Shown here piece after piece: positions 1 to 64,000 of a stretch of 64,000 bases of DNA. The stretch is from contig CAWIAU010000001.1 of assembly GCA_963834265.1 (NCBI GenBank), forward strand, positions 652,346-716,345, written 5' to 3'. The position numbers and the translations under genes are program-made. The notes below the pieces were generated by a model. That model did no database searches. It was not told the origin of the DNA and was given only the letters and a program-made list of their open reading frames with translations. The DNA is from an uncultured bacterium (GTDB lineage Bacteria; Patescibacteriota; Saccharimonadia; Saccharimonadales; 2-12-FULL-41-12). The number at the start of each line of letters is the position of its first letter. The first letter of the stretch is position 1.

Positions 1-574
1 CTATAAATTCGGCATTGCCTACATTTCCCTCGGCAATCGCAATTGGGGTTCGCAGTTCATGGCTGACGACACTTATGAATTCATCACGTTCTTCTTCCAA
101 TGATTTTTCATGTGTTATGTCGCGCAAAAGCATGACAAATCCCTGCTGACCGCCTTTGCCGTAGCCAAGACTTACCGGAGCGATACTGATGTACAGATTG
201 ATAGTGCTCTCATCCGGATAGACTAATCGCAAGTCACGGCTGGTTTTTTGAGAACGGGCTTCCAGTACATAGCTTTTTAAGTCAATGGCCTGATTATTTT
301 TGTCTATAATCCTGCAGATGCTGTTTATGTTTTTGCCCTCCAAGGAGGAATTGATGTCCAGAATATTCAGCGCGGCACCATTATATATAGCGATCCGACC
401 GGTTTTATCAGTGGCCAGTACTCCGTCAGCCATGCTATTGATAAGACTTGTCAGTTGTTCATGACTTAAGTCCGCATTATTTGCGGTTGGTTTAATACTA
501 TCGGATTTTTTGGTTTGTTTCAGACCAGCCCGTTTTGATGTCTGTTTGGGCGGAGCGTTCTTTTTAATTGTCAT
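1..574 (-). CDS. sensor histidine kinase, N-terminal part (PAS-like domain + HisKA H-box); C-terminal part lies beyond the window edge
   Basis: My own minus-strand translation from ATG at 574: MTIKKNAPPKQ...SMADGVLATDKTGRIAIYNGAALNIL...ERDEFISVVSHELRTPIAIAEG. The ORF is open to position 1 and is absent from the supplied track because it runs off the window. Confidence 0.8.
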   Translation of the reverse strand, partial: MTIKKNAPPKQTSKRAGLKQTKKSDSIKPTANNADLSHEQLTSLINSMADGVLATDKTGRIAIYNGAALNILDINSSLEGKNINSICRIIDKNNQAIDLKSYVLEARSQKTSRDLRLVYPDESTINLYISIAPVSLGYGKGGQQGFVMLLRDITHEKSLEEERDEFISVVSHELRTPIAIAEGNVGNAEFI

Positions 575-603
575 AGTTTTATATTATGCCACACCTCTTA
601 TGG

Positions 604-1311
604 TTACTGTGTATCGTAGAGTCGCGGTTGATACGGGCGAAGCTTTTTCCTGAGTTCTTTGTAGTCAGGACATACAGCTTCAAGTCCCTGCCAGAACACC
701 GGACCATGATACAGATGCTTCGTATGATTGAGCTCGTGGAGCAGAACGTAATCTATTATTTCCCAGGGCATTTGTATAAGGTAGAGGTTCAGGACAATAT
801 CATGACTGTGATTACAGCTTCCCCAGCGAGCTTTGAGCTGCTTTACAGAGCACGATTTATAGGCGAAGTTATGCTGGTCAGCCAGCTGTCTGAGTCTTGG
901 TAATAACAGCTCCTCAGACTGAACACGAAGTGCCCAGGCCATAGCCTTAGTGATAAATTTTTGTGAGGTTTCATCGGTAATTTCTGTAGTTTCCGACAGA
1001 CGAACTGTCAATACCGATTCGTCCAGACGCTTGCCGGATCTCGCAGACTTAACAAATTCTATATTGAGATGCAGACCCTTACCGAATATCATGTGGTTTC
1101 GCGGAATAAATCTGCGACTGCTCATCTGACTACTGAGCCATTCCTTCTTGCTTTGAACAAAATCAATTCCGGTACCTGCGCTCACCCACCACGGCAGAGT
1201 CAGACGAATAGCACCCTGGTTATCAACATTCAGCCGTATAGAGCGAAGGCCGCGTTTTCTGATGATATTAACCGGACCTACACCCTCTACATTTACTATC
1301 TTTACGGGCAT
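604..1311 (-). CDS. YgjP/DUF45-like (M48-type) zinc metallohydrolase
   Basis: HELNHTKHLYHGPVFW...PDYKELRKKL matches the HExxH...FW...PDY(K/R)xxRxWL signature of the DUF45/YgjP family. I chose the internal Met (MPVKIVN) at 1311 because the upstream gene stops at 1316; the track start 1386 would overlap it by 71 nt. Confidence 0.7.
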   Translation of the reverse strand: MPVKIVNVEGVGPVNIIRKRGLRSIRLNVDNQGAIRLTLPWWVSAGTGIDFVQSKKEWLSSQMSSRRFIPRNHMIFGKGLHLNIEFVKSARSGKRLDESVLTVRLSETTEITDETSQKFITKAMAWALRVQSEELLLPRLRQLADQHNFAYKSCSVKQLKARWGSCNHSHDIVLNLYLIQMPWEIIDYVLLHELNHTKHLYHGPVFWQGLEAVCPDYKELRKKLRPYQPRLYDTQ

Positions 1312-1315
1312 AGAA

Positions 1316-1963
1316 TTATCGGATTGAAATGTTCCGGCGTGACATGTCAACTCTTCCGCCGATTTTTTGTGGAACCAGATTAACAAGTCCTGGTTTGACT
1401 ACATTGGCTTGTCCGGCCTGAAATGAGCTGACAATTCCCAGCTCATCCAGCTTTTTCAGAACAGCCGCGCTTTGAGTGTTAAAGGTATGCTTGCCACTTA
1501 TAACTACGTATTGCTCACGGTCCGGGTTCTGTTGATAAGCCAGAGCATCAGCGAATGAATCTTCAGTATAGCTTCTGGCAAATTTGTCTTCATTTTTGCG
1601 TCTGTCCCGGTTCTGCGTACGGAAGTATGCAGTGTCCGGATCAATCTGAAGCCATACGATTAAACTGGTTATTTTGTTGGCTTTTGCCAGTTCATTCAGG
1701 GCCCGCCTCTCGCCGGCAGTTGCGGTGCTGCCGTCATAGATTACACTTAATCCGGACTGCAGGAATGTCGCCGTCATGTATTTGAGCAGTTTGTCATACT
1801 CAGGACTTTCCTGATTATCGAATACCTCTGCAGATACTTTGTCTGTCTGCAAATGTACGCTACTTACAAGCTCTGTGAAACCACGCGCAAACGTGGACTT
1901 ACCCGAGCCGGGGAACCCGTAAAGTATCAGCAACACTGGCTTGCTCGGTATAATTTTACTCAT
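1316..1963 (-). CDS. P-loop NTPase / kinase-like ATP-binding protein
   Basis: Walker A motif GFPGSGKST near the N-terminus; 215 aa. Confidence 0.65.
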   Translation of the reverse strand: MSKIIPSKPVLLILYGFPGSGKSTFARGFTELVSSVHLQTDKVSAEVFDNQESPEYDKLLKYMTATFLQSGLSVIYDGSTATAGERRALNELAKANKITSLIVWLQIDPDTAYFRTQNRDRRKNEDKFARSYTEDSFADALAYQQNPDREQYVVISGKHTFNTQSAAVLKKLDELGIVSSFQAGQANVVKPGLVNLVPQKIGGRVDMSRRNISIR

Positions 1964-2126
1964 CTTAGTCTAATTATATAGGACTTTCGCACTTTTGCAT
2001 CGATGTCAGAGTATAAATACTGGTTTCGAAAGATTTTATTGATTATAAATTGTAGCCAAAGCTACTATTTGTGATCCATGGAAGCTTGCAGTTCAGTATT
2101 TTTGATCTGGGGCGGTTCAAAAGTGT

Positions 2127-2337
2127 GATAGTCCTGTATATAGCAGATTACGCCATAAGTTGAAAGGATCGGACTATATAACCTGGCCTCAAAATCCTTC
2201 AAAATGGGGTGGCAAATGGCGGGGCAGCACCCGCTTAAGCGCGCAGTCAGCAGACGAGCACAAAAACGGGGCGGACCGTTTGATCGTGACCCCGGCTATA
2301 ATTCAGGTTTTGAAAATCAGGTTATATATTATTATCA
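2127..2337 (+). ncRNA. candidate structured RNA (~210 nt), unclassified; carries RNase P RNA-like motifs in the canonical order
   Basis: GC-rich island in an AT-rich, non-coding gap. Local hairpins: GCGGG-GCAGCA-CCCGC, CGGGG...CCCCG, AAGGAU...AUCCUU. Possible closing helix between 2128-2145 and 2316-2336. Motifs GAAAGGAUCGGACU, CUUAAGCGCGCAG, GAGCACAAAAACGGGG and GUGACCCCGGCUAUAA resemble CR-I, CR-II, CR-III and CR-V of bacterial RNase P RNA, but the element is only about half the normal length. Confidence 0.35.
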
Positions 2338-2584
2338 GCGCAGAACGATATGTGTTTTGTTACTCGTATTCGGACCTGCATCCGTAGTATGGGTTACTGT
2401 TTTGCGAGGTAATAAATTAGTACTGAAGATAGGTTGATAAGTTTTTTTGTGCTTTTTTATTGATATTTTATCCAGAAACGGAAAGATAAATATCGTAACT
2501 TTCTTTAGTGAAGACTGACGCGCGGGTAATATAACTTTGTTATTTGAGCTGAAAAGTATTCCCTGCAAATGGTCGTCGCGCATA

Positions 2585-3343
2585 TTATTTGATCTCCATA
2601 GCAGGGCGGAAGCTGTTATCACCCAGCAAACTTGTGGTGTCATCAAGCACATAACGATACTGATTATCGATAAAACCTGCACACACAACCTGATTTTTAT
2701 CAATGGTATTACTTGCCGGCAGTAAACTCCATTGATCTACGTCAACAGGAGTATTTTGCATAAGTGTATAGAGACCGTAATCGCGTATATTCAGGCCGCG
2801 CATATTGTAGCCACTGATCATATATTGTTTTTTATCTATAAAATTTTTGTAGTTGCTGACAGGCAGGCCATCGCGTTTTTTATAAACCATCAGTAGTTTC
2901 CATTGCTTTTGAGCTGATAAAGCAGGCATGTCCGGGCTATCAAAACCCTGATGTTTTTCTGTTCCGTTATTTTTTAGCGGAAATGCTATTTTAGCGGTCG
3001 GAGGACTCAGGAAAAACTCGTAATCATTAATGTCTGTTCCGTTGCTCTCCAAATTTGAAAGAATAGCATTGGCGGAAGTTAGTTTAGCTTGCAATGATTT
3101 AAAGGCAGGAACAGTTACAGCATATTTCATCCATGCAGCTCGCAGGATTTCGTATTGTTCGCGTTCCCGTGTAGTCGTGGCATGAACCGTAGTGTCGGAT
3201 TTAGTGGATTGAATGAAGGTTTTGCTTTGATCAGTGGAGTTGGCAATTGAACTACGCTCAGCATAAAGCACACTAAGCTCCTGATGCAGTTTACTGATCT
3301 GCTCGTCGAGCGCTATGACTTCTTTGAAATTTGTTAGTAACAT
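2585..3343 (-). CDS. hypothetical protein (252 aa)
   Basis: Long ORF with an N-terminal coiled-coil-like segment; I recognise no motif. Confidence 0.55.
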   Translation of the reverse strand: MLLTNFKEVIALDEQISKLHQELSVLYAERSSIANSTDQSKTFIQSTKSDTTVHATTTREREQYEILRAAWMKYAVTVPAFKSLQAKLTSANAILSNLESNGTDINDYEFFLSPPTAKIAFPLKNNGTEKHQGFDSPDMPALSAQKQWKLLMVYKKRDGLPVSNYKNFIDKKQYMISGYNMRGLNIRDYGLYTLMQNTPVDVDQWSLLPASNTIDKNQVVCAGFIDNQYRYVLDDTTSLLGDNSFRPAMEIK

Positions 3344-3470
3344 TTTTTCATTATGCCTTGATTATCGTTAATAATGTAGCACTTCTGTGTGCGTTTGTCA
3401 AGTCTGTAGCATAAGAAGCATTCATCAACATGCTTAAATCTGTTACAATAACCGCGTTACTGCCAAATAT

Positions 3471-3545
3471 AGGGGCATAGTACAACGGTTAGTATAAAGG
3501 TCTCCAAAACCTTAGATCGTGGTTCGATTCCACGTGCCCCTGCCA
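3471..3545 (+). tRNA. tRNA-Trp (anticodon CCA), CCA-encoded, discriminator G
   Basis: Cloverleaf read by hand. Acceptor AGGGGCA/TGCCCCT, anticodon stem AAGGT/ACCTT (A-T, A-T, G-C, G-C, T-A) with 7-nt loop CTCCAAA (anticodon CCA), T arm GTGGTTCGATTCCAC, 3' GCCA. Confidence 0.95.
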
Positions 3546-3628
3546 GGAATAAAGAATCTGCCACTGGTTAGATACTTATTCCTGCCGGTACGTGTGTTTC
3601 GAATCGCGATCTGCAAGCAAAGCGAGCA

Positions 3629-3720
3629 TAGATCGTGGGCTCGATAATCAAAAGCACGCGCAGAAGCTTGCTTCGAGCATGACTGAAGAATATACCTTAG
3701 TATTCCACGTGCCCCTGCCA
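3629..3720 (+). repeat. degenerate second copy of the tRNA-Trp 3' half (att-like scar)
   Basis: 3702-3720 (attccacgtgcccctgcca) is identical to tRNA positions 3527-3545. 3629-3645 (tagatcgtgggctcgat) resembles the T-arm 5' part (tagatcgtggttcgat). ccttag precedes both copies. Confidence 0.7.
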
Positions 3721-3766
3721 AACAAGACAAAGTACTAATTCTGTCCTACCACCATCCCCGTTACTT

Positions 3767-4155
3767 GTGATCGTTTTGCTAGCTATTAACCTGTCTAAAC
3801 CCGAGCGCTCAGTAGCAAGTTTTTGTAAGGAATATAAGCAACAACTAGATCAGCTACCTGCCTCAAAAGGTGATGGCTACAAGGTTGAAGTATTCCCCGG
3901 CAAGTCCACTGGAGACGCCAAAGTATTTAAGAATGCTTTTAATGCCCTGGAGAGTGTTGCCCCCAAAGATATAAAACCCGATGTTATAACTCTAAGGAAA
4001 GTCTTTGAATCCATAGTCGAAGACCCGGCAAACGCAGTCAACGCAAGCCTAATGAAAAATATGCGGCCGCTTACGCCGATGATCTTATCATGCGTTTATT
4101 GGAAGAGTTCCCTGACTCGACTTATTGGCTGTCTACAGCACTGCTGGAAGGGTGA
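3767..4155 (+). pseudogene. hypothetical protein with a frameshift at an A5 run (4055-4059)
   Basis: The track ORF 3767..4411 turns Cys/Trp-rich and implausible after ...NASLMKN. The -1 frame reads a clean EKYAAAYADDLIMRLLEEFPDSTYWLSTALLEG* ending at 4155. One extra A would join the two parts. Confidence 0.45.
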
Positions 4156-4171
4156 AAACCGGACAAAACAA

Positions 4172-4411
4172 GTGCTATCCGGCGCACTAAAACCAGAGAC
4201 ATTAGAATTACTAGATCAAATCAAGCCAACTGAGTGGGGCGAGATGAAAACTGATGCCATAGACTTTTCTCAAAGATTTTTGTGGCTGGACGATGATCTA
4301 TGGCCAGAAGAACTGGCAGCCCTGGAAAAGCACAACGCAACCGACAATTTCATAATGATTGACCTAAACAAAAACCCAAACCAACTCAAAGACATTCTCG
4401 AAATTATATAA
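4172..4411 (+). CDS. hypothetical small protein (start uncertain: GTG 4172 or ATG 4244)
   Basis: The 3' part of track ORF 3767..4411 reads as a plausible acidic protein (LSGALKPETLELLDQIKPTEWGEMKTDAIDF...). Confidence 0.3.
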   Translation: MLSGALKPETLELLDQIKPTEWGEMKTDAIDFSQRFLWLDDDLWPEELAALEKHNATDNFIMIDLNKNPNQLKDILEII

Positions 4412-4413
4412 AA

Positions 4414-5280
4414 TTACCTTCTATTTCCCGAAGATAAAGCCTGCTGATGCTGCATAATCTCATTTAGAGTTAAATCATTGCCTTCAAAAGCTCTTAAGGC
4501 ACGAGGATCTGCAAGTCCAACCCTGAATCCTAATGCGGCAAGTTGACTAGCTCTAGTTTCAGCTGTGCGTCTAGCGCCTTTGCTAAGACCTAAGCGTCGT
4601 TTGCTCATATGAACATAAAGCATATTAAGACGAAGCAACATCATAGCAGCTTCTTTGCCTGTCATAGATACTGGTATATCTAGCATCTCATCAAAAGAGC
4701 TAAGCAATTCTTCTGATGCCTCCCTCGAAGGGCGAGGACTTTTCGGAGGTAATAAAGGAACAGGATATTCATTATCCTGAGCAGTATGATATGTCCAGCT
4801 CGATGAAAGGTAGGTCATCGTAAAGCTAGCTACGAGTCTAAGCACCGGGTGTATAGCGAAGTCCATTTGTCGCCCAGTTTGACCTCGTTCTCCAGGCGTT
4901 GTTGTTCTTAACTTCATTACGTCATGCAGTGATGCCAGCGCAAGATCGGGAGTAAATAAGGTACGATGCTCTCTTGCAAGTGTAGAGCGAGCGCCAACTG
5001 CTTCTTCCGTATGGCCACCTTGCTCAAATGCTTCGGCTGCTTCACCCGCATATGCAGCCGCTTCGGAATGATTGCCAATAGCACTCTCTACCCTAGACAT
5101 ATTCATTACAGTCGCACCGAATTCGCCACTATTACCAGCACGATCAGCCTGAAAGGCCCATTGCTGCAATTCTATAAGCTCATCAACTGGGCCACGCTCT
5201 TTCCATGGCTCAGCATCAAGGCTCCGAATGTCGTGAGCATAGCCTGATGATGGTTGAATAGAGTCGTGTGGACTTGGCAT
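4414..5280 (-). CDS. hypothetical protein (288 aa)
   Basis: Long ORF; helical-repeat-like N-terminal half; no recognised catalytic motif. Confidence 0.55.
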   Translation of the reverse strand: MPSPHDSIQPSSGYAHDIRSLDAEPWKERGPVDELIELQQWAFQADRAGNSGEFGATVMNMSRVESAIGNHSEAAAYAGEAAEAFEQGGHTEEAVGARSTLAREHRTLFTPDLALASLHDVMKLRTTTPGERGQTGRQMDFAIHPVLRLVASFTMTYLSSSWTYHTAQDNEYPVPLLPPKSPRPSREASEELLSSFDEMLDIPVSMTGKEAAMMLLRLNMLYVHMSKRRLGLSKGARRTAETRASQLAALGFRVGLADPRALRAFEGNDLTLNEIMQHQQALSSGNRR

Positions 5281-5382
5281 AATAGGTTAGCTAGAATATA
5301 TGTATTTTAACATATTCCTAAAGTATATACAATTTTGGCGTACATCATTTAAATTGGTTTTGTGATTACTGAAAAGAATTAG

Positions 5383-5577
5383 AAAATCATCGTTAATAAT
5401 TTACGTAGTATTCGCAACGACAAAAACATGACTCAACTGCAAGTCGCTGAGAAGGCTGGTATAAGCACGAATCACTATGCGCTGATTGAGCCTGCTGAAT
5501 ACAGGCCGACTGTTGAAGCTCTTGAGAAGATTTTAAAAGCACTTGGGGCTAAGTCTCGGTACGTTCTTCTTTTTTAA
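5383..5577 (+). pseudogene. XRE-family helix-turn-helix regulator remnant (no usable start codon for helix 1)
   Basis: KIIVNNLRSIRNDKNMTQLQVAEKAGISTNHYALIEPAEYRPTVEALEKILKALG is a typical HTH_3 pattern. The frame opens directly after a TAG (5380-5382), and the first ATG (5428) removes helix 1. Confidence 0.5.
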
Positions 5578-6055
5578 GAATTTCTTTTAAAACCGAAATC
5601 ATGATTAGCCGGGCATAAAAATCCACGCGCCGATCTTTTTTGAAGTGGTCGTATAAATATGCACCGATAAAAATGCCGAGCGCTGGAATAATAAAATAAG
5701 GTAATACGGGAAGGAATAAGACCGTAGGTATTATCAGCCAAACAATAGTATTTCGCTTAATATACGACTTTGAATCATCAATGTAGTATTTGAATACTTT
5801 GTAAGCTTTCGGACGAGACTTCTGATGGAGCAACAAATATGCTTTGTACGATGTAGCTGAGTCCGAGACAGACTTGAACATGTCATAGCCGAATTCATCG
5901 TCCATAAAATCGTATAAATCCAGGTATTTGTCCTTACCCTGAAACTGACGATGATAAAACAAAATCATCAAATAGCTCAGTAAGTAGCGTGATAAGCCAT
6001 ACCCAGCGTACAAACCAACAATAACCGCCAAAACCTGATACATATCTGCTATCAT
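5549..6055 (-). CDS. hypothetical membrane protein (168 aa)
   Basis: Hydrophobic segments at the N-terminus and at WLIIPTVLFLPVLPYFIIPALGIFIGAYL. Confidence 0.55.
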   Translation of the reverse strand: MIADMYQVLAVIVGLYAGYGLSRYLLSYLMILFYHRQFQGKDKYLDLYDFMDDEFGYDMFKSVSDSATSYKAYLLLHQKSRPKAYKVFKYYIDDSKSYIKRNTIVWLIIPTVLFLPVLPYFIIPALGIFIGAYLYDHFKKDRRVDFYARLIMISVLKEILKKEERTET

Positions 6056-6617
6056 ATCACCAACTCCAGCGGTTCATACCCGTAAACCTTAGATCTGTTG
6101 CGCCTGTGTTTCCGAGCTTGTCCGGCGCATTATTTCTTTACTTCTGTATTGCGACAAGATATACAAACTTCCTTCTTATACGACAGTCCTGTCAATGACT
6201 GCCAATCTGCGGTGGCGCAGGTCATTATACAAGCTGACTTTTACCCGTACTGGGCGCAGCATATTGATAGACTGCCATGCCTGAAGACGCATATCATTAC
6301 CGTGCGAGTTCGGTTTTCTGGTATTGACCAGTACTTTTTACGCCACGCTTATTAGCCTTTTTCAGCTTATTTAACATGCTTTCGGTGCGATAGTCAGGAA
6401 TGGGGGGATTCAAAGGATAACTCATGCTTAAAAGCGTTTATACTCCGTTCGAAAGACTTGTAGAAACCAACCTCATCAAATAAAATTGAATAAGGCAGTT
6501 TAGCGGCAAACATGCCCAGATCGAAACAGCTAAAACATAGCTTTTGACACTTTCAGCTGGATTGACCTCCAGAAAAGTTCGGAAGTCGGCCAGGAGCCCC
6601 TGCCAAAATTATAATTT

Positions 6618-6752
6618 ATGAACAACACGAGTAATCCGGTAGTCGAACCGGGCAAATTTACGGATGACAGCCTGTTGATTCCGACTGCTATCGGAATAGT
6701 TATTCTGTTCGTGGTATTAGTGGTTGTTATTTTGTACTCAAGACGCAGATAA
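6618..6752 (+). CDS. small single-pass membrane protein (44 aa)
   Basis: My translation: MNNTSNPVVEPGKFTDDSLLIPTAIGIVILFVVLVVVILYSRRR*. One clean TM helix followed by RRR. Below the track length cutoff. Confidence 0.35.
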   Translation: MNNTSNPVVEPGKFTDDSLLIPTAIGIVILFVVLVVVILYSRRR

Positions 6753-6904
6753 TATGCAAAAAATCATATAAAATGCGTCTGCAGGAGATGCAAACCGTCT
6801 GATTAATAACTTTTCATTATGGTAGAGCACTACTAATTAGTACTATCACTTTTCGTTAAATCCTATATAATGTAATGGCCTAATCAGACTGGAGGGCATA
6901 CAAG

Positions 6905-7762
6905 ATGGATGGTGACAATAGTGACCTTGATCAAATGGACTATCCAAAGTATGCTCCTCCGACGTCAACACCTACTACACCAGCCGTAAGACATAGAATA
7001 TTCGGCAGGACTACCACAGTTCTGGGATCAGTTGCGACCAGAACTTCGTTACGCATCAGGCAAATAGCGGCGTACGAAGTTAATATTCCTCAGCCCAGAG
7101 AAATTGTCGCCGGACTCAAACATATTATTCCCGGTACATCCCGTAACGAGAAGACTGACGCCGGTCATAATAATGACAATGAGAAAAAAGATAATAAAAA
7201 AGTTATATCAGATTCTGTTCCTCTTCAAACAATGAAAACAGGCGCTTATACCGATTCTGAAGATGAGCTTCGCAAAGGTAATAAATCTCAGCAGGATACC
7301 GGTTCTGAGCAAAAGCAACAGGATAAAATAACTACAGATGCGGAGCGTGACGATAAACTTAAAAAAATTCTGGCCGAATCCAATGAAGTACTGGCCAGTG
7401 CCAACACCGTATTTCCTTTTAGCCTGTTTCCTGACAGCGTGGTACTCGATCGCACCAAGGTTACCATTACACGTCGTAATTTTTTCTTCTCCAGCGAGGT
7501 TATGAGCATGCGTATCGACGATATCCTGAATGTTACAACAAGCGTAGGCCCTTTTCTCGGCTCTGTGACCCTGGCTGGTCGGGTTCTGAGTTCAGAAGAT
7601 CATTTTACTATAACGAACTTCTGGCGTAATGACGCGATCCATCTCAAGCACATTATACAAGGCTACATCATAGCCAGGCACAACAACATAGATTGTGAGC
7701 ATCTGGGCAAAGAAGAATTAATCGCTACTCTGACAAGACTAGGCCACGATACCGGTAATTAA
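6905..7762 (+). CDS. hypothetical protein with a C-terminal bacterial PH (bPH_2/DUF304)-like domain
   Basis: Disordered, charged N-terminal half. The C-terminal LFPDSVVLDRTKVTITRRNFFFSSEVMSMRIDDILNVTTSVGPFLGSVTL pattern resembles bPH_2 domains. Confidence 0.5.
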   Translation: MDGDNSDLDQMDYPKYAPPTSTPTTPAVRHRIFGRTTTVLGSVATRTSLRIRQIAAYEVNIPQPREIVAGLKHIIPGTSRNEKTDAGHNNDNEKKDNKKVISDSVPLQTMKTGAYTDSEDELRKGNKSQQDTGSEQKQQDKITTDAERDDKLKKILAESNEVLASANTVFPFSLFPDSVVLDRTKVTITRRNFFFSSEVMSMRIDDILNVTTSVGPFLGSVTLAGRVLSSEDHFTITNFWRNDAIHLKHIIQGYIIARHNNIDCEHLGKEELIATLTRLGHDTGN

Positions 7763-7799
7763 ATTTGTTTTAGAGATAAAATCCTCCGGCCCTAAACCG

Positions 7800-9437
7800 C
7801 TAAACCTGCGTTTTCTCCAGCTTAGCTACTACTTCCCGTGCTACGGATACGGTAGTTATAAGCGTCGTATTAGTTTTGACAGCTTTTTCACGGATTATCT
7901 GACCATCAGTCTTTTCTTTCTCTTTACTCTCTTTTGGATCATCAGACGATGGAATGTTGATGATGATGTCGAAGCGGTTGGCATCTAAAAGATCGCCGAG
8001 GTTCGGCTTGAGCTCAGGGCTGCTTATTTTATTGACGAGAATAGCCTCAATGCCGTTCGTCCTGAGGAATTTGTGGGTTTTGTAGGTTCCATAGAGCTGA
8101 TAGCCCATACGATGTAACGCTTTGATTTGCGGCAATAGTTTAAGTTTCTGAGCCCGGCCGCCTACCGCCAGCAGTGCTGTACGTTTGCGCCGCTGCGCCA
8201 GTTTCATCTGCAGAGTGTAGTGCTCTATAAAACCTGCTGATGCATTCTGGTTGAAAAGCTCGTTAGAATCCATAAATGTGGCCAGTTTTTCGTCAAATAT
8301 CGTGTTCGGTGTTTCGACAGCGACAGCTTCGATATGACCTTTAAAGAGTTTAACCGTGACACTTCCGGTGATTTTATCATTCACCTTATCCTCATATGCA
8401 TTGAGATCATCCATTAGCGGCTCAAACCATAGCGCACCATATACAAGATACGCCCATTTTTCATCAACAATGGATTTGAATTCATTTTCGAGTCGGGTAG
8501 AAGTATAGCGCTCCAGAGCTTTATGAGCGGTAATAATTGTTTCGGCAGCCGGGGCTTCGTAAATCCCTCGTACTTTGAGGCCAATGACGCGGTCTTCCAG
8601 CAAGTGAACTATGCCGATAGAGTGTTCGGCAGCACGCTTGTTCAACTCAAAGATAATATCGACCAGTGACATTTGTTTGTCGTCGATAGCTATAGGAAGA
8701 CCTTTTTCAAATTCGAGTTTAATATATTCAGGTGTATCTCGGGCCTTTTCAGGTGTTTTGCAGATCTGCAGGATCTTTTCCAGCGGTGGAATTAACCCCG
8801 GATCTTCTATCTCCCCACCTTCGCCGGTGACACCCCACATATTGTCATCGTAACTATATGGCTTTTCTTTGGTCTGCTTGACGGGTATTCCGTGCTTTTT
8901 ACAGTATTCCAGCTGCTCGTCGCGTCCCATGCCCCATTCACGTACGGGAGCAATGATTTTGATATCCGGATTCATAGCTAAGGCGGAACCCTCGATACGA
9001 ATCTGATCATTACCTTTACCTGTGGCACCGTGTGCGATCGCGTCAGCGCCTTCCTGTGCAGCTATCCTGACAGCCCATTTGGCTAATAATGGTCGTCCAA
9101 GTGGTGTGGAGAGATAATAACGACCCTGGTACATACCGTTGGCCTTTATTCCAGGTGCAATATACTGCTCAGCAAATTCTTCTTTGGCATCGATAACGTA
9201 GGCCTGACTTGCACCCAGCTTCAGAGCTTTTGCCTTGATAGCATCCAGGTCATCGGCTTGCTGGCCGATATCAATCGTCAGAGCTATTACCTCTGCTTTA
9301 TATTCATCCTGAATCCACTTCAACATCGTTGAAGTATCCAGTCCTCCGGAATACAACAGGACAACTTTTTTGACCTCGCCCTTGCGCCCCTCATGCGATG
9401 CTACTTTGACATATTGGTTTTTACCCTTTAGCGCCAT
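7800..9437 (-). CDS. argG: argininosuccinate synthase fused to a C-terminal MGS-like (CarB allosteric-type) domain
   Basis: ArgG motifs YSGGLDTS and HGATGKGNDQIRIE, full-length ArgG body. The last ~127 aa (7803..8183), ALLAVGGRAQKLKLLPQIKALHRMGYQLYGTYKTHKFLRTNGIEAILVNK...IIINIPS...IREKAV...LITT, align by eye to the CarB C-terminal MGS-like domain. Confidence 0.9.
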   Translation of the reverse strand: MALKGKNQYVKVASHEGRKGEVKKVVLLYSGGLDTSTMLKWIQDEYKAEVIALTIDIGQQADDLDAIKAKALKLGASQAYVIDAKEEFAEQYIAPGIKANGMYQGRYYLSTPLGRPLLAKWAVRIAAQEGADAIAHGATGKGNDQIRIEGSALAMNPDIKIIAPVREWGMGRDEQLEYCKKHGIPVKQTKEKPYSYDDNMWGVTGEGGEIEDPGLIPPLEKILQICKTPEKARDTPEYIKLEFEKGLPIAIDDKQMSLVDIIFELNKRAAEHSIGIVHLLEDRVIGLKVRGIYEAPAAETIITAHKALERYTSTRLENEFKSIVDEKWAYLVYGALWFEPLMDDLNAYEDKVNDKITGSVTVKLFKGHIEAVAVETPNTIFDEKLATFMDSNELFNQNASAGFIEHYTLQMKLAQRRKRTALLAVGGRAQKLKLLPQIKALHRMGYQLYGTYKTHKFLRTNGIEAILVNKISSPELKPNLGDLLDANRFDIIINIPSSDDPKESKEKEKTDGQIIREKAVKTNTTLITTVSVAREVVAKLEKTQV

Positions 9438-9561
9438 TTTATCCTTAAATTTTACTAATTTAGTAATAAAATCCAGTCATTTTGCTTGTAAAATGTCCAA
9501 ATTACTCAAAATTGTATAGATTACCGCTAGCAATGTCAACCCACTTTGCTATACTGGGATC

Positions 9562-10134
9562 ATGAAATATAAGGTTGGTGTTTTTGGATCCAGTGCCGGT
9601 GATATGAGTCTGGCTTTGCCCGGCGCCATTGAGTTAGGGCGTGTTTTCGGCGAATATGCCGATCATTTGATCATCATCACAGGTGGTTGCGCGGGTTTGC
9701 CCTATGAAGTTGCCAAAAAAGCCCACAGCTCCGATGTAGAAATCCGGGGATATTCAGCCGAAATAAATATGGATGAATTGCAAAAAAGTGCTCCTGATGA
9801 CGATCACTCGATTTATTCGGAACTCCGGTTTGTGCCAACTAACTTTCCATTAGCCCAAACTAGAAGCGCGCGAATGAAATATAGAAACGTTATCTCAACA
9901 GCTAATTGCGACGCCGGAATCATTATCTCCGGTCGCTGGGGCACTCTGAATGAGTTCACAAATCTAATTGACCAGCAAAAGATAGTTGGCGTACTGACAG
10001 ATACCGGTGGAATAGCTGATGAACTGCCAGAACTGACCCGCAAAATTTCCAAAGCAGGCCAGGGCAGAATTATCTTTGAAAGTGATCCGGGAAAGTTAGT
10101 CGGGAAAATACTTACGACTTTAAAGACTGCTTGA
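9562..10134 (+). CDS. LOG / TIGR00725-family Rossmann-fold protein
   Basis: VGVFGSS...TGGCAGLPYEVAKKA...SGRWGTLNEF follows the LOG-family GGxxG / PGGxGTxxE pattern. Confidence 0.6.
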   Translation: MKYKVGVFGSSAGDMSLALPGAIELGRVFGEYADHLIIITGGCAGLPYEVAKKAHSSDVEIRGYSAEINMDELQKSAPDDDHSIYSELRFVPTNFPLAQTRSARMKYRNVISTANCDAGIIISGRWGTLNEFTNLIDQQKIVGVLTDTGGIADELPELTRKISKAGQGRIIFESDPGKLVGKILTTLKTA

Positions 10135-11206
10135 TTTCTGCAGCAAGATTGGTGTTCCACATGGCGGCTGTGACGGATTGAACTAAATCTGCACCGGCAC
10201 TGCGGTAATCATGAAAATCATCCGGCGTCATAACACCACCTATGCCTATAATTTCATAATCGTAATTATATTTTTTGCGAATTTCGAACAGACGCCTGAC
10301 CATATCCACTCCGGCCCACTTAATGCCTGCTCCGCAAACACCACTACGAAGACGTCCCTTGCCCGGCAGCATCTGATTACCATATTTGTCTACTATTGCC
10401 GCAGGAATAGTATTTATTGCAGAATAGGCTCTCAAATACGGAGCGCTGTCCTTTATTATTTGCTCCAGCAAATCCTGTTGGACGGGGGCAAAATAGCCGA
10501 GCTTTCCGATCAGAGGTATATCGCCAACAGCTTCTTTAACTTTGCGTGCGATTGTTACCACTGAGTCATGGTTATAGCAAAGAACTCCTTCGCTGGCCAC
10601 ATTCGGGCATGAGAAGTTTACTTCTATCACTTTGACGCCAGTGCTCGCCGCCAGCTTCGCCGTATAAGCAAAATCATCGAAGTAATCCTGCTGACTAAAT
10701 CTTTCTTTGATAGTCCCTACAACACCCGCAATCAGAAGCTGTCCTTTGCCTTGCGCAGAAAAAGATTTTTTCATATCTTCAACCCAGAAATCCGGGCCAC
10801 GGGACGGATTCCCGAATGAATTAGTAATGGTAAGCTTTTCGAGCGATGTATCAGATGTCATACGCCCTATAAGCGGCTGTGCGGCTTTCTCCAATGTCAA
10901 ATCCCCATCCACCTCAACATATACGACATTAGGAAATTCATTCGCAGGGAATGACAAGCTGCGCTGCGTTTTATAGACATTTACATCAAAACCCCGCTCA
11001 AAAGCATGCCTGATGTGTTTACTCGTTGGCAATGATCCGGCGCCGATGCCAAACGGAGAATATATAGGAAAACCTAAGAAACTGTATGCAGGCTCTCCGG
11101 TATTTTTAAATGCTGCTGCTGTTAAATCTGCGGGAAAAGGACCATTATCAAAGTTATCGTCGAAAGTTTTAGCTGGATCTGAAAATACTGCTTTTCGATC
11201 GGGCAT
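10112..11206 (-). CDS. pyrD: dihydroorotate dehydrogenase family protein
   Basis: NFSCPNV active-site loop, GIGGV near the C-terminus, and location next to pyrF/pyrE. Confidence 0.7.
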   Translation of the reverse strand: MPDRKAVFSDPAKTFDDNFDNGPFPADLTAAAFKNTGEPAYSFLGFPIYSPFGIGAGSLPTSKHIRHAFERGFDVNVYKTQRSLSFPANEFPNVVYVEVDGDLTLEKAAQPLIGRMTSDTSLEKLTITNSFGNPSRGPDFWVEDMKKSFSAQGKGQLLIAGVVGTIKERFSQQDYFDDFAYTAKLAASTGVKVIEVNFSCPNVASEGVLCYNHDSVVTIARKVKEAVGDIPLIGKLGYFAPVQQDLLEQIIKDSAPYLRAYSAINTIPAAIVDKYGNQMLPGKGRLRSGVCGAGIKWAGVDMVRRLFEIRKKYNYDYEIIGIGGVMTPDDFHDYRSAGADLVQSVTAAMWNTNLAAEIKQSLKS

Positions 11207-11246
11207 TATTTGCTCCTCATGTTATTTAAGGATAACATGTAAGAAG

Positions 11247-12074
11247 ATGACTTTCATGGAGAAACTTGATACCTGCGTGTCAAAAAATGACTCCTTGCTG
11301 TGCGTGGGATTAGATCCCGATATCAGTAAATTACCAGAGGGCCATAATCAATACAGCTTTAATAAAGCTATTATCGATGCTACTCACGATTTGGTTTGCT
11401 CCTATAAGCCCAATCCTGCATTCTACGAAGCGCTTGGAGCTGAGGGTGTAGCCAATCTTGAAAAAACCTGCAACTATATTAAACAAAAATATCCGGGAAT
11501 TCCTATCATTCTTGATTGCAAAAGAGGTGATATCGGAAATACAAATGCGGCATACGCAGGTGCTGTTTTCGAATTCATGACAGCCGACGCAGCTACCGTT
11601 CATCCTTATTTTGGGAAAGAGTCATTAATCCCGTTTCTTGAGTATAAAGATAAAGGTATCATTGTCATGTGCAAGTCTTCTAACGCCGGCGGCGGCGAAT
11701 TCCAGGACTTGCAACTATCTGATATGAAGCTTTACGAATATATCGCGCATCAAGTAGTTACTGAGTGGAATATACATAATAATTGTATGCTTATGGTGGG
11801 AGCGACGTATCCGGCCGAATTAGCAACTGTCCGAAAAATTGCGGGACCCGATATGCAGATTCTGGTGCCGGGTATTGGAGTTCAGCAGGGGAATATTGAA
11901 GAAATGCTGAAAGCAGGTTTAAATAGCGAAGGTTTGGGCTTAATCATAAATTCTTCGCGTGAAATTATTTTTGCATCCGGAGGTACGGACTTTATTGTGG
12001 CCGCACGCGCAAAAGCTATTGAAGTCCGGAAAAGAATTAATCAGTACAGAAATACAGGAATGAGTACATCATGA
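11247..12074 (+). CDS. pyrF: orotidine 5'-phosphate decarboxylase
   Basis: LCVGLDPD and ILDCKRGDIGNT motifs. Start moved to ATG 11247 (MTFMEKLD...), because the track start 11013 would be antisense to pyrD. Confidence 0.85.
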   Translation: MTFMEKLDTCVSKNDSLLCVGLDPDISKLPEGHNQYSFNKAIIDATHDLVCSYKPNPAFYEALGAEGVANLEKTCNYIKQKYPGIPIILDCKRGDIGNTNAAYAGAVFEFMTADAATVHPYFGKESLIPFLEYKDKGIIVMCKSSNAGGGEFQDLQLSDMKLYEYIAHQVVTEWNIHNNCMLMVGATYPAELATVRKIAGPDMQILVPGIGVQQGNIEEMLKAGLNSEGLGLIINSSREIIFASGGTDFIVAARAKAIEVRKRINQYRNTGMSTS

Positions 12075-12679
12075 GCATTGAGGATCAAAAACGCATGCTT
12101 GCACTGGATTTATACGATATCGGAGCCTTGAAGTTCGGAGAATTTACATTCAAAAGCGGTATTGTCAGCCCGATGTATATAGATCTGCGTTTGTTTATCA
12201 GCTATCCAAAGGTGCTTAAAAAAGTAGTAAATATTTATGCGGGGTTGCTTAAAGACTTAACGTATGACCGTTTGGCAGGAGTCGCTTATGCTGCCTTACC
12301 GATAGCAGGTGCGGTAAGCCTGGAGATAGAACGTCCATGGGTTTTTTTACGCAAAGAAGGAATCAAAAAAGAATACGGTTTACAGAAAAGTTTAGAAGGA
12401 GAATACACTAAGGGCGAGACCGTCGTTATGATAGAAGATTTGGTTACACGCGCTACCTCGTTATTAGAAGTCATTCCCGTTATTGAAGAGCATGGATTGG
12501 TTGTCAAAGATGCTGTGGTACTCATTGATTATGGCAAAGGAGGTCCTCAGAATATGAAATCTAAAGGTTATGTCGTCCATGCCTTTATAACTACCGTGGA
12601 GTTAGTTACTATAATGCATTCAGAAAACAAAATTGATGATAATAAATATCAACAATGTTTAGAATTTCTCGCAAAATAG
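12071..12679 (+). CDS. pyrE: orotate phosphoribosyltransferase
   Basis: PRPP-binding loop VVMIEDLVTRATS; 4-nt overlap with pyrF. Confidence 0.85.
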   Translation: MSIEDQKRMLALDLYDIGALKFGEFTFKSGIVSPMYIDLRLFISYPKVLKKVVNIYAGLLKDLTYDRLAGVAYAALPIAGAVSLEIERPWVFLRKEGIKKEYGLQKSLEGEYTKGETVVMIEDLVTRATSLLEVIPVIEEHGLVVKDAVVLIDYGKGGPQNMKSKGYVVHAFITTVELVTIMHSENKIDDNKYQQCLEFLAK

Positions 12680-12785
12680 TTTTTTGATATTTTACTCTTT
12701 ATATTAATGTTCAAAACGGTTGTGCTTGATCTCTGGAATACGTATAATTCTAAGGAAGAGAAACAACTAAATAAAAGTGAGTGCG

Positions 12786-13994
12786 ATGAGAATATTGATG
12801 CTTGGGTGGGAATTACCGCCCAATAACAGTGGTGGGCTAGGTGTGGCATGCCTTGCTCTCTGCAAAACTCTCTCGCAAAAAGGTGTGTCAATCCAGTTTG
12901 TCCTTCCCTACAAGGCTGATCACGGAATTGATTTTATGGATGTAATCGCGAGCAGCAATAACCTGCCCTCCCGGATATTTGGTGCTTATGACAGCTCACA
13001 ATTTCTTCCCGGTTTGTCAGCCGAAGACCTAAGTTCCGCAAGTGATATTTTCGCAATTGAATCACAATACCAGAATAAAGTTAGAAAAATCGTCAAGGAA
13101 CGTACATTTGATCTTATACATGCACATGACTGGCTTACATTCCGGGCAGGGCTCAGGGCACGCGAACTATCCGGAAAACCCCTGATCCTGCATGTACACT
13201 CCGTGGAGTCAGATCGTGCCGGGTCTAAACAAGGTAACCCGTTAGTGCATGAGATAGAAGAGTTGGGACTGACTCTGGCAGATCATATTGTAGCCGTCAG
13301 CGAACTTACCAAACAGAAGATTGTGCATAACTACCATATTCCTGCCGATAAGATTACTGTGGCTCATAATAGTATCGATAGAGAGCATATTGCGCCCCTT
13401 GATCCTATCAACACCTATCATTATCTTAGCAACCTCAAGAGTCAGGGTTATAAGGTTGTCGTCAGTATTGGCCGTCTGACTATCCAGAAAGGGCTGTATA
13501 ATTTCCTGGGAGCTGCAGCCAGAGTAGTATCGCACCAGCCCAAAACCATTTTTCTGATTGTTGGCTCTGGTGAGCTTGAACATGAACTGATCAGTCGTTC
13601 AGCAGAGCTTGGTATCGGACGGAATGTACTGTTTATAGGATTCCAGCGTGGTAAGCAGTGGCGGGATGCATTTGCAATTGCAGATTTGTTTGTTATGCCC
13701 TCAGTATCTGAGCCTTTCGGATTGACTCCACTTGAAGCAATCGGGTATGGTACGCCGGTGTTGATAAGTAAACAGTCCGGCGTCTCAGAAGTGCTGATGA
13801 ATTGTCTCAAAACAGATTACTGGGATACAGACAAAATGGCGAATGATATAACTGCAGTACTTCGTTATCACACTTTGCAGCAAACTCTGGCTGCCAATGC
13901 TGTTCAGGAGCTGGCATCTCTTAGTTGGCACAATACAGCCGATAAACTGATGAATATATATAGAACCCATATTCCAGCTGGAGCTGCGGTATGA
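12786..13994 (+). CDS. GT4/GT5-type glycosyltransferase, glycogen-synthase-like
   Basis: MRILMLGWELPPNNSGGLGVAC N-terminus and the EPFGLTPLEA motif. Operon with GH57 and GH15 genes. The start may instead be GTG 12777. Confidence 0.8.
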   Translation: MRILMLGWELPPNNSGGLGVACLALCKTLSQKGVSIQFVLPYKADHGIDFMDVIASSNNLPSRIFGAYDSSQFLPGLSAEDLSSASDIFAIESQYQNKVRKIVKERTFDLIHAHDWLTFRAGLRARELSGKPLILHVHSVESDRAGSKQGNPLVHEIEELGLTLADHIVAVSELTKQKIVHNYHIPADKITVAHNSIDREHIAPLDPINTYHYLSNLKSQGYKVVVSIGRLTIQKGLYNFLGAAARVVSHQPKTIFLIVGSGELEHELISRSAELGIGRNVLFIGFQRGKQWRDAFAIADLFVMPSVSEPFGLTPLEAIGYGTPVLISKQSGVSEVLMNCLKTDYWDTDKMANDITAVLRYHTLQQTLAANAVQELASLSWHNTADKLMNIYRTHIPAGAAV

Positions 13995-15193
13995 AAGAAA
14001 AATCCATAGTTCTGTATATGCATGTGCACCAGCCATTTCGTGTAAAAAACTACACAATTTTTGATATTGATCAGGATCATAATTATTTTGATGCCCCCTA
14101 TGATCACCGCACAAGTAATGAACAGATTATCCATAAAGTAGCCGGAAAATCATACTTACCGGCCAACCAGCGTCTTCTGAAGCTGCTGCGTGAACATCCT
14201 GCATTCAGGCTCAGCCTGTCAATCAGCGGTGTAGCACTGGAGCAAATGCAACAATGGGCTCCGGAAGCTCTGGCATCATTTCAAGAGCTGGCGGCTACGG
14301 GACAGGTTGAGATTGTTGGAGAAACCTATCATCACAGTCTGGCATTTTTTTATGACCGTCAGGAATTTGAGGCACAGGTAAATAAGCATCGTAACATCAT
14401 TCAGGCATTATTCGCTCAGACACCTACTGCCTTTCGCAATACAGAACTTGCTTACAACAATGATCTGGCTTACTGGGCCGATCAGACAGGATATAAAGTC
14501 ATTCTGGCCGAGGGCTGGGATCCGGTACTTGACTGGCGCAGCCCGAACTTTGTCTACGAACCCACCTACACTACAAGAGGGGTTAAACTACTGCTTAAGA
14601 ATTATCGCCTGAGTGATGATATTGCTTTTCGCTTCGGAGATCAGAACTGGAGCCAGTGGCCATTGACAGCAGATAAATTTACTAACTGGCTGCGATCGTC
14701 CGGTGATGGCACAAACTTCAATCTCTTTATGGATTATGAGACTTTCGGAGAGCATCAGTGGCATGAATCAGGTATTTTTGATTTCCTGGAACATTTGCCC
14801 AAAGAATGGCTGAGGGATGGCCATCATACATTCAAAACTGTCAGCCAGATTGCAGATGACAATAATCCGGTTGATCGGGTCGATATGCCCGATATTGTTA
14901 CATGGGCAGACACTGAGCGTGATCTATCAGCCTGGACAGGTAATGCGATGCAGCAGGAAGCTATAGCCGGTATCTACGACCTACGGGACAAAATTCTGGC
15001 ATCGGGTGACGATAAGCTGATAGAAGACTGGCGCCGACTACAAACTTCTGATCATTTTTATTACATGTGCACCAAATGGTTCAATGACGGCGATATTCAT
15101 GCGTATTTCAGTCCCTATGAGAATCCGTATGAGGCCTATATAGCTTTCATGAATGCATGGCATGATCTGAGATTAAGGGCAGGAGCAATTTAA
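13991..15193 (+). CDS. glycoside hydrolase family 57-like enzyme
   Basis: N-terminal LYMHVHQPFR and the later FMDYETFGEHQW pattern are typical of GH57. 4-nt overlap with the upstream GT gene. Confidence 0.75.
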   Translation: MKEKSIVLYMHVHQPFRVKNYTIFDIDQDHNYFDAPYDHRTSNEQIIHKVAGKSYLPANQRLLKLLREHPAFRLSLSISGVALEQMQQWAPEALASFQELAATGQVEIVGETYHHSLAFFYDRQEFEAQVNKHRNIIQALFAQTPTAFRNTELAYNNDLAYWADQTGYKVILAEGWDPVLDWRSPNFVYEPTYTTRGVKLLLKNYRLSDDIAFRFGDQNWSQWPLTADKFTNWLRSSGDGTNFNLFMDYETFGEHQWHESGIFDFLEHLPKEWLRDGHHTFKTVSQIADDNNPVDRVDMPDIVTWADTERDLSAWTGNAMQQEAIAGIYDLRDKILASGDDKLIEDWRRLQTSDHFYYMCTKWFNDGDIHAYFSPYENPYEAYIAFMNAWHDLRLRAGAI

Positions 15194-17154
15194 TGGCACG
15201 TGCAGTAATGCTTGGAAATGGAAGCTTAGCAGTTGGCCTGGATGAACATGGTCTGGTTCATGACTTCTACTATCCTTACGTTGGTCTCGATAACCTGACG
15301 ACGGCCAGAAGCGTACATCATAAGATCGGCGTATGGATAGATAGCCGCTTCAGCTGGGTAGATGACGATAACGGATGGGATATCAGTGCTAACTTTGAGT
15401 CGGATGCTCTCGTCAGCCGGATACGCATGCAAAATAACGAACTTCAGGTGGAATTGTTATTTAGTGATTTTGTCGACTATGAATTCAATGCTTTTGGCCG
15501 GAAAATTACAGTTGTTAATCAGGCTGGTGATGAACGTGAAATACGGGTGTTTATGCATCAGGTATTTCAGATATCCCGGGCAGGCCGGGCCGATACGGCT
15601 CTGTTTGTTCCGGAAGAAAATTATATCCTGACTTATCGGGGTCGGTGTTGTCTTCTTGCGTATGGTCAGATAACTGACGGAAAACCATTCGACCAGTTTG
15701 CAATCGGGAATTATGGAATCGAAGGCAAAGAAGGCACTTTTCGGGATGCAGAGGACGGTGAACTCTCCGGGAGTGCTGTAGAGCATGGCGGCGTAGACTC
15801 TGTCATAAGATTTTCTGTCCGCCTGCCAGCAGGTTCCGGAACCGGGATCGATTATTGGATTGTAGCTGCCGATTCCCAGCTGGCAGCAGAAAAAATCCAC
15901 CATGATTTCAAAAAAGAAGGTCTGAGCGAGCGGCTGAAGATAAATTACAGATACTGGAATGAATGGTTGGCAATCGGCTCCAATGCTTTGCACAGTGTAG
16001 ACAAAGAGTATTTGGAGCTGACCAAGAAGTCATTACTTATTATCAAAGCACACATGGACAAGCGCGGAGGAGTTATAGCATCACTTGACTCCTCCATATA
16101 TAACTATGGTCGGGATTACTACAGTTATGTATGGCCCAGGGATGGGGCCTATGCGATATGGCCATTAATTCGGCTCGGATATCAGGATGAACCAAAGAAA
16201 TTTTTTGAATTTTGCCGTGACGTTCTTAGACCAGAAGGCTATCTGATGCACAAATACCAACCCGACAAAGCCATTGGCAGTACCTGGCATCCGCTTCTGC
16301 ACGGTGAAAAAATTGAACTGGCGATACAGGAGGATGAAACAGCCAGTGTTATTTACATGCTGGGAGAATATTATACTTATTCGCAGGATACCGAGTTCGT
16401 ACGGAGTGTATACGAAACGCTAATTCAGCCTGCAGCGGACTTTATGACAAGTTTTATAGATGAGCAGACCGGCCTGCCACATGCCAGTTATGATCTCTGG
16501 GAAATGAAGTTTCTGACCAGCACTTACACAACGGCAGTAGTTTATCAGGCTTTATTAGTGGCAGCAGAGTTTGCTGAAAAATTTGAATATCCCGATGATG
16601 CTTTGCGCTGGAATAACTGTGCTGAGATAATATTGAAAAATTCAGATATTTTCTTTAACGCGAGTCGTCAGGCTTTGCGCAAAGGATTTTTACTTGACGG
16701 TGATGGTTCTTTGCAGTTTGAAGATACACTGGACGTGTCCAGCCTGTACGGAACGGCAATGTACGGCCTGCACAAAGACAATGCGTGGCTTATTGATACT
16801 TTGGAAGCAGTCAAAACATATTTGCTGGATATAACGCCTTCCGGGGGAGCAGCGAGATTTGAGCATGATGGTTATTTTCTGTCCGATAATAGGTTTACGG
16901 GTAATCCGTGGATAGTTACAACATTATGGATTGCACAATATTATATACGCATTCATGAACCGGTGGTGGCGCATGGTTATGTTAAATGGGCCATGGATAC
17001 AGCACTGAGTAGTGGCATGTTACCGGAACAAATACATCCGGAAACAGGAGCTGTCACATCCGTAACACCCCTTGTATGGAGTCATGCCGAATTTATAAAT
17101 ACTGTTTTGGATCTCTCCAGAGTTAGCAAATCGAAATTAGAAAATAATGACTAG
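15193..17154 (+). CDS. glycoside hydrolase family 15 (glucoamylase/glucodextranase-like)
   Basis: YSYVWPRDGAYA and LPEQIHPETG...PLVWSHAEF motifs of GH15. Confidence 0.85.
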   Translation: MARAVMLGNGSLAVGLDEHGLVHDFYYPYVGLDNLTTARSVHHKIGVWIDSRFSWVDDDNGWDISANFESDALVSRIRMQNNELQVELLFSDFVDYEFNAFGRKITVVNQAGDEREIRVFMHQVFQISRAGRADTALFVPEENYILTYRGRCCLLAYGQITDGKPFDQFAIGNYGIEGKEGTFRDAEDGELSGSAVEHGGVDSVIRFSVRLPAGSGTGIDYWIVAADSQLAAEKIHHDFKKEGLSERLKINYRYWNEWLAIGSNALHSVDKEYLELTKKSLLIIKAHMDKRGGVIASLDSSIYNYGRDYYSYVWPRDGAYAIWPLIRLGYQDEPKKFFEFCRDVLRPEGYLMHKYQPDKAIGSTWHPLLHGEKIELAIQEDETASVIYMLGEYYTYSQDTEFVRSVYETLIQPAADFMTSFIDEQTGLPHASYDLWEMKFLTSTYTTAVVYQALLVAAEFAEKFEYPDDALRWNNCAEIILKNSDIFFNASRQALRKGFLLDGDGSLQFEDTLDVSSLYGTAMYGLHKDNAWLIDTLEAVKTYLLDITPSGGAARFEHDGYFLSDNRFTGNPWIVTTLWIAQYYIRIHEPVVAHGYVKWAMDTALSSGMLPEQIHPETGAVTSVTPLVWSHAEFINTVLDLSRVSKSKLENND

Positions 17155-17204
17155 TATAAATCCCTGTGCTCAGGTCCCAACTGCTAATTTCTTGTTGCCA
17201 GCCT

Positions 17205-17411
17205 CTATTTCTTACGGGCTTTGACTTCGTTACGACCGAGATTTTTCTTGGTTTCGACATACAGAGTGCGACGACGCACCAGAGGATTGTACTTCAAAAG
17301 CTCTAGTTTATCGGGGCTATTCTGAGTATTCTTGTGCGTATAGTATGTACGATGCCCGGTTTCTTCGCACACCATTCCAACTAACCTACGTTTATCAGTT
17401 TTTTTTGCCAT
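17205..17411 (-). CDS. rpmG: 50S ribosomal protein L33 (Cys-less form, C-terminal extension)
   Basis: MAKK...THKNTQNSPDKLELLKYNPLVRRRTLYVETK matches the L33 pattern; the zinc-binding Cys pairs are absent. Confidence 0.8.
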   Translation of the reverse strand: MAKKTDKRRLVGMVCEETGHRTYYTHKNTQNSPDKLELLKYNPLVRRRTLYVETKKNLGRNEVKARKK

Positions 17412-17465
17412 AGACTGAGTATTTTAACAGATGAGAACTCTGATGTAAAGATATTCATAAATCAA

Positions 17466-17500
17466 AAATACCGGCTGATCATACCGGTATTTCTGTTTTT
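17466..17500. terminator. bidirectional hairpin terminator
   Basis: aaataccgg-ctgatcata-ccggtattt is a 9-bp perfect stem. It is followed by ctgttttt on the plus strand and by a T-rich tract on the minus strand, downstream of the minus-strand tRNA-Thr. Confidence 0.5.
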
Positions 17501-17630
17501 CTTCTTGCAAGAAGGACAATTTTGTAAATATGTTTCTTTTGGATTCATACTTACTGCGCTTATCCTAAACTTGTAAATATAGTTTGTCAATATTGTGATG
17601 CATAGTTATCCACAAGCATCATAAATATGC

Positions 17631-17705
17631 TGGAGCCATCTCCGGGATTTGAACCCGGGACCCCCTCCTTACCATGGAGGTGCTCTACCCCTGAGCTAAG
17701 ATGGC
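17631..17705 (-). tRNA. tRNA-Thr (anticodon GGT)
   Basis: Reverse complement folds as GCCATCT...CCTCC-ATGGTAA-GGAGG...CCGGGTTCAAATCCCGG-AGATGGC-T-CCA. Confidence 0.9.
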
Positions 17706-17767
17706 GACTTTAACCTGTTAATAGTAGCAAATTCACCACTCTTTTGCTACACTTATAATCTGTAAAT

Positions 17768-17844
17768 GCCACCTTAGCTCAGTTGGTTAGAGCATCGGTT
17801 TTGTAAACCGAGGGTCGTCGGTTCGAATCCGACAGGTGGCTCCA
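17768..17844 (+). tRNA. tRNA-Thr (anticodon TGT)
   Basis: GCCACCT...TCGGT-TTTGTAA-ACCGA...GTCGGTTCGAATCCGAC-AGGTGGC-T-CCA. Confidence 0.9.
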
Positions 17845-17849
17845 TGCAT

Positions 17850-17935
17850 GCAGGGTTAGTGAAGCGGTCAAACACGGCAGACTGTAAATCTGCTGGCTTA
17901 TGCCTTCGTAGGTTCGAATCCTACACCCTGCACCA
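17850..17935 (+). tRNA. tRNA-Tyr (anticodon GTA), long variable arm
   Basis: GCAGGGT...GCAGA-CTGTAAA-TCTGC, variable arm TGGCTTATGCCTTC, T arm GTAGGTTCGAATCCTAC, ACCCTGC-A-CCA. Confidence 0.9.
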
Positions 17936-18042
17936 AATTAACTGCTAGTTCTCGTGGCAAGAATTTTATTTGTTTAACCTATATGAATTCGAACGGCAAT
18001 GATGCACCATCAAGAGACTGATGATAGTTTTTGCTCCGTAGA

Positions 18043-18423
18043 TCAATCGTCTGCACCAGCCACAACAAAAATAGTACCGTCCGGATCTTTAAACCATGCC
18101 AGTTTTTCCTGACCAGCTATATGTATATAGCCTTCACGCGTCACCCCCGGTAAATCATATTGCTCGAAAGTAACACCGTTGCCTTTTAGTTCATCAATTA
18201 CGGCTTGTAAATCATCGACCTGCCAGCCTGCGGTGGTAGCTTTGTTGGTACCGGCGTTTTCGGTTGATTCGTACAAGTGCAGAGTCGTATCCCCGCTCTT
18301 GTAGGTTACGCCACCTTCATCACTCCTTATTTTTTTTAATCCTAATTTTTTACCGTAGAATTGTTCCGCTGCGTTAATATCTCTTACCGCAACAATTGCA
18401 CCTACATTATAGTCACCCAACAT
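18043..18423 (-). CDS. VOC (glyoxalase/bleomycin-resistance) family protein
   Basis: 126 aa; FYGKKLGL...beta-alpha-beta pattern and C-terminal FKDPDGTIF typical of VOC proteins. Confidence 0.7.
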   Translation of the reverse strand: MLGDYNVGAIVAVRDINAAEQFYGKKLGLKKIRSDEGGVTYKSGDTTLHLYESTENAGTNKATTAGWQVDDLQAVIDELKGNGVTFEQYDLPGVTREGYIHIAGQEKLAWFKDPDGTIFVVAGADD

Positions 18424-18599
18424 ATCTTACCTCCTTTTTAGTAACGAACAGCAATTTTTGTAAACTGTTTATGTTGCGTCCTTAATTATACTACTCAGTA
18501 TAGGTTATAATTCAATGATATGGTTCTGACCTCAGCAATAATTTTGTACCAAAGTTTAGATATTTACTTTTTTATATAAATATGCTATTATAGCATAAT

Positions 18600-19976
18600 A
18601 TGAACAGCTTCGAGTCTACTGGTCCGGCTGAAAATTACGCATATATCGGTGAGGTGACGATATCAACCTCTGTTGAAATAAGTGAAAAGGTCGCTCAGGC
18701 ACAATTAGCTAAGCAGGAGTGGAAAGAGCTGGGTGTCCGGGGCCGTATTTCCCTGCTCCGCCCGGTGACTGAAGAGTTTCGCGAAAGCGCCCACGACCTG
18801 GCTTATCTTATATCAACGGAAGTAGGTAAACCACTTGTTGAAGCATATGAAGAAGTGCTGGGATATACCGAACAAATTGAAGAGTTTTTTGGGCAAGGAG
18901 AGGTAGCACTCGAAGATAATACTACAAGTCTGGAGAACCAACCATTTAACCACCGTATCGTATATGAACCTCGCGGCGCTACTGCTGTTATCGCACCATG
19001 GAACTTTCCATACGGTATGGCGATGTGGGGGATTATGCCCAATCTGATTGCAGGCAACACCGTAGTATTCAAAACATCTGAAGAATGTCCCCTATCAGGT
19101 AAGTTTATTGAAGAAGTATTCGCCCGACATAATTTGCCTGACGGTGTTTTCGGCGAAGTTTACGGGAATGGCGACGTCGGGCAGCAATTGGTCGAAGAAA
19201 ACGTAGATTTCGTATGGTTTACCGGTAGTAGCAGAACCGGTCGGAAAATCAACGAAACAGCTGCCGGCAAATTTATACCAACGCACCTGGAGATGGGCGG
19301 TTCAAATCCATGCGTGGTGTTTGAAGATGCAGATATTGAGACAACTGCTCAGCGTATTCTTAATGAGCGTTTCTATAATGGCGGACAGGTTTGTAACTCA
19401 ATTAAGCGTGTTATCGTCGAACAATCGATCCAAAAAATTTTGACTGAACGGCTGGCGGTCGGTGTAAAAGCTCTGCGTATTGGTCATCCGCTTGAGCCGG
19501 ATGCTCAGCTTGGAAGTCTGGCTGCCAGACGGCAGACGGAACTCCTGAGAAATCAGGTAAACAGTTCCCTCGGGTCCGGAGCCCGAGTGGTTAGCGGAGT
19601 TAAGGTTCCGGCTGATCTTAAGGGTGCATATCATCCGGCGGTACTTCTGGACAATATTACATCTGACATGCGGGTCTGGCAGGAAGAAGTTTTCGGACCT
19701 GTTTTGCCCGTTATGAGCTTCCGCAGTGAAGCTCAGGCCGTGGAACTCGCTAATAACACCGCCTACGGCCTTGGTGCGCTGATTGTTTCATCCGATATTG
19801 AGCGAGCTGAAAGGGTAGCCGGTAAACTCGATACAGGCGCCGTAAATATTAATGGCGGCAATCATTTTGATAATATCTGGAATCCGATTGGTGGTAATAA
19901 GCATTCAGGGAACAGCCGCCAGCACGGCACCGAAGGTATGCGGGCATTATGCAACATGAAAGTTATTGCCCGTTAA
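18600..19976 (+). CDS. NAD(P)-dependent aldehyde dehydrogenase family protein
   Basis: WNFP, FTGSSRTG, ELGGS-like LEMGGSNP, catalytic GQVCNS and EEVFGPV motifs. Confidence 0.85.
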   Translation: MNSFESTGPAENYAYIGEVTISTSVEISEKVAQAQLAKQEWKELGVRGRISLLRPVTEEFRESAHDLAYLISTEVGKPLVEAYEEVLGYTEQIEEFFGQGEVALEDNTTSLENQPFNHRIVYEPRGATAVIAPWNFPYGMAMWGIMPNLIAGNTVVFKTSEECPLSGKFIEEVFARHNLPDGVFGEVYGNGDVGQQLVEENVDFVWFTGSSRTGRKINETAAGKFIPTHLEMGGSNPCVVFEDADIETTAQRILNERFYNGGQVCNSIKRVIVEQSIQKILTERLAVGVKALRIGHPLEPDAQLGSLAARRQTELLRNQVNSSLGSGARVVSGVKVPADLKGAYHPAVLLDNITSDMRVWQEEVFGPVLPVMSFRSEAQAVELANNTAYGLGALIVSSDIERAERVAGKLDTGAVNINGGNHFDNIWNPIGGNKHSGNSRQHGTEGMRALCNMKVIAR

Positions 19977-20078
19977 GTTCAAATCTCATGTCATTCTGCT
20001 ATAAGGATGATGATAACAAGAGGATAAATTTAATCTGCCAACATATTATTACCCCGTTCTTTTTGTTATAATTCAGAA

Positions 20079-20246
20079 ATGAAATGTCCTGCCTGCAAAC
20101 TAGAGATGAAGAAGGTACGCTGGGAAGTATCGAATAATTTCAAAATTGCCGGATTTTATCGCGAATATGATAAAACAACCTATGAGTGCAAAGACGACGA
20201 CGCATGGGTCACTATTGAAATTCCTATAGCTACAAAAAATGCCTGA
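20079..20246 (+). CDS. small CxxC protein (55 aa)
   Basis: My translation: MKCPACKLEMKKVRWEVSNNFKIAGFYREYDKTTYECKDDDAWVTIEIPIATKNA*. Its stop overlaps the def start (ATGCCTGA). Below the track cutoff. Confidence 0.35.
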   Translation: MKCPACKLEMKKVRWEVSNNFKIAGFYREYDKTTYECKDDDAWVTIEIPIATKNA

Positions 20247-20775
20247 GTTAACTATCGTCCGGTTGGGCCATCCTGCCCTTAGAACCGAATCAAAACCAGT
20301 AACTAAAAAAGAGTTAAAAACAAACAAGTTTCAGAAATTTTTGGATGGCCTGGCTCAAATTTGTGATAAAAATGATGGTGCCGGAATAGCTGCGCCGCAA
20401 ACAGGAGTTAATAAACGGGTGATTGTAGTGCATATAGATCCGGCTAACCCACGTTACCCGGGCAAGAAACCATTTCCCTTAACTATCGTAATCAACCCAA
20501 AGATTACGAAACTATCGGGTGATACAAAAGAGGATTGGGAAGGAGATCTGTCCTGCTCCTTGCGAGCAATGATTCCAAGGCGCACACACTGTATAGTTAC
20601 AGGTTTAGACCGAAATGGTATAGCAGTATCATTTGATCTGAAAGATCATTTTCATGCAAGAGTCTTTCAACACGAAATAGATCACCTGAACGGTATATTT
20701 CTATTAGACAGAGTTAAGCGTAAAGAAACAATCTGCGAACCAGCCGAATACGAGAAATACTGGAAAAAAAATTAA
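20239..20775 (+). CDS. def: peptide deformylase
   Basis: GAGIAAPQ, EGDLSC (EGCLS-like) and HEIDHLNG motifs. Confidence 0.9.
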   Translation: MPELTIVRLGHPALRTESKPVTKKELKTNKFQKFLDGLAQICDKNDGAGIAAPQTGVNKRVIVVHIDPANPRYPGKKPFPLTIVINPKITKLSGDTKEDWEGDLSCSLRAMIPRRTHCIVTGLDRNGIAVSFDLKDHFHARVFQHEIDHLNGIFLLDRVKRKETICEPAEYEKYWKKN

Positions 20776-21435
20776 CTATCGGATTATACGGGCTGGTCGT
20801 TTGATCTTATGAACGGTCGCAGGCGCAGGGGGAGCAATTATTTTTTTCAGTTTATCTTCTATCAGGTCGGCTTTATCTTCTTGTCCCCTGCCACGATATC
20901 CGTTCATCAGCAGCTTGTAGCTTTCACGGCCGGGCTCTATTTCAGCAGCTTTTTCGAGATGATCAATCATTAATTTATCATTGCCGACATGTTCCAGTGC
21001 TTTAGCGAGGGCTATGTGACGCGCAGCCATAGTATCCTCCAGCTTCAGCGCTTCTTCAAACGCTGTAACAGCTTTTTCATAATTCTCTGTTTCATAGTAA
21101 ATAAGTCCGAGATTATGCAAACTTGAGGCGCTGGGCTCGATACTGCAGGCAATTTCGAAACAGTCTATAGCATCCTTGTATTCTTTTTGCCTGGCATACA
21201 GAATACCGAGGCGATTATATGCTGCAGCATTCTTCTGATCGATTTTGAGTATTGTCAGGAGAGCTTTTTCTGCCCGTAGTAAACGATTTTCCCGCATACC
21301 CTGATGCACAATGTCCCACAATTTACCTACTCGTTCAGTAATCTTACCTGGGATATCCTCTGTATCTTCCACATGTTTCGCAAACGCTCGCAGTACAAAT
21401 GCACCGAAACCGCCAATCAACAGAAGTTCATACAT
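20776..21435 (-). CDS. TPR-repeat protein with N-terminal membrane anchor
   Basis: N-terminal hydrophobic helix, then AAYNRLGILYARQKEYKDAIDCFE-type TPR units. Confidence 0.7.
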   Translation of the reverse strand: MYELLLIGGFGAFVLRAFAKHVEDTEDIPGKITERVGKLWDIVHQGMRENRLLRAEKALLTILKIDQKNAAAYNRLGILYARQKEYKDAIDCFEIACSIEPSASSLHNLGLIYYETENYEKAVTAFEEALKLEDTMAARHIALAKALEHVGNDKLMIDHLEKAAEIEPGRESYKLLMNGYRGRGQEDKADLIEDKLKKIIAPPAPATVHKIKRPARIIR

Positions 21436-21467
21436 AAGCTACAATTATACCAGTGTTAGTGCCGTCT

Positions 21468-22334
21468 TTACAGCGAATAAAACAGCCATGTTAATACTAA
21501 TTTCGGCTGAGCTCTGTTTTCTAATAATTTTTGCGCCTTTATTATGTGTCCGATTTGTTGATTCAGCTTTATAATGTCCGAATGTTTTTTTGTACTCTGT
21601 TTTATAGCTACAGTCATGGCAGCATGCAGTAACTTATATAAAGCATCGAGTAACCCTGGAATATCCTGGTGTTTATCCTTTACGATAATTTCTATGCTGA
21701 TTAAGCGTTCATAACTGGCAGCCTGAAGGACTGATTTTGCCTGTGTGATGACCTTGAACATCGGATGTTCATCATTTTCTTCCAGCAGAGCCATCATCAG
21801 TCCAACATTTCCATCACTGATATAATAAGCTCGTTTCAGTTGCGGCCCCGAAAACACAGACAGTTCGGTTTCTGCTATTTCATATGAGATTGGCAATACA
21901 TCAATCCACTGTAAACGTGATGAAACTGTAGGTATGACTCGCTGCTTATTTGATATCGTACATATAAGCACAGTATCAGTTGGTGGTTCTTCCAGGGTTT
22001 TTAGCAGAGCGTTCTGTGCTTCAAGCCGGAGCTTGTCAGGATTTCGGATTAGCACACAGCGACGAATATTTCCGTTTCCCGGAACTTTCAAATTGAGAAA
22101 TGCCCGCATTTCACGAACTTTTTCTATACCGTCATCGGCTTCGGCGTCTATTATCATAACATGAACGGATCTTTCGGCCCGCTCAATTGTAATACCAAGC
22201 ATTTGCGAAATTATGTACAAGCTCAGATAGTCTTTACCGGCTCCCGGCGCGCCAGCTAATGCTACGGCATGGACAGGTCCGGACAGAAAGTTGGTAACTT
22301 GTTGCGCTGTACGCGGGTGTAGTAACAGATTCAT
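21468..22334 (-). CDS. holB: DNA polymerase III delta-prime subunit-like AAA+ protein
   Basis: HAVALAGAPGAGKD Walker A-like motif, LLKTLEEPP box, SRLQ sensor motif. Confidence 0.7.
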   Translation of the reverse strand: MNLLLHPRTAQQVTNFLSGPVHAVALAGAPGAGKDYLSLYIISQMLGITIERAERSVHVMIIDAEADDGIEKVREMRAFLNLKVPGNGNIRRCVLIRNPDKLRLEAQNALLKTLEEPPTDTVLICTISNKQRVIPTVSSRLQWIDVLPISYEIAETELSVFSGPQLKRAYYISDGNVGLMMALLEENDEHPMFKVITQAKSVLQAASYERLISIEIIVKDKHQDIPGLLDALYKLLHAAMTVAIKQSTKKHSDIIKLNQQIGHIIKAQKLLENRAQPKLVLTWLFYSL

Positions 22335-23209
22335 TGTTTTCCTGTAATATCAGGTTTCATAAAATCATGAGGCATTTTGGATTCAAAAACTTTGCGTTCA
22401 TTATTCGGCAGCGTTATTCCAAGTGATGCTGCATGCAAATACAATCTGGCAGCAGGTTTGCCTGCATAAAATGTGTCGCCAATGATAGGATATCCCAAAT
22501 GCGCCAGATGTATACGAAGCTGATGTGTACGTCCGGTTGTCGGCTTGAGCTCCAACAAACTATACTCAGAATCAGCTAAAGCAAATGTTTTAAGTATTTT
22601 ATAGTGCGTCATAGCAGTCTTACCATTAATTCCTACACGAAAAAGCCGTGGACTGGCCGGGTTACGTTCAACAGGCATATCGATGATAGCTTCGGCCGGA
22701 TCAATCCAGCCGGAGATTAAGGCGATATATGTTTTCTTAACTTTGCGCGCACTAAACTGCTTTTGTAGCCATGTCAAAGCATCAGGATTTTTGGCACAAA
22801 TCATAACACCACTTGTAGCCCGATCCAATCGATGCACAATACCTGTTCTGTCAGATGTTTCAAATCCCTTCGTTTTCGGCAGAAGCCATGTTGCAACAGT
22901 AGCTTCAGGATTGAATGCGCCTTTACTATGCGACAGCAGTCCTATCGGCTTATCGATTACGGCGCAGTCCTCGTCTTCATAAAGTAACGGTAATTCAATG
23001 ACGGGAATAGGTGGCAAATTTTCCGGATCATAGTCAACTTTTATTTTGTCACCGTCTTTCACTTTGTATCCGGCTTTTGTTTCTGTTTTATTGTTAACGG
23101 TAACTCTGCCTCCGGCAATGAGCTTCTGAATGCTTGCCCGGCTCAAAGCAGAAAAAAGTTCCATCATATGAACATCAAGCCGTATTTTCGTATACTCTGA
23201 ATCCTCCAT
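22331..23209 (-). CDS. RluA-family pseudouridine synthase with S4 domain
   Basis: HRLDRATSGV catalytic motif, N-terminal S4-like RLD...SRASIQKLI, THQLRIHLAHLGYPIIGD. Confidence 0.85.
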   Translation of the reverse strand: MEDSEYTKIRLDVHMMELFSALSRASIQKLIAGGRVTVNNKTETKAGYKVKDGDKIKVDYDPENLPPIPVIELPLLYEDEDCAVIDKPIGLLSHSKGAFNPEATVATWLLPKTKGFETSDRTGIVHRLDRATSGVMICAKNPDALTWLQKQFSARKVKKTYIALISGWIDPAEAIIDMPVERNPASPRLFRVGINGKTAMTHYKILKTFALADSEYSLLELKPTTGRTHQLRIHLAHLGYPIIGDTFYAGKPAARLYLHAASLGITLPNNERKVFESKMPHDFMKPDITGKQ

Positions 23210-23211
23210 TG

Positions 23212-24243
23212 CTAGCGCAGTCCGACGGCTTTTTGAACGCGCAATAGAGTTTGATTAGCTGTAATATTCATAGCCTTTTCACTTGACTCCAGTTTTTTCA
23301 TTAGCTCAACTTCATCAACTTTGCTAAGTTTTGTCTGGAAATCAGTCAAAAAGTCACCGACAGCATCTGCTACTTCTTTCTTTAGAGGGCCGTACTGCTC
23401 AAGCCCGACATATTGTTTGCACACTTCGCCCGGTATACGGCCAGTTAGTAAAGCTAAAATATCAATCAGGTTAGCAATACCCGGCTGCTCCGAATAGTTG
23501 TATGCAATTTTGCCTCGGCTATCGGTCGTAGCCGACATAATTTTCTTTTTAGCAGCTTCCGGCGTATCGCCCAGAAAAAGGACACCTTTTCCGGTTTCGT
23601 CCGACTTGCTCATCTTCTTGGTAGGGTCTCTCAAATCTTTAATCCTAAGCCCCTGATCCTTACCGAAAAACTCATGTTGCCTCTTCACAGGCTCCGGTAA
23701 AATAAATAATTCCTGTTTAAATTTATTATTTAATCGCTCTCCGATGTCCCTGGTGAACTCAATATGCTGACGCTGATCGTCTCCTACGGGGACATATCGC
23801 GCACTGTATAATAGAATATCTGCGGCCATTAATGTAGGATAATCAAACTGTCCCACTCCAATATGATCAACACCTAATCGAATGGATTTATCTTTAAATT
23901 CAGCCATACGGCTAAGCTCACCAAATCCGGTAAAACAATTAAATATCCATGCGAGTTCCGAATGGGCCGGGACATAACTTTGACGATAAAGATGTATATC
24001 GGAGTTTTCCAGCGGCAAACCAACAGCAGCAAATGATACCAACGTACTCAGAATATCTGCCTGTAATGTTGTATGGTCTATTGGTGTTGTAAAGCTATGC
24101 AAATCTGGCACAAATAAGTTAATCTGATATTCATCGGATTTACTTTTTGCAATATCAACAATAGGCAATAAAGCACCAAAATAATTGCCAATATGCAGAT
24201 CATTATTAGCCCTCAGCCCAGTCAAAATTACAGGTTTACTCAT
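23212..24243 (-). CDS. trpS: tryptophan--tRNA ligase
   Basis: HIGNYFG (HIGH-like) and KMSKSD motifs. Start moved to MSKPVILTG at 24243, which gives an 8-nt overlap with the upstream racemase. Confidence 0.9.
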   Translation of the reverse strand: MSKPVILTGLRANNDLHIGNYFGALLPIVDIAKSKSDEYQINLFVPDLHSFTTPIDHTTLQADILSTLVSFAAVGLPLENSDIHLYRQSYVPAHSELAWIFNCFTGFGELSRMAEFKDKSIRLGVDHIGVGQFDYPTLMAADILLYSARYVPVGDDQRQHIEFTRDIGERLNNKFKQELFILPEPVKRQHEFFGKDQGLRIKDLRDPTKKMSKSDETGKGVLFLGDTPEAAKKKIMSATTDSRGKIAYNYSEQPGIANLIDILALLTGRIPGEVCKQYVGLEQYGPLKKEVADAVGDFLTDFQTKLSKVDEVELMKKLESSEKAMNITANQTLLRVQKAVGLR

Positions 24244-24955
24244 TATCGCCTCTATTATAGCGTAGTTTGTACTCATAATAATTTTCAAGTAAAGCCAGGG
24301 CAAGTAACTCAAGAGTATCTATTGTTTGTGACCTACCGGATTTCTGGTAGATCAAAGGCAGCTCTGTGCATCCCAGAATTATGGCTTCAAGGTCATTGTC
24401 TGCGGTAAATTTATCCACCAGTTGGGTAAACTGAAATCTATCTTCACCGCTTAGATTATTATTCAACTGTTTATATATGTATACTTCTATCTCCATTACC
24501 ATTGATTTTGCCGGTCTTACTATCACTGTATTTTTAGCAACCACCTCATCGCAAAGGGCTGAAGCAAGTGTTGTAGGCGTTGCTAATAACCCAACTCTTT
24601 TCATATCTTGCTTCTTAATTATATTTGCAGCCAGGACCGGAATAGAAATGAACGGAATCTGTGTGGCCGCCTGAAGTTCCGGCAATAAAATATGTGCAGT
24701 ATTGCAAGCAATACCGTTCACTACGCAACCAGCGTTTTCAAGTATTTTTGTACGATTTATTAACATTTTAATGGCTTCAGGCATGTTTGTACTATCAGAG
24801 ATAAAATTGGGCACCGGAATATTAAGCAAAACAATTTCAGGGTAGTCTGCATCGACAAGAGCCGGAGTATATTTCTGTGTATTTTCAATTAACATTTCGT
24901 ATAGACGAGCACTCGCTTGCGGACCCATTCCACCAAGTATTCCTATTGCAGACAT
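24236..24955 (-). CDS. aspartate/glutamate racemase family protein
   Basis: GILGGMGPQAS N-terminus plus the two Cys-containing motifs IACNTAH and GCTELP. Confidence 0.8.
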   Translation of the reverse strand: MSAIGILGGMGPQASARLYEMLIENTQKYTPALVDADYPEIVLLNIPVPNFISDSTNMPEAIKMLINRTKILENAGCVVNGIACNTAHILLPELQAATQIPFISIPVLAANIIKKQDMKRVGLLATPTTLASALCDEVVAKNTVIVRPAKSMVMEIEVYIYKQLNNNLSGEDRFQFTQLVDKFTADNDLEAIILGCTELPLIYQKSGRSQTIDTLELLALALLENYYEYKLRYNRGDNE

Positions 24956-24980
24956 TGAAATTCTTCTTTACAAATTAATA

Positions 24981-24999
24981 AACCGCCACGGTGGCGGTT
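24981..24999 (-). terminator. GC-rich hairpin with U-tract only about 30 nt upstream of the racemase-trpS operon start (attenuator candidate)
   Basis: aaccgccac-g-gtggcggtt followed, in minus sense, by UUUAUUAAUUUG. The upstream segment CGUGGCGGU (25046-25054) repeats the 3' arm and can pair with the 5' arm. Confidence 0.5.
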
Positions 25000-25109
25000 A
25001 GATATTTATGATTAGATTAAATATTCAGACAGGCAAAAGCCAGCTACCGCCACGATTAGTGTCGATATGCCAATAATTGTTTGCTTGCATTAAATATTGC
25101 ATAGTACCT

Positions 25110-25138
25110 AAAATACCACGTAATCCTACTCATGTCAA
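25110..25138 (-). promoter_or_regulatory. sigma70-like promoter candidate TTGACA-17-TATTTT
   Basis: Minus-strand TTGACA (25133-25138) and TATTTT (25110-25115) with a 17-nt spacer, about 150 nt upstream of the racemase start. Confidence 0.35.
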
Positions 25139-25426
25139 GCAAATCAAAAATACGAAGTTCATGGCTTTCTTCAGCATTTGCCAAAACGGATTGACGCTCA
25201 ATCAGATTGGCTTGAGTAACTGGGACGAAATCAGTCCTGTTCGTTCATTATATAAATAGAACTGGGCCGACCAGCGGGAGTTTTTCGTTCCACAAGCTAG
25301 TCTGGTACTGAGCGTCAGTAGGCTTTTGGTAACCCCTGCGGCTTTTTTGCATACTTTTCCAGCTGATGGGAAAAGTATGTCGGACCGATCTTTAGAACGG
25401 AATGAAACTGAATTTAAGAAAAAAAA

Positions 25427-25816
25427 TTATCGTTTTGTGAACTGGCGCTGTTTGCGCGCCCCTTTGAGTCCGAATTTCTTGCGTTCGCGTTCGCGTGGGT
25501 CACGTCCAAGTAGTTCTGCGCGGCGAAGGGTGTTCTTAAAGTCAGGGTTCATTTCAACCATAGCTTTGGCAATGCCGAGTCGTATGGCATCGATCTGCCC
25601 GGCAAGGCCACCACCGGAAACTTTGACAGTAATATCAAACTTATTTTCCTGCTCAAGTGCCATAAAAGGACGGCTCAGTTCATGTAGGAGTGACTGACTG
25701 GCACCAAAGTATTCTTTGGCCGGCTTATCATTGATAACGATACTACCTTTGCCCGGAGTTAAACGAACACGTGCAGTAGCACTTTTGCGGCGTCCCAGAG
25801 CATAAAAATACGCCAT
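25427..25816 (-). CDS. rpsI: 30S ribosomal protein S9
   Basis: GRRK...ARVRL...GGG..GQ...PRE(R)ERKK.G...ARK..QF.KR end pattern. Confidence 0.95.
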   Translation of the reverse strand: MAYFYALGRRKSATARVRLTPGKGSIVINDKPAKEYFGASQSLLHELSRPFMALEQENKFDITVKVSGGGLAGQIDAIRLGIAKAMVEMNPDFKNTLRRAELLGRDPRERERKKFGLKGARKQRQFTKR

Positions 25817-25822
25817 AGTTAT

Positions 25823-26263
25823 TTACTCTCTTTCTTTAAACTTAATAGTGATTGGCTGCTGAGCCGCATGATTATGCTCGCTACCTGCATAAACTTTGAG
25901 ACGTGTAAGACGACCATCACGGAGTTTATTGACGGGCAGCATCCCACGCACAGATTTAACGATAACCTGGGTCGGATCTTTCTCTATCTCATGCTTAAGC
26001 GTGGTCTCGCGTAGACCGCCCGGGTATTCGCTGTGTTTGTAATACATTTTGTCTTCCAGCTTATTGCCGGTAACAACCAGCTTTTCGGCATTGATAACTA
26101 CAACGAAATCGCCGCAATCAATGTGATGCGTAAACATCGGCTTGCCTTTGCCTGTCAATAATTGGGCAACTTGGGTACTGATACGTCCAAGCGGTAATTC
26201 ACTGGCGTCAACAACGTACCATTTGCGTTCAACTTCGGATGGTTTTGCTGAATAAGTCTTCAT
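25823..26263 (-). CDS. rplM: 50S ribosomal protein L13
   Basis: RKWYVVDA...LGR...LLTGK.KP.FT.H.D.GD.VVVINA pattern. Confidence 0.95.
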   Translation of the reverse strand: MKTYSAKPSEVERKWYVVDASELPLGRISTQVAQLLTGKGKPMFTHHIDCGDFVVVINAEKLVVTGNKLEDKMYYKHSEYPGGLRETTLKHEIEKDPTQVIVKSVRGMLPVNKLRDGRLTRLKVYAGSEHNHAAQQPITIKFKERE

Positions 26264-26332
26264 CCCGTTAGAACTCCTTTTTTAATGAGTACATTCAGGA
26301 AAAGTGAATCATTTATATCTTTTGCGAAAGTT

Positions 26333-26818
26333 CTAACGGGATTCATCATTTCTTCTCCGTTTTTCTGGCGACCGGCTTAGCGACTGGTTTCTTTTTTGCT
26401 GGCTTTTTAACAGAACAGGCGTCTCTTTTGCAACTGGTTTGACTGCAGGTAATGCCGATAAATCGTCAACAAAACTTACACGAGCCATTTGGGCATTGTC
26501 GCCGCGGCGCATTATGGTGCGCTCAATGCGAAGGTGCCCGCTACTGCGGCCAGCGATTTTCGGTGCGATGTCATCAACTAGCTTATGAGCAGATTCAATA
26601 GTTTGCAGTTTCGCGATTACCTGACGACGGTTATGCAGGTCACCTTTTTTGGCCTTGGTAATCAGCCGTTCAGCATAAGGTACAAGTTCCTTGGCTTTGG
26701 GCAGTGTTGTCTCGATAGATTCGTATTTAATTAACGAATCAGCAAGACCTTTGAGCAAGGCTCGCCGTTGATCGCGTTCACGGCCGAATTTGCGGCCTTT
26801 ATATCCATGGCGATGCAT
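26333..26818 (-). CDS. rplQ: 50S ribosomal protein L17 (basic C-terminal extension)
   Basis: MHRHGYKGRKFGRERDQRRALLKGLA...ETTLPKAKE; 161 aa. Confidence 0.95.
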   Translation of the reverse strand: MHRHGYKGRKFGRERDQRRALLKGLADSLIKYESIETTLPKAKELVPYAERLITKAKKGDLHNRRQVIAKLQTIESAHKLVDDIAPKIAGRSSGHLRIERTIMRRGDNAQMARVSFVDDLSALPAVKPVAKETPVLLKSQQKRNQSLSRSPEKRRRNDESR

Positions 26819-26821
26819 TTA

Positions 26822-27769
26822 TTAAAACTCCATCTCCGCCATTTTTTCTTTGACTTCATCCAGAGCTTTACTGCCAAAACCTTTGAGGTCGCGCAATTCG
26901 GCATCACTCAGTGAGAACAAATCTTTAAGAGTATGAATATCATTATTGATCAATGCATTTGTAGTGCGGGCAGACAGGTTAAGGTCTTCTATGGAAGTCA
27001 TTAGTGCTGGTGAATCGTCATTGCCATCACCAGGCATTCCCCCGTCTCCGCCGGCAGTCAGTGGAGCGCTGGCTTCTACGCGGGTTTGTCCGGCAAGAGC
27101 TGTGTATTGGTTGACCAGGATAGCAGCTGCTTCTTCGAAAGCTTCTTCGGGGGTAATAGATCCATCTGTTTCAACAGTAATTAACAGCTTATCCAGATCG
27201 GTCATCTGACCAACACGGGTATTCTCTACTTTGTAGCGAACACGCACAACAGGACTGAATATTGCATCGATGGCAATCATGTCAGATACAACTTTACGTC
27301 CACTGATTTCTTCGACGGTGCGGTAGCCGCGGCCTTTTTCGACTATTATGTCCATGTTCAGGGTGGCTTTGTCATTATCGAGTGTGGCGATAACATGTCC
27401 TGGATTGACCACTTCGACGTCAGCGTTCAATGTAATGTCTTTGGCCGTAATAATACCTTTGCCTTTTTTGCTCAGTCGTAAGGTTTGCGGCTCATCGCTG
27501 AATACTCTGAAACGTACTCCTTTGAGATTCAGAATAATCTCTACAACATCTTCTTTGACACCTGATATTGTGGCGAATTCGTGGCTGGCACCGTCGATTT
27601 TGAAGCTGACAACAGCTGCTCCGGCGATAGATGACAACAAAACCCGTCGAATACTATTGCCAAGCGTCATTCCATAGCCGCTATGAAGCGGCTCAATGCT
27701 AAAGGTAGCGTTCACAGCATCGTGCTCGTCAATGTGTACTACTCCCGGTGTGTGAATCATTTTAGACAT
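26822..27769 (-). CDS. rpoA: DNA-directed RNA polymerase alpha subunit
   Basis: GYGMTLGNSIRRVLLSSI, and C-terminal domain IEDLNLSARTTNAL...L...S..EL..L.GFG.K.L.E. Confidence 0.95.
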   Translation of the reverse strand: MSKMIHTPGVVHIDEHDAVNATFSIEPLHSGYGMTLGNSIRRVLLSSIAGAAVVSFKIDGASHEFATISGVKEDVVEIILNLKGVRFRVFSDEPQTLRLSKKGKGIITAKDITLNADVEVVNPGHVIATLDNDKATLNMDIIVEKGRGYRTVEEISGRKVVSDMIAIDAIFSPVVRVRYKVENTRVGQMTDLDKLLITVETDGSITPEEAFEEAAAILVNQYTALAGQTRVEASAPLTAGGDGGMPGDGNDDSPALMTSIEDLNLSARTTNALINNDIHTLKDLFSLSDAELRDLKGFGSKALDEVKEKMAEMEF

Positions 27770-27794
27770 TTGTTATAACCTCCTCTTATATTGG

Positions 27795-28412
27795 CTAGCG
27801 TGAGTAATACTCAACAATTAATTGTTCTTTAATATCAGGTTCGGCTTCTTCCCTGGTCGGCAGACCGACAACCTTGATCTCAAGCTTCTTTCGACTAATG
27901 TTCAGCCAAATGGGCGTGTCACCACCTTCAGGGCTTACAGAATCAAGCTGCTTGAAATACTCAGTTTTCTGGCTACGGGAACGAACAGTCAATACGTCAC
28001 CTTCTTTAAGTCTGATCGATGGGATGTCAACCCGACGGCCATTTAATTCGAAATGTCCGTGAGATACCAGTTGTCTTGATGCCCGTCGGCTGGTAGCAAA
28101 ACCGGCTCTGTATACTGCATTATCAGCACGTTGCTCTAACAGACAAAGTAATACAGCACCGGACTGCCCTTTGCTTTTGGAAGCTTCTTTCATAAGATTG
28201 CTGAACTGCTTTTCCAGCAGGCCGTACAGGCGTTTTACCTTTTGCTTTTCGCGAAGCTGGAGAGAATACTGGCTGGTCTTTTGTCGGAAACTTCCACGCT
28301 GCTGCTGGCCCGGAGGGCTGCTGCGTTTGACTAGTGCTTTGTGAGCCTTCGGATGAAGAGCATAGCCTTCACGCCGACTCATCTTTACAATAGATTGAGT
28401 GTCGCGTGCCAT
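27795..28412 (-). CDS. rpsD: 30S ribosomal protein S4
   Basis: SQYSLQLREKQKVKRLYGLLEKQF, and S4 domain RLDN.VYR.GFA.SR..ARQLV.HGH. Confidence 0.95.
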   Translation of the reverse strand: MARDTQSIVKMSRREGYALHPKAHKALVKRSSPPGQQQRGSFRQKTSQYSLQLREKQKVKRLYGLLEKQFSNLMKEASKSKGQSGAVLLCLLEQRADNAVYRAGFATSRRASRQLVSHGHFELNGRRVDIPSIRLKEGDVLTVRSRSQKTEYFKQLDSVSPEGGDTPIWLNISRKKLEIKVVGLPTREEAEPDIKEQLIVEYYSR

Positions 28413-28871
28413 CTAGACTCTCCTCGCCTTACGTGGGCGACATCCGCCATGAGGTATACCTGTGACGTCTTTTATCATGTCCACGCTGATGCCTGCTGCC
28501 GCCAGTGCACGCACAGCAGACTCACGTCCCAGCCCTACGCCTTTGATGAAGACATCCGCTTTTACCAGACCATATTGCTGTTTTGCTGCTGCGATAGCTT
28601 TTTCGGACGCAACCTGTGCTGCGTAAGCTGTACCTTTTTTGCTGCCCCGGAAGCCACAGGCTCCGGCACTGGAATTTGTCAGTGCACCACCAGCCGGATC
28701 GGTAATCGTAATGACAGTATTATTAAAGGTTGCCTGAACATGCACCTGTCCGGCAGGAACACTGCGTTTATTTTTTTTCTTTTTGGGCGTTACTTTAGGA
28801 GCGGTAGTCTCTACACTATTTATCTCTTCGGGTTTTTCAGTATTTTCAGCTTTTTCCGGTGTGTCAGACAT
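28413..28871 (-). CDS. rpsK: 30S ribosomal protein S11 (N-terminal extension)
   Basis: [19 protein letters not shown]......SAG..GF.GSKK.T.YAAQ ... [12 protein letters not shown]. Confidence 0.95.
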
Positions 28872-28884
28872 ATATCATAATCTC

Positions 28885-29271
28885 CTAGGTTTTGCTCGCT
28901 ACTTTTTTGGCAGTGCCACCGACGGTAGTCTTCTTGCCACGTCTGGTGCGGGCATTTGTCTTGGTTCTCTGACCACGACTTGGCAGGTTTGCTCTGTGCC
29001 GCAAGCCACGATAAGCGTTAATGTCTTTGAGACGCTTGATGTTACCGGTAACGATACGCTGCAACTCACCCTCGGTTGTATAATCAGCAGCAATAACCTC
29101 TGAAATCCGACTGATCTCAGCATCCGTAAGATCTTTGACACGAACTGTAGGTTCGATCTTGGCTTTGGCGATAATCTCACCGGAGAATTTGGGACCTATA
29201 CCATAAACATATGTCAGAGCTATTTGGATTTGCTTTTCTGCAGGAATGGTAACCCCTGAAATTCGTGCCAT
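28885..29271 (-). CDS. rpsM: 30S ribosomal protein S13
   Basis: MARISGV.IP..K...IALTYVYGIG...YRGLRHR..LP.RGQRT.TNART. Confidence 0.95.
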   Translation of the reverse strand: MARISGVTIPAEKQIQIALTYVYGIGPKFSGEIIAKAKIEPTVRVKDLTDAEISRISEVIAADYTTEGELQRIVTGNIKRLKDINAYRGLRHRANLPSRGQRTKTNARTRRGKKTTVGGTAKKVASKT

Positions 29272-29273
29272 AA

Positions 29274-29390
29274 TTAACCTTGTCTCTGCTTATGTTTGGG
29301 TTTAAACTTATTGATAACATAGACACGACCTTTGCGGCGTACAATCTTATCATCCGGACTAATTTTCTTCACACTTGCACGTACTTTCAT
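29274..29390 (-). CDS. rpmJ: 50S ribosomal protein L36 (Cys-less form)
   Basis: My translation: [38 protein letters not shown]. Not in the track (38 aa). Confidence 0.9.
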
Positions 29391-29459
29391 ACGGATCATT
29401 GCTCCTTAATGTTCGCAATAACTCACTGCTTACCCTGTTATTATTAACGTGTTATAGAT

Positions 29460-29681
29460 TCACGATTTGCGATAGGTGATTCTGCCCTTACTGAGATCAT
29501 AAGGAGTCAACTCAACCGTTACGCTGTCACCAGGGACAATGCGGATATAATGTTTCCTCATCTTGCCGGCGACATGAGCTATGATTTGATGACCATTCTG
29601 GAGCTCTACACGAAACTGAGTCCCTGGCAGGGTTTCGATTATTACTCCCGAAAGCTCTATTACTTCCTTATTTTTGGCCAT
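29460..29681 (-). CDS. infA: translation initiation factor IF-1
   Basis: [50 protein letters not shown]. Confidence 0.95.
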
Positions 29682-29735
29682 AAATATAACTGATCTGGAA
29701 GTATAGCAGATAATTACAACATTTGTAAAGTGTTT

Positions 29736-31214
29736 TTATTTATTTTTCTTCCTAAGCCGCATAGGCACAAAACTGCGTTTCTTTTTTGCCTCTACTTCCT
29801 GAAAAAAATCACCGCCGTCATACTGATTGTAAGTAACCATAAGAGCTCTCGATTCTATCTTACGCAGAGTATCGAGTGCCACCGAAACCAGAATCAATAC
29901 ACTCGTCCCTGCAATGGCTAAGCCCGGCGCAATATAAACTTCACCGGCAATAGGCACCGTCGCAAGCAAACCAAGGGCTAAAGCACCGAAAAGTGTAAGT
30001 CTGTTGACGACTTTAGTCAGATATTTTTCTGTTCGGGCCCCGGAGCGAACATCGGCAATAAATCCACCTTGTTTCTGAAGATTTTCGGCAATGTCTTTAC
30101 TGTTGAATGTAATACTGGTATAGAAAAAAGTAAACAGAAATACCAGTACAAAGTAAGCTACGGGGTAGATAAATGGCTCCCAGCCACCTGCCGCAAAAGT
30201 ATCTTTGGACGGCGTCGCAAACCAAACATTCAGCTGTGCTGCGAGTTCCTGAAGTCGCGCGCTGCTATTATTCTGAAGCAGTTGTGCAGCAAAGCCCGGA
30301 ACACTCAGGAAGGCTACCGCAAAGATTATTGGTATAACACCTGCTGTGATCAGTTTTACCGGCAACACAGTTGTGACGCCCCCGTATGTACGATTACCCT
30401 GGACCCTTTTGGCATAGTGAACAGTTAGCTTACGGGAAGCCTCATTGAGACGAACAACAAATATCGTCATTATTAATACAGATACTGATAACACCAGGGC
30501 TGTTATCAGCCCGGATGTATTTATGGGCAGCTGAAAACCAAGAACATCCCACTTCGCTCCGCCGCCAAACACTGATCCGACGATGCCAATAATGGTTTGC
30601 GGTAAAGTACTGACAATTCCAACTGTAATAAGCAGAGAAATACCATTGCCAATACCTTGCTCAGTAATGAGCTCACCAAGCCACATCAGTATCATTGCTG
30701 CACCGGTCAGGGCTGCAATCATCAGAACCCATTGCATCGGCGAAGTATTGGCAGTAATATCTCCCAGACCACCTACCCTGGAAGCATAATCTTTTGCCAG
30801 ATAAACAGCACCGATTGATTGTAGAATAGCCAGAGGAAATGTCAGCATACGAGTGTACTGATTGATCTTTTTGCGACCGAACTCACCCTCTTTATTAAGA
30901 ACTTCAAGTTTGGGAATAGCTTTAGTGAGCAACTGCATAATGATGCTCGCATTGATATAAGGGCCTAATCCAACGAGCATAATTGAAAAGCTAGCCAGAG
31001 CACCGCCGGAAAGTACGTTTACAAAGCTCAGAAACTGTGGCGTGTCCGCAGCAGTAAAGACACTATCAAGCAACTGGCGAAGAGTTTCAGGATTGCTCAG
31101 CGGGATAGGGATATGCGCCAGAATACGAAATACAAGTATGATGCCCAGAACAACAAAGATACGCTTGCGCATATCACTATCAGCCAATGACTTCCAAATT
31201 AACTTCCAATTCAT
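29736..31214 (-). CDS. secY: preprotein translocase subunit SecY
   Basis: 10-TM protein with typical SecY segments (GIGNGISLLI, IPIIFA...); position after rplO. Confidence 0.9.
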   Translation of the reverse strand: MNWKLIWKSLADSDMRKRIFVVLGIILVFRILAHIPIPLSNPETLRQLLDSVFTAADTPQFLSFVNVLSGGALASFSIMLVGLGPYINASIIMQLLTKAIPKLEVLNKEGEFGRKKINQYTRMLTFPLAILQSIGAVYLAKDYASRVGGLGDITANTSPMQWVLMIAALTGAAMILMWLGELITEQGIGNGISLLITVGIVSTLPQTIIGIVGSVFGGGAKWDVLGFQLPINTSGLITALVLSVSVLIMTIFVVRLNEASRKLTVHYAKRVQGNRTYGGVTTVLPVKLITAGVIPIIFAVAFLSVPGFAAQLLQNNSSARLQELAAQLNVWFATPSKDTFAAGGWEPFIYPVAYFVLVFLFTFFYTSITFNSKDIAENLQKQGGFIADVRSGARTEKYLTKVVNRLTLFGALALGLLATVPIAGEVYIAPGLAIAGTSVLILVSVALDTLRKIESRALMVTYNQYDGGDFFQEVEAKKKRSFVPMRLRKKNK

Positions 31215-31389
31215 CCCGTAGTAGACCTCAAAGAACTTTCGTTATACAACCCTTGGTAAATCCCCGACACCTTATTCTAACACTAAGCACTTATTTTATA
31301 ATATCCCTTGCGCAGCAACTTTGAGGCTCACTACAGGATTCATAAGTTAATAATCAGTATACAGGAATCGGGTGAAAGTTTGTAGCACT

Positions 31390-33177
31390 CTATTCTTTAT
31401 CAGCACCTATGTAACCGCCGCTTTGATGGGCCCACAGATCTGCGTATATTCCGGATTCTTTAAGCAATTCGTCGTGAGAACCTGTCTGCACAATACGGCC
31501 CTTGTCCATAACTATAATTTTATCCATGCGCTGTACCGTACTCAAACGATGAGCAATTACCAGCGCGGTACGGCCTTTCATCAGCTTCCACAGAGCCGTT
31601 TGAATATATTTCTCGCTGCGACTATCAAGCGCGCTTGTAGCTTCGTCAAGCACCAGAATCGGTGCATCTTTCAGAATCGCACGAGCTATTGCTACCCGTT
31701 GTCGCTGGCCTCCTGACAGTTTTACTCCCCTTTCACCAACCAATGTTTCATAGCCGTTCGGTAATTCAGCAACAAATTCATCAACGTAGGCCAGTTTTGC
31801 GGCCTGAATTATCTCCTTGTCCGAAGCTTCAGGACGACCATAAGCAATGTTTTCTTTTATACTACGATGAAATAAAAGTGGTTCCTGCGGAACATAGGCT
31901 ATCCTTCGGCGAAGCTCATACTGGCTGGTCTCACGGACATCGATATCTTCAATTTTTATTGAGCCGGAACTCACATCCATAAATCTCAATATCAGTTTAG
32001 TAAGTGTGGTTTTGCCAGCTCCCGAAAAGCCCACCAGGCCAATCCGCTGGCCTTTCTTAATCATTAAATTGAACATGTCTATCGCGTGTTTTGATTTATT
32101 GCCGTTATAGCCAAAACTGACATTGTCAAAATGGATCTGTTTCGGATGATCACGAAAATTTTTGGGGTGAACAGGGTCAACAACCGACGGCTGAATTTGC
32201 ATAGTTAAAGCGGGTTTATAGGCCATGCCCATAATCTGCTCGTATTGTTTTATCAGATCCGCAAGTTCAAGGGTTACAAATAGTAGTCGTAACATGTAAA
32301 GCTGAACCAATACCACAACGGCGAGTGTAATAACATTGTTCTGATAAAGTGCCGCGGTCGACAGTAACAACACGCAAATTATACCGTAACTTAATATCAG
32401 ACGAATGGTATTGGACGGATCAAGACTATACCATGCTTTGAGCTGAGCTTTACGCCATTTTTGAGCCGCCGGCTTAATATATTCAAGTTCGTAATTACCG
32501 GAGGCGAAGGCTTTGACGGCAGCTCCGTGACTTAGCGCATCGGCTTCAACGCCAGACAGATCGCTGCTCGCTTCACTGCTGGCTCTTCGATATTTGGAGC
32601 GTGACTGACTGGAAGCAATGGTATAGCCTAAAATCATAGCCATACAAACCAGTGATATCAAAAACAACTGCCAGGAAAAATAAGCTAAGACGGTTAGAAG
32701 TGATAATACACTTATAGCATCTTTCTGAAATACAAATTTAAATTCATGCGCATATACTGTGAAAGCCTGGCGTAGCTGTGACACCTGATTACCGATTGAT
32801 CCTACGAACTGACTTGAGTAAAAATCGTAATCTTTGTTTAAGAAATTTGAAAATGCTGCACGCTGGACGTACAAGGCCCCGTTAACACCCATGCGGCAAT
32901 CAGCCCGGTTGGCATAATAACTTAGTATAATAGTGATGAGCATCGCAGCTATAATGTGCCATATATATGTGCTGATTTCAGTAAATTTCCTCTCAAAGAT
33001 TGCCTGAACAATATAAGCCACTTGCAAAGGTACGTAAGCATGAGTAAAGAAAAAGCCCGGTATATTAAGCAGCGATAAAGCGAGGTTTTTTTTATCGCTA
33101 AGCATAGCACGCCAGAAAAGAGCATGGATAAACCGCGTGGTTTTTTTGTCCCGCGCTAAGTCATCGGTAGCGCTCAT
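31390..33177 (-). CDS. ABC exporter, fused permease/ATPase (MsbA/multidrug-type half transporter)
   Basis: Six-TM N-terminal domain, Walker A GFSGAGKTT, signature LSGGQRQR, Walker B ILVLDEATSALD, H-loop AHRL. Starts 3 nt after the rplO stop. Confidence 0.9.
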   Translation of the reverse strand: MSATDDLARDKKTTRFIHALFWRAMLSDKKNLALSLLNIPGFFFTHAYVPLQVAYIVQAIFERKFTEISTYIWHIIAAMLITIILSYYANRADCRMGVNGALYVQRAAFSNFLNKDYDFYSSQFVGSIGNQVSQLRQAFTVYAHEFKFVFQKDAISVLSLLTVLAYFSWQLFLISLVCMAMILGYTIASSQSRSKYRRASSEASSDLSGVEADALSHGAAVKAFASGNYELEYIKPAAQKWRKAQLKAWYSLDPSNTIRLILSYGIICVLLLSTAALYQNNVITLAVVVLVQLYMLRLLFVTLELADLIKQYEQIMGMAYKPALTMQIQPSVVDPVHPKNFRDHPKQIHFDNVSFGYNGNKSKHAIDMFNLMIKKGQRIGLVGFSGAGKTTLTKLILRFMDVSSGSIKIEDIDVRETSQYELRRRIAYVPQEPLLFHRSIKENIAYGRPEASDKEIIQAAKLAYVDEFVAELPNGYETLVGERGVKLSGGQRQRVAIARAILKDAPILVLDEATSALDSRSEKYIQTALWKLMKGRTALVIAHRLSTVQRMDKIIVMDKGRIVQTGSHDELLKESGIYADLWAHQSGGYIGADKE

Positions 33178-33180
33178 AAT

Positions 33181-33651
33181 TTATTTTTCTTTTTTGGCAC
33201 TGGCTGGTCGTCTGACCTGCGTGGTTTTTTCGAAAGATCCGCCTGCTTTTTCCAGCTGAGCAATGGCGCTTGCGCTCGCTACTTGCAGTTTGACTGTAAT
33301 TTTTTTGGTAATTTTGCCGTTTGATATCAGCTTTACGCGTATGTGTGGATGTTCAATCAGGCCAGCTTCGGCTAAAACTTTTGTATCAATAGTTACCTTG
33401 CCTAATGTTTCGAGTTGTCCGGTATAAATAACTGAAGCCGGAGTGCGTTTAGACGTGAAGCCACGCAGCTTAGGAAGGCGCATATAAAGTGGCATCTGTC
33501 CACCTTCAAAGCCGGGTCGCACACCACCGCTTTTACGGGAGCCCTGTCCTTTGGTGCCACGTCCGGCTGTCTTGCCACGTCCCGCAGCAATACCACGACC
33601 CACACGAATGGGCTTTTTGCCGGCTGTAAGTGTTAGATCATTAAATTTCAT
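33181..33651 (-). CDS. rplO: 50S ribosomal protein L15
   Basis: RVGRGIAAGRGKTAGRGTKGQ..R.G....GFEGGQMPL..RLPK.GF. Confidence 0.95.
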   Translation of the reverse strand: MKFNDLTLTAGKKPIRVGRGIAAGRGKTAGRGTKGQGSRKSGGVRPGFEGGQMPLYMRLPKLRGFTSKRTPASVIYTGQLETLGKVTIDTKVLAEAGLIEHPHIRVKLISNGKITKKITVKLQVASASAIAQLEKAGGSFEKTTQVRRPASAKKEK

Positions 33652-34238
33652 TTTGTAGCCTCAGCTGCCGGTTTTTTGACAGCTGGATTCTTTTCTGACT
33701 TCTCAATAGCTTTTTCAGTCTGTTTTTTACTGCCTGAGGCTTTTTTGGTTACCCATTTATTTGCAGGTTGCATACTCTGTAATGCTGCGAGTGTCGCATA
33801 CGCAGTATTGATCTTATTGGTCGAACCCAGAGACTTGGACAAGGCATCACTCACACCAGCTACTTCCAGAACAGTACGTACAACTCCACCGGCAATCAAG
33901 CCGGTTCCGGCACTGGCAGGCATAATTAAGATATTGGCGCCACCAACTTTGGCTTGTGCTTCATGAGGGAAGGTACCCTTATAAAGATTCAGGCTCATGA
34001 AATTCTTTTTGGCGGTCTCTACAGCCTTGCTCACAGCAGCAGTTACGTCAGCTCCTTTGGCAGTACCGACACCGACACGGCCTTTACGATCACCTACCAC
34101 TACAAGAGCGCGAAAACGGAAGCGCCGGCCGCCTTTTACAACGCGCGCAACACGGTCAATATGCACTACACGCTCATCGAACTGTTTTTCTTCCGGCTTT
34201 TGTTCCGGACGACGATTACCTGGTCGCTGATCTGCCAT
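33648..34238 (-). CDS. rpsE: 30S ribosomal protein S5 (Lys-rich C-terminal extension)
   Basis: V..I.RV..VVKGGR.F.F.ALVVVGD..G.VG.G.GKA..V..A; 4-nt overlap with rplO, leaving no room for rpmD. Confidence 0.95.
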   Translation of the reverse strand: MADQRPGNRRPEQKPEEKQFDERVVHIDRVARVVKGGRRFRFRALVVVGDRKGRVGVGTAKGADVTAAVSKAVETAKKNFMSLNLYKGTFPHEAQAKVGGANILIMPASAGTGLIAGGVVRTVLEVAGVSDALSKSLGSTNKINTAYATLAALQSMQPANKWVTKKASGSKKQTEKAIEKSEKNPAVKKPAAEATK

Positions 34239-34239
34239 A

Positions 34240-34599
34240 TTAAAACTCCAGTCCTTCTTTTCTTGCAGCTTCAGCTAGTGCCTTAACTCTTCCATGGTAA
34301 AGTTTGGGACCGCGGTCGAATGCTACTTTTTTTAGTTTCTTTGATCTGGCCTGCTTAGCGATTTCGCTACCAACCCATGCTGCCTGTTCTGTGAGATTTC
34401 CGGTCGGTGCTTTACCTGCAACTGCGGTACTTACAGCAACGAGTGTGACATGCTTCATGTCATCGATAACCTGAGCTGACACATGACGGTTACTGATATG
34501 GACACTCAGACGGGGACGCGCAGTAGTACCTCGTACAGTTGTCCGGACGCGATTCATGCGTCGTAACATGTTATTTTGCTTAGAGATAAGACGACTCAT
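34240..34599 (-). CDS. rplR: 50S ribosomal protein L18
   Basis: RPRLSVHISNRHVSAQVIDD...VAFDRG...YHGRVKALAEAARE.GLEF. Confidence 0.95.
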   Translation of the reverse strand: MSRLISKQNNMLRRMNRVRTTVRGTTARPRLSVHISNRHVSAQVIDDMKHVTLVAVSTAVAGKAPTGNLTEQAAWVGSEIAKQARSKKLKKVAFDRGPKLYHGRVKALAEAARKEGLEF

Positions 34600-34601
34600 G
34601 A

Positions 34602-35141
34602 TTACTTATCCTTCCCTGATTTACCGCTCTTACGGATTATTCGCTCACCGACATATTTGATACCTTTGCCTTTATAGGGCTCCGGCTTCTTAAGTGAACG
34701 AATTTCTGCAGCTGACTGTCCAACCTGCTGTCTGCTGATACCACTTACTGTGATAACATTTTGCTCAACTCTGGCGGTAATGCCTGTCGGTATCTTATAA
34801 ACAACTTCGTGCGAAAATCCCAGATTCATTTTGATATCCTGTCCGGCCAGTGCCACACGGAAACCAACTCCATTTACTTCAAGTTGTTTTTCAAAACCCT
34901 TTGTTACGCCGTCAATCATGTTTTGAACTAAGGCACGCATCAAACCATGTTTGGAACGAACTTTCGGTTCGTCATTCGCACGGGTCACAATAATCTCATC
35001 ATTTTCCTGAGTTACCGTAATTTCAGGCATAGTAAACTGGCTCAAAGAACCTTTGGTACCATTGACAGTAATAAGGGCGTCTTCAATAGTGACCGTCACG
35101 CCGCTAGGAATTTTGATTGGTTGTCTGCCTACTCGACTCAT
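34602..35141 (-). CDS. rplF: 50S ribosomal protein L6
   Basis: MSRVGRQPI.IP.GV.V......I.V.G.KG.L...GVGF...EPYKGKGI.Y.GE.I..K.GK. Confidence 0.95.
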   Translation of the reverse strand: MSRVGRQPIKIPSGVTVTIEDALITVNGTKGSLSQFTMPEITVTQENDEIIVTRANDEPKVRSKHGLMRALVQNMIDGVTKGFEKQLEVNGVGFRVALAGQDIKMNLGFSHEVVYKIPTGITARVEQNVITVSGISRQQVGQSAAEIRSLKKPEPYKGKGIKYVGERIIRKSGKSGKDK

Positions 35142-35142
35142 G

Positions 35143-35538
35143 CTAATACACCTTACAGATTAATTCTCCGCCAATAGGCGTTTTACGGGCATCTTCACCC
35201 GTCATTATACCCTTGGAAGTAGAGACAATTACTATACCACGGCCACGCATAACAGTTGGAATCTTGTCGGCACGAACGTACATACGGCGGCCGGGCCGGC
35301 TCATACGAACAATTTCGGTTATTCGGGCATTAGCATTTTCGCCGTTAATTTCAACGACCAGTTTTTTATCAATACCCTCACCCTCAACTGTGACGCCATC
35401 AATAAACCTGCTGGTTTTCAGTAGTTCGGCTACATGCTGCTTGATTGTAGAATGGGGCATGCTGACCTGGTGCTTGTTCACCGCGATACCATTACGTATG
35501 CGGGTTAGCATATCTGAAATCGGATCTGTAGAAACCAT
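35143..35538 (-). CDS. rpsH: 30S ribosomal protein S8
   Basis: DPISDMLTRIRN...G.GIVIVSTS.G.MT...A.....GGE.ICKVY. Confidence 0.95.
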   Translation of the reverse strand: MVSTDPISDMLTRIRNGIAVNKHQVSMPHSTIKQHVAELLKTSRFIDGVTVEGEGIDKKLVVEINGENANARITEIVRMSRPGRRMYVRADKIPTVMRGRGIVIVSTSKGIMTGEDARKTPIGGELICKVY

Positions 35539-35539
35539 C

Positions 35540-35809
35540 TTACCAACTCGCTTTCGTTATGCCTGGTATTTCACCACGGGAAGCATGTTCGCGGAAAGAT
35601 ATGCGGGATAGACCAAAAGTACGCATGTAACCACGGGGCCGGCCGGTTTCTGTACAGCGGTTTTTGAACCGTGTTGGCGATGAATTACGTGGCAACAGAT
35701 GCAGGCCAGCCTGATCGCCGACAGCTTTTAACTCTGCGCGTTTCGCTGCATATTTGATGATCATTTTCTTACGCTTTTCATCGCGTGCAATATTTGATTT
35801 CCTGGCCAT
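35540..35809 (-). CDS. rpsN: 30S ribosomal protein S14 (long, non-zinc type)
   Basis: MARKS...R..KR......Y...R.ELK...NRC..TGRPRGY.R.FGLSRI.FRE.A..GEIPG..KASW. Confidence 0.95.
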
Positions 35810-36396
35810 TATTTCTCTCCTTTGCGAGGTTTTTCAAAAGGCATTCCGAACTTGGTAAGGAGTGCCCGTGACTGCTCTGTGTCAGAACCGGTCGTTATTA
35901 TATTTACTTGCATTCCGTGAGCTAATGTCGTCTCTTCAAAAGTAAGCTCCGGAAAGATAGACTGCTCATTGATACCAATCGAATAATTTCCCTGCTTGTC
36001 AAAAGCTTTGAGGTTGACACCGTGAAAATCGCGGAGACGTGGTAAGACCAGATTGACCAGACGATCCAGAAATTCATACATTCGTTCACCACGTAGAGTG
36101 ACCTTAAGTCCGACTTTGTTGCCTTCGCGAAGTTTGAATGAAGCAATCGACATTCGGGCAAATGTTTCAAGGGGTTTTTGTCCGGTAATTTTCTGCAGCG
36201 TGTTGCCGGCAACTTCAAACATACGCTTGTCGTCCTTGGCACGACCCAAGCCGATGTTCACCACAATTTTCTCCAGGCGTGGAACCTGATTTGCATTCAC
36301 CAACTTTAATTCTTTCATAAGCTCTGGAGCATACTGTTCATTATAGAGCTGTTTCAATCGGGCTGATGATACCGGTAATGCTGTTTTGGCACTCAT
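35809..36396 (-). CDS. rplE: 50S ribosomal protein L5
   Basis: [12 protein letters not shown]......L......L..ITGQKP...A..SIA.FKLREG...[17 protein letters not shown]. Confidence 0.95.
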
Positions 36397-36755
36397 TATT
36401 TGATTTCCTTGTTTATGCTCTTGAACATACGGATTTTTTTACCATCTTTATCGATGCTATAGCCGATTCGGCTGGGCTTTTTACCCGTTGGCTCAATCAC
36501 TGCAACTTTACTGACCCAGATCGGCTTCGTGATTTCTACAATTCCACCCTGTGGATATGCCCTGTTGGGCTTGATAGCTTTTTTTACAATATTGATACCC
36601 TCTACGGTAACCTTATTATCCATTGGATGCGTAGCCCGGATGATACCGGTCTTACCTCTTTGCTTACCAGAAAGGACTACAACATTGTCACCTTTTCTCA
36701 GTCGGATTTTGAAAGGTCTTTTATTAATCGTTTTTTGTTTACCGGTCAGACTCAT
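36396..36755 (-). CDS. rplX: 50S ribosomal protein L24
   Basis: KGD.V.VLSGK.RGKTG.I...[16 protein letters not shown]-domain pattern. Confidence 0.95.
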
Positions 36756-37120
36756 AGGACCTCCGGTGCAAGGCTGATGATCTTGTTATAGCCCTGATCG
36801 CGCAGTTCGCGGGGTACAGGGCCGAAGATACGGGTAGCCTTGGGTAATTTATCATCGCCTATAATCACAGCAGCATTATCATCAAAGCGTATGGTACTGC
36901 CGTCTTTGCGACGAATTACATTGGTCGTGCGTACGACTACCGCACGGACAATTGTCTTTTTCTTAACATTGCCGCTGGGATTCGCCTGTTTAACGGTGGC
37001 CACAATTACATCACCAACATGCGCATAGCGACGACGGGTACCGCCAAGAACACGAATGCACAAAATTTCTTTGGCTCCACTGTTGTCACAGACGAGAAGA
37101 CGGGATTCCTGCTGGATCAT
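36752..37120 (-). CDS. rplN: 50S ribosomal protein L14
   Basis: [36 protein letters not shown]....KK...V.AV.VRT. Confidence 0.95.
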
Positions 37121-37407
37121 TCTATTTCCCCGCTTTTATCAATCGCGCCCAGGTCAGATTCCGAGATAGCAGCCTTCTGCAGCATTTCCATGAGAATATA
37201 TCTTTTACGGGCAGACAACGGCCGCGTTTCAACGATTGATACGCGGTCGCCAACTTCACATTCATTATTTTCGTCGTGCGCCATATATTTACTGGTTACA
37301 GTGTACTGTTTTTTGTACAAGGGGTGTGTCTTACGCGTATGCACCGTAATAACAATAGTTTTGTCAGATTTGGCAGAACTCACAGTCCCCGTAAGAATTT
37401 TAGCCAT
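37117..37407 (-). CDS. rpsQ: 30S ribosomal protein S17
   Basis: GTV.S.K.DKT.V.TV.......YKK......KY.AHDENNE...GD.V.I.ETRPLS..K. Confidence 0.95.
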
Positions 37408-37607
37408 TACTTTGCCTCCCTCGTTAATTGTTCGCTCATGACAGTCAGCATACGCGCCAGATCTTTACGCTTGGCACGAATAGACCGTACGTTTTGCGAT
37501 TCACCCAGATGCAACTTGCGACGTAATTCCGCAAGGTCATTTCGCATTTCAGTCACCGATATAACAAGTTCTTCGGTCTTCATTTTACGGATATCTACAA
37601 CTTTCAT
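37407..37607 (-). CDS. rpmC: 50S ribosomal protein L29
   Basis: 66 aa; ....R.M..EEL......R..L.ELR......G...N...IR..RKDLAR..T pattern and operon position. Confidence 0.9.
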
Positions 37608-38020
37608 GACTCGCCCTCACGGATAATAAACCGGGTTTTAACAGGTAGTTTATGACTGGCCAGACGCATAGCTTCGCGAGCAACCTCTTCGCTGACGCCC
37701 TGCATTTCGAATAACACGGTACCGGGACGTACTTTGGCGACGAAGAAATCAGGAGCGCCTTTGCCTCCGCCCATTTTGAGTCCCAGTGCTTTGCGGGTAA
37801 CAGGAGTATGAGGGAATATACGGATCCAGATCTTGCCACCACGTTTGACGTAACGGGTCATAGCCTGACGCGCAGATTCAATCTGACGGCTGGTAACCCG
37901 TTCTGAGCCAGCTGACTGCAACGCATAATCGCCAAAAGCAATCAGGTTGCCGCTGGTAGCAGGACCCTTGATACGGCCTTTGCGAACTCGGCGGAATTTG
38001 GTTCGTTTCGGAACTAACAT
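37604..38020 (-). CDS. rplP: 50S ribosomal protein L16
   Basis: [27 protein letters not shown]......[25 protein letters not shown]....RMG.GKG. Confidence 0.95.
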
Positions 38021-38021
38021 G

Positions 38022-38651
38022 CTACAGCGCCTCTCCCTTGTAAATCCACACCTTTACGCCGACAATGCCGGCCGTGGTTTGGGCAGTAACTGCAGCAAAA
38101 TCAATATCAGCGCGAAGAGTATGCAATGGTACGCTGCCGGCAACTTCCTTTTCGCGGCGGGACATATCAGCACCATTCAAACGACCAGATACTTCGATAC
38201 GAATACCCAAAGCACCGGCGCGCATTGTAGCAGCTGAAGTCTGTTTGATGGCCCGTCGGAACGACATGCGCCGTTCTAACTGGTGGGCAATGTTTTCGGC
38301 TACTAATTTGGCGTACATTTCGGCCTTCTTGATTTCTTCGATATTAACGCGAACCTGGACACCGTAAATCTTTTCGATACGATTCTTGAGGTCCTGCGCA
38401 CCGGCACCACCACGGCCAATCACTACACCGGCTTTACCGGTACTGATAGTGACAGAAACGAGATTCGGCGAGCGTTCAATATCAATCTTGTTAATTGCAG
38501 CGCGGGAACCAAGCATTTTCTTAATCATGCGGCGTACTTCGAGGTCCTGAGTAAGATAAGCGGCATATTCGCGCTTATTGGCAAACCATTTGCTGCGCCA
38601 GTCTTTGTTAACCTGAAGGCGCATAGAAATCGGATTAACTTTTTGACCCAT
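38022..38651 (-). CDS. rpsC: 30S ribosomal protein S3
   Basis: MGQKVNP...RL.....W.S.WFA....Y...L.....IR.....KH-domain...GRLNGA.M.R.E....G.VPL.TLRA.ID. Confidence 0.95.
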
Positions 38652-39058
38652 TATTTGGTCTCCTTTTTCGAAATTGGCGCTGATTTTTCGATTTTTGACG
38701 GTGCTGTAACTTTTTTAGGCGTTCGGATTTCGCCCTCAACTTCTACAAATATATGGCTGGATTTGCGCTCAAACGAAAGTGCACGACCCATGGCTGCCGG
38801 ACGATAGCGTTTGATTCTGGAACCAGGAGTGACACTGATATGTGAAATAATCAGCGTATCAGGCTTGAGGTTATGATTGTTTTCGGCATTTGCCCGCACA
38901 CTTTCGATAACTTTACGTACTGGTAAGGCAGAACGACGTGGTGTATGAGATAAGATCACCAACGCATCAGCAACCGTATGTCCGCGTACAAGACTCGCTA
39001 CAACACCGACTTTACGCGGGCTCATGCGGATTCCTCTGGCTGATGCTTTAACTGACAT
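38651..39058 (-). CDS. rplV: 50S ribosomal protein L22
   Basis: A.ARGIRMSPRK...VA.LVRG..V..AL.IL......R.A..V.KV..S..ANAE.N....D.L.I. Confidence 0.95.
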   Translation of the reverse strand: MSVKASARGIRMSPRKVGVVASLVRGHTVADALVILSHTPRRSALPVRKVIESVRANAENNHNLKPDTLIISHISVTPGSRIKRYRPAAMGRALSFERKSSHIFVEVEGEIRTPKKVTAPSKIEKSAPISKKETK

Positions 39059-39333
39059 TATTTCTGTCCTTTCGCAAGTTTACCGCCATGGCTGCGAAAT
39101 TTACGGGTTGGCGAAAATTCACCCAGTTTATGTCCGACCATGTTCTCTGTAATAAACACCGGTGTATGTACTTTACCGTTATGCACAGCAATGGTACGGC
39201 CAACAAATTCGGGTGGAATGCTGCTGGCACGTGCCCACGTTTTGATAATAGTGCGGTCATCAGCACTCAATGCTTCAACTTTCTTGAGCAGCTTTGGGTC
39301 TATAAATGGTCCTTTTTTCAGTGATCGACTCAT
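39058..39333 (-). CDS. rpsS: 30S ribosomal protein S19
   Basis: [15 protein letters not shown]......[38 protein letters not shown]. Confidence 0.95.
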
Positions 39334-39335
39334 AA

Positions 39336-40172
39336 TTATTTCCTCTTAGCCGAGTGACGGCTTCTTACGATTAACTTAGCGGTGTCTTTGCGGCGGCGGG
39401 TCTTGAATCCGAGGGTTTTCTGTCCCCATGGGCTGCGCGGGTCTTTACCGATACCGTGACGGCCCCCGTCGCCACCGCCATGCGGGTGGTCAGCGGCGTT
39501 CATAACAACTCCACGCACACCAGGACGTATACCCTTGCGACGATTACGACCGGCCTTACCGATTTTGATGTTCTGGTGTTGCTCATTGCCGATCACACCT
39601 ACGGATGCCATGCAGTCCTGATTGATGCGACGCACTTCACCGCTTGGCAAACGTACGAGCGCAAACCCTTCTTCTTTGGCCATTAGTTGCGCGCTGGCAC
39701 CAGCACTACGCACCAACTGGGCTCCACGGCCAATCTGCAATTCTATACCATGAATCAGGCTGCCTGTAGGAATATTCTTCATTGCCAGACGATTGCCGGT
39801 TTCGATAGGAGCCTCTTCGCCGCTAATAATAGTCTGACCCTGTTTCATACCCTGAACTGCAAGGATGTAATGATATGTACCATCTGATTCTTTGATACGC
39901 GCAATGCGGGCGCTGCGGTTAGGATCATATTCGATGTGCTCAATAGTGGCTGTTATTCCAGATGCCAGTTTGAAGTTCATAATCCGATAGAACTTGCGAG
40001 CTCCACCACCGCGGTGACGGGTCGTTATGCGACCCTGATTATTACGTCCACTCTTCTGATTTTTAGTTTGCAATAGAGAACGCAGCGGTTTTTTGGTAGT
40101 AACTGTATCGAAATCCTGCGTTGTCATGCCACGGCGGCCGGGAGTTGTAGGATTGTAAGCTTTGATAGCCAT
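39336..40172 (-). CDS. rplB: 50S ribosomal protein L2
   Basis: GRNN.GRIT.RHRGGG....YR..DF...SAG..AQL.AKE......LPSGE.R......A..G..N..H.....GKAGR.R..G.RP.VRG..MN..DHPHGGG. Confidence 0.95.
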
Positions 40173-40621
40173 TATTTTTTATCCTTTGCGACTTTTTTGG
40201 CGGCTTTTTCTTCGGCTTTCTTTTCGTCTTCTTCGGCTTTTTCTATAGCGGCAAATACGGGAATACTATCTCCGGCTTTGAGACGCACATATGCTTTCTT
40301 GCTATCAATTCGCCGGCCTATGGCTGAGCGGCCACCTTTACGAATAGTACGCATGGCCTTGCCTTTGATAATCGTAATCCTTGTATCTTCTACACCCACA
40401 GAAAATTGTGCTGATACGGCAGAAGCGATTTCAAATTTATTGGCTGTCATCGGAACATCAAATACAAAGGTATTCTGGGTCTGTGACAATGCATAGGTCT
40501 TCTCACTCATGCGCGGTTTTAGAGTCATTGATTTCATACGACCTGAGCTACTGCTGGTAGTTGGCTTACTATCAGGTGCTTTTTCAACTGCATTAGCTTT
40601 CTTGGCTTTGATGGGATTCAT
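40172..40621 (-). CDS. rplW: 50S ribosomal protein L23 (N- and C-terminal charged extensions; start uncertain)
   Basis: Core LKPRMSEKTYALSQTQNTFVFDVPMTANKFEIASAV...KKAYVRLKAGDSI; the 149-aa ORF is longer than a typical L23. Confidence 0.9.
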   Translation of the reverse strand: MNPIKAKKANAVEKAPDSKPTTSSSSGRMKSMTLKPRMSEKTYALSQTQNTFVFDVPMTANKFEIASAVSAQFSVGVEDTRITIIKGKAMRTIRKGGRSAIGRRIDSKKAYVRLKAGDSIPVFAAIEKAEEDEKKAEEKAAKKVAKDKK

Positions 40622-41292
40622 CTTTTTGGCTCCGTAATTTTAGCTGCAGCCGGCTTCTGACCGCCAAGCCAGTCACTAATCATGTCAAGGGATTTGTTCG
40701 TAATAATTATGGTATCGGAATTTAAAATGTCATAAACATTCAAATAACCTGCTTGCACAACTTTGAGCTTGGGCAGGTTATTAGTTGCGCGTTCAATAAA
40801 TGAAGTCTTGTCCTCCACAACAAGCAGGATTCTGTTTTTGGCACCCAACTTATCCAGCAGGTTTACAGTTGGTTTAACTTTGCCTTCTTTTGATTCAAAG
40901 GTTTCGATAATACTTATCTTTCCGGTGGTACTTGCAAGGCTCAGTGCCTGGCGTATAGCCTGACGCTTTGCTTTGACATTCAGTTTGTGACTATAGTTCT
41001 CGATACCGGTCGGGCCGAAAGTTATACCACCGCCCCGCCAGATTGGCACGCGTGAACTGCCAAATCTTGCGCGGCCTGTGCCTTTTTGCTTCCATGGCTT
41101 TTTACCACCACCACTGACCAGTCCTCGGGTCTTTGTAACTGCCAGATTGGTCCGGCCATTAGCCAGATAGGCAACGTATGCACTCTTCAATAGTTCATGA
41201 TTTGCTATTTCGACTGCAAATACTGTTTTGTCGAGCCTAGCAGGAAGGGAAGCTTTTGTACCGGATTTGGTGTAAGTCGATGGCGTAGCCAT
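40618..41292 (-). CDS. rplD: 50S ribosomal protein L4
   Basis: TKTRG.VSGGGKKPW.QKGTGRAR.GS.R.P.WRGGG..FGP. Confidence 0.95.
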   Translation of the reverse strand: MATPSTYTKSGTKASLPARLDKTVFAVEIANHELLKSAYVAYLANGRTNLAVTKTRGLVSGGGKKPWKQKGTGRARFGSSRVPIWRGGGITFGPTGIENYSHKLNVKAKRQAIRQALSLASTTGKISIIETFESKEGKVKPTVNLLDKLGAKNRILLVVEDKTSFIERATNNLPKLKVVQAGYLNVYDILNSDTIIITNKSLDMISDWLGGQKPAAAKITEPKR

Positions 41293-41906
41293 TATTTGAC
41301 CCCCTTGATGATAACGAGACTTTTGCGAGGACCTGGGACTGCACCATATATACCGATGACGTTGAGCTCAGTGTCAACCAAAGCAATTTTAAGATTCTGC
41401 ACAGTGACTGTTTCGTTACCCATTTGACCGGCCATTTTTTTGCCTTTGAAAATTTTCTGCGGGTACATAGATCCGATTGAACCGGGCTGACGGGTATTGC
41501 CTTTGCCACCATGAGTTTTGCGCTGACGGTGGAAGTTATGGCGCTTGATTGTACCTGCCCAGCCTTTACCCTTGCTTGTGCTGGTAACATCTACAATATC
41601 CCCGGCACTAAAAAGGTCGGCGCTGATATGGTCACCGACCTTCAGTTCCGGTAATTCGTCCACACGGATTTCTCGCATCACCTTGACTGTACTGTCTGCC
41701 TCTTTGAGATGTCCGGCCTGAGGTTTGGCGATTGGCTTTTTAGTTTCGTCAAATCCCAACTGTACTGCTGTGTATCCGTCTGTTTCCATATTCTTGAGCT
41801 GTGTTATCACATTAGGAGCAGCAGAAAGCAAAGTGACAGCAGCAACTGTGCCATCGGCGTCGATAGTAGAAGTCATGCCAACTTTTCTGGTTATAAATGC
41901 TTTCAC
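41292..41906 (-). CDS. rplC: 50S ribosomal protein L3 (GTG start)
   Basis: KVGMT......G....VT.L.......Q.K....DGY.AVQLG...T.KGKG.AG..KRHNF......HG....R..GS.G. Confidence 0.95.
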   Translation of the reverse strand: MKAFITRKVGMTSTIDADGTVAAVTLLSAAPNVITQLKNMETDGYTAVQLGFDETKKPIAKPQAGHLKEADSTVKVMREIRVDELPELKVGDHISADLFSAGDIVDVTSTSKGKGWAGTIKRHNFHRQRKTHGGKGNTRQPGSIGSMYPQKIFKGKKMAGQMGNETVTVQNLKIALVDTELNVIGIYGAVPGPRKSLVIIKGVK

Positions 41907-41934
41907 TGTTGCTCCAAGTATTTTTAGAATTTAC

Positions 41935-41996
41935 ATAAAAATTGTGGCGACTGGTGGTTTCTACCCCTGTTGAGGAAGACCTACCTAGTGCGCCAC
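41935..41996 (-). terminator. long hairpin plus U-tract 29 nt upstream of the rplC start (terminator of the inserted gene, or an attenuator)
   Basis: Minus sense: GUGGCG-CACU-A-GGU-A-GGU...ACC-ACC-AGU-CGCCAC followed by AAUUUUUAU. Outer 6-bp stem at 41944-41949 / 41991-41996. Confidence 0.5.
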
Positions 41997-42077
41997 GTAT
42001 GCAAATTAGGGCGTATACCATCACAGATTAACACGAATGAATAACTCTTGTCAATGTGGTGTAAATTCTACAAAGAA

Positions 42078-42365
42078 TCAAACATTTACAAATATGCCGA
42101 TTGGAAGCCAGAAACCGATGAATGATGATACCAGAAGCACGGCGTATTCTATTTTGCGATCAATCCGGAAGTGCTCATGCTGGATAAATAAAAGACCTAT
42201 TAGCATGCCGACAGGTATCGGGAATTGGGACTCCACTCCATCAGTAAACTTGAGCCAGGCTGAGCCAAGCATCAGATACAATACGAGCTTCAGGAAATAA
42301 ACACTATCCTGCTCAACAACCGGAGCTTTTGTTAAAATTTTACGTTTTGATTTAGCTTTTGCCAT
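42078..42365 (-). CDS. small membrane protein (95 aa) inserted between rpsJ and rplC
   Basis: Basic N-terminus MAKAKSKRK, then three hydrophobic segments. Starts 33 nt after the rpsJ stop. Confidence 0.6.
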   Translation of the reverse strand: MAKAKSKRKILTKAPVVEQDSVYFLKLVLYLMLGSAWLKFTDGVESQFPIPVGMLIGLLFIQHEHFRIDRKIEYAVLLVSSFIGFWLPIGIFVNV

Positions 42366-42398
42366 AAGCAGTATTTAAGCATACTGCTCAGAGTAATG

Positions 42399-42899
42399 CT
42401 ACATCTTGATTTCGGCATCACAACCAGCCGGGAGCGAAAGATTCATTAGAGAATCGATTGTTTTAGGGGTAGGTTCCAGAACATCAATCAGGCGTTTATG
42501 GATACGCATTTCGAATTGTTCACGACCCTTCTTATAGACATGCGGGCTTTTGACTACCGTGAACATATTGCGTCGGGTGGGTAATGGCACGGGACCGGCA
42601 ATGGTTGCACCTGTGCGCAAAGCAGTATCAACAATCTGCTTGGCGGATTGGTCAATAACCTTATGGTCATAAGCTTTCAGGCGAATACGGATCCGTTGTT
42701 TGCCATCACCTTTGAGGGGAGCCTGAGCTGCTGCTTTGACAGCCGGTTTTGCTTTCACCGTTGGCACCGCCTTTACTTCGGCTACCGTTTCATCCGGCGC
42801 AGGTTTCCCGACTGCTGGTTTCCTTGCAGCAGCTTTTTTTGGCACATCCTTAGCTTTTGCTGCTGTTTCTTTCTTCTTTACTTCTTTGGCATCTGCCAT
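42399..42899 (-). CDS. rpsJ: 30S ribosomal protein S10 with a ~65-aa Lys/Ala/Pro-rich N-terminal extension
   Basis: Core [73 protein letters not shown]. 166 aa against the usual ~100. Confidence 0.95.
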
Positions 42900-43000
42900 A
42901 GGTGTTGTTCCTTCCCTGAGCTTGTAACCCAGACTTGCTGTAACATTGATCTGTCTCTCAAAATCAACTTTTAGTCAGCATATTAGTGTTTACTGAACTT

Positions 43001-43028
43001 ATTCTAACAGGTTAACTGCTAATGTAAA
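43001..43028 (-). promoter_or_regulatory. sigma70-like promoter candidate TTTACA-16-TAGAAT upstream of rpsJ
   Basis: Minus strand TTTACA (43023-43028) and TAGAAT (43001-43006). Confidence 0.3.
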
Positions 43029-43037
43029 GTAGGCGTT

Positions 43038-43376
43038 TCAGGCAGCTGAAGCGGTTGGCGTTGCAGTGAAACCTATTAAGGCATCGAATTCGTGAGTCTC
43101 ACGTTCTGTTATCTCTTTGATTAATGCATGACGACCCAGTAATTGTACTGCTAGTTCTTCGTATGTTAACAAGTGAGGTTCCTGCGGTTCATAATGCGAG
43201 AGTGTCGATGTATCAATTTCGGAAAGTTCTGTTCCGGGTTTGACCTCTATATGCCTTAAAGCAATAGCACCATATTCTGTATTCGGTCCAGCGAATATAA
43301 CATATAGGTCACTCTCATCATTAAGTGAACGCGTATACATGGCGTCCGGACTATTAGTATTAAGACTATTTTTCAT
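43038..43376 (-). CDS. hypothetical acidic protein (112 aa)
   Basis: ORF only; no motif recognised. Confidence 0.45.
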   Translation of the reverse strand: MKNSLNTNSPDAMYTRSLNDESDLYVIFAGPNTEYGAIALRHIEVKPGTELSEIDTSTLSHYEPQEPHLLTYEELAVQLLGRHALIKEITERETHEFDALIGFTATPTASAA

Positions 43377-43634
43377 CGAAATTCACTCCACTATATAGTA
43401 TTTTAAATTTACTATACCATACTAAGATATAAAATAAAAGAGCTCCTGTTTTAGGTTAATTGACGGACAAATATCAACGGCTACAGTTAAGAGCTGCAAT
43501 AGTATTTAATTTTGGATTTGGAGAGGTTATTTATTTTAACTCTCAATGTTTGCTATAACATCCTCTTGTTAACCAAATATAACAACAAGTTAAAAAAATA
43601 TATTGATAAGCATGTATTAAAAAGGGTAGAAATA

Positions 43635-43826
43635 TCAAACTTCTTCTACTTCGGAGCAAGCTAACCCAGGGCAAAGCCATGACCATTTACGTCGAAAAGT
43701 CTCTTCATACGTAACAACATTTTCATCAGTTACAAGCGTTGCTTGCTCAGAACCATCATCATGCAGACCAGCGCCGTCAATATAGCTTTCTGTCTCTCCA
43801 CTTCTAATTAAATCAAAAACCACCAT
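43635..43826 (-). CDS. hypothetical small acidic protein (63 aa)
   Basis: ORF only. Confidence 0.3.
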   Translation of the reverse strand: MVVFDLIRSGETESYIDGAGLHDDGSEQATLVTDENVVTYEETFRRKWSWLCPGLACSEVEEV

Positions 43827-44149
43827 TAAACTGTTAATTTCGGCAACAACACGATCTCGATCTGAATTTCTGGCTAAAGTTGGATCCTAGTCATACATAT
43901 TATAGAATTCTATTTATTGCTCTACTATATCATAGTTTACGCATATGGCAAAAATCTTTCCCCCTTCTCCTGAGCATATTCAGGAGCGCCGTGTGGGATG
44001 AATGGCGACATGCACAAAATTCAATGGGCGAAGCCAGACGATCACAGGCAGGTCTAATTTTGAATTTCTTCCGAGGACGACGAGTGTAGGTGTAGATCCG
44101 CTACTGATACACTCGGAACCGCAGGAAAAATATCAAAAGTAGCCTGCCA

Positions 44150-44176
44150 GCAAACAAAAGCCCGGCTTTGCCGGGA
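44150..44176 (-). terminator. rho-independent terminator after tuf
   Basis: Minus sense CCCGGCAAAGCCGGG followed by CUUUUGUUUG, 30 nt after the tuf stop. Confidence 0.7.
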
Positions 44177-44206
44177 CTATTTGTTTGTGATGTGATCGTC
44201 TGGAAA

Positions 44207-45391
44207 CTATTTGACGATTTTGGTAACAACTCCCGCACCGACGGTCCGGCCACCTTCGCGGATAGCGAAGCGCAGTCCCTGGTCCATAGCAATTGGTGCG
44301 AGCAGCTTCACTTTGAAAGTAATAGTGTCGCCCGGCATAACCATTTCTTTGTCAGCAGGAAGCTCTACTTCGCCGGTTACGTCCGTAGTACGGAAGTAAA
44401 ACTGGGGCTTGTAACCCTTGAAGAATGGAGTGTGTCGTCCGCCTTCTTCTTTGGTTAGAATGTAAACTTCACTGTCAAATTCTGTGTGGGGAGTAATTGA
44501 TCCTGGCTTACAAAGAACCTGGCCGCGCTCAATATCATCGCGCTCGATGCCCCGTAGCAGGACACCGGCATTGTCGCCGGCCTGACCCTGGTCCAGATTT
44601 TTTTTGAACGCTTCGATGCCGGTAACAACAGACTTCTTAGTGTCGCGGATACCGACTATTTCAACTTCTTCGTTAATCTTGACGATACCCAGCTCGATGC
44701 GACCGGTCGCAACTGTACCACGGCCCTTGATAGAGAAGACATCTTCAATCGGCATCAAAAATGGCTTGTCAAGGTCGCGCTTTGGCTCCGGAACATAGTC
44801 GTCCATAGCCTTAACCAGTTCCATGATAGCGTCTTCTGAAGCAGAATCGCCTTCAAGAGCTTTGGTAGCAGAACCCTTGATGATCGGGGCGTTCTCGTCG
44901 AAGTCATACTTGGCGAGCAGTTCACGGATGTCCATCTCTACCAGCTCGACTAATTCGGGATCAGCCAGGTCCATCTTGTTCATGAAGACCAGGATGCTGG
45001 GGACGCCAACCTGCTTGGCAAGCAGAACGTGCTCACGGGTCTGAGGCATAGGGCCATCAGCAGCAGAAACAACCAATACGGCGCCGTCAATCTGGGCAGC
45101 ACCGGTAATCATGTTCTTGACATAGTCAGCGTGGCCTGGCATGTCGACGTGCGCATAGTGGCGCTTGTCAGACTCGTACTCCTGATGAGAAGTTGCGATA
45201 GTGATACCACGGGCTTTTTCTTCCGGTGCGTTATCGATGTCAGCGTAAGTTTTGGCAACATTGACTTTGCTAGGCTTTTTCTTGGCTAAAACATGGGTAA
45301 TTGCTGCTGTTAGTGTAGTCTTGCCGTGGTCAACGTGTCCCATTGTACCAACGTTAACGTGAGGTTTGCTGCGGTCGAATTGATCTGCCAT
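44207..45391 (-). CDS. tuf: elongation factor Tu
   Basis: [18 protein letters not shown] and NKMD motifs; full length 394 aa, intact. Confidence 0.97.
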
Positions 45392-45497
45392 AAGGGTTAT
45401 CTCCTTGGATTTTTAACATTAATTTTCGCATGGGAATAACAAGACTCACACACGTGCTAACAAACATCTTAGCCTATCTGGTATAAATTGTAAATAC

Positions 45498-45554
45498 TTA
45501 CGATTTTGCTTTTTTCGGCTTCTTAACTTCTTTGCGACCTTTGTCTCTCGGCAT
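45498..45554 (-). CDS. possible 18-aa highly basic micro-ORF between fusA and tuf
   Basis: My translation: MPRDKGRKEVKKPKKAKS*, preceded by GGUGGA 5 nt upstream of the ATG. Confidence 0.2.
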   Translation of the reverse strand: MPRDKGRKEVKKPKKAKS

Positions 45555-45622
45555 TGTATCCACCCTGCATTATTTAATACTAATAGTATAGCACCTTGAC
45601 ACTCTGTTAATCCATGGGTTTT

Positions 45623-47717
45623 CTATTTGGCGTTTTTGGCCACGATAGCTTCGGTGACGTGTGATGGAACGTCTGCGTAGTGGTCAAGTTCCATGCTGGA
45701 ACTGGCGCGACCCTGGGACATACTGCGCAGATTAGTCGTGTAACCGAACATTTCGCCAAGCGGAACAAATGCTGTAATTTCTTTGATACCCTGAGAAAGA
45801 TCTTCCATGGTTTCTATACGGCCTCGTTTGGAGTTAAGATCACCGATGACATCACCCATAAATTCTTCCGGTGTGACAGCAACCACTTTCATGACCGGTT
45901 CAAGTAACACCGGGCCGGCTTTTTTGACACCTTCCTGCAGTGCCATCGAGCCGGCAATCTTGAAGGCCATTTCCGATGAAGTCAACATCATGGTAGCTGC
46001 CGTCATAGAGCTCGGCTTTGACATCAACCACAGGATAGCCGGCAATCACACCATTGTTCATAGCTTCTATAATGCCTTGTTGAACAGGCTTGATGTACTC
46101 GCTCGGAACAGTTCCGCCCTTGATCGAGTTGATAAATTCGAAGCCTTTGCCCTGTTCATTCTGGCTCAATCGCAACCAGACGTCGCCATACTGACCACGA
46201 CCACCGGACTGTCGTATGAATTTACCTTGTACTTCCACGCCATCTTTACGGATCGTTTCGCGGTAAGCTACCTGCGGCTGGCCGATATTGGCTTCGACAG
46301 AGAATTCGCGTTTCATGCGGTCAACAATGATTTCCAGATGTAGCTCACCCATGCCACTGATGATTGTCTGGCCTGTTTCTTCGTCTACTTTGATACGGAA
46401 CGTCGGATCTTCCTCTGCTAGGCGCTGCAAAGCGATAGCTCATTTTTTCCTGGTCGGCTTTGGTCTTAGGTTCGATGGCAATACGATAACCGGTGGCTCC
46501 GGGAACGTAATGCTCTCAAGTACGATAGGGTTATTGGGATCGCGTAAGCGTATGGCCTGTTGTTGTTGCCTTGAGGCCTACAATCGCTGCAATATCGCCG
46601 GCGACGATTTCGTTGACATCTTCGCGCTTGTCTGCCTGCATACGAACGATGCGGCCAATACGTTCTTTTTCGCCGTTGGAACTATTGAGGATATAACTGC
46701 CTGCTGTCAGTTTGCCTGAGTAAACCCGGACAATAGCTAGCTTGCCGACGAACGGGTCGGTGGCAATTTTAAAGGCCAGTCCGGCGAATGGCTCAGCTTC
46801 CGACGGTTTGCGCTCTATTTCGTCGCCGGTTTTTGGATGTGTACCCCAGGTAGAGCCTCGTTCAATCGGGCTTGGCAGCAGATCAACAACAGCATCCAGT
46901 ACTTTTTCGACTATTACACCCCGGCCATCGCCGCCGGTTACTACAAAGAATTTGCCGGTCAGGATAGCATGCACGAATAGCTTGTTTGATTTCGTCTTCG
47001 CTAAGACCTTCTTCGCCGACTTCAAAATACTTTTCCATGATCTGCTCGTCTTCTGCGACTGCATTTTCTATCAGCAGTGAACGGTATTTTTTGGCTTTGT
47101 CCAGCATATCTGCCGGCATTTCACCTTCTACCAGTTCTTTATCGGTGAAATCTTTGTAGGTATACGATTTCATACTGATCAGATCTACGATACCGTTAAT
47201 GCTCTGCTCAAAGCCAATTGGCAGATGGATCGGGAAAGCATGCTTGTTCAAACGGGCATGTATAGAATCAAGTGATTTATAGAAGTCGCCACCGGTCTGG
47301 TTGATCTTATTGATAAAGCAGATACGCGGTACCTTGTATTTGTCGGCCTGGCGCCAGACTGTTTCGGATTGGCTCTCAACGCCCATTTTGCCGTCAAAGA
47401 CAGTCACAGCCCCGTCCAGAACACGTAAGGAGCGTTCGACTTCAACCGTAAAGTCAATGTGGCCAGGAGTATCAATAATGTTGATCTGATGGTCTTTCCA
47501 GTAACAGGTCACCGCGGCAGAAGTAATAGTTATACCCCGCTCGCGCTCCTGCTCCATCCAGTCAGTAGTCGTCTCGCCCTCATGGACAGCACCAATCTTG
47601 TGCTTGAGCCCCGTTCGGATACAGAATACCCTCAGTCGTAGTAGTCTTACCGGCATCAATATGAGCAATAATCCCAATATTCCGTAATTTGTCTAAAGTG
47701 TATTTCTTCGCCGCCAT
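45623..47717 (-). pseudogene. fusA: elongation factor G, reading frame broken by at least six single-nucleotide indels (pseudogene or assembly errors)
   Basis: The four track ORFs plus my own frames tile a complete EF-G: [29 protein letters not shown] / RTGLKHKIG...DTPGHIDF...IKQAIRA / AILTGKFF...GLKATTTGHTL / PNNPIVLESITFPEP / IAIEPKTKADQEKM / [16 protein letters not shown]...YDGSYHDVD / [10 protein letters not shown]...AKNAK*. Approximate shift sites: 47609-47624, 46960-46975, 46533-46545, 46478-46497, 46432-46446, 45971-45986. Confidence 0.9.
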
Positions 47718-47744
47718 GTTTAATATTCCTAGTTTTAATTAATT

Positions 47745-48029
47745 CTACTGATTGATATGGCCAAATACAGCTTGGCCATTACATGCTTGAAATCTACCCA
47801 TTATTCCACCAGAAGGACCTCCATCACACGTCTCTGGAACTACGTTTACAATAGTGGTCAAGATTCCTGCAGGTGCCAAACCGTGTTTATCTAAAGCTGT
47901 GTAAAAACTAGTCATTCCTCTAATAATTAACGAATCTGTTGTGTTACGACGTGATTCAATATTTTGTTTTAATGGGCAAACTTTCTCAGGGTCAAAATCA
48001 CAGGCGATTTCTTTCATGATTTCAGTCAT
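47745..48029 (-). CDS. hypothetical 94-aa Cys-containing protein inserted between rpsG and fusA
   Basis: MTEIMKEIACDFDPEKVCPLKQ...PETCDGGPSGGIMGRFQACNGQ, preceded by a strong AGGAGG 6 nt upstream. The longer track ORF (start 48158) is less likely. Confidence 0.5.
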   Translation of the reverse strand: MTEIMKEIACDFDPEKVCPLKQNIESRRNTTDSLIIRGMTSFYTALDKHGLAPAGILTTIVNVVPETCDGGPSGGIMGRFQACNGQAVFGHINQ

Positions 48030-48163
48030 GATATAACCTCCTGAGAGTTTTGTATGGGAGTGCAGTTTGGATATAAATCTGCGTACCAAAAGTGAACAGT
48101 ATCTAGCATACTGTGAACGCGGAACAGAAAATTTAGATTCAAAATGTGCCCCATACAAAAGTC

Positions 48164-48643
48164 TCAGTATCGGGCGAAGTGAGCGAAGGCTCTGTTCGCT
48201 TCTGCCATCTTATGTGCGTCTTCGCGTTTACGAACAGCTGTACCAGCCTCGTTGTATGCGTCCATTAGTTCCTGTGCGATTCGGTCTTCCATGCTCATAC
48301 CTTTGCGGGCACGGGCGGCAGACACAAACCACATTAATGTCAGATGGCTTTGACGCTGGCCTTTAACCTCGAACGGGATCTGGTAGTTGGCACCACCAAC
48401 ACGGCGGGAACGAGTCTCCAGATGGGGCTTGATATTGGCCATAGCTGTGTCAAATACTTCCAGAGGGTTCTGCACTTTCAGTTTGTCGGCTGCTTTTTGC
48501 ATGCCATTGTATACCAACCGTTCGGCAATCTGCTTCTTGCCATCTTGCATAACGCGATTAATCAGACGCTGTACAGCCACACTCTTGTAGACGCGGTCAG
48601 GCGGAATATAACGAATCAGAGTCTTGGTTACTTTACGAGGCAT
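48164..48643 (-). CDS. rpsG: 30S ribosomal protein S7
   Basis: MPRK......PD..Y.S..V.R.IN..M.DGKK..AE.....A......E.RSRRVGGANYQIP.EV. Confidence 0.95.
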   Translation of the reverse strand: MPRKVTKTLIRYIPPDRVYKSVAVQRLINRVMQDGKKQIAERLVYNGMQKAADKLKVQNPLEVFDTAMANIKPHLETRSRRVGGANYQIPFEVKGQRQSHLTLMWFVSAARARKGMSMEDRIAQELMDAYNEAGTAVRKREDAHKMAEANRAFAHFARY

Positions 48644-49057
48644 CTATTTGCTTTCCTTTTTGGCGCCGTATTTGCTGCGCCCCTGCTTGCGATTGCTAAC
48701 GCCCTGGAGGTCCAGGCTGCCACGGACAATGTGGTAACGCACACCCGGAAGATCAGGTACCCGACCGCCCCTTACCAGCACAACGGCATGCTCCTGCAAA
48801 TTGTGGCCTTCGCCGCCGATGTAGGCCCAAACTTCGTAACCATTGGTCAGGCGAACACGGGCGACTTTGCGGAGGGCTGAGTTCGGCTTTTTCGGAGTTT
48901 TGGTGGTTACTTTGACACAAACACCTCGCTTGAATGGAGAAGCCTTCTCGTAGTTCCTTGTCTTGAGGTTATTGACCACACGCTGCATAGCCGGCGACTT
49001 GCTCTTGGAAGTCACCTTAACACGGGGTTTACGGACAAGCTGGTTAATTGTTGGCAT
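48644..49057 (-). CDS. rpsL: 30S ribosomal protein S12
   Basis: MPTINQL.RK.R......KSPA......[60 protein letters not shown]. Confidence 0.97.
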
Positions 49058-49080
49058 GGATTATCCTCATTTTAACATCT

Positions 49081-52000
49081 TTAGACATCCAGATCAACTC
49101 TTTCGCTGTCCGGCAAATCATCGAAATCACCATCCGGACGGTAGCCGGTACCTACAGGAATACGCCGACCCAGAATCACGTTTTCTTTGAGTCCGAACAG
49201 ATGGTCGACTTTGCCACTGGTAGCAGCTGCAATCAGTACGCGGGTCGTATCTTGGAAAGATGCAGCAGACAGGAATGAGTCAGTACTGAGGGAAGCTTTG
49301 GTAATTCCCAGAAGTAACTGGGTTACAATAGCCGGTTCTTTGCCTTCGTTTGCTAATTGTTCGTTGGCATTTACAACTGTCAGTTTGCTCACTACGTCGC
49401 CTGTAACGAATTCGCTGTCTCCGGAATCTTCGATCTGAACCCTCGAGAACAACTGGCGTACGATGATTTCGAGGTGCTTGTCGGCAATATTCTGACCCTG
49501 GCTGGCAAAAATACGAAGAATTTCGTTCATAATGTAACGCTGGGTAGATTCTACACCTTGTAAGCGCATAAGATCATGAAGATTTATCGAACCATTGGTC
49601 AGACGCTGGCCGGCTACGACGGTATCACCGTCTTTGACCAGTATCTGCTTATAGCCGGGAATGTCGTATTTGACAACACTTTGTCCCGCAGGAGTAATGG
49701 TGATGACTTTTTTGTTCATCGATATTTTGCCGGCCACCGGAGCGATCAAGGGACTTTCACCGCCTTCGGCAGCAGCAATGACATCACCGACTGCAACTTC
49801 GGACCCGACTGCAACATGTACTGTGCGCTCTCCGATAGTAAGCTCGCTTGTCTTAGCCTGATCATCAGTAACCTGAACGGCATAATGCTCGCCCTCCTCC
49901 CAAACACTGACCATACCAGGAATATCTGACAGGAAAGCTTTACCCTTAGGTACCCGAACTTCAAACAGCTCTTCAACACGAGGCAAACCCTGAGTAATGT
50001 CATCGGCTACCGCAGCACCACCACTATGGAAGGTTCGCAGAGTCAACTGAGTACCAGGTTCGCCGATACTTTGAGCAGCAATGACACCTACGGGACTATG
50101 ATCAGCAACGAGCTGGCCTGTTGCCGGATCAAGTCCGTAGCTTTTACGGTTGATACCACGAACGGTGCTACAACTTAGAACACTCATTATCCGAACGCCG
50201 TCCAGACTGGTATCGGCTTCGATAGCTGTGGCTGCTTCGCCCGATATGAGTTCACCTTTTTTGACATATTTTGCAATGTTCTCAGCTGCAAATCGCCCTG
50301 CGAGACGCGAGGTGTAGGTAACACCGATCTCAGCCGCATCAGAACGGAACATAGCGAATCCGGGATCTACAGCACCTTCTTCAATCGTAAAGACGTCCTG
50401 AGCGACATCGACCAGACGACGGGTCAGATAACCGGAGTCGGCAGTCTTCAGAGCAGTATCGATCAGGCCTTTGCGCTGACCACGGGTAGAAATGAAGTAT
50501 TCCAGCGGGTTCAGGCCGTCCCTGTAGTTGTTCCTGATAGGTAGCTCCATAGCACGTCCGGAGGCATCTGAGAGGATACCGACAGAACCTATAACCTGCT
50601 TGACCTGCACGATTGAACCACGGGCACCAGACGTGACTGCCAGCGACATTGCGTTATCTTCGTTTGCAAACTGCTCGGTCAGAGCCTTCTGCACCTTGCT
50701 ATCTGCTTCGGTCCAGGTTTCAATAGTCAGTCGATAGCGTTCGTCTTCGGTAATGAAGCCCTGATCGTACTGTTCGCTGACAGCAGTTGCCCGCTTCTCG
50801 CCGGCATCTAATATGACATCCAGCTTCCTGACATCTACAAAGTCACTCATACCCATAGATAATCCGGACTTTGTGGCAAAGGTGAACCCAAGGGTCTTCA
50901 GTTCGTCAGCAATTTCGGCGCTGGCTTCCTGTCCATAACGCTGATAGACTTTGGCCATAATCTGAGCCAGCTTCTTTTTAGTTGTCGGCTCATCCTGGAA
51001 CTCGAAGTCCTGCGGAAAAATTTCGTTGAACAGGAAGCGACCCAGAGTACTTTCCCGTTTACTGCCGCGGTAGTTTATGGATATGCGATCCTGCAAAGCT
51101 AATCCGCCGCCATCAAAAGCCATCAAAGCTTCTGCCAAAGCCGAATACGGTTTCGCTACCTGACTTGCGCCGGGGCGCTCATAGGTAAGATAGTAACAAC
51201 CGAGCACAATATCCTGTTCGATGTGAAGAATGGGTGTACCATCTGCAGGCTTAAGTAGGTTCTTGTTGGCAGCCATAATATCGCGGGCTTCAGCCTGAGC
51301 ACGGTCTGACAGAGGCAGATGGACAGCCATCTGGTCACCGTCAAAGTCGGCATTGAAACCTTTACAAACCAGTGGGTGCAACTGGATAGCTTTCCCCTCA
51401 ATCAATACGGGCTGGAAAGCCTGAATACTAAGACGGTGCAAAGAAGGCGCGCGGTTCAGAAGAACGTACTTACCTTTGATTACTTCATCCAGAGCATCCC
51501 AGACGGCTACTTCCCCAGCTTCAATCATACGGGTAGCGCTACGAATATTATGAGCGAGTTCCTGCTGGATCAGCTGACCAATTACGAAGGGCTTGAAGAG
51601 CTCGAGTGCCATCATTTTTGGCAAACCGCACTGAAACATTTTAAGCTCAGGTCCGGACACGATAACAGAACGGCCGGAATAATCCACCCGCTTCCCGAGA
51701 AGGTTCTGACGGAAGCGGCCTTGTTTGCCCTTGAGCATATCACTGAGAGATTTAAGGCGTCGTCGTCTGACCGGTGGCTGCAACTGCACGACCGCTGCGA
51801 GCCGAACTGTTGTCGATCAATGCATCCACAGCTTCCTGTAACATACGCTGCTCATTACGTCGAATGACTTCGGGAGCATTCAGGTCGATCAGCTTCTTTA
51901 AGCCGTTATTTCGATTGATAACTCGTCGGTAGAGGTCATTCAGATCAGATGTAGCGAATCGTCCACCTGTCAGCTGAACCATCGGACGAAGATCCGGAGG

Positions 52001-52903
52001 AATTACCGGCAGAACTGACACACACATGCTTGTCGGCTTGATCCCGGCACGTTCCATGCTCTCGAGCAATCGCAGACGCTTCATGATTTTCTTTTTGCGC
52101 TGACCTTTTGCTTCTTCAGCTTCTGTGCTGAGGCTTGCGATAAGCGCAGACAGGTTGATTTCAAACAAAAGATCTTTCAGTGCCGCACCACCCATACCCA
52201 CGGTTACCAGATTTTGTAACTCTGACGGCATTGACCTGTAGTCATTCTCGCTTATGAGATGAAGCTTTACGAGGCCTGTCAGTTGTTCTTTCAGCGTATC
52301 GAATTCTTCCTGCACTTCTTCCAGCTCTTTAGTCTGCATCTCAGCCAGGGCTTTAACATTCGCATCTTCTTTGGCTGCATCGGCTTCGTAACGGGCTTTG
52401 ATTGCCTGCTGAGCAGCGGCAAATTCGGCTTCTTTATCAGTTAGCATAGTGTCGCGTTTTGCGGCATCGACAGACTTAATGATATAACTCGCAAAGTAAG
52501 CCACACGTTCGAGACTCTTTACAGTCAGGCCCAGCAACAGTCCCACTGCACTTGGTGTGCCCCGGAGGAACCATATGTGAGCAACCGGCGAAGCCAAAGT
52601 AATGTGGCCCATTCGTTCACGGCGGACAATCGAGCGCGTTACTAGTTCGCCATTTTTATCAACAGCAGCTTCGCGTGACCGAACCCCCTTGTATTTTGCG
52701 TCATGGGGATTTATGTCTTTGACGGGACCAAATATCCGTTCGCAGAACAATCCGTCACGCTCCGGCTTCTGCGTTCTGTAGTTAATAGTTTCGGGCTTGG
52801 TAACTTCGCCGTAACTCCATTCCAGAATATCGTCAGGACTGGCAACAGCCAGACGCACCGCATCAAAATCGGCAATATTTGTACCAGTCATATATCGGCG
52901 CAT
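49081..52903 (-). CDS. rpoC: DNA-directed RNA polymerase beta-prime subunit, interrupted by one frameshift near 51752-51775
   Basis: The upstream ORF ends ...[23 protein letters not shown]. The +1 frame continues [37 protein letters not shown] and contains [12 protein letters not shown]. Start chosen at MRRYMTGT (52903), 1 nt after the rpoB stop. Confidence 0.93.
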
Positions 52904-52904
52904 G

Positions 52905-55900
52905 CTATACCTCTTCTTTCGTATCATCACCATTGACAACAGTTACTTCAATATCATCCTCAGCCGCAATGACTGACTCGTCATCACTTACCGCAGTCGT
53001 AGCCGGCATATCATCTTCGAGTTCCATCACCATGAACTCATTTACAGAAGCATCTTCACTGACATCAACATTGCTGGCTTCCGGTGCCGGCACATCCACA
53101 CTGGACGGGGCGGCAGCTTCGTCTTTAATATTCTCGGCCAGAACTTCTTCAGCATCTATCACCTGGTTGCTGGATATCAGGTCAACTTTAAGTCCCAGAC
53201 CCTGTAGTTCTTTCACAAGCACGTTAAAGCTCTCAGGAACTTTTGGTCCGACAATTTCGGTCTGCTTAATGATTGATTCATACGCTTTGGACCGGCCATA
53301 TACATCATCGGATTTAATGGTCAGCATTTCCTGCAAAGTATTAGCAGCCCCATAAGCCTCAAGTGCCCATACTTCCATTTCACCGAATCTCTGGCCACCA
53401 TTCTGAGCTTTGCCGCCAAGTGGCTGCTGGGTAACCATGGTGTACGGACCGGTTGAACGGGCATGGATCTTGTCGGTCACCATGTGAGTCAGCTTCAACA
53501 TGTACATATTGCCGACGACAGTTCGTTCTTTGAACGCTTCGCCTGTACGGCCATCATACAGCTGTTGCTTGCCGTCTTCCGGGAAACCGGCTTCTTTCAG
53601 GAGGTCTTTAATCTTTTGAGTAGTAACACCATTAAATGACGGCGTAGCTACCTTTATACCCAGAGCACGGGCGGCCATACCAAGGTGAGTCTCAAATAAC
53701 TGACCCAGATTCATACGACTCGGAACGCCTAGGGGGTTCAGTACAATATCGACAGGTATGCCATCCTCAGTAAAAGGCATATCCTCAGGAGGCAAAATAC
53801 GGGCAATGACACCTTTGTTACCATGTCTTCCTGCAAGCTTATCGCCTACCTGTATTTTGCGCATCTGAGCCACAAAAACCTGAATCTGCATAATCACGCC
53901 GGCTTTCAGCTCATGGCCGTTGGCACGCGAAAAAATTTTGACGCCGACAACTTTGCCGTGCTTACCGTTACTCATACGCTGTGATGTATCCCGAACTTCT
54001 TTGGCCTTCTCGCCAAAGATGGCGCGTAGCAGACGTTCTTCGCTTGATAATTCCTGCTCGCCTTTTGGCGTAATTTTACCTACCAGAATATCTCCAGGGT
54101 GCACTTCCGCACCGATTCTAACGATGCCTGTTTCATCTAAATGCCGCAGAGCATCTTCACTGACATTCGGAATATCGCTGGTAACTACTTCAGGTCCCAG
54201 TTTAGTCTCACGGACTTCCGTCATGTAATCAACGATGTGGATACTGGTCAACGCATCATCTTGCACAAGTTTGCGCGACACAACCATAGCGTCTTCGAAG
54301 TTATATCCGTTCCATGGCATGAATGCCACCATCAGATCACGGCCCAAAGCTAATTCTCCGTCTTCGATTGACATACCTTCAACCAGCACGTCACCTTTTT
54401 TGACCTTTGCCCCGGTGTCAATCACAACCCGCTGATTGATAGATGTACCTTCGTTGCTTCTTACATAGTGCATCGGTTTATAGGTCGTTTTGTGCTTCGC
54501 ATATTGTAAAATTACCTCGTCAGCAGAAGCTGCCAGAACGGTTCCATCACCTTCCGCATATATAACCTGCCCACTGTTGGCAGCAATCGTGGCTTCCAAT
54601 CCGGTTCCGACAATCGGTGCCTTAGGACGAATCAGTGGTACGGCTTGTTTCTGTTGGTTTGACCCTACCAAAGCACGGTCCACGCGGTCACGTTCTACAA
54701 AAGGAACGAGGCCGGCAATCGAACCGATAATCTGATTATGTGCGGCGTCGATGTGAGTTACATCGTCCGCATCAGTTTCGCCTACAGCCAGCCGTACACG
54801 GGCAGCAACACGCTGTTCCTCAAAGTGTCCGTTACCATCAACTTTGTTGCCGACACCGGCGATAACCGCGTGGTCTTCGTCAGCGGCACCCAGATAAATA
54901 ATTTCATTAGTTACAACAGCTTTGACAGGCCATGTCTTACGGGACTTAACTGCTTCCAGCTTTTTGGCATCAGCCGCGGTAACAGTCTTGCCTTTAGCCA
55001 CGAGTAATTTGCCTTTTTCGTCTTCCAGATCAACGGCGGCTATATGACCGGTGATATCTTTAGGTGTGGCCGCATTTGTAACCTTTCGGTAAGGAGTCTC
55101 AATAAAACCGTAGTCATTAATTCGGGCATAGTTGGCGAGATTAAGCACCAGGCCGATGTTTGCGCCTTCAGGTGTCTCAACAGCGCAGATGCGTCCGTAG
55201 TGTGTAGCATGAGCATCACGTACTTCAAAACCGGCTCGCTCGCGTGAAAGTCCGCCGGGACCCATTGAGCTCAGGCGACGTTTGTGCGCCAATTCGCTGA
55301 CAGGGTTGATCTGATCCATGAACTGGCTGAGCTGCGAACTGGCGAAGAATTCACGAACTGCAGCTACCACAGGACGCGCATTAATAAGCTGCCCCGGAGT
55401 GACAGTCTCAATCTCGGACATGCTCATGCGGTCTTTCGTATTGCGTTCCATACGCAGTAATCCTATACGGAACTGACGCTGTACCAGCTCGCCGACCAGT
55501 TTGACACGACGATTAGCCAGACTGTCGATATCATCAGCTGGTTCTCCGGTGTTGCTCAGGCGAATTATTTCGGCAACGATAGCTGTCAGATCCTCCAGAC
55601 GCATGATACGGTTTTCGGCCGTATTAGGAACATCGAGATCAAGACGCTTGTTGATTTTGTAACGGCCCACGCGGGAGAAATCAAACCGCTTAAAGTTATA
55701 AAACATGTTTTCTATAAGAGAACGTGCATTATCGACAGTAGCCAGATCACCAGGGCGCAGACGGCGATAGACTTCGATCAGTGCCTCGCTGGTAGTGCCG
55801 GACGGATCTTTTTCCAGAGTTGTCGCCAGGTAGCTCATTTTGCCCTGATCAACATGTTTGAACGTGTCCTTCATCTGAGCTTCGCTCATGCCAAGAGCAC

Positions 55901-56486
55901 GCAGCAAGGTTGTAACCGGAATTTTGCGTTTACGATCAATTTTGACAAATAGCGTACCATTAGCAGCTGTTTCGAATTCCAGCCATGCACCGCGCCCGGG
56001 AATAACTTTGGCACCATAGAGTGTACGATTAGCACCTACTTCGGCAGTAAAGAACACCCCGGCCGATCGGATAAGCTGACTGACAACAACACGCTCAGCG
56101 CCATTTATTACAAATGTTCCACGGGTTGTCATCCAGGGAAAGTCACCCAGATAGATTTCATGGCTTTTGACTTCGCCTGTTACTTTATTGGTCAATTCAA
56201 CAGTTGCTTTGAGAGGCGCCTCATAGCTAACGTTATTTTCGCGGGCTTCTGCCTCGCTCATTTTAGGATCTTCGAAGTGATATTCCTTGAATGCCAGTGA
56301 TAATTTGGTGCCGGTGTAGTCATCGATAGGACTAATCTCGGCCAGCAGTTCACCCAGACCTTCCTCGACAAACCACTGGAAAGACCGGTTCTGATGGTCT
56401 ACCAGATTTGGAAGTTCCAGCACTGATTCGACCTGATTAAAAAATGTTCTCTTGGTATTTGATTCTCGTGTCGCGGATTTCGCCAT
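52905..56486 (-). CDS. rpoB: DNA-directed RNA polymerase beta subunit (acidic C-terminal tail)
   Basis: VLELPNLVDHQ..SFQWF N-terminus, GRHGNKGV, and NPLGVPSRMN(L)GQ. Start moved to MAKSATRES (56486). Confidence 0.95.
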   Translation of the reverse strand: MAKSATRESNTKRTFFNQVESVLELPNLVDHQNRSFQWFVEEGLGELLAEISPIDDYTGTKLSLAFKEYHFEDPKMSEAEARENNVSYEAPLKATVELTNKVTGEVKSHEIYLGDFPWMTTRGTFVINGAERVVVSQLIRSAGVFFTAEVGANRTLYGAKVIPGRGAWLEFETAANGTLFVKIDRKRKIPVTTLLRALGMSEAQMKDTFKHVDQGKMSYLATTLEKDPSGTTSEALIEVYRRLRPGDLATVDNARSLIENMFYNFKRFDFSRVGRYKINKRLDLDVPNTAENRIMRLEDLTAIVAEIIRLSNTGEPADDIDSLANRRVKLVGELVQRQFRIGLLRMERNTKDRMSMSEIETVTPGQLINARPVVAAVREFFASSQLSQFMDQINPVSELAHKRRLSSMGPGGLSRERAGFEVRDAHATHYGRICAVETPEGANIGLVLNLANYARINDYGFIETPYRKVTNAATPKDITGHIAAVDLEDEKGKLLVAKGKTVTAADAKKLEAVKSRKTWPVKAVVTNEIIYLGAADEDHAVIAGVGNKVDGNGHFEEQRVAARVRLAVGETDADDVTHIDAAHNQIIGSIAGLVPFVERDRVDRALVGSNQQKQAVPLIRPKAPIVGTGLEATIAANSGQVIYAEGDGTVLAASADEVILQYAKHKTTYKPMHYVRSNEGTSINQRVVIDTGAKVKKGDVLVEGMSIEDGELALGRDLMVAFMPWNGYNFEDAMVVSRKLVQDDALTSIHIVDYMTEVRETKLGPEVVTSDIPNVSEDALRHLDETGIVRIGAEVHPGDILVGKITPKGEQELSSEERLLRAIFGEKAKEVRDTSQRMSNGKHGKVVGVKIFSRANGHELKAGVIMQIQVFVAQMRKIQVGDKLAGRHGNKGVIARILPPEDMPFTEDGIPVDIVLNPLGVPSRMNLGQLFETHLGMAARALGIKVATPSFNGVTTQKIKDLLKEAGFPEDGKQQLYDGRTGEAFKERTVVGNMYMLKLTHMVTDKIHARSTGPYTMVTQQPLGGKAQNGGQRFGEMEVWALEAYGAANTLQEMLTIKSDDVYGRSKAYESIIKQTEIVGPKVPESFNVLVKELQGLGLKVDLISSNQVIDAEEVLAENIKDEAAAPSSVDVPAPEASNVDVSEDASVNEFMVMELEDDMPATTAVSDDESVIAAEDDIEVTVVNGDDTKEEV

Positions 56487-56951
56487 ATTGTGTAGTGTTA
56501 CTCCCCTGAGTTGGAACAGGATGATTATACCGGCAAAAGCCAAATAGACCACCTTGCTTTGGATTGATAAATTTATGTATACAAATTCAAATGAACTTGT
56601 ATAATATTTTGATTTTTCTTTCTTTGGCGCCGAAGATTCCTGCGTACGGTGTTGTAATTTTGTTGCCTAAATTCAGGACACTTCAATACCGCCGACCACT
56701 ACTTCTTATACTAAACTATACCGAACTCCCACACCACATGTCAAGCCAAAAGTTGATAAACGAATGGGCTCATTTGGGAAACATGGCGTTGTGGCGCCTT
56801 CTGGCTACTAGTTTCAATCCCGGACTAGCAACGTGCACTAAAATAAAGCAGTATGGTTTTATGATTTTTATTTTTTTGATGTCTAAACGATTACTAGAGC
56901 ATCAATATATACTGAATTTTACAATGTTTTGATATCTTTAAAGCTGACTAA

Positions 56952-57170
56952 TTAAGTAAAATACTTTACGGCAAAACTAACCCCAAGGATGGTACCTAGG
57001 GCAACGCAACCCAACGTAACTAACGGTGAAACTTTGCCCAGCTTGGATATTAAACTCGGTTCGTTACTTATTGACCGTCGCATCAAGTAAATTCCTGCCA
57101 CAAACATAGTCACGAGCAACAAGCAGCCTGCGATTCCAAGTAAAGGGTTCCTATCAAATTGGACACTCAA
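56952..57170 (-). CDS. possible small two-TM membrane protein (TTG start)
   Basis: Two hydrophobic segments, but a TTG start and no clear ribosome-binding site. Confidence 0.3.
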   Translation of the reverse strand: MSVQFDRNPLLGIAGCLLLVTMFVAGIYLMRRSISNEPSLISKLGKVSPLVTLGCVALGTILGVSFAVKYFT

Positions 57171-57176
57171 CAGAGT

Positions 57177-57210
57177 TAGATCGGTTCCCTAGACCGGTCT
57201 TTTTCTTTTA
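57177..57210 (+). terminator. orphan plus-strand hairpin plus T-tract
   Basis: agatcggt-tccctag-accggtct (8 bp including one G-U pair) followed by ttttctttt. No convincing plus-strand gene lies upstream. Confidence 0.35.
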
Positions 57211-57432
57211 CTTCTTAAGACACTTCACCATTCCTCGGTTCGAGTCTACTCTACAATTAGACTAGTAATCGTTCGGACCGGCTGTATTTAATATATTTAA
57301 TGGGATCGACTTCTTGGACTGGTTCTAGATCCGACCAATCTCTTCATAGGGAATAGACGGTATTAAACCCGATCCGGTTCCATGACCGTTCTGAGGCTTG
57401 CCAGTCAGGGATGTAATGCTTAGGTTAAAAAC

Positions 57433-57966
57433 CTATAAACCCCAGAGCGTAACCCACCAAGGCACATCGGCCGTAACTACGGGCGCTACCGGCAACTCAC
57501 AGTTACTTATAGTACCGTTCGTGCCTTTATAGCATTCATCACTTCCAGCCCCGCCATTGACGGTTGAGTTGCCACTTCCGGACAGGTAGTCATTGCCACC
57601 GTTTCCGTTAATTTGTTGGCCGCCGGGGCTTTTATCATACACTTTGTCATTACCCGCACCAGCATTTGTAGTATTGCCCCAACCCTTCAGGATAATTACG
57701 TCATCACCGCCATTGCCTTCAATAGCGTTTACTGCTCCGGCCACGATGCAGTCATTGCCGCCCTTGCCATCAACCGAGTTAGAGTCTCCGGCAAAAATCA
57801 AATCATTTCCAGCCGTACCGACTATAGCGCTGGCGCTGCCTCCCTCAATGGTTTTGGTGTAAGTGCCCGTGCACTCTGCCGGTTTGACGGGTACCGCTAC
57901 AGCTGCTCCGGATAATCCGAATACCAAACCCGCGCTCAATGCTATTAGTTGTATAAATTTTTTCAT
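57433..57966 (-). CDS. secreted protein with RTX/hemolysin-type calcium-binding-like Gly/Asp repeats
   Basis: Signal peptide MKKFIQLIALSAGLVFGLSGAAVA. Repeats GTAGNDLIFAGD, GKGGNDCIVAG, GNGGDDVIIL, AGAGNDKVY, GNGGNDYLSG, GGAGSD. GGGGGA ribosome-binding site upstream. Confidence 0.7.
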   Translation of the reverse strand: MKKFIQLIALSAGLVFGLSGAAVAVPVKPAECTGTYTKTIEGGSASAIVGTAGNDLIFAGDSNSVDGKGGNDCIVAGAVNAIEGNGGDDVIILKGWGNTTNAGAGNDKVYDKSPGGQQINGNGGNDYLSGSGNSTVNGGAGSDECYKGTNGTISNCELPVAPVVTADVPWWVTLWGL

Positions 57967-57976
57967 CGATTCCCCC

Positions 57977-58105
57977 TTATTCTTTCCTCTTATGTCTACT
58001 CAGTATATCAAGCTCTAAGAAATGCTGGCAAGCGATTCTGTTTCGGTTGCTTTTGTTCAGGCTTAGCCGCTGTTGTTGCAAATACTCTTCAAGTGATTGA
58101 ATCAC
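57977..58105 (-). pseudogene. degenerate third immunity-like start (42-aa ORF, GTG start)
   Basis: My translation: VIQSLEEYLQQQRLSL...*. The first ~30 nt resemble the [11 protein letters not shown] start of the two paralogues. It is preceded by the toxin-tail remnant SSKAAGCR*. Confidence 0.3.
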
Positions 58106-58111
58106 CTACAA

Positions 58112-58191
58112 CCTGCCGCCTTACTACTTTAGGATAAAACTTAGCCATAATTAATACTCTGGGATATTTTTTGGTATTGGTTTGTCATTTA
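58112..58191 (-). repeat. junction repeat copy A (3' end of the 59673..60068-type gene + spacer + toxin-tail remnant)
   Basis: 58128-58191 is identical by eye (64/64) to 59650-59713, and 58112-58123 (cctgccgcctta) is identical to 59634-59645 and 60367-60378. Confidence 0.85.
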
Positions 58192-58280
58192 TAACGACAT
58201 AGCCCCCTCTTTTATCATTTGATACTACAAATATTCATGATTGATATTATGTCATTTTGCTTAGTTGTAAATTTTATTCA

Positions 58281-58562
58281 CTATTTATTACCTTTACTCA
58301 GATGTTCAGTAAATTCTTGTTTCCAATTCTTAAAGTCAACAACTCCATAAATCAACGTGCCTTTTTCGTCAATTGCTCCGGCAAGACTAAGTGTATCAAT
58401 AAACTCTCTTAAAACTGGATACTTTGCCTGGATTTCTTCAGATAGTTTTTCATTCTCTGGATGATCAAATTTTTCTGCCCACAGTGCAACTTCAATGGGA
58501 TTTTTTGTGCCCGATATTAATTCATCTACAAGTTTGAGCGCTTTCTTGGTCAATTTTTCCAT
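58281..58562 (-). CDS. hypothetical 93-aa protein in the immunity array
   Basis: ORF with helical composition; assigned from context only. Confidence 0.5.
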   Translation of the reverse strand: MEKLTKKALKLVDELISGTKNPIEVALWAEKFDHPENEKLSEEIQAKYPVLREFIDTLSLAGAIDEKGTLIYGVVDFKNWKQEFTEHLSKGNK

Positions 58563-58589
58563 TTTATTTTGAAGAACCCTCGTTAGAAT

Positions 58590-59321
58590 TTACGTATTCA
58601 CGAGGTGTTTAATGGTTTTATTAGCCTCACGAACATATAAATCATCACTACTTATAGATATTAACCTTTCGAGTTGGGGTATCAACTCCACTATTTTCAG
58701 CTTATCTACAGGGTTAAGAGCTGCCAGTTTAACTGACTCGTCGTTGATGAGCTCCTTAATTACTTGTTTTGTTTCCGGTACAAATTTTTTAAATTGCGCA
58801 AGACCCCACACTAACGATACTCGCGCATACGACAAGTTCTTATCCTCACAAAGCTTTGTGTACGCTTGATACGATTCACGATCCTGTAAAGGCACAAGTT
58901 TTACTAGAGTGCCCGCAACAGCCGTTTGGCTATTAATTATGTAGTCCGGCCATTTGCTATCGTATCCCATCAAGCTAAATTTTTGTGCTAAAAGCATGAA
59001 AAGATTTTTATCTCTCTTATGACTATCTAAAATCATTGAGAAAAGAGACCTGACCTGTAGATATTTATCATCATTTATGCTTGCTACAGCAGGTGCAATA
59101 AGTTGTCTGCTGAATTCTTGTTCGCTTCTTATTTTTTTACCAAAATCTGGGAGTGAAAGAATATCGGCCACAATCTTTTTTTCAACATTATTCTTAATCA
59201 GAAAACTCTTAAGAAGCGCTAGTCTTTCGTCGTTAGAAAACGGCTGGCCCCATTTTATATGAGCTTTCTGATTTCTTTCATCAGAAGCATTAATTCTGGT
59301 TAGAAGTTTATCATTTTTCAT
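58590..59321 (-). CDS. hypothetical 243-aa helical-repeat protein in the immunity array
   Basis: ORF; all-alpha repeat-like composition; assigned from context only. Confidence 0.5.
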   Translation of the reverse strand: MKNDKLLTRINASDERNQKAHIKWGQPFSNDERLALLKSFLIKNNVEKKIVADILSLPDFGKKIRSEQEFSRQLIAPAVASINDDKYLQVRSLFSMILDSHKRDKNLFMLLAQKFSLMGYDSKWPDYIINSQTAVAGTLVKLVPLQDRESYQAYTKLCEDKNLSYARVSLVWGLAQFKKFVPETKQVIKELINDESVKLAALNPVDKLKIVELIPQLERLISISSDDLYVREANKTIKHLVNT

Positions 59322-59345
59322 AGCTAGTACGGTTCGTATTATCTT

Positions 59346-59627
59346 TTAATCAAAAGAGTTTTTATTTTGTATGATCTTTTTCAATATTCTTTTAATCTCC
59401 GAGGTTCGCTCAAAACACTGTTCCCTAAAGCCTGGGAAGTCGTGTCCCATCAGCTCAGTGAATTTCTGATACACTAATGCACCTACTTCTGCCTCAGACA
59501 TATGTGGTTCAAAAGCCGACTGGATTGTGGATGCCTCTAAACTATACTCATCTGAAGGGGCTCCAAGTTCCTGGATAAATCCCATGGGATCCCAAGACGC
59601 AAAATATTCTTCTAATACTTTACTCAT
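59346..59627 (-). CDS. immunity-like protein, paralogue 2 (DUF1871-like pattern)
   Basis: [18 protein letters not shown]... The first 18 aa are identical to 60103..60360 and the rest is roughly 40-50 percent identical. WDPxG...AP.DEY resembles DUF1871. Confidence 0.65.
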   Translation of the reverse strand: MSKVLEEYFASWDPMGFIQELGAPSDEYSLEASTIQSAFEPHMSEAEVGALVYQKFTELMGHDFPGFREQCFERTSEIKRILKKIIQNKNSFD

Positions 59628-59713
59628 CTAAACCCTGCCGCCTTAATGCTTTAGGATAAAACTTAGCCATAATTAATACTCTGGGATATTTTTTGGTATT
59701 GGTTTGTCATTTA
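59570..59713 (-). repeat. junction repeat copy B
   Basis: 59570-59645 matches 60303-60378 (immunity 5' end plus toxin tail, about 92 percent by eye). 59650-59713 matches 58128-58191. Confidence 0.85.
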
Positions 59714-60068
59714 TTATGACTTCAATTTTCTCAGGCTGTATCGAGGCAAGCAAATCAGTCCCGTCCACTTTTATGATCTCCAGTTCATGTAAAAAACCAT
59801 TAATTACATGGAGAAGTATGTCGACAACTACTCCATCTGTATCATGCGTAGTACCTTCAACTGGTAAATTATTAAGGGTAACGGCTCTATTAGAACCCTC
59901 TGCTTTAAAGTATATACTTCCGTAGTTATCGTCATCTGCAGCAGAAATAACCGTCGGGGATTTTGTCTGCTGTTTAATTTCTTCACTCCCAGGAAAAGGA
60001 TGCTCCAGAAGCTTACTTATAATCACGTACTCTAGTTCTGTTAATGGACGCTCGGGTATTTCTTTCAT
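59673..60068 (-). CDS. second immunity-like protein (131 aa)
   Basis: Pattern ...DDDNYGSIYF......DTDGVVVDILLHVINGFLHELEIIKVDG resembles a family I recall next to polymorphic toxins (DUF6984-like). That recollection is not verified. Confidence 0.55.
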   Translation of the reverse strand: MKEIPERPLTELEYVIISKLLEHPFPGSEEIKQQTKSPTVISAADDDNYGSIYFKAEGSNRAVTLNNLPVEGTTHDTDGVVVDILLHVINGFLHELEIIKVDGTDLLASIQPEKIEVIINDKPIPKNIPEY

Positions 60069-60102
60069 TATTCAATCCTTATGAAACTAGTGGACTTTCG
60101 TA

Positions 60103-60360
60103 TTATCTTTTGCTCAAAAGAGTTCTCATTTCATGAGATCTATCTAAACATTCTTTTTCAAAACCTACTGGATCAATCCCCATAAAGTCGGTAAATATGG
60201 AATGTACTAACTCTGCCAGCTCCTTATTATCCATGTTAGGCTTAAATTTCCGTGCTATTTCAGCCGCTTCTAAACTATATTCATCTATAGGAGCGCCATC
60301 TTTTTTAATAAATCCCATTGGATCCCACGATGCAAAATATTCTTCTAATACTTTACTCAT
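60103..60360 (-). CDS. immunity-like protein, paralogue 1; start overlaps the toxin stop (ATGA)
   Basis: [31 protein letters not shown]...; ATG at 60360 overlaps the TGA at 60357-60359. Confidence 0.7.
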
Positions 60361-61082
60361 CTAAATCCTGCCGCCTTACTGGATTTAGCAATTACCGTCA
60401 CTACTTCACCTTTTGTATTTAATACTACTTTTCCAAGAGCATTTTCATAATTATAGGTATTGCGTCCTGCATCAAATGTTTGTTTACCGTTTTTTACAAT
60501 GTGCTGTATGGCCTGAGGGCTAATCTGCGGACCACCTCTTGTACCAATACTCCTGCCTAGAGCATGTATTCTATAGCCCTGAATTACTCTATCCTTACCA
60601 TAATTTCTTACAACTTGTGGTGCGGCTTTCTTTGCGGCTTGCTTAGCCCCCTGTTTTCCAGCTTGTTTGGCCACGCCTACGCCTGCTGCTCTTAAGGCTG
60701 CCGCACCAATCTGCCAGCATACAGCAACAAATATGCCACAAGTACCGTTTAAATCTCTGTCATTCACCGGATCAGCTGGATACACATAGTTGTTTGGTGT
60801 GCCGCCTTCTACGGGGTCAACTGTCGTGAATCTGCCGAGGGTCTGGATGTATACTCTAGCACCCATCTCCATGGTGGTATTGGTGATCTTGGGTTCGGCC
60901 AGCTTCTGGTGTTGGCCGAGCCAAGCGAAGCTGTCATTGCCGGTTATGTTGGCGGGGGCGGGAGTGGCGGTTTGCTTGCCGAAGGGATCGTAAGTGAATG
61001 TGCCGGTTTGGGTGCCTCCTGCGTCGGTGGTAGCGAAGACGTCACCGTGGACGCTAGTGAGGGGAGAAGGTTTTTTGGGCAT
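60357..61082 (-). CDS. Rhs C-terminal core end plus 129-aa toxin tip (downstream frame of the frameshifted Rhs gene)
   Basis: FTYDPFGK...[39 protein letters not shown] is the Rhs core terminus. The tip (60360..60746) has a hydrophobic/Lys-Ala linker, then [31 protein letters not shown]...[16 protein letters not shown]. Confidence 0.85.
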
Positions 61083-64000
61083 TCGTAGGCGTAGCGTTCG
61101 GGCGAATTGTCAGCAGCACGCCGCCAGGCAGGCTCAGATACTTTTCGATGACGTTGGTGCTGCTATTCAAAAGAAAGTCTGGACTGTCACTGGAGCTGGT
61201 GTAACCTAGGTAGGTGTCGGTATAAGGTATACTGCTGCCACTGGCTCCCCGGTAGTAAATGCGGTCGGCCACGTCACGGTAGTACTGGATGTTAGCATCC
61301 GATCCGAAGTATTCGCGCACCAGTGAGGTCCGGTCGGAAGCGTCGTAGGCGAACTGCAAGCCGTCCAAGTGGTAGGTCGTACCAAAGCTGGTGGTATTGC
61401 CGTGGGCATCATAGCCAGGCGTAGTCAAAGATTGATCCGAACTGGATACAAGCCGGTCGGCATTGTCGTAGCAATATGTGGTCGTTGCCCCGTTGACGGT
61501 TTGGCTAGTACGGTTGGCATTTTTACCGGAATTTATATTGTAAGTACCCGTGCAAGCTGTGGGAGCGACAAAGTTGTAGGCGTAGGTATTTGTTCCGAAA
61601 GTTGCTGCCGTTAAGCGCCTGGCTTTGTCGTATGTGTACGTTTTGGATTGACTAAGCTCTGTGCCGGAAACCACTTGGCCGGACTGGGAACGCGTTACCG
61701 TGTCGCTTGGGCCAGCGCCGCCACTCCCTAGTGTATACGTCATCGCATTGGTGCGACCAAGCGTATCACGTCCTATGACAAGCTTTTGTTGGCCAGCCGT
61801 TGGATACGTTACTTGCTGCAACCGACTAAAAGCGTCGTAAGCGGTCGTGGCATAAACCGTGCCGTCAAGCTTATGACTAACCAGGCGATTGAAGTTATCA
61901 TAGGTGAATTCTTCGAGTCCCAGTTTGGGCGAAGAACGACTAACCAGGCGGCCGATGGTATCGTAACTGGTTACGGTTTGCCCTGTGACAAATGTATAGC
62001 TCATAGAATCTCTATATCCAACCACCCGGCCGAGTAGGTCAACGGTTGTTTCGACGTTAGTAGGGTCACTTGAGCTTGTAATTAACGGATTGCCATTAAC
62101 TGCCCAGTTATTGTTAATAGTACGTCCTGCCGCACCGACTGAATTTGGCGGAATAACCGTTTGAGTTACACGTCCTCGCGCATCGTGGGTAGTGCAAGTC
62201 CAGGAATCGGCATTGAGCCGATTGGCTACGACCCGTCCGGCATCATCGTAAACACTTTCGCTGACGCGGCCTGTCTGCGGTCCTCCGGCGTCGGGATCAG
62301 CCTCAGTCTTGAGTTTCATCATACCGGCTTGTTTGTACGTCTTGGTCGTGTCGCAGGGGTTTTGACGTGTTTCAGTGCCATTATAGTAGGTATAGTTTGT
62401 GGTCCCGCCGCCCGGCAGTGTTTTGGACGTTTGGCGCAAGTAGCTGCCCGATGCGCCTTGAGTTTCGTAAGTACTGCCTGTGGTTAGTCCAAGACCGGAC
62501 GGATCAAGCGTCGTAGATTGGACTAAGCTAAGTTCCGGATTAGCTCCATAGTTGCTGGTCGTAATGCTATCGCCGACACTGGTGCTGGAGTCAAAGGTTT
62601 TCTGAGTGGTAGCAAGTACGTAGTTTGGCTTGAGCAAGCTGCCCAGAGCGCTGGTTTCTGTGCCCCCCGGAGGCGTCATGTACAGTTCCAGCCGGGCGTC
62701 AGTATCTAGGACGCTGCCGACGGACTTGTTGTAGTAATCTACCCGGAGACGGTGCCAGCTATCGGCAGGATTGCTGGTATTATTGAACACCCCGTTGGCT
62801 GAAGTATTAGCCGGATGCGGACGCTGGGCACCGTCTACCCAGTCATTGATGAGCAAATTGTCGTCTATCCAGACCCGCACCCCGTCATCGGAAAAGGCTC
62901 GGAAGGTATGGTTGCCCCCAGCCGTCAAGTGAATCCAGCCGGTCAAGCTAGTCCCCCAGCCGTTGTTAGCCGCGGGTGTAATGGGCGGACTGCCGCCCCA
63001 TGTCTTGAGTATGTCGCCGCTGGCTGGGCCAACGCCAGTCGTATGGCTCTTGGGGTTGCCGAACAACACCTTAGTGTTAACTCCCGTGCCATTGCTAGCA
63101 GTTGTAACGTCGTAGTAAGCCGCGGCTAAGCCGTTGATTCCCTCTTCAAAAGTAGTCTGGGTGCGCGGTATCTGCGAAGTGTAATCCGTCGGGGCAGTCA
63201 GCGGCTTGTTATCCGTACCAAACCAGGCGGACGGGGCCGGACCGTAGTCATCGGTCTCACGATCGGCATAGTCATAGAGCGAGGTTGATTTAAGCCCGGC
63301 GGGATCGGTTATGGACTTCACCAGGTCTTTGACAGGATCCCACACAGTTGTAACGCTCAGGTTGGCAATGTCGGTATCAGTCAGCGTACGGTAAGTACCG
63401 TCATAGGTTACTTTACGGCTGAAACCATTCGGTTCAGTAGCGTTCGTAACATGCATCTGCGATGTATTGCCTGGTAAGTATTTGTAGGTGTGAGCCAAAC
63501 GAGTAGCACCGGCAGTAGCGGCCGGCAAGGTGACGCTCGCAGCGCGTCCGAGGCCATCATAGGCAACGCTAGTTAGCTCCGTCCCGTCTTGCGTACGTAC
63601 CCCAGCCGCTATGGCATCATTAGCCAGGCTGCCGCGTACCTGTGACAATAAGCCGGATTGATACGCATAGTCGGTAAACTCATTGCCCGGCATGGTTATA
63701 CGGGCAAGACGAGGCACGCTGTTCGCATCATTGACATAGAAAATACCGGTAGTCCTACTGTCCGAGCTGGTCGCACCGCAAATCATGCTCGTCGCACTGG
63801 CCGCAAGAAAGCCGGACGGGGCGGCGGGACAGGCCGAATCGCCGCCGTAGAGCACTTTGAGCCAACGACTAGAATCTACGCCGTCAGTGATCTGCGTAAT
63901 ACGAGCCGCCGAGCCGCTTGAGCTTCCATAAGTATATTTTAGGGCTGCCGGATTGCGGTCGTCAGCCGGACGGGTAACCGACTTAATCGTCCCGTCGCTA
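61054..64000 (-). CDS. Rhs/YD-repeat protein body with embedded PA14-like domain; N-terminus beyond the window
   Basis: YD repeats: [47 protein letters not shown]. My translation shows the frame stays open from 63856 to 64000 (..[27 protein letters not shown]..). PA14-like segment at 62665..63138. Confidence 0.9.

Follow-up and report, generated by a model that had tools for sequence, protein, structure and literature searches.

The gene at positions 7800..9437 (minus strand) of the window, i.e., the whole 64-kb stretch of DNA that was analysed, encodes a canonical argininosuccinate synthase (ArgG) that continues at its C-terminus into a CarB-type MGS-like domain. This protein (referred to as ArgG-MGS) is strictly co-inherited with an amidohydrolase of family NF005365, and its gene clusters with a variant pyrD, pyrF, and pyrE. 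The reading that we prefer, and to which we assign a probability of roughly 55%, is that of a two-part enzyme in which an ArgG core would be joined to an allosteric CarB-type sensor, and which would feed arginine synthesis and probably also a bypass into pyrimidine synthesis.

The argG-MGS gene is a single uninterrupted ORF (545 aa plus stop). Its N-terminal ATP-pyrophosphatase (HUP) domain (aa 24–185; 8883..9368, minus strand) matches PF00764 (Arginosuc_synth, E 1.4e-65) and includes the PP-loop 28-LYSGGLDTS-36 and the motif 136-HGATGKGNDQIR-147, both of which align to T. thermophilus 1j1z. The C-terminal ArgG domain (aa 194–413; 8199..8858, minus strand) matches PF20979 (Arginosuc_syn_C, E 1.2e-64) and carries the substrate motif 280-LEDRVIGLKVRGIYEAP-296. 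The family motifs SGGxDTS, GATGKGNDQxR, and E(D/N)RxxGxKxRGxYExP are all present and align to 1j1z and 6xnq, with the individual substrate contacts being assigned on the assumption that they are those of ASS1. The protein scored above the cut-offs of the NCBIfam ArgG equivalogs (507.4 bits vs. 334 for NF001770, and 459.2 vs. 268.2 for TIGR00032), and its AF2 model (pLDDT of 87) matched 6xnq, 1kh1, 1vl2, and 2nz2 in Foldseek (TMt 0.86–0.92). From this full conservation of family motifs and predicted fold, we infer that the core condenses citrulline with aspartate, at the expense of ATP, to yield argininosuccinate.

When compared to the short-type ArgG/ASS1 enzymes (EC 6.3.4.5; e.g., 1J1Z and 1KH1, 6XNQ from Legionella pneumophila, and human 2NZ2), aa 24–413 align with E-values of 1e-104 to 1e-106 and 38–43% identity, and the fold (TM ~0.9), the PP-loop, and the substrate motifs are held in common. 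However, the solved ArgGs all end after their C-terminal helix (at 380–445 aa), whereas ArgG-MGS adds a CarB-type domain of 126 aa. A short basic linker (AQRRKR, aa 414–419; 8181..8198, minus strand) leads from the end of the ArgG alignment (aa 413) to the first MGS strand (aa 420), and the CarB/CPS-type MGS-like effector domain then occupies aa 420–545 (7803..8180, minus strand), as delineated by PF02142, a profile search against the PDB, and Foldseek. The PF02142 match itself spans aa 434–528 (E 2.8e-13, 50.2 bits vs. a cut-off of 24.1; 52.2 bits for the tail alone). The original prediction of an ArgG fused to a CarB-type MGS-like domain was thereby confirmed by Pfam domains, NCBIfam equivalogs, and Foldseek folds alike, as was the position it gave for the MGS part (nt 7803–8180).

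Two separate genes could in principle have been joined by an indel or the loss of a stop codon around 8180–8200, although nothing was found in favor of such an artefact. A search of sequencing runs listed a single one, DNA from a soil metagenome with 0.09 of the words, and no RNA run. The best 120 protein clusters (73–93% identity) are all ca. 545 aa long, and the same three-domain arrangement recurs in at least 120 clusters. Moreover, the ArgG/MGS junction is encoded in 121 species genomes from Saccharimonadia and other Patescibacteria, the linker is conserved, and there is no stand-alone gene boundary at the junction. Since the reading frame continues across the junction in more than 120 clusters from independent sources and in those 121 genomes, the artefact was rejected, and its likelihood is close to nil. 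Many of the metagenome-assembled genomes with the module bear the label 'uncultured Gammaproteobacteria'. A literature search revealed no publication describing an ArgG-MGS fusion or the pyrimidine route proposed below; a 2026 preprint reports argG and argH to be enriched in one Saccharimonadia genus, and does not mention the extra domain.

Searched on its own, the tail best matched the C-terminus of CarB (PRK05294 positions 937–1050, E 2.6e-12). A profile search against the PDB retrieved CPS1 (E 1e-20), E. coli CarB (E 1.8e-10), and PurH (1.9e-5), and no match to MgsA, while the top 18 Foldseek matches of the domain model were all CarB or CPS1 (TM 0.68–0.76, rmsd 2.4–4.2 Å), ranking ahead of PurH and methylglyoxal synthase (MgsA, ~0.63). 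Judged by profile and modelled fold, CarB and CPS1 therefore provide, with their allosteric domains, the nearest characterized relatives of the tail, the best match on both counts being to CarB 933–1073 (1CE8, with IMP) and human CPS1 (2YVQ, and 5DOU with N-acetylglutamate). In a phylogenetic tree, the MGS domains borne by ArgG, PyrD-like, amidohydrolase, and aaRS-like proteins separated from those of CarB (support 94/92). Being fused to ArgG in a genome in which no CarB was found, the domain was classified as CarB-type rather than as CarB.

The conserved pocket residues of the domain (i.e., K431, T451, T454, K470, N494, D511, and R516) are the equivalents of CarB K954, T974, T977, K993, N1015, D1025, and R1030. 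Among 60 ArgG-MGS proteins, K431, T454, and K470 (CarB K954, T977, and K993) are invariant, and T451 and N494 (CarB T974 and N1015) are kept in at least 90%. The K993 position holds a Lys in ArgG-MGS, as in the nucleotide-binding CarB, and a Trp in CPS1, and the CarB T1017 position has become a Pro. Lys954, Thr974, and Asn1015 are taken by us to be nucleotide-site residues of CarB. In E. coli CarB, the binding of UMP and inhibition by it depend critically on Thr977 and Lys993 (PMC6245113). A site for a nucleotide or another phospho-ligand is thus plausible from these residues, and the CarB-type domain may sense an effector that carries a phosphate, with nucleoside monophosphates such as UMP or IMP being the likeliest candidates. 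Phosphate binding is general among domains of the MGS fold, so the effector might be something other than a nucleotide. By analogy to the homologous domain of CarB, the sensor would control the ArgG core.

The expectation that the domain binds UMP, IMP, and ornithine is consequently plausible for the nucleotide site, given the invariant T977 and K993 equivalents, but not for ornithine. In CarB, ornithine binds where the allosteric domain meets the carbamoyl-phosphate-synthetic domain (PMC6245113). In ArgG-MGS, the domain sits on ArgG instead of on an ATP-grasp synthetase, Pfam detected neither an ATP-grasp nor a carbamoyl-phosphate-synthetic domain, and the sole ornithine-site residue kept is T528 (equivalent to CarB Thr1042). 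Because the carbamoyl-phosphate-synthetic domain is absent, the site cannot form and CarB-like ornithine sensing is not transferable.

The tail might also bind no ligand at all and serve as a structural or oligomerization module, e.g., by stabilizing the ArgG tetramer or by docking it to other MGS-bearing enzymes. The allosteric domain of CarB does make inter-subunit contacts, and in ArgG-MGS the tail directly follows the C-terminal helix that mediates oligomerization in solved ArgGs. Furthermore, this MGS subtype is also fused to amidohydrolase-family and PyrD-like proteins in other lineages, where several enzymes of one operon bear it. Nevertheless, the invariant K431, T454, and K470 correspond to the phosphate/nucleotide pocket of CarB instead of to a surface patch, and the genome studied here encodes only one MGS domain, leaving no heterotypic partner. 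A purely structural tail is therefore improbable.

The genes around argG-MGS also turned out as originally described, with a divergent LOG-family gene and adjacent pyrD-like, pyrF, and pyrE genes all being supported by profile matches. The divergent gene (9562..10134, plus strand) belongs to SLOG cluster 4 of the LOG superfamily (PF18306, E 1.5e-14), and is followed by a divergent dihydroorotate-dehydrogenase-like gene (variant PyrD; 10112..11206, minus strand; PF01180, E 8.5e-20), which reached only 78 bits vs. the NCBIfam PyrD cut-off of 269. Next are pyrF, encoding OMP decarboxylase (11247..12074, plus strand; TIGR02127, 240 bits vs. 110.6), and pyrE, encoding orotate phosphoribosyltransferase (12071..12679, plus strand; TIGR00336, 123 bits vs. 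106.8). The start of pyrF is likely the ATG at 11247, since the longest ORF runs from 11013 but the family match begins later. Upstream of argG-MGS, a consensus scan alone picked up a promoter-like site (TTGACA-17-TACAAT, 11/12; 9511..9539, minus strand) in a region where such sites are no more numerous than in shuffles. The absence of other arginine-pathway genes from the window likewise stood, in that no match to ArgH, OTC, or ADI was found within its 64 kb.

In the genome from which the window derives (95.8% complete), CarB was not found (with only a weak 423-aa ATP-grasp match), and there was no OTCace_N match that would indicate PyrB or OTC, nor a TIGR00857 match for PyrC. A canonical de novo pyrimidine pathway, with CarAB, PyrB, and PyrC upstream of PyrD/E/F, was thus not recovered, and the suggested rationale that ArgG and pyrimidine synthesis compete for aspartate was not borne out, as no PyrB, CarB, or PyrC was found. 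The sole Amidohydro_1 protein of this genome is the NF005365 amidohydrolase, encoded ca. 500 kb from argG-MGS and beside argH. The latter (298 bits, above cut-off; 490 kb from argG-MGS) is in an operon-like row with argS and a gene for an ArgB-like kinase. Neither an ADI nor a DDAH-like gene was found. With its amidohydrolase distant and the DDAH-like gene missing, this genome represents a variant of the module described below.

Since the amidohydrolase is 500 kb away and a normal ArgH is present, a plain citrulline-to-arginine role would suffice in this genome. Arginine salvage could account for the fusion more generally, with ArgG-MGS and ArgH only turning imported citrulline into arginine, the MGS domain tuning this conversion to nucleotide status, the amidohydrolase serving pyrimidine salvage as an unrelated base deaminase, and the pyr neighborhood reflecting shared regulation. 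Under the preferred reading, too, citrulline would have to be imported here, because no OTC, ADI, or DDAH-like enzyme was found. The operon-like setting of argH and the fully canonical ArgG core are in line with this explanation, as is the presence of ArgH in 23 of 50 other ArgG-MGS genomes. Data from these and further genomes, however, make it rather unlikely, albeit far from negligible.

In particular, ArgH was not found in six of the eight Saccharimonadia genomes with the fusion (98–100% complete), nor in the remaining 27 of those 50 further genomes (which may be incomplete), which would leave argininosuccinate without a known consumer, whereas unfused ArgG always has ArgH adjacent. Moreover, NF005365 occurs in 7 of 301 Saccharimonadia genomes, spread over five families, and these are exactly the seven with the ArgG-MGS type studied here (7/7 vs. 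0/294 without it, with related genomes being non-independent samples). Such strict co-occurrence argues against an unrelated deaminase, and so does the fusion of amidohydrolase and DHODH into a single ORF in two species, which is unexpected for a salvage enzyme.

Across 80 ArgG-MGS species loci, the amidohydrolase is present in 66, lies within 1.2 kb of argG-MGS in 59, and is usually beside pyrD/F/E. PyrD-like genes occur in 42 of these loci and PyrF in 32, while ArgH occurs in only 5; a homologue of the SLOG gene was found in 11. In contrast to ArgG/ASS1, ArgG-MGS thus sits within pyrimidine gene clusters, and many of the genomes that encode it yielded no ArgH, CarB, or PyrB. The association with pyrimidine genes in the original prediction is conserved across species loci and no coincidence of the window. 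ArgG-MGS therefore seems to form part of the pyrimidine module proper; while the co-occurrence is plain, functional membership, beyond a role in arginine synthesis only, is what it would suggest. The presence of this MGS subtype on amidohydrolase-family and PyrD-like proteins also speaks for such a module. Some genomes deviate from this pattern. In 9 of the 80 loci, carB and pyrB are beside argG-MGS, and one genome (G173) has ArgG-MGS together with a DDAH-like and a PyrC-like gene, with no NF005365 or ArgH found; both count against the preferred reading. PyrF without PyrB was rejected as specific proof of a bypass, since 42 genomes of the class show this pattern while lacking ArgG-MGS. An aaRS-like-MGS protein was likewise rejected as a substitute for ArgG-MGS, as both are encoded in shared operons.

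The partner amidohydrolase belongs to an NCBIfam family of its own (NF005365), which is named only 'hypothetical protein'. Its nearest solved relatives are AtzC (E 1e-16) and CodA (1e-12 to 1e-14), and the occurrence of cytosine deaminases among them is a further point in favor of arginine salvage with an independent deaminase. It is not a canonical PyrC, given that it has no TIGR00857 match and no dihydroorotase among its solved-structure matches at E ≤ 0.001. With AtzC (N-isopropylammelide isopropylaminohydrolase, 2QT3/4CQB) and CodA it shares the metal ligands (HxH, His, His, and Asp), although it is ca. 100 aa shorter. AtzC strips an N-alkylamine off a ring amidine carbon, which would be the chemistry needed to free ornithine from cyclized argininosuccinate.

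We tentatively propose, while considering it more probable that this part of the reading fails, that ArgG-MGS and the NF005365 amidohydrolase together open a route to pyrimidines that needs no carbamoyl phosphate. ArgG-MGS would convert citrulline, aspartate, and ATP into argininosuccinate, upon which the amidohydrolase would convert argininosuccinate, or its six-membered cyclic anhydride (i.e., dihydroorotate with ornithine on C2), into dihydroorotate and ornithine, and the variant PyrD, PyrE, and PyrF would finish UMP. The first committed step would then be subject to UMP-type feedback through the CarB-type domain, which would have moved from CarB to the replacement of CarB. In the genome studied here, argininosuccinate would have two fates, i.e., conversion to arginine by ArgH and, probably, to a pyrimidine ring precursor by the amidohydrolase.

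A DDAH- or ArgZ-like hydrolase could instead split argininosuccinate into ornithine and carbamoyl-aspartate, with the amidohydrolase acting as a non-orthologous dihydroorotase. In 31 of the 80 loci, a DDAH-like gene comes immediately after argG-MGS, G173 combines such a gene with ArgG-MGS and a PyrC-like gene while lacking NF005365, and in carA-carB-pyrB loci the amidohydrolase occupies the expected place of pyrC. However, two genomes (G308 and G336) have ArgG-MGS, the amidohydrolase, and pyrD/F/E, with no DDAH-like gene, ArgH, or OTC/ATCase found, and since the genome studied here likewise yielded no DDAH-like gene, such a gene was rejected as an obligatory member in all three. Moreover, DDAH-type enzymes split off the substituent on N-omega and would thereby merely reverse the ArgG reaction, and the resemblance of the amidohydrolase to AtzC and CodA speaks against a dihydroorotase. 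Such a route is therefore very unlikely, and direct action of the amidohydrolase on (cyclized) argininosuccinate remains our preferred form of the bypass.

To our knowledge, de novo pyrimidine synthesis is generally assumed to run via carbamoyl phosphate, ATCase, and dihydroorotase in all organisms, and metabolic scoring usually marks it as missing from Patescibacteria. Like the CarAB-PyrB-PyrC system with its UMP feedback, the arrangement described here has a regulatory domain on the ATP-using, aspartate-linked head enzyme of a cluster ending in pyrD-pyrF-pyrE; in many species, ArgG-MGS and the AtzC-like hydrolase take the place of CarB, PyrB, and PyrC. A related solution is known from Thermococcus kodakarensis, in which arginine-derived carbamoyl phosphate is supplied for pyrimidines via the arginine synthetase ArcE and the OTC ArcB (PMC13260591). 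In both cases an organism without carbamoyl-phosphate synthetase would take its pyrimidine carbamoyl unit from arginine or citrulline, but the T. kodakarensis route passes through carbamoyl phosphate via OTC and then PyrB and PyrC, whereas here no OTC or ATCase was found, and argininosuccinate would serve as the intermediate.

If true, the bypass would show how citrulline or arginine could serve some ultra-small bacteria as the starting material for pyrimidines. If it fails, ArgG-MGS would still be the first ArgG known to have an allosteric domain of its own, and would illustrate how the effector module of CarB has been put to use on other enzymes. In both cases, the scoring of argG in metabolic reconstructions of these genomes would change.

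The argG-MGS gene (7800-9437, minus strand) is a single 545-aa ORF in which Pfam matched the two ArgG domains (aa 24-185 and aa 194-413, each at E about 1e-65) and an MGS-like domain (aa 434-528; 50 bits vs. a cut-off of 24), and for which two NCBIfam ArgG equivalogs exceeded their cut-offs (507 and 459 bits). The originally predicted architecture, an argininosuccinate synthase with a C-terminal MGS-like domain, was thus confirmed. Residues 2-389 of Thermus thermophilus ArgG aligned end to end with aa 24-413 (E 1e-104), and in this alignment the PP-loop, GATGKGNDQ and EDR..G.K.RG.YE.P motifs are retained. The AlphaFold model (pLDDT 87) superimposed on solved short-type ArgGs with a TM of about 0.9; unlike ArgG-MGS, however, none of these structures carries an extra C-terminal domain.

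An artefactual fusion was ruled out, since the best 120 protein clusters (from NCBI, JGI, ENA and Logan; 73-93% identity) are all about 545 aa long with an identical three-domain layout, and since, with each species represented by one scanned genome, the ArgG/MGS junction is encoded in 121 species. The titles of these records name Saccharimonadia, Levy-, Roizman- and Gottesmanbacteria, unclassified Patescibacteria and many "uncultured Gammaproteobacteria" MAGs. Among loci L056-L109, many MAGs whose operon is Patescibacteria-like bear the title "uncultured Gammaproteobacteria bacterium", and single ones that of Limisphaerales or Acidiferrales; such MAGs may be mislabelled or mis-binned.

The predicted likeness of the tail to CarB was borne out by both sequence and fold. 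Searched alone, the tail best matched the final ~115 positions of the NCBIfam CarB models, and when it was modelled alone (pLDDT 88) the top 18 Foldseek matches were allosteric domains of E. coli CarB and human CPS1 (TM 0.68-0.76, including the E. coli CarB IMP complex 1CE8), with methylglyoxal synthases and PurH ranking lower. A profile of 30 MGS domains of this type was aligned to E. coli CarB 941-1043, and conservation was scored in these 30 domains and in 60 ArgG-MGS proteins. K431 and T454 (CarB K954 and T977) are invariant, as is K470 (K993) among the 60 proteins; T451, N494 and R516 (T974, N1015 and R1030) are conserved to at least 90%, D511 (D1025) is invariant in the 30 domains and at least 90% conserved in the 60 proteins, and T1017 is replaced by a proline (P496). 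Judged from these conserved residues, the tail therefore retains the nucleotide/phosphate pocket of CarB; a review of CarB regulation places IMP binding in this beta-sheet domain and describes T977 and K993 as crucial for UMP inhibition and binding (PMC6245113). Of the UMP, IMP and ornithine binding of that domain, the nucleotide part is plausible here, but an ornithine site of the CarB kind cannot be retained. A domain tree split CarB MGS domains from those fused to other enzymes (support 94/92). The closest relatives of the tail are fused to ArgG, the NF005365-type amidohydrolase family, PyrD-like proteins and a class-II-aaRS-like core. We infer that ArgG is regulated through this tail, the only MGS domain in the source genome, which would bind an effector of the nucleotide type.

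The pyrimidine neighbourhood was likewise recovered in the window, in which genes for a SLOG protein and a very divergent DHODH-like protein, together with pyrF and pyrE, lie beside argG-MGS. The SLOG gene (cluster-4/TIGR00725-like; 9562-10134, plus strand) is oriented divergently to argG-MGS, and its position there is no coincidence: homologues occur in 11 of 80 loci in which other species carry ArgG-MGS, mostly between pyrD and pyrF, and a nucleotide-processing role is plausible. The pyrD-like gene (10112-11206, minus strand) scores 78 bits vs. NCBIfam cut-offs of about 270, its first ~125 aa are without match, and relatives of it elsewhere are joined to the amidohydrolase and to MGS and PRTase domains. 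The longest pyrF ORF begins at 11013, overlapping this opposite-strand gene; because the family match starts near aa 80, translation probably begins with the ATG at 11247. A glycogen-type row (12777-17154, plus strand) follows pyrE directly; its genes encode a glycosyltransferase resembling GT4/starch synthases, a GH57 enzyme and a glucoamylase-like enzyme of GH15. On the other side, a 285-aa ORF (6905-7762, plus strand) converges on argG-MGS; its N-terminal half is charged and of low complexity, neither Pfam nor NCBIfam gave a match, and relatives have DDAH-like and amidohydrolase genes in its place. In the source genome (1.08 Mb, 95.8% complete), no CarB, OTC/ATCase of any kind, TIGR00857-type PyrC, arginine deiminase or DDAH-like hydrolase was found.

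Among 301 Saccharimonadia species genomes, 16 matched the ArgG-MGS protein: 8 with fused ArgG-MGS, 7 with unfused ArgG, and one (G275) solely through an MGS domain within an ORF the size of CarB. NF005365, the amidohydrolase family, occurs in exactly the 7 genomes with 80-100% identical ArgG-MGS, which span five families and in none of which a PyrB-type ATCase was found. ArgH adjoins every unfused ArgG, and NF005365 was found in none of those genomes; no ArgH was found in 6 of the 8 fused genomes, all six 98-100% complete.

In 80 species loci, an amidohydrolase gene lies near ArgG-MGS in 66 (within 1.2 kb in 59), followed by PyrD-like (42), PyrF (32), DDAH/ArgZ-like hydrolase (31), PyrE (17), CarB and PyrB (9 each) and ArgH (5). 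ArgH was not found in 27 of 50 further ArgG-MGS genomes; in two of these (G308 and G336) a DDAH-like gene and OTC/ATCase were also not found, and ArgG-MGS, amidohydrolase and pyrD/F/E are kept together. Microgenomates operons with ArgG-MGS, amidohydrolase and PyrD-like genes also hold a class-II-aaRS-like catalytic core (tRNA-synt_2) that lacks an anticodon domain and is joined to this MGS subtype (P0134, P0150, P0169; L086 10400-11815 and L094 10524-12011, both plus strand), which in P0134 (1134 aa) continues into DHO_dh and PRTase.

The sole Amidohydro_1 protein of the source genome lies about 490 kb from argG-MGS and belongs to NF005365 ("hypothetical protein"; 428 bits vs. a cut-off of 340). 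Its metal ligands are intact; among solved structures it is closest in sequence to AtzC (E 1e-16) and to cytosine deaminase, and no dihydroorotase is matched; in two species it forms one 715-737-aa protein with DHODH. Chemically, closing argininosuccinate into its six-membered anhydride gives dihydroorotate bearing ornithine at C2, and AtzC-type enzymes strip N-alkylamines off such ring carbons. Tentatively, at a probability of roughly one in three, the amidohydrolase would consume argininosuccinate to yield dihydroorotate and ornithine.

Several observations count against over-reading the module: PyrF without PyrB is common among Saccharimonadia that have no ArgG-MGS (42 genomes), carAB and pyrB are kept beside the module in some loci, and the compared genomes are kin to one another. 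Moreover, in G173 (L023, G173:C31:2000-21000) a 58%-identical ArgG-MGS and a DDAH-like gene directly adjoin canonical pyrB-carB-carA, with a PyrC-like gene in the cluster, but neither NF005365 nor ArgH was found, an arrangement that may be intermediate or mixed. The source genome itself is a variant of the module, with a split operon, no DDAH-like gene and ArgH present, and plain citrulline-to-arginine salvage therefore stays a live rival there. Its amidohydrolase gene is divergent from a row of ArgH, an ArgB-like amino-acid kinase (137 bits, under the argB cut-off of 151), argS and a HAD gene (G000:C1:160655-166500; L029 8656-14497); no other arginine-biosynthesis gene was found that would account for the kinase-like gene.

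Our literature search found no paper describing the ArgG-MGS architecture or the proposed carbamoyl-phosphate-free route, the closest published idea being arginine-derived carbamoyl phosphate via OTC in Thermococcus (PMC13260591). That route, however, requires OTC and PyrB, neither of which was found in the source genome. The fusion, its conservation, its CarB pocket residues and its inheritance together with NF005365 and late pyr genes are established.

Follow-up and report, generated by a model that had tools for sequence, protein, structure and literature searches.

Is the broken reading frame of EF-G in this Saccharibacteria (Saccharimonadales) genome a property of the organism or of its assembly? 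The gene concerned, fusA, lies on the minus strand of the 64,000-nt stretch of DNA that we analysed (hereafter the window), between rpsG, which is followed by a small open reading frame (ORF), and tuf. As deposited, it cannot be read in one uninterrupted frame: its coding sequence is divided into seven in-frame stretches distributed over all three frames. A preliminary description of the locus had recognized that six frame changes are needed and had offered, unranked, three explanations: a locally error-rich assembly or strain mixture, a very recent inactivation for which another copy elsewhere compensates, or something more exotic. The analyses presented below indicate that the most mundane of these explanations is right and that it can be made specific. 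The extra bases are almost certainly an artefact of some kind rather than a biological feature of the genome.

We aligned fusA with a frameshift-aware protein-to-DNA method, using as reference the EF-G of the closest intact orthologue, locus L001 on a 370-kb JGI contig (93% amino acid identity). L001 has the same gene order, rpsL–rpsG–fusA–tuf, including a small and poorly conserved ORF between rpsG and fusA. The alignment called for exactly six frame changes and contained no in-frame stop, and every change fell within 3 nt of the place where it had first been noticed (Table 1). Five are +1 insertions, as originally described. The sixth had been read as a 1-nt deletion near 46487, but it proved to be two extra nucleotides, GTT-A-TCG-T-ATT, because the gene is 2095 nt long compared with 2088 nt in its orthologues, an excess of 7 nt, and because none of the 120 homologues departs from V409, S410 and I411, so that an additional residue cannot fit. 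The surrounding motif, PPVSIAIEP, is similarly invariant in all 120. All fusA events are therefore insertions: five add 1 nt and one adds 2 nt. Their clustering, which the preliminary description had singled out as requiring an explanation, is real and far beyond chance, with six of the eight frameshift sites in the window falling within 3.3% of its length (P = 3e-8).

Table 1. Coordinates of the interrupted genes and of the individual extra bases, numbered from the first nucleotide of the window.
Feature	Position	Strand	Remark
fusA, frame as it stands	45623–47717	minus	Readable through only with 7 bases deleted
fusA site 1, TAT+C, Tyr33	47618 (placement ambiguous within 47616–47620)	minus	TAC also Tyr
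fusA site 2, GCA+T, Ala249	46969	minus	GCT also Ala
fusA site 3, ACG+C, Thr391	46542	minus	ACC also Thr
fusA site 4a, GTT+A, Val409	46487	minus	GTA also Val
fusA site 4b, TCG+T, Ser410	46483	minus	TCT also Ser; codon adjacent to 4a
fusA site 5, AGC+T, Ser425	46437	minus	AGT is the sole synonymous alternative
fusA site 6, GAC+T, Asp577	45980	minus	GAT is the sole synonymous alternative
rpoC	49105–52903	minus	One extra base divides it into two ORFs
rpoC site, extra A after CAG, Gln379	51766	minus	CAA is the sole synonymous alternative; context CAG-A-CGA CGA CGC
RHS toxin gene, probable +1 frameshift in TCC CCT CAC TAG	61057–61064	minus	ORFs 61054–63855 (933 aa) and 60357–61082 (241 aa)

We applied the same alignment procedure to a further 17 genes of the rpoB–rpoC–rpsL–rpsG–fusA–tuf–S10 block. 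The neighbours of fusA had been described as intact, which holds for rpoB, rpsL, rpsG and tuf, none of which required a frame change; nor did 12 ribosomal-protein genes of the S10 and spc operons. The description did not mention rpoC, however, and this gene carries one extra base of its own. Outside the block, every tested gene with a Pfam domain aligned to its model over the full or almost the full length and gave no hint of truncation; among these genes were argininosuccinate synthase, GH57, aldehyde dehydrogenase, def, an RluD-like protein, S9, L13, L17, RpoA, S4, S11, S13, SecY, an ABC transporter, L15 and S5. A further break probably affects an RHS toxin gene composed of a PA14 domain and RHS repeats (60357–63855, minus strand). 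Here, the end of a 933-aa ORF is overlapped in another frame by a 241-aa ORF, which makes a +1 shift in the overlap likely. The shorter ORF contains a complete RHS-associated core domain (TIGR03696), which we take to mark the C-terminal end of the repeat region in RHS architecture, and the two ORFs are probably one gene broken by the shift. This shift may be read either as C added after CCT, in the manner of the doublets described below, or as an error in a run of C.

Several other features of the window were recorded in the course of this survey. The stretch adjoining the RHS toxin gene (58000–60000) has a low GC content (36.8%, compared with about 45% for the window) and contains short ORFs with no Pfam match except DUF6984; it may be an immunity or orphan-toxin cassette region. 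In the spc operon, rplO and secY are separated by an inserted gene for a 595-aa ABC transporter (31390–33177, minus strand) whose membrane and ATPase domains are fused, and the related contig L085 has the same arrangement. The small ORF that fills the rpsG–fusA spacer encodes about 94 aa (47745–48026, minus strand) and has counterparts of 95 aa in L001 and 118 aa in L002 at the same position, which are only 24–27% identical. Searches of Pfam and NCBIfam returned no match for it, and it may be either a real, fast-evolving gene or a spurious ORF.

Removal of the 7 nt yields an EF-G of 695 aa, the same length as nearly all of its 120 closest homologues, whose named members all belong to Saccharimonadales or Patescibacteria. 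The repaired protein is 93% identical to P0001 and P0002 and has a five-domain architecture, with GTP_EFTU, D2, EFG_III, EFG_IV and EFG_C present in all top matches. We used the 120 closest homologues to define 360 invariant columns and 495 columns conserved at ≥95%. The repaired EF-G matched every invariant column and deviated at a single one of the 495, and this lone deviation, M227, is also found in three homologues. In simulations of random substitution, at least eight unconstrained changes left more than one such deviation with >95% probability. The initial impression that the EF-G segments are free of accumulated substitutions and in-frame stops is therefore confirmed, as is the view that fusA is not an old pseudogene, since the repaired protein bears no substitution load. 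Two residues, M200 (I or V in others) and I328 (Y or F in others), occur in none of the 120 homologues. More speculatively, M200 (ATG) could be a chimeric codon assembled from an ATN (Ile) and a GTG (Val) allele, as would fit a mixed consensus.

The G4 motif of the protein (residues 136–139, at about 47301–47312, minus strand) reads N-K-I-N rather than the canonical N-K-x-D. NKIN is shared by the EF-G of the window, by each of its 120 closest homologues and by Saccharibacteria species that are more distant (NKIN loci: L003–L008, L013, L016–L021, L024 and L035). NK[MLI]D is found in the EF-G of other Patescibacteria and other phyla, and the EF-Tu of the window keeps NKMD. As a lineage-wide feature, NKIN cannot be put down to assembly error and may merit separate study; in engineered GTPases, a D-to-N change at this G4 residue reportedly switches specificity from GTP to XTP.

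The extra bases also have a property in common. When placed where the protein stays consistent with its homologues, all eight (seven in fusA and one in rpoC) are insertions located directly after the third position of a codon, and all eight are synonymous with the third base that precedes them, such that swapping the two leaves the amino acid unchanged. The two-fold codons TAT, AGC, GAC and CAG each have just one synonymous alternative, and it is this base that was added; the +2 event in fusA consists of two such doublets in adjacent codons. We scored as a doublet any adjacent pair of different bases of which either can be deleted, restoring the frame and yielding one and the same acceptable peptide. 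When single bases were inserted at random into the repaired gene, this test was passed in 47–51% of cases. Relative to this null, 8 out of 8 corresponds to P ~0.003–0.004, which is modest for the window taken alone and comes from a post hoc test. The most likely and, in our view, natural reading of the sequence is that each doublet represents the two alleles of one silent SNP written in tandem. Each of the four doublets at four-fold sites involves a transversion, an uncommon finding between close strains; a more distant population fits better. No description of such a signature, in which both alleles of a synonymous SNP stand in tandem, was found in the papers on assembly errors that were consulted.

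The longest homopolymer run within 6 nt of any fusA or rpoC site is 3. We also considered a common sequence motif. Each of the six fusA frameshift sites (45974–47620) has the trinucleotide ATC no more than 6 nt away, five times as YATCS, with P = 0.003 as the best of nine window/k-mer settings and before correction for those nine. Because the insertions stand at no fixed offset from ATC, and because ATC is absent at the rpoC site, it was rejected as a common site motif, and its proximity to the fusA sites is probably due to chance.

The same pattern occurs in other assemblies. A search with an EF-G fragment as query returned many short EF-G pieces on long contigs, three of which were examined. 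L083 (ENA ERZ25039521 contig_51174, a 546-kb contig affected at 4344–12851) and L084 (ENA ERZ25039458 contig_32966, affected at 1–5265) derive from different Saccharibacteria species, with 77% nucleotide identity in fusA and 67% in ribosomal-protein genes. L083 requires 21 frame changes in rpoC, 11 in fusA, 6 in tuf and 1 in rpsJ, and none in rpoB upstream or in the S10/spc genes downstream, bar a few calls at divergent C termini. L084 requires 1 in rpsL, 3 in rpsG, 11 in fusA, 1 in tuf and 1 in rpsJ; its downstream genes need no change, and the contig breaks off within rpoC, beside the error-rich block. Since 6–21 breaks in each of rpoC, fusA and tuf are incompatible with a living cell, the pattern in these two contigs must be an artefact. 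Among their testable +1 events, 27 of 30 are synonymous doublets (null 0.51–0.54, P = 2.7e-5). Most of the 1-nt deletions, judged by eye, look like codons that have lost their third base, losses that fit the dropping of both alleles, the mirror image of the keeping of both. The third contig, L087 (ENA ERZ25039474), belongs to the same ERZ series and also has a broken fusA. L083 and L084 share frameshift positions at aa 96 and 686, and we considered whether conserved 'hot' positions exist; the two contigs come from different species and the sites in the window lie elsewhere, and none was established.

The names of these three contigs follow a 'contig_N' pattern, which we take to be a style associated with long-read assemblers such as Flye. 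The source of the window is a single contig of 720,390 bp that is held in NCBI and ENA, the same source pair as for L083, L084 and L087, and we infer a long-read origin for it as well. The fragment search returned many further EF-G pieces of <280 aa on long contigs of up to 1.4 Mb, suggesting that error islands may be widespread in such assemblies.

By contrast with these contigs, 23 Saccharibacteria/Patescibacteria species representatives contained no fusA frameshift, except for one C-terminal alignment artefact in L024, and all 120 closest homologous proteins are full-length. The comparison with the closest relatives that the preliminary description had called for thus shows their fusA genes to be intact. 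Many of the 23 control contigs have names that we take to be in the SPAdes or MEGAHIT style. The EF-G fragment query found no protein above 89% identity in the collection, which therefore holds no same-species copy. An exact DNA pattern across fusA site 4 with a flexible gap returned nothing from JGI metagenomes. Exact protein look-ups for a near-identical strain gave no record for tuf or rpsG; the exact rpsL protein was found on a 2-kb Logan contig and on a contig of 0.2–1 Mb. L085 and L086, relatives from a 90% RplB cluster, were rejected as comparators because they have 73–80% DNA identity and end before fusA. A literature search that combined Saccharibacteria, fusA and frameshift found no paper.

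The explanation that we favour, with a probability of roughly 0.8, is that the extra bases are consensus errors from mixed haplotypes that arose by a doublet mechanism specifically. The reads in the fusA stretch would come from two related haplotypes, contributed either by a co-occurring Saccharibacteria strain or species or by two fusA alleles within one population, and these haplotypes would differ mainly at silent third-codon positions. At some of the positions where one haplotype has X and the other Y, the alignment would render the difference as an insertion plus a deletion (X- against -Y), and a consensus that keeps both columns would read XY where each real molecule has one base, thereby shifting the frame by +1. 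A consensus step in which indels are cheaper than mismatches, as in long-read error models, would be expected to write either XY (+1) or nothing (-1); we infer that a polishing step of this kind was involved. Foreign reads would align only to the genes that are most conserved at the DNA level, such as fusA and rpoC, and not to their flanks, which could account for the concentration of errors in fusA together with the one in rpoC. A consensus in which both alleles are kept or both are dropped would affect synonymous positions only, alter no amino acid, be limited to conserved genes and leave the flanks clean.

What was observed agrees with a mixture on two counts: the indels stand at synonymous sites and the added base is what the other allele would have, both in the window and in the great majority of the testable +1 events of L083 and L084, and the pattern recurs in the conserved blocks of L083, L084 and L087 and is absent from the 23 species representatives. 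Of the explanations raised at the outset, it is thus the error-rich assembly or strain mixture that the synonymous third-position doublets support. Conservation alone, however, fails to explain why only fusA is so affected: relative to the available relatives, tuf and rpsL/rpsG have a DNA conservation equal to or greater than that of fusA, yet they are clean in the window, and the mixture model has to assume either one specific co-occurring relative or a pair of alleles confined to fusA. The clean tuf, rpsL and rpsG genes, the transversions at four-fold sites and the ATC near the fusA sites are left unexplained by the mixture model, and none of them points to biology.

A generic local sequencing or assembly error that involves no strain mixture is an unlikely alternative. 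Such an error might reflect low coverage, an uncorrected long-read patch or an island skipped by short-read polishing, the last because short reads map ambiguously in conserved genes. The density of the errors (~1 per 230–270 nt in the affected 1.64 kb), which resembles that in L083 and L084, and their confinement to a short interval are compatible with this account, as are the end of L084 next to its own error-rich block and the possible C-run error in the RHS gene, which would fit a long-read platform. Random read errors, however, would not generate synonymous third-position doublets in eight of eight cases. Typical Nanopore, 454 or Ion Torrent errors would be expected in homopolymers, unlike the sites here, none of which lies in a run longer than 3, and uncorrected patches of raw reads would have brought substitutions, none of which was seen.

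We consider it very improbable that fusA is a genuine and very recent pseudogene in a cell whose translation is sustained by another EF-G gene at a different place in the genome. The frameshifts are, after all, present in the deposited sequence, and gene loss is frequent in Patescibacteria, which live as episymbionts and have reduced genomes. A search for a second fusA covered the 64-kb window of the 720-kb contig and found none there, a scope that leaves some room for this explanation. Against it, the 7–8 indels are accompanied by at most ~7 possible unconstrained substitutions, a balance contrary to that produced by neutral decay in bacteria. Bacterial substitutions normally outnumber indels roughly 10–20 to 1, and bacterial mutation is usually deletion-biased, whereas all of the events here are insertions and all are synonymous third-position doublets. 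In addition, rpoC, a single-copy essential gene, has the same type of lesion, and fusA is intact in the 23 related species and in every one of the 120 closest database proteins. As judged from the sequence of the repaired EF-G and its conservation, ordinary pseudogene decay is ruled out, and recent inactivation backed by a second copy is disfavoured.

It is more improbable still that the insertions are real and are corrected by multi-site +1 ribosomal frameshifting, transcriptional slippage or RNA editing. The perfect conservation of the correct-frame segments is the sole point in favour of this idea and is equally predicted by an artefact. None of the marks of programmed +1 frameshifting was found, whether a P-site codon that re-pairs in +1 (TAT>ATC, GCA>CAT, ACG>CGC, GTT>TTA, TCG>CGT, AGC>GCT, GAC>ACT and CAG>AGA all fail to do so), a stop or rare codon in the A site (no shift site has a stop, and the first 0-frame stop is at least 3 codons off or absent within 15 codons) or a site conserved in any relative (the 120 homologues are full-length and the 23 loci lack frameshifts). 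Moreover, site 4 would require two shifts in adjacent codons. Rescue by transcriptional slippage would involve a long homopolymer tract, and with no homopolymer longer than 3 slippage has no substrate. Nothing supports the option of 'something more exotic' either, given that the sites have no slippery codons, stops or homopolymers, and we regard as scarcely credible a scenario in which all eight extra bases are real, fusA and rpoC are expressed through a new multi-site correction (+1 shifts at non-slippery sites or removal of bases from the mRNA), and the placement of the bases after third codon positions would have a mechanistic reason.

These findings bear on how such genomes are used. The fusA and rpoC genes of the window genome should not be annotated as pseudogenes, and no inference should be drawn from their 'loss'. 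More generally, rpoC, fusA and tuf are markers for phylogenomics and completeness scoring, and long contiguous MAGs can hide error islands in these universal marker genes while the rest of the contig looks clean. The doublet signature offers a read-free diagnostic, in that a frameshift that disappears, with an identical protein result, whichever of two neighbouring, non-identical bases is deleted is likely to be a merged SNP. This diagnostic, which also supplies a rule for repair, was significant in three independent contigs here and needs validation on data with reads.

Several known systems produce disruptions similar to that of the locus. Classical pseudogene decay likewise leaves an interrupted frame in a reduced genome. 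The disrupted frame is, however, the only feature of neutral decay that was found in fusA, which shows no excess of amino acid changes, no replacements at conserved positions, no in-frame stops and no deletions, and in which the events are confined to synonymous positions rather than being indels of both signs irrespective of codon position. Programmed +1 frameshifting of the prfB type and slippage rescue in endosymbionts are known recoding systems in which a +1 frame change is likewise needed for the full protein. Unlike these, the sites in the window number eight rather than one, are not conserved in relatives and have no slippery or re-pairing codon, no stop or hungry codon and no poly(A/T) tract. 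Homopolymer indels in Nanopore R9/R10 data similarly produce frameshifted and truncated MAG genes, which are fixed by read-level polishing (Sereika et al. 2022, PMC9262707); in the window, by contrast, 0 of 8 sites lie in a homopolymer longer than 3, and the inserted base differs from its neighbour. Serious polishing errors of metaFlye under strain heterogeneity have also been reported (myloasm preprint, PMC12424758). In our case, the signature of two synonymous SNP alleles in tandem is confined to rpoC–fusA–tuf, the block of greatest conservation, and the assembler or platform behind the window may differ. As with the metaFlye errors, however, these would be indel-type consensus errors that arise where the reads of closely related genomes pile together and that truncate genes in otherwise good MAGs, here in contigs with names of the Flye-associated 'contig_N' style.

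Follow-up and report, generated by a model that had tools for sequence, protein, structure and literature searches.

Three toxin-tail/immunity-start junctions behind an Rhs toxin gene: a probable working overlap and two relics in an array of putative orphan immunity genes

The 64,000-nt stretch of DNA analysed here (the window) contains three copies of a junction, at the end of an Rhs gene, at which the tail of a toxin reading frame meets the start of a putative immunity gene. The question raised by this arrangement is whether the copies mark a hotspot at which toxin tips and immunity cassettes are still being exchanged, as a sequence-only reading had proposed, or whether they are remnants of older events. 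We consider it likely that the three junctions represent one working overlap between toxin stop and immunity start together with two relics, which lie in an orphan immunity-gene array behind the Rhs toxin and derive from old recombination. The genes of the Rhs/toxin locus are encoded on the minus strand throughout, and its neighbours include an RTX-like protein and rpoB/rpoC, with trigger factor/ClpP present in an independent ENA assembly (L002).

The Rhs/YD-repeat shell with its PA14 domain occupies 61054..63999 and was identified by matches to RHS_repeat (PF05593, E=3.2e-14), PA14 (E=1e-11) and TIGR01643 (E=4.4e-9). Its reading frame runs past the end of the window, with no stop codon in 63766-63999, and the gene table of L002 lists the Rhs as a single 2283-aa protein. 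In the window a 1-nt indel at 61064 breaks the frame in two, with a run of four C residues at this point against three in L002; rpoC (about 51752-51789) is also frameshifted in this assembly. The window Rhs has 44-50% identity to long Rhs proteins of four related loci (L003, L006, L007 and L009). A 241-aa ORF at 60357..61082 contains the last part of the Rhs core and, after it, the C-terminal toxin; these were recognized from a TIGR03696 match (E=6.6e-10, residues 31-113), a fall in GC content from about 55% to about 37% near 60750 and the presence of homologous toxin ends elsewhere. The GC fraction is approximately 0.53-0.58 in the core and 0.32-0.41 from about 60750 to 58080, and this difference in composition between the core and the toxin/immunity segment points to horizontal acquisition of the latter.

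The C-terminal toxin (60357..60743) consists of a hydrophobic linker and, at about 60360..60620, a toxin domain some 85 residues long. Homologous toxin ends are found in L003 (62%) and L007 (47%), and unrelated tips follow homologous Rhs cores in L001, L006 and L009. A search of 5.8e9 proteins returned 0 homologues of the toxin domain, and neither the domain alone nor a 3-sequence profile gave a sequence match in PDB or Pfam. A single-sequence model (pLDDT 63) had 5i4r as its top Foldseek match, a weak one (E=0.14, probability 0.95, TM 0.41), and 1tfk was also listed; the modelled fold thus bears a weak resemblance to CdiA-CT NC101 and colicin D, of the BECR-fold RNase type.

Directly behind the toxin lies immA (60103..60360), which encodes an 85-aa, all-helical DUF1871-type protein. 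The toxin stop overlaps the immA start as ATGA, and motif inspection revealed an SD-like GGCGGCAGGA in the toxin's last codons ahead of immA, which may serve in the translation of immA. In both L003 and L007 an immA homologue directly follows the homologous toxin, the two genes again overlapping as ATGA and the tail of the toxin again containing an SD. Because this adjacency and overlap are conserved across three loci, immA is presumed to encode the cognate immunity protein of the toxin. The AF2 model of immA (pLDDT 82) is a small helical bundle whose best structural match is 1u84 (TM 0.66-0.68, probability 1.0), in line with DUF1871 (PF08958), although the sequence scores for this family are 14.8 bits for immA and 18.1 bits for the protein P0002, both below the Pfam gathering threshold of 22. 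Gene context suggests an immunity role for this DUF1871-type protein; the literature, searched for DUF6984 and for any immunity role of DUF1871, returned nothing useful. The immA family comprises 192 representatives at E<=1e-3, with a word-based search giving 3 matches only, and its N-terminus (WDPMGFI..DEY..EA) is the best-conserved part of the whole protein family.

Self-BLASTN and a repeat search recovered every junction repeat that had been described, confirming that the three are real. Copy 1 (60266..60388), presumably the functional one, holds about 10 last toxin codons, the SD-like motif, the ATGA overlap and about 32 immA codons. Copy 2 (59533..59654) consists of a toxin-tail relic, SIKAAGFR, and the start of immA' (59346..59627), a 93-aa orphan paralogue of immA with a mosaic structure. 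The two copies align at 84.6% over 123 nt (59533-59654 against 60266-60388, E=5e-30) and have a common exact run of 34 nt; over the 76 nt first singled out (60303-60378 against 59570-59645) the identity is 68/76, or 89.5%, rather than the 92% estimated by eye. Copy 3 comprises a relic reading SSKAAGCR, a GTG start and about 9 immA'' codons, and its homology spans 58080..58125 instead of the 58070-58123 originally given; both toxin-frame relics, and the GTG-started VIQSLEEY remnant, were verified in frame. Copy 3 and its flank match the copy 2 region at 89.4% over 113 nt (58080-58192 against 59602-59714, E=1e-36), and copy 3 matches copy 1 at 78% over 50 nt (58077-58125 against 60331-60380). 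A further pair of repeats, absent from the original reading, 59333..59393 against 60097..60157 (81%, E=8e-8), covers the 3' ends of immA' and immA and the start of the spacer that follows (its first 15 or so nt behind immA); compared with the 5' repeat, the copy behind immA' is offset by +31 nt. Exactly three occurrences of the 22-nt core TAAGGCGGCAGGNTKTAGRTGA are present in the 64-kb window, and 100 shuffles gave 0 matches to it. The immA'' stub of copy 3 runs on, fused to native sequence, as a 42-aa GTG ORF (57977..58105) that is unlikely to be a real gene. Inside this ORF lies a promoter-like site (58031-58002, 10/12 matches) for the gene that comes next, and a promoter/terminator scan of the locus gave no excess over shuffle expectation.

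Given the apparent indel errors of this assembly in the Rhs gene and rpoC, the repeats might have been an assembly artefact or, alternatively, the product of a dedicated site-specific system of the integron or shufflon kind. We reject this pair of explanations as extremely improbable. L002 contains the same three copies and is 99.94% identical over 6.57 kb, with 4 differences, and a second strain has, at the protein level, the same gene set and arrangement. Since the copies are mutually diverged and recur in an independent assembly, duplication during assembly is excluded. With respect to a site-specific system, the repeats are short and diverged, the joints have no inverted repeats or hairpin sites, 0 recombinases were found among the examined genes adjoining the locus, and Rfam and tRNA scans detected no element within it.

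The proposal that the locus consists of repeated units of toxin tail, immA and geneB was upheld. In unit 1, immA is followed by geneB (59673..60068), which encodes a 131-aa DUF6984 protein (PF22480, E=1.4e-13). In unit 2, the body of geneB has been replaced, as had been read, by a 243-aa gene (58590..59321), which stands in the place of geneB, and a 93-aa gene (58281..58562); both flanks of geneB survive, as its 13-15 terminal codons and roughly 24 nt of the spacer that separates it from immA. Unit 3 is, as also described, nearly erased and remains as a stub, and both the copy 3 homology and the low-GC island stop near 58080 in the GC profile. Copies 2 and 3 each retain just 8-10 final toxin codons, and they have in common a single illegitimate joint between the geneB 3' end with its 24-nt spacer and the toxin tail. 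This common joint implies that it was formed once and later copied, as opposed to arising in independent exchanges. The identity beside it, which had been given as 64/64 nt, is correct and reaches 66/66: copy A of this direct repeat (59649..59714) contains the 13 final geneB codons, the stop and the 24-nt spacer, and copy B (58127..58192) contains the geneB 3' remnant, which tblastn assigns to geneB residues 117-131, and the spacer. Together these perfect repeats bracket a 1456-nt cassette encoding immA', the 243-aa protein and the 93-aa protein.

Three units standing head to tail with a joint in common could be taken for a plain in-place tandem triplication of the tail-immA-geneB unit, followed by point divergence and decay alone. 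The distribution of identity among the units is a patchwork that does not fit this account: it is 66/66 nt at the geneB end, 83% in the tail and immA codons 1-32, and at random level at synonymous sites in the immA body. A maximum chi-square test placed a breakpoint at +95 nt (83% versus 50% nucleotide identity, permutation p<0.0005), and third codon positions, 73% identical in the 5' third, are saturated in the body (30%, with 28% expected at random; p=0.0014). Moreover, the amino-acid identity of immA is higher with the L001 orphan (67%) than with the adjacent immA' (56%), L001 being nearer to immA in the body and farther from it in the 5' end. At the other extreme, a non-functional geneB stub is identical at 66/66 positions while the adjoining copy 3 relic matches that of copy 2 at 37/47 (p=8e-5), and no single simple event explains this contrast between a perfect repeat and a 79%-identical neighbour. 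We therefore rejected in-place triplication, to which we give very little credence. The breakpoint, the third-position pattern and the incongruence of L001 indicate that recombination or gene conversion acted at the junction, and the mosaic as a whole requires at least two such events. Judging from these patterns, the junction is younger than the immA bodies. The body of immA' is anciently diverged, yet the common joint and flanks show that local duplication or conversion also took part, and the 3' extension of immA' derives from a sequence resembling the immA 3' end but translated in a different frame.

Recombination at the junction is a further part of the original proposal that stood. The remaining part, a switching of toxin tips, would in its strong form make the junction the downstream homology arm and the Rhs core the upstream arm of a recurrent interstrain exchange of toxin-immunity cassettes, with the locus an active hotspot. 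A right-hand crossover inside immA predicts exactly what is seen, namely lower divergence in the junction than in the bodies of the immA genes, synonymous sites included, and an incongruent outgroup; the exact 34-nt run of copies 1 and 2 and the perfect 66-nt repeat are also long enough for RecA-type recombination. The conservation of the 5' end, however, probably has largely simpler causes, namely the SD in the toxin tail and the family-wide conserved immA N-terminus. A tblastn search of the window with the Rhs core found no fragment downstream of 60357, and the downstream units contain no alternative toxin domain, so the locus has one toxin only, of which 8-10 codons are repeated; tip switching via core fragments was rejected on these grounds. 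In related loci with other toxins this junction is absent beside the main toxin, and because it lies within the 3' end of one toxin family, it cannot anchor an exchange of different tips. Finally, the sampled assemblies and the second strain have the same arrangement, copies 2 and 3 go back to one joint, and no sign of ongoing toxin swapping was found among two or three closely related assemblies, all of which argues against the label of hotspot, although a low rate of rearrangement may continue at the locus. Overall, we regard an active hotspot as unlikely. A narrower version, in which the junction is a functional downstream arm that together with the Rhs core permits double-crossover swaps of toxin, immA and an extra gene between strains within this one toxin family, immA' being a swap scar and the 66-nt repeats marking a recent Campbell-type insertion of an immunity cassette from a circular intermediate, strikes us as quite unlikely too.

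On the reading that we favour, the genes behind immA would be orphan immunity genes, and an immunity role is putative for immA, immA', geneB and the 243-aa and 93-aa genes alike. An exact geneB product was not found in any record, and its only homologue in the related loci (48%) lies in L006, inside a different and long Rhs immunity-type array that also includes an immA homologue. geneB is hence probably an orphan immunity-type gene from another toxin system; it is not a constant partner of immA elsewhere, and immunity-like families shuffle among the related loci. The 243-aa gene retrieved itself alone from 5.8e9 proteins and gave nothing above threshold in Pfam or NCBIfam, and the 93-aa gene had no family match in the same two databases. 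The second strain encodes a 96%-identical variant of the former (P0157) and a variant of the latter (P0155), on a 166-kb contig that also includes P0001 and P0160, and immA is called from M15 in that strain.

Orphan immA genes with toxin-tail relics were found in three unrelated loci: the L001 orphan keeps 22 toxin-tail codons, in L004 a piece of the Rhs core is joined to 22 such codons, and in L009 a decayed toxin tail precedes the orphan. In L005 and L006 the orphan immA has no such relic. As in an array formed by sequential displacement, the immA family follows intact toxins in L003 and L007 and is orphaned in L001, L004, L005, L006, L009 and unit 2 of the window.

Clusters of orphan immunity genes have reportedly been described as polyimmunity loci by Zhang et al. 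in 2012 and in the acquired interbacterial defence clusters of Bacteroidales by Ross et al. in 2019. Like polyimmunity loci, the window has small, unrelated immunity-type genes that lack cognate toxins and may protect against the toxins of neighbours, but its array of putative immunity genes is short, has no recombinase and is attached to an active-looking toxin gene. Orphan rhs-CT/rhsI modules are said to be the subject of work by Koskiniemi et al. in 2014 and Poole et al. in 2011, and classical orphans with Rhs core fragments occur in L004, L007 and L009. The downstream units of the window, in contrast, have neither core fragment nor toxin domain, which implies no recombination back onto the main rhs and no tip switch, and they repeat the 3' end of the toxin rather than its 5' border. 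The window resembles loci of Rhs C-terminal displacement (Jackson et al. 2009, PMC2935791) in having a GC-richer core that ends in a TIGR03696 motif, a low-GC variable tip with its immunity gene, and older modules downstream. [quoted passage not shown] 2017, PMC5361080). The window is similar in having one effector, several immunity genes and relic effector 3' ends upstream of the retained ones. It differs in that the carrier is an Rhs/YD-repeat protein of a probable Saccharibacteria-like genome instead of a T6SS cluster, and in that relics 2 and 3 have one joint, so intra-locus duplication contributed.

Based on the data presented above, the following history can be proposed, its order of events being what a single genome suggests. 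The low-GC segment (from about 60745 down to 58080), encoding the C-terminal toxin and immA, would have been acquired horizontally, with toxin and immA translationally linked through the ATGA overlap and an immA ribosome-binding site within the toxin's last codons, and geneB, immA' and the 243-aa and 93-aa genes would form an array of orphan immunity-type genes behind this pair. In copies 2 and 3, the toxin formerly ahead of the immA copy would have been lost except for its last 8-10 codons, which would persist because they carry the translation start region of the immunity gene, so that deeper deletion would destroy that gene. The joint would have been born once, when a tail-immA-geneB unit was duplicated or displaced, and unequal intra-locus recombination would then have copied it. 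The tail and the first 32 or so codons of immA and immA' would have been homogenised or exchanged (about 83%), the body of immA' would have a separate and ancient origin, geneB of unit 2 would have been exchanged for the two other genes, a very recent event would have given rise to the perfect 66-nt direct repeat around the immA'-243-93 cassette, and unit 3 would have been truncated at the island border.

This history implies no new mechanism, the general process being already known from T6SS and Rhs loci. On a small scale, the locus cleanly illustrates the growth of immunity-gene arrays behind a polymorphic toxin, with a mosaic that is datable and to which duplication, displacement and gene conversion all contributed; its orphan immunity genes may give protection from the related toxins that adjacent cells produce. 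In addition, the analysis brings out a toxin/immunity pair that had no earlier annotation, composed of a small putative toxin without family and a presumed immunity protein of DUF1871 fold, and links it to the Rhs proteins of probable Saccharibacteria-like bacteria in soil and rhizosphere metagenomes.

Self-BLASTN of positions 57400-61200, together with a repeat search, recovered all of the repeats that the sequence-only reading had described at this locus, where the genes all lie on the minus strand. Each junction copy joins a toxin tail to the start of immA (60103..60360), the presumed immunity gene, or of its relatives. Copy 2 (59533-59654) matches copy 1 (60266-60388) at 84.6% over 123 nt (E=5e-30), copy 3 with the preceding end of geneB, a DUF6984 gene (59673..60068), matches the equivalent region of copy 2 at 89.4% over 113 nt (58080-58192 and 59602-59714; E=1e-36), and copies 3 and 1 match at 78% (58077-58125 and 60331-60380). 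An extra pair links the 3' ends of immA' (59346..59627), a paralogue, and immA (59333-59393 and 60097-60157; 81%, E=8e-8). Identity across the 76-nt junction, estimated by eye at about 92%, was measured at 68/76 (89.5%), while the reported 64/64 match was correct and extends to 66/66 (58127-58192 and 59649-59714). The window contains a 22-nt junction core exactly three times, none of 100 shuffles contained it, and all three copies are present in an independent ENA assembly of the same locus (L002), which is 99.94% identical across 6.57 kb. Chance and an assembly duplication are therefore both excluded.

The anatomy of the locus supports the proposed arrangement in three tandem units. Unit 1 comprises the toxin tail, immA and geneB. 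Unit 2 comprises a tail relic (SIKAAGFR), immA' (93 aa, 56% identical to immA), approximately 24 nt of the immA-geneB spacer, a 1130-nt segment, the last 13-15 codons of geneB and a 24-nt spacer; the segment carries a 243-aa gene (58590..59321) and a 93-aa gene (58281..58562), for which Pfam, NCBIfam and protein searches detected no relatives outside this organism. Unit 3 retains a tail relic (SSKAAGCR), a GTG start and approximately nine immA-like codons, and both homology and the low-GC island stop there. The joint between geneB spacer and toxin tail is identical in copies 2 and 3 and, since such an illegitimate joint is unique, it was formed once and copied afterwards, so the three units are not three independent displacement events. 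The 42-aa stub ORF of immA'', the truncated third start, contains a promoter-like site (58002-58031; 10/12 match with a TG extension). The 177-aa product of the first gene of native GC beyond the island (57433-57966) is secreted and carries RTX-type calcium-binding repeats.

Comparison of immA with immA' revealed a mosaic of ages. The maximum chi-square test placed the breakpoint at +95 nt, with 83% identity upstream (including the 28-nt tail) versus 50% downstream (permutation p<0.0005), and third codon positions are 73% identical upstream versus 30% downstream, against a random expectation of 28% (p=0.0014). Nei-Gojobori pS is 0.49 for codons 1-30 and 0.88, near saturation, for codons 19-84. 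With an orphan immA homologue from a related locus (L001) as the outgroup, immA is nearer to immA' than to L001 over the first 30 codons (84% versus 72%), but over codons 31-70 it is nearer to L001 (68% nt, 25/40 aa) than to immA' (48% nt, 16/40 aa). Because diversifying selection does not drive synonymous sites to saturation, it was ruled out as the cause of divergence in the immA' body, whose origin is thus separate and old; exchange or conversion of the junction came later. Past the natural end of immA' is a 61-nt immA-like stretch, shifted by 31 nt and in another reading frame, which explains the 93-aa length of immA', and this 3' end looks like an imprecise crossover. The geneB stub is identical to intact geneB at 66/66 positions, compared to only 37/47 in the neighboring 47 nt (p=8e-5), a contrast suggesting that a conversion or insertion took place here much more recently. 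A 1456-nt cassette of immA' and the 243-aa and 93-aa genes lies between the perfect 66-nt repeats.

The toxin belongs to a large ORF encoding an Rhs/YD-repeat protein with a PA14 domain, which continues past the end of the window and forms a single 2283-aa protein in L002. Within the window, the gene is broken by one extra C at 61064 (61054-61082; C4 versus C3 in L002). A real indel would separate the toxin tip from the Rhs shell, but an assembly error is more likely: the window's rpoC, an essential gene, is split by a frameshift at 51752-51789, just upstream of a conserved motif, into 395-aa and 902-aa ORFs, suggesting indel errors in the assembly as the likely cause of the Rhs split too. In L002, an extra A at 10875 (window 58754) cuts the 243-aa gene to 197 aa, so that each assembly has one private single-base indel within the locus. 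TIGR03696, the RHS-associated core domain, stops at the core/tip border. GC falls there from approximately 55% to 32-41% and recovers near 58080, as is typical when an Rhs tip and its immunity genes have been acquired. In the tip (60357..60743), a hydrophobic linker is joined to a toxin domain of approximately 85 aa, which could not be assigned to a family from Pfam, NCBIfam or PDB sequences. Its single-sequence model, of low confidence (pLDDT 63), has one helix and four strands, and the best fold matches were CdiA-CT NC101 and colicin D (E=0.14, weak), making tRNase-type activity only a lead. Residues of the pattern HALGR..GTR..SPQA (60360-60620) are invariant in three homologues. The toxin stop and the start of immA (85 aa) overlap as ATGA.

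The immA family has 192 representatives at E<=1e-3, and the immA model (pLDDT 82) matches 1u84, a DUF1871-type fold. Seven related loci were compared, falling into intact pairs, orphans with toxin relics and orphans without. L003 and L007 each have an immA homologue directly behind a homologous toxin end (62% and 47% identity), with the same ATGA overlap and a Shine-Dalgarno-like GGAAGG or GGGAGG within the toxin's last codons; this conserved adjacency and overlap is good context evidence that toxin and immA are a probable cognate pair. L001, L004 and L009, the last a Candidatus Saccharibacteria MAG, have a different Rhs tip, and the immA homologue lies further downstream behind a relic of this toxin's 3' end. 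The relic spans 22 codons in L001 and is decayed in L009. In L004 (2144-2242), the last 22 toxin codons (DVVLNKGGKVV...WIR*) continue in frame from a fragment of the Rhs core (...EKYLQLPG). The similarity of the core motif LPGxVLLT to the toxin motif LGxVxLNT suggests a short-homology deletion that took out the toxin. The L001 relic begins at the same toxin position. L005 and L006 hold orphan immA genes without a relic. Toxin-tail relics before orphan immA genes are thus recurrent in the family rather than peculiar to the window. Immunity-like gene families are shuffled among the loci, and geneB, found elsewhere among them only in L006 and at a different position, is therefore not a fixed partner of immA. 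In L006, the long array at 3471-8434 resembles a polyimmunity island, with at least eight small genes behind an Rhs toxin that has a different tip; among them are homologues of geneB, immA and the 138-aa gene of L001. Two database proteins, P0017 (1521 aa) and P0035 (369 aa), are fused arrays of 12 and 6 tandem immA/DUF1871-like stretches.

Conservation of the junction is the sum of three causes. The Shine-Dalgarno sequence for immA would sit in the toxin's last codons, and AAGGCGGCAGG is unchanged in all three junction copies. The immA N-terminus (EYxAxWDPMGFI..GAPxDEYSxEA) is the best-conserved part of the whole family. The third cause is recombination or gene conversion between the copies.

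Recombination at the junction, as originally proposed, is supported by the breakpoint, synonymous-site and outgroup contrasts. Tip switching is not, as the window has a single toxin, and neither a second tip nor an Rhs core fragment was found downstream within it. L004, L007 and L009 do carry classical core-plus-tip orphans; L007 (10786-15866) and L009 (6157-8600) have two or three such modules, each a core fragment, new tip and small genes, downstream of the main gene, and the window none. A crossover between copies 1 and 2 would only remove immA-geneB, putting immA' behind the toxin. Nor does the sampled diversity support a cassette-exchange hotspot, given that L002 has the same structure and a second strain has the same genes at the protein level (immA, 243-aa, 93-aa and RTX-like genes at 91-99% identity). 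The database entry for the second-strain immA (P0001, on a 166-kb contig) starts only at Met15 (71 aa, one substitution), and the junction/start region may differ there. No inverted repeats, recombinase or RNA element indicating a dedicated mechanism were found at the locus.

In the type VI secretion system of Vibrio cholerae, ancestral immunity genes, sometimes with the effector 3' end, are moved downstream by sequential displacement, and immunity-gene arrays are reshaped by homologous recombination (PMC5361080). This model is the closest description of the window locus, and Rhs C-terminal displacement (PMC2935791) is also close. Unlike these systems, the window lacks core fragments, its unit was copied locally, and the genome is probably Saccharibacteria-like, judging solely by L009, the relative closest to it that has a name. 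The locus is a genuine and easily read example of a type already known, and its toxin/immunity pair is new.
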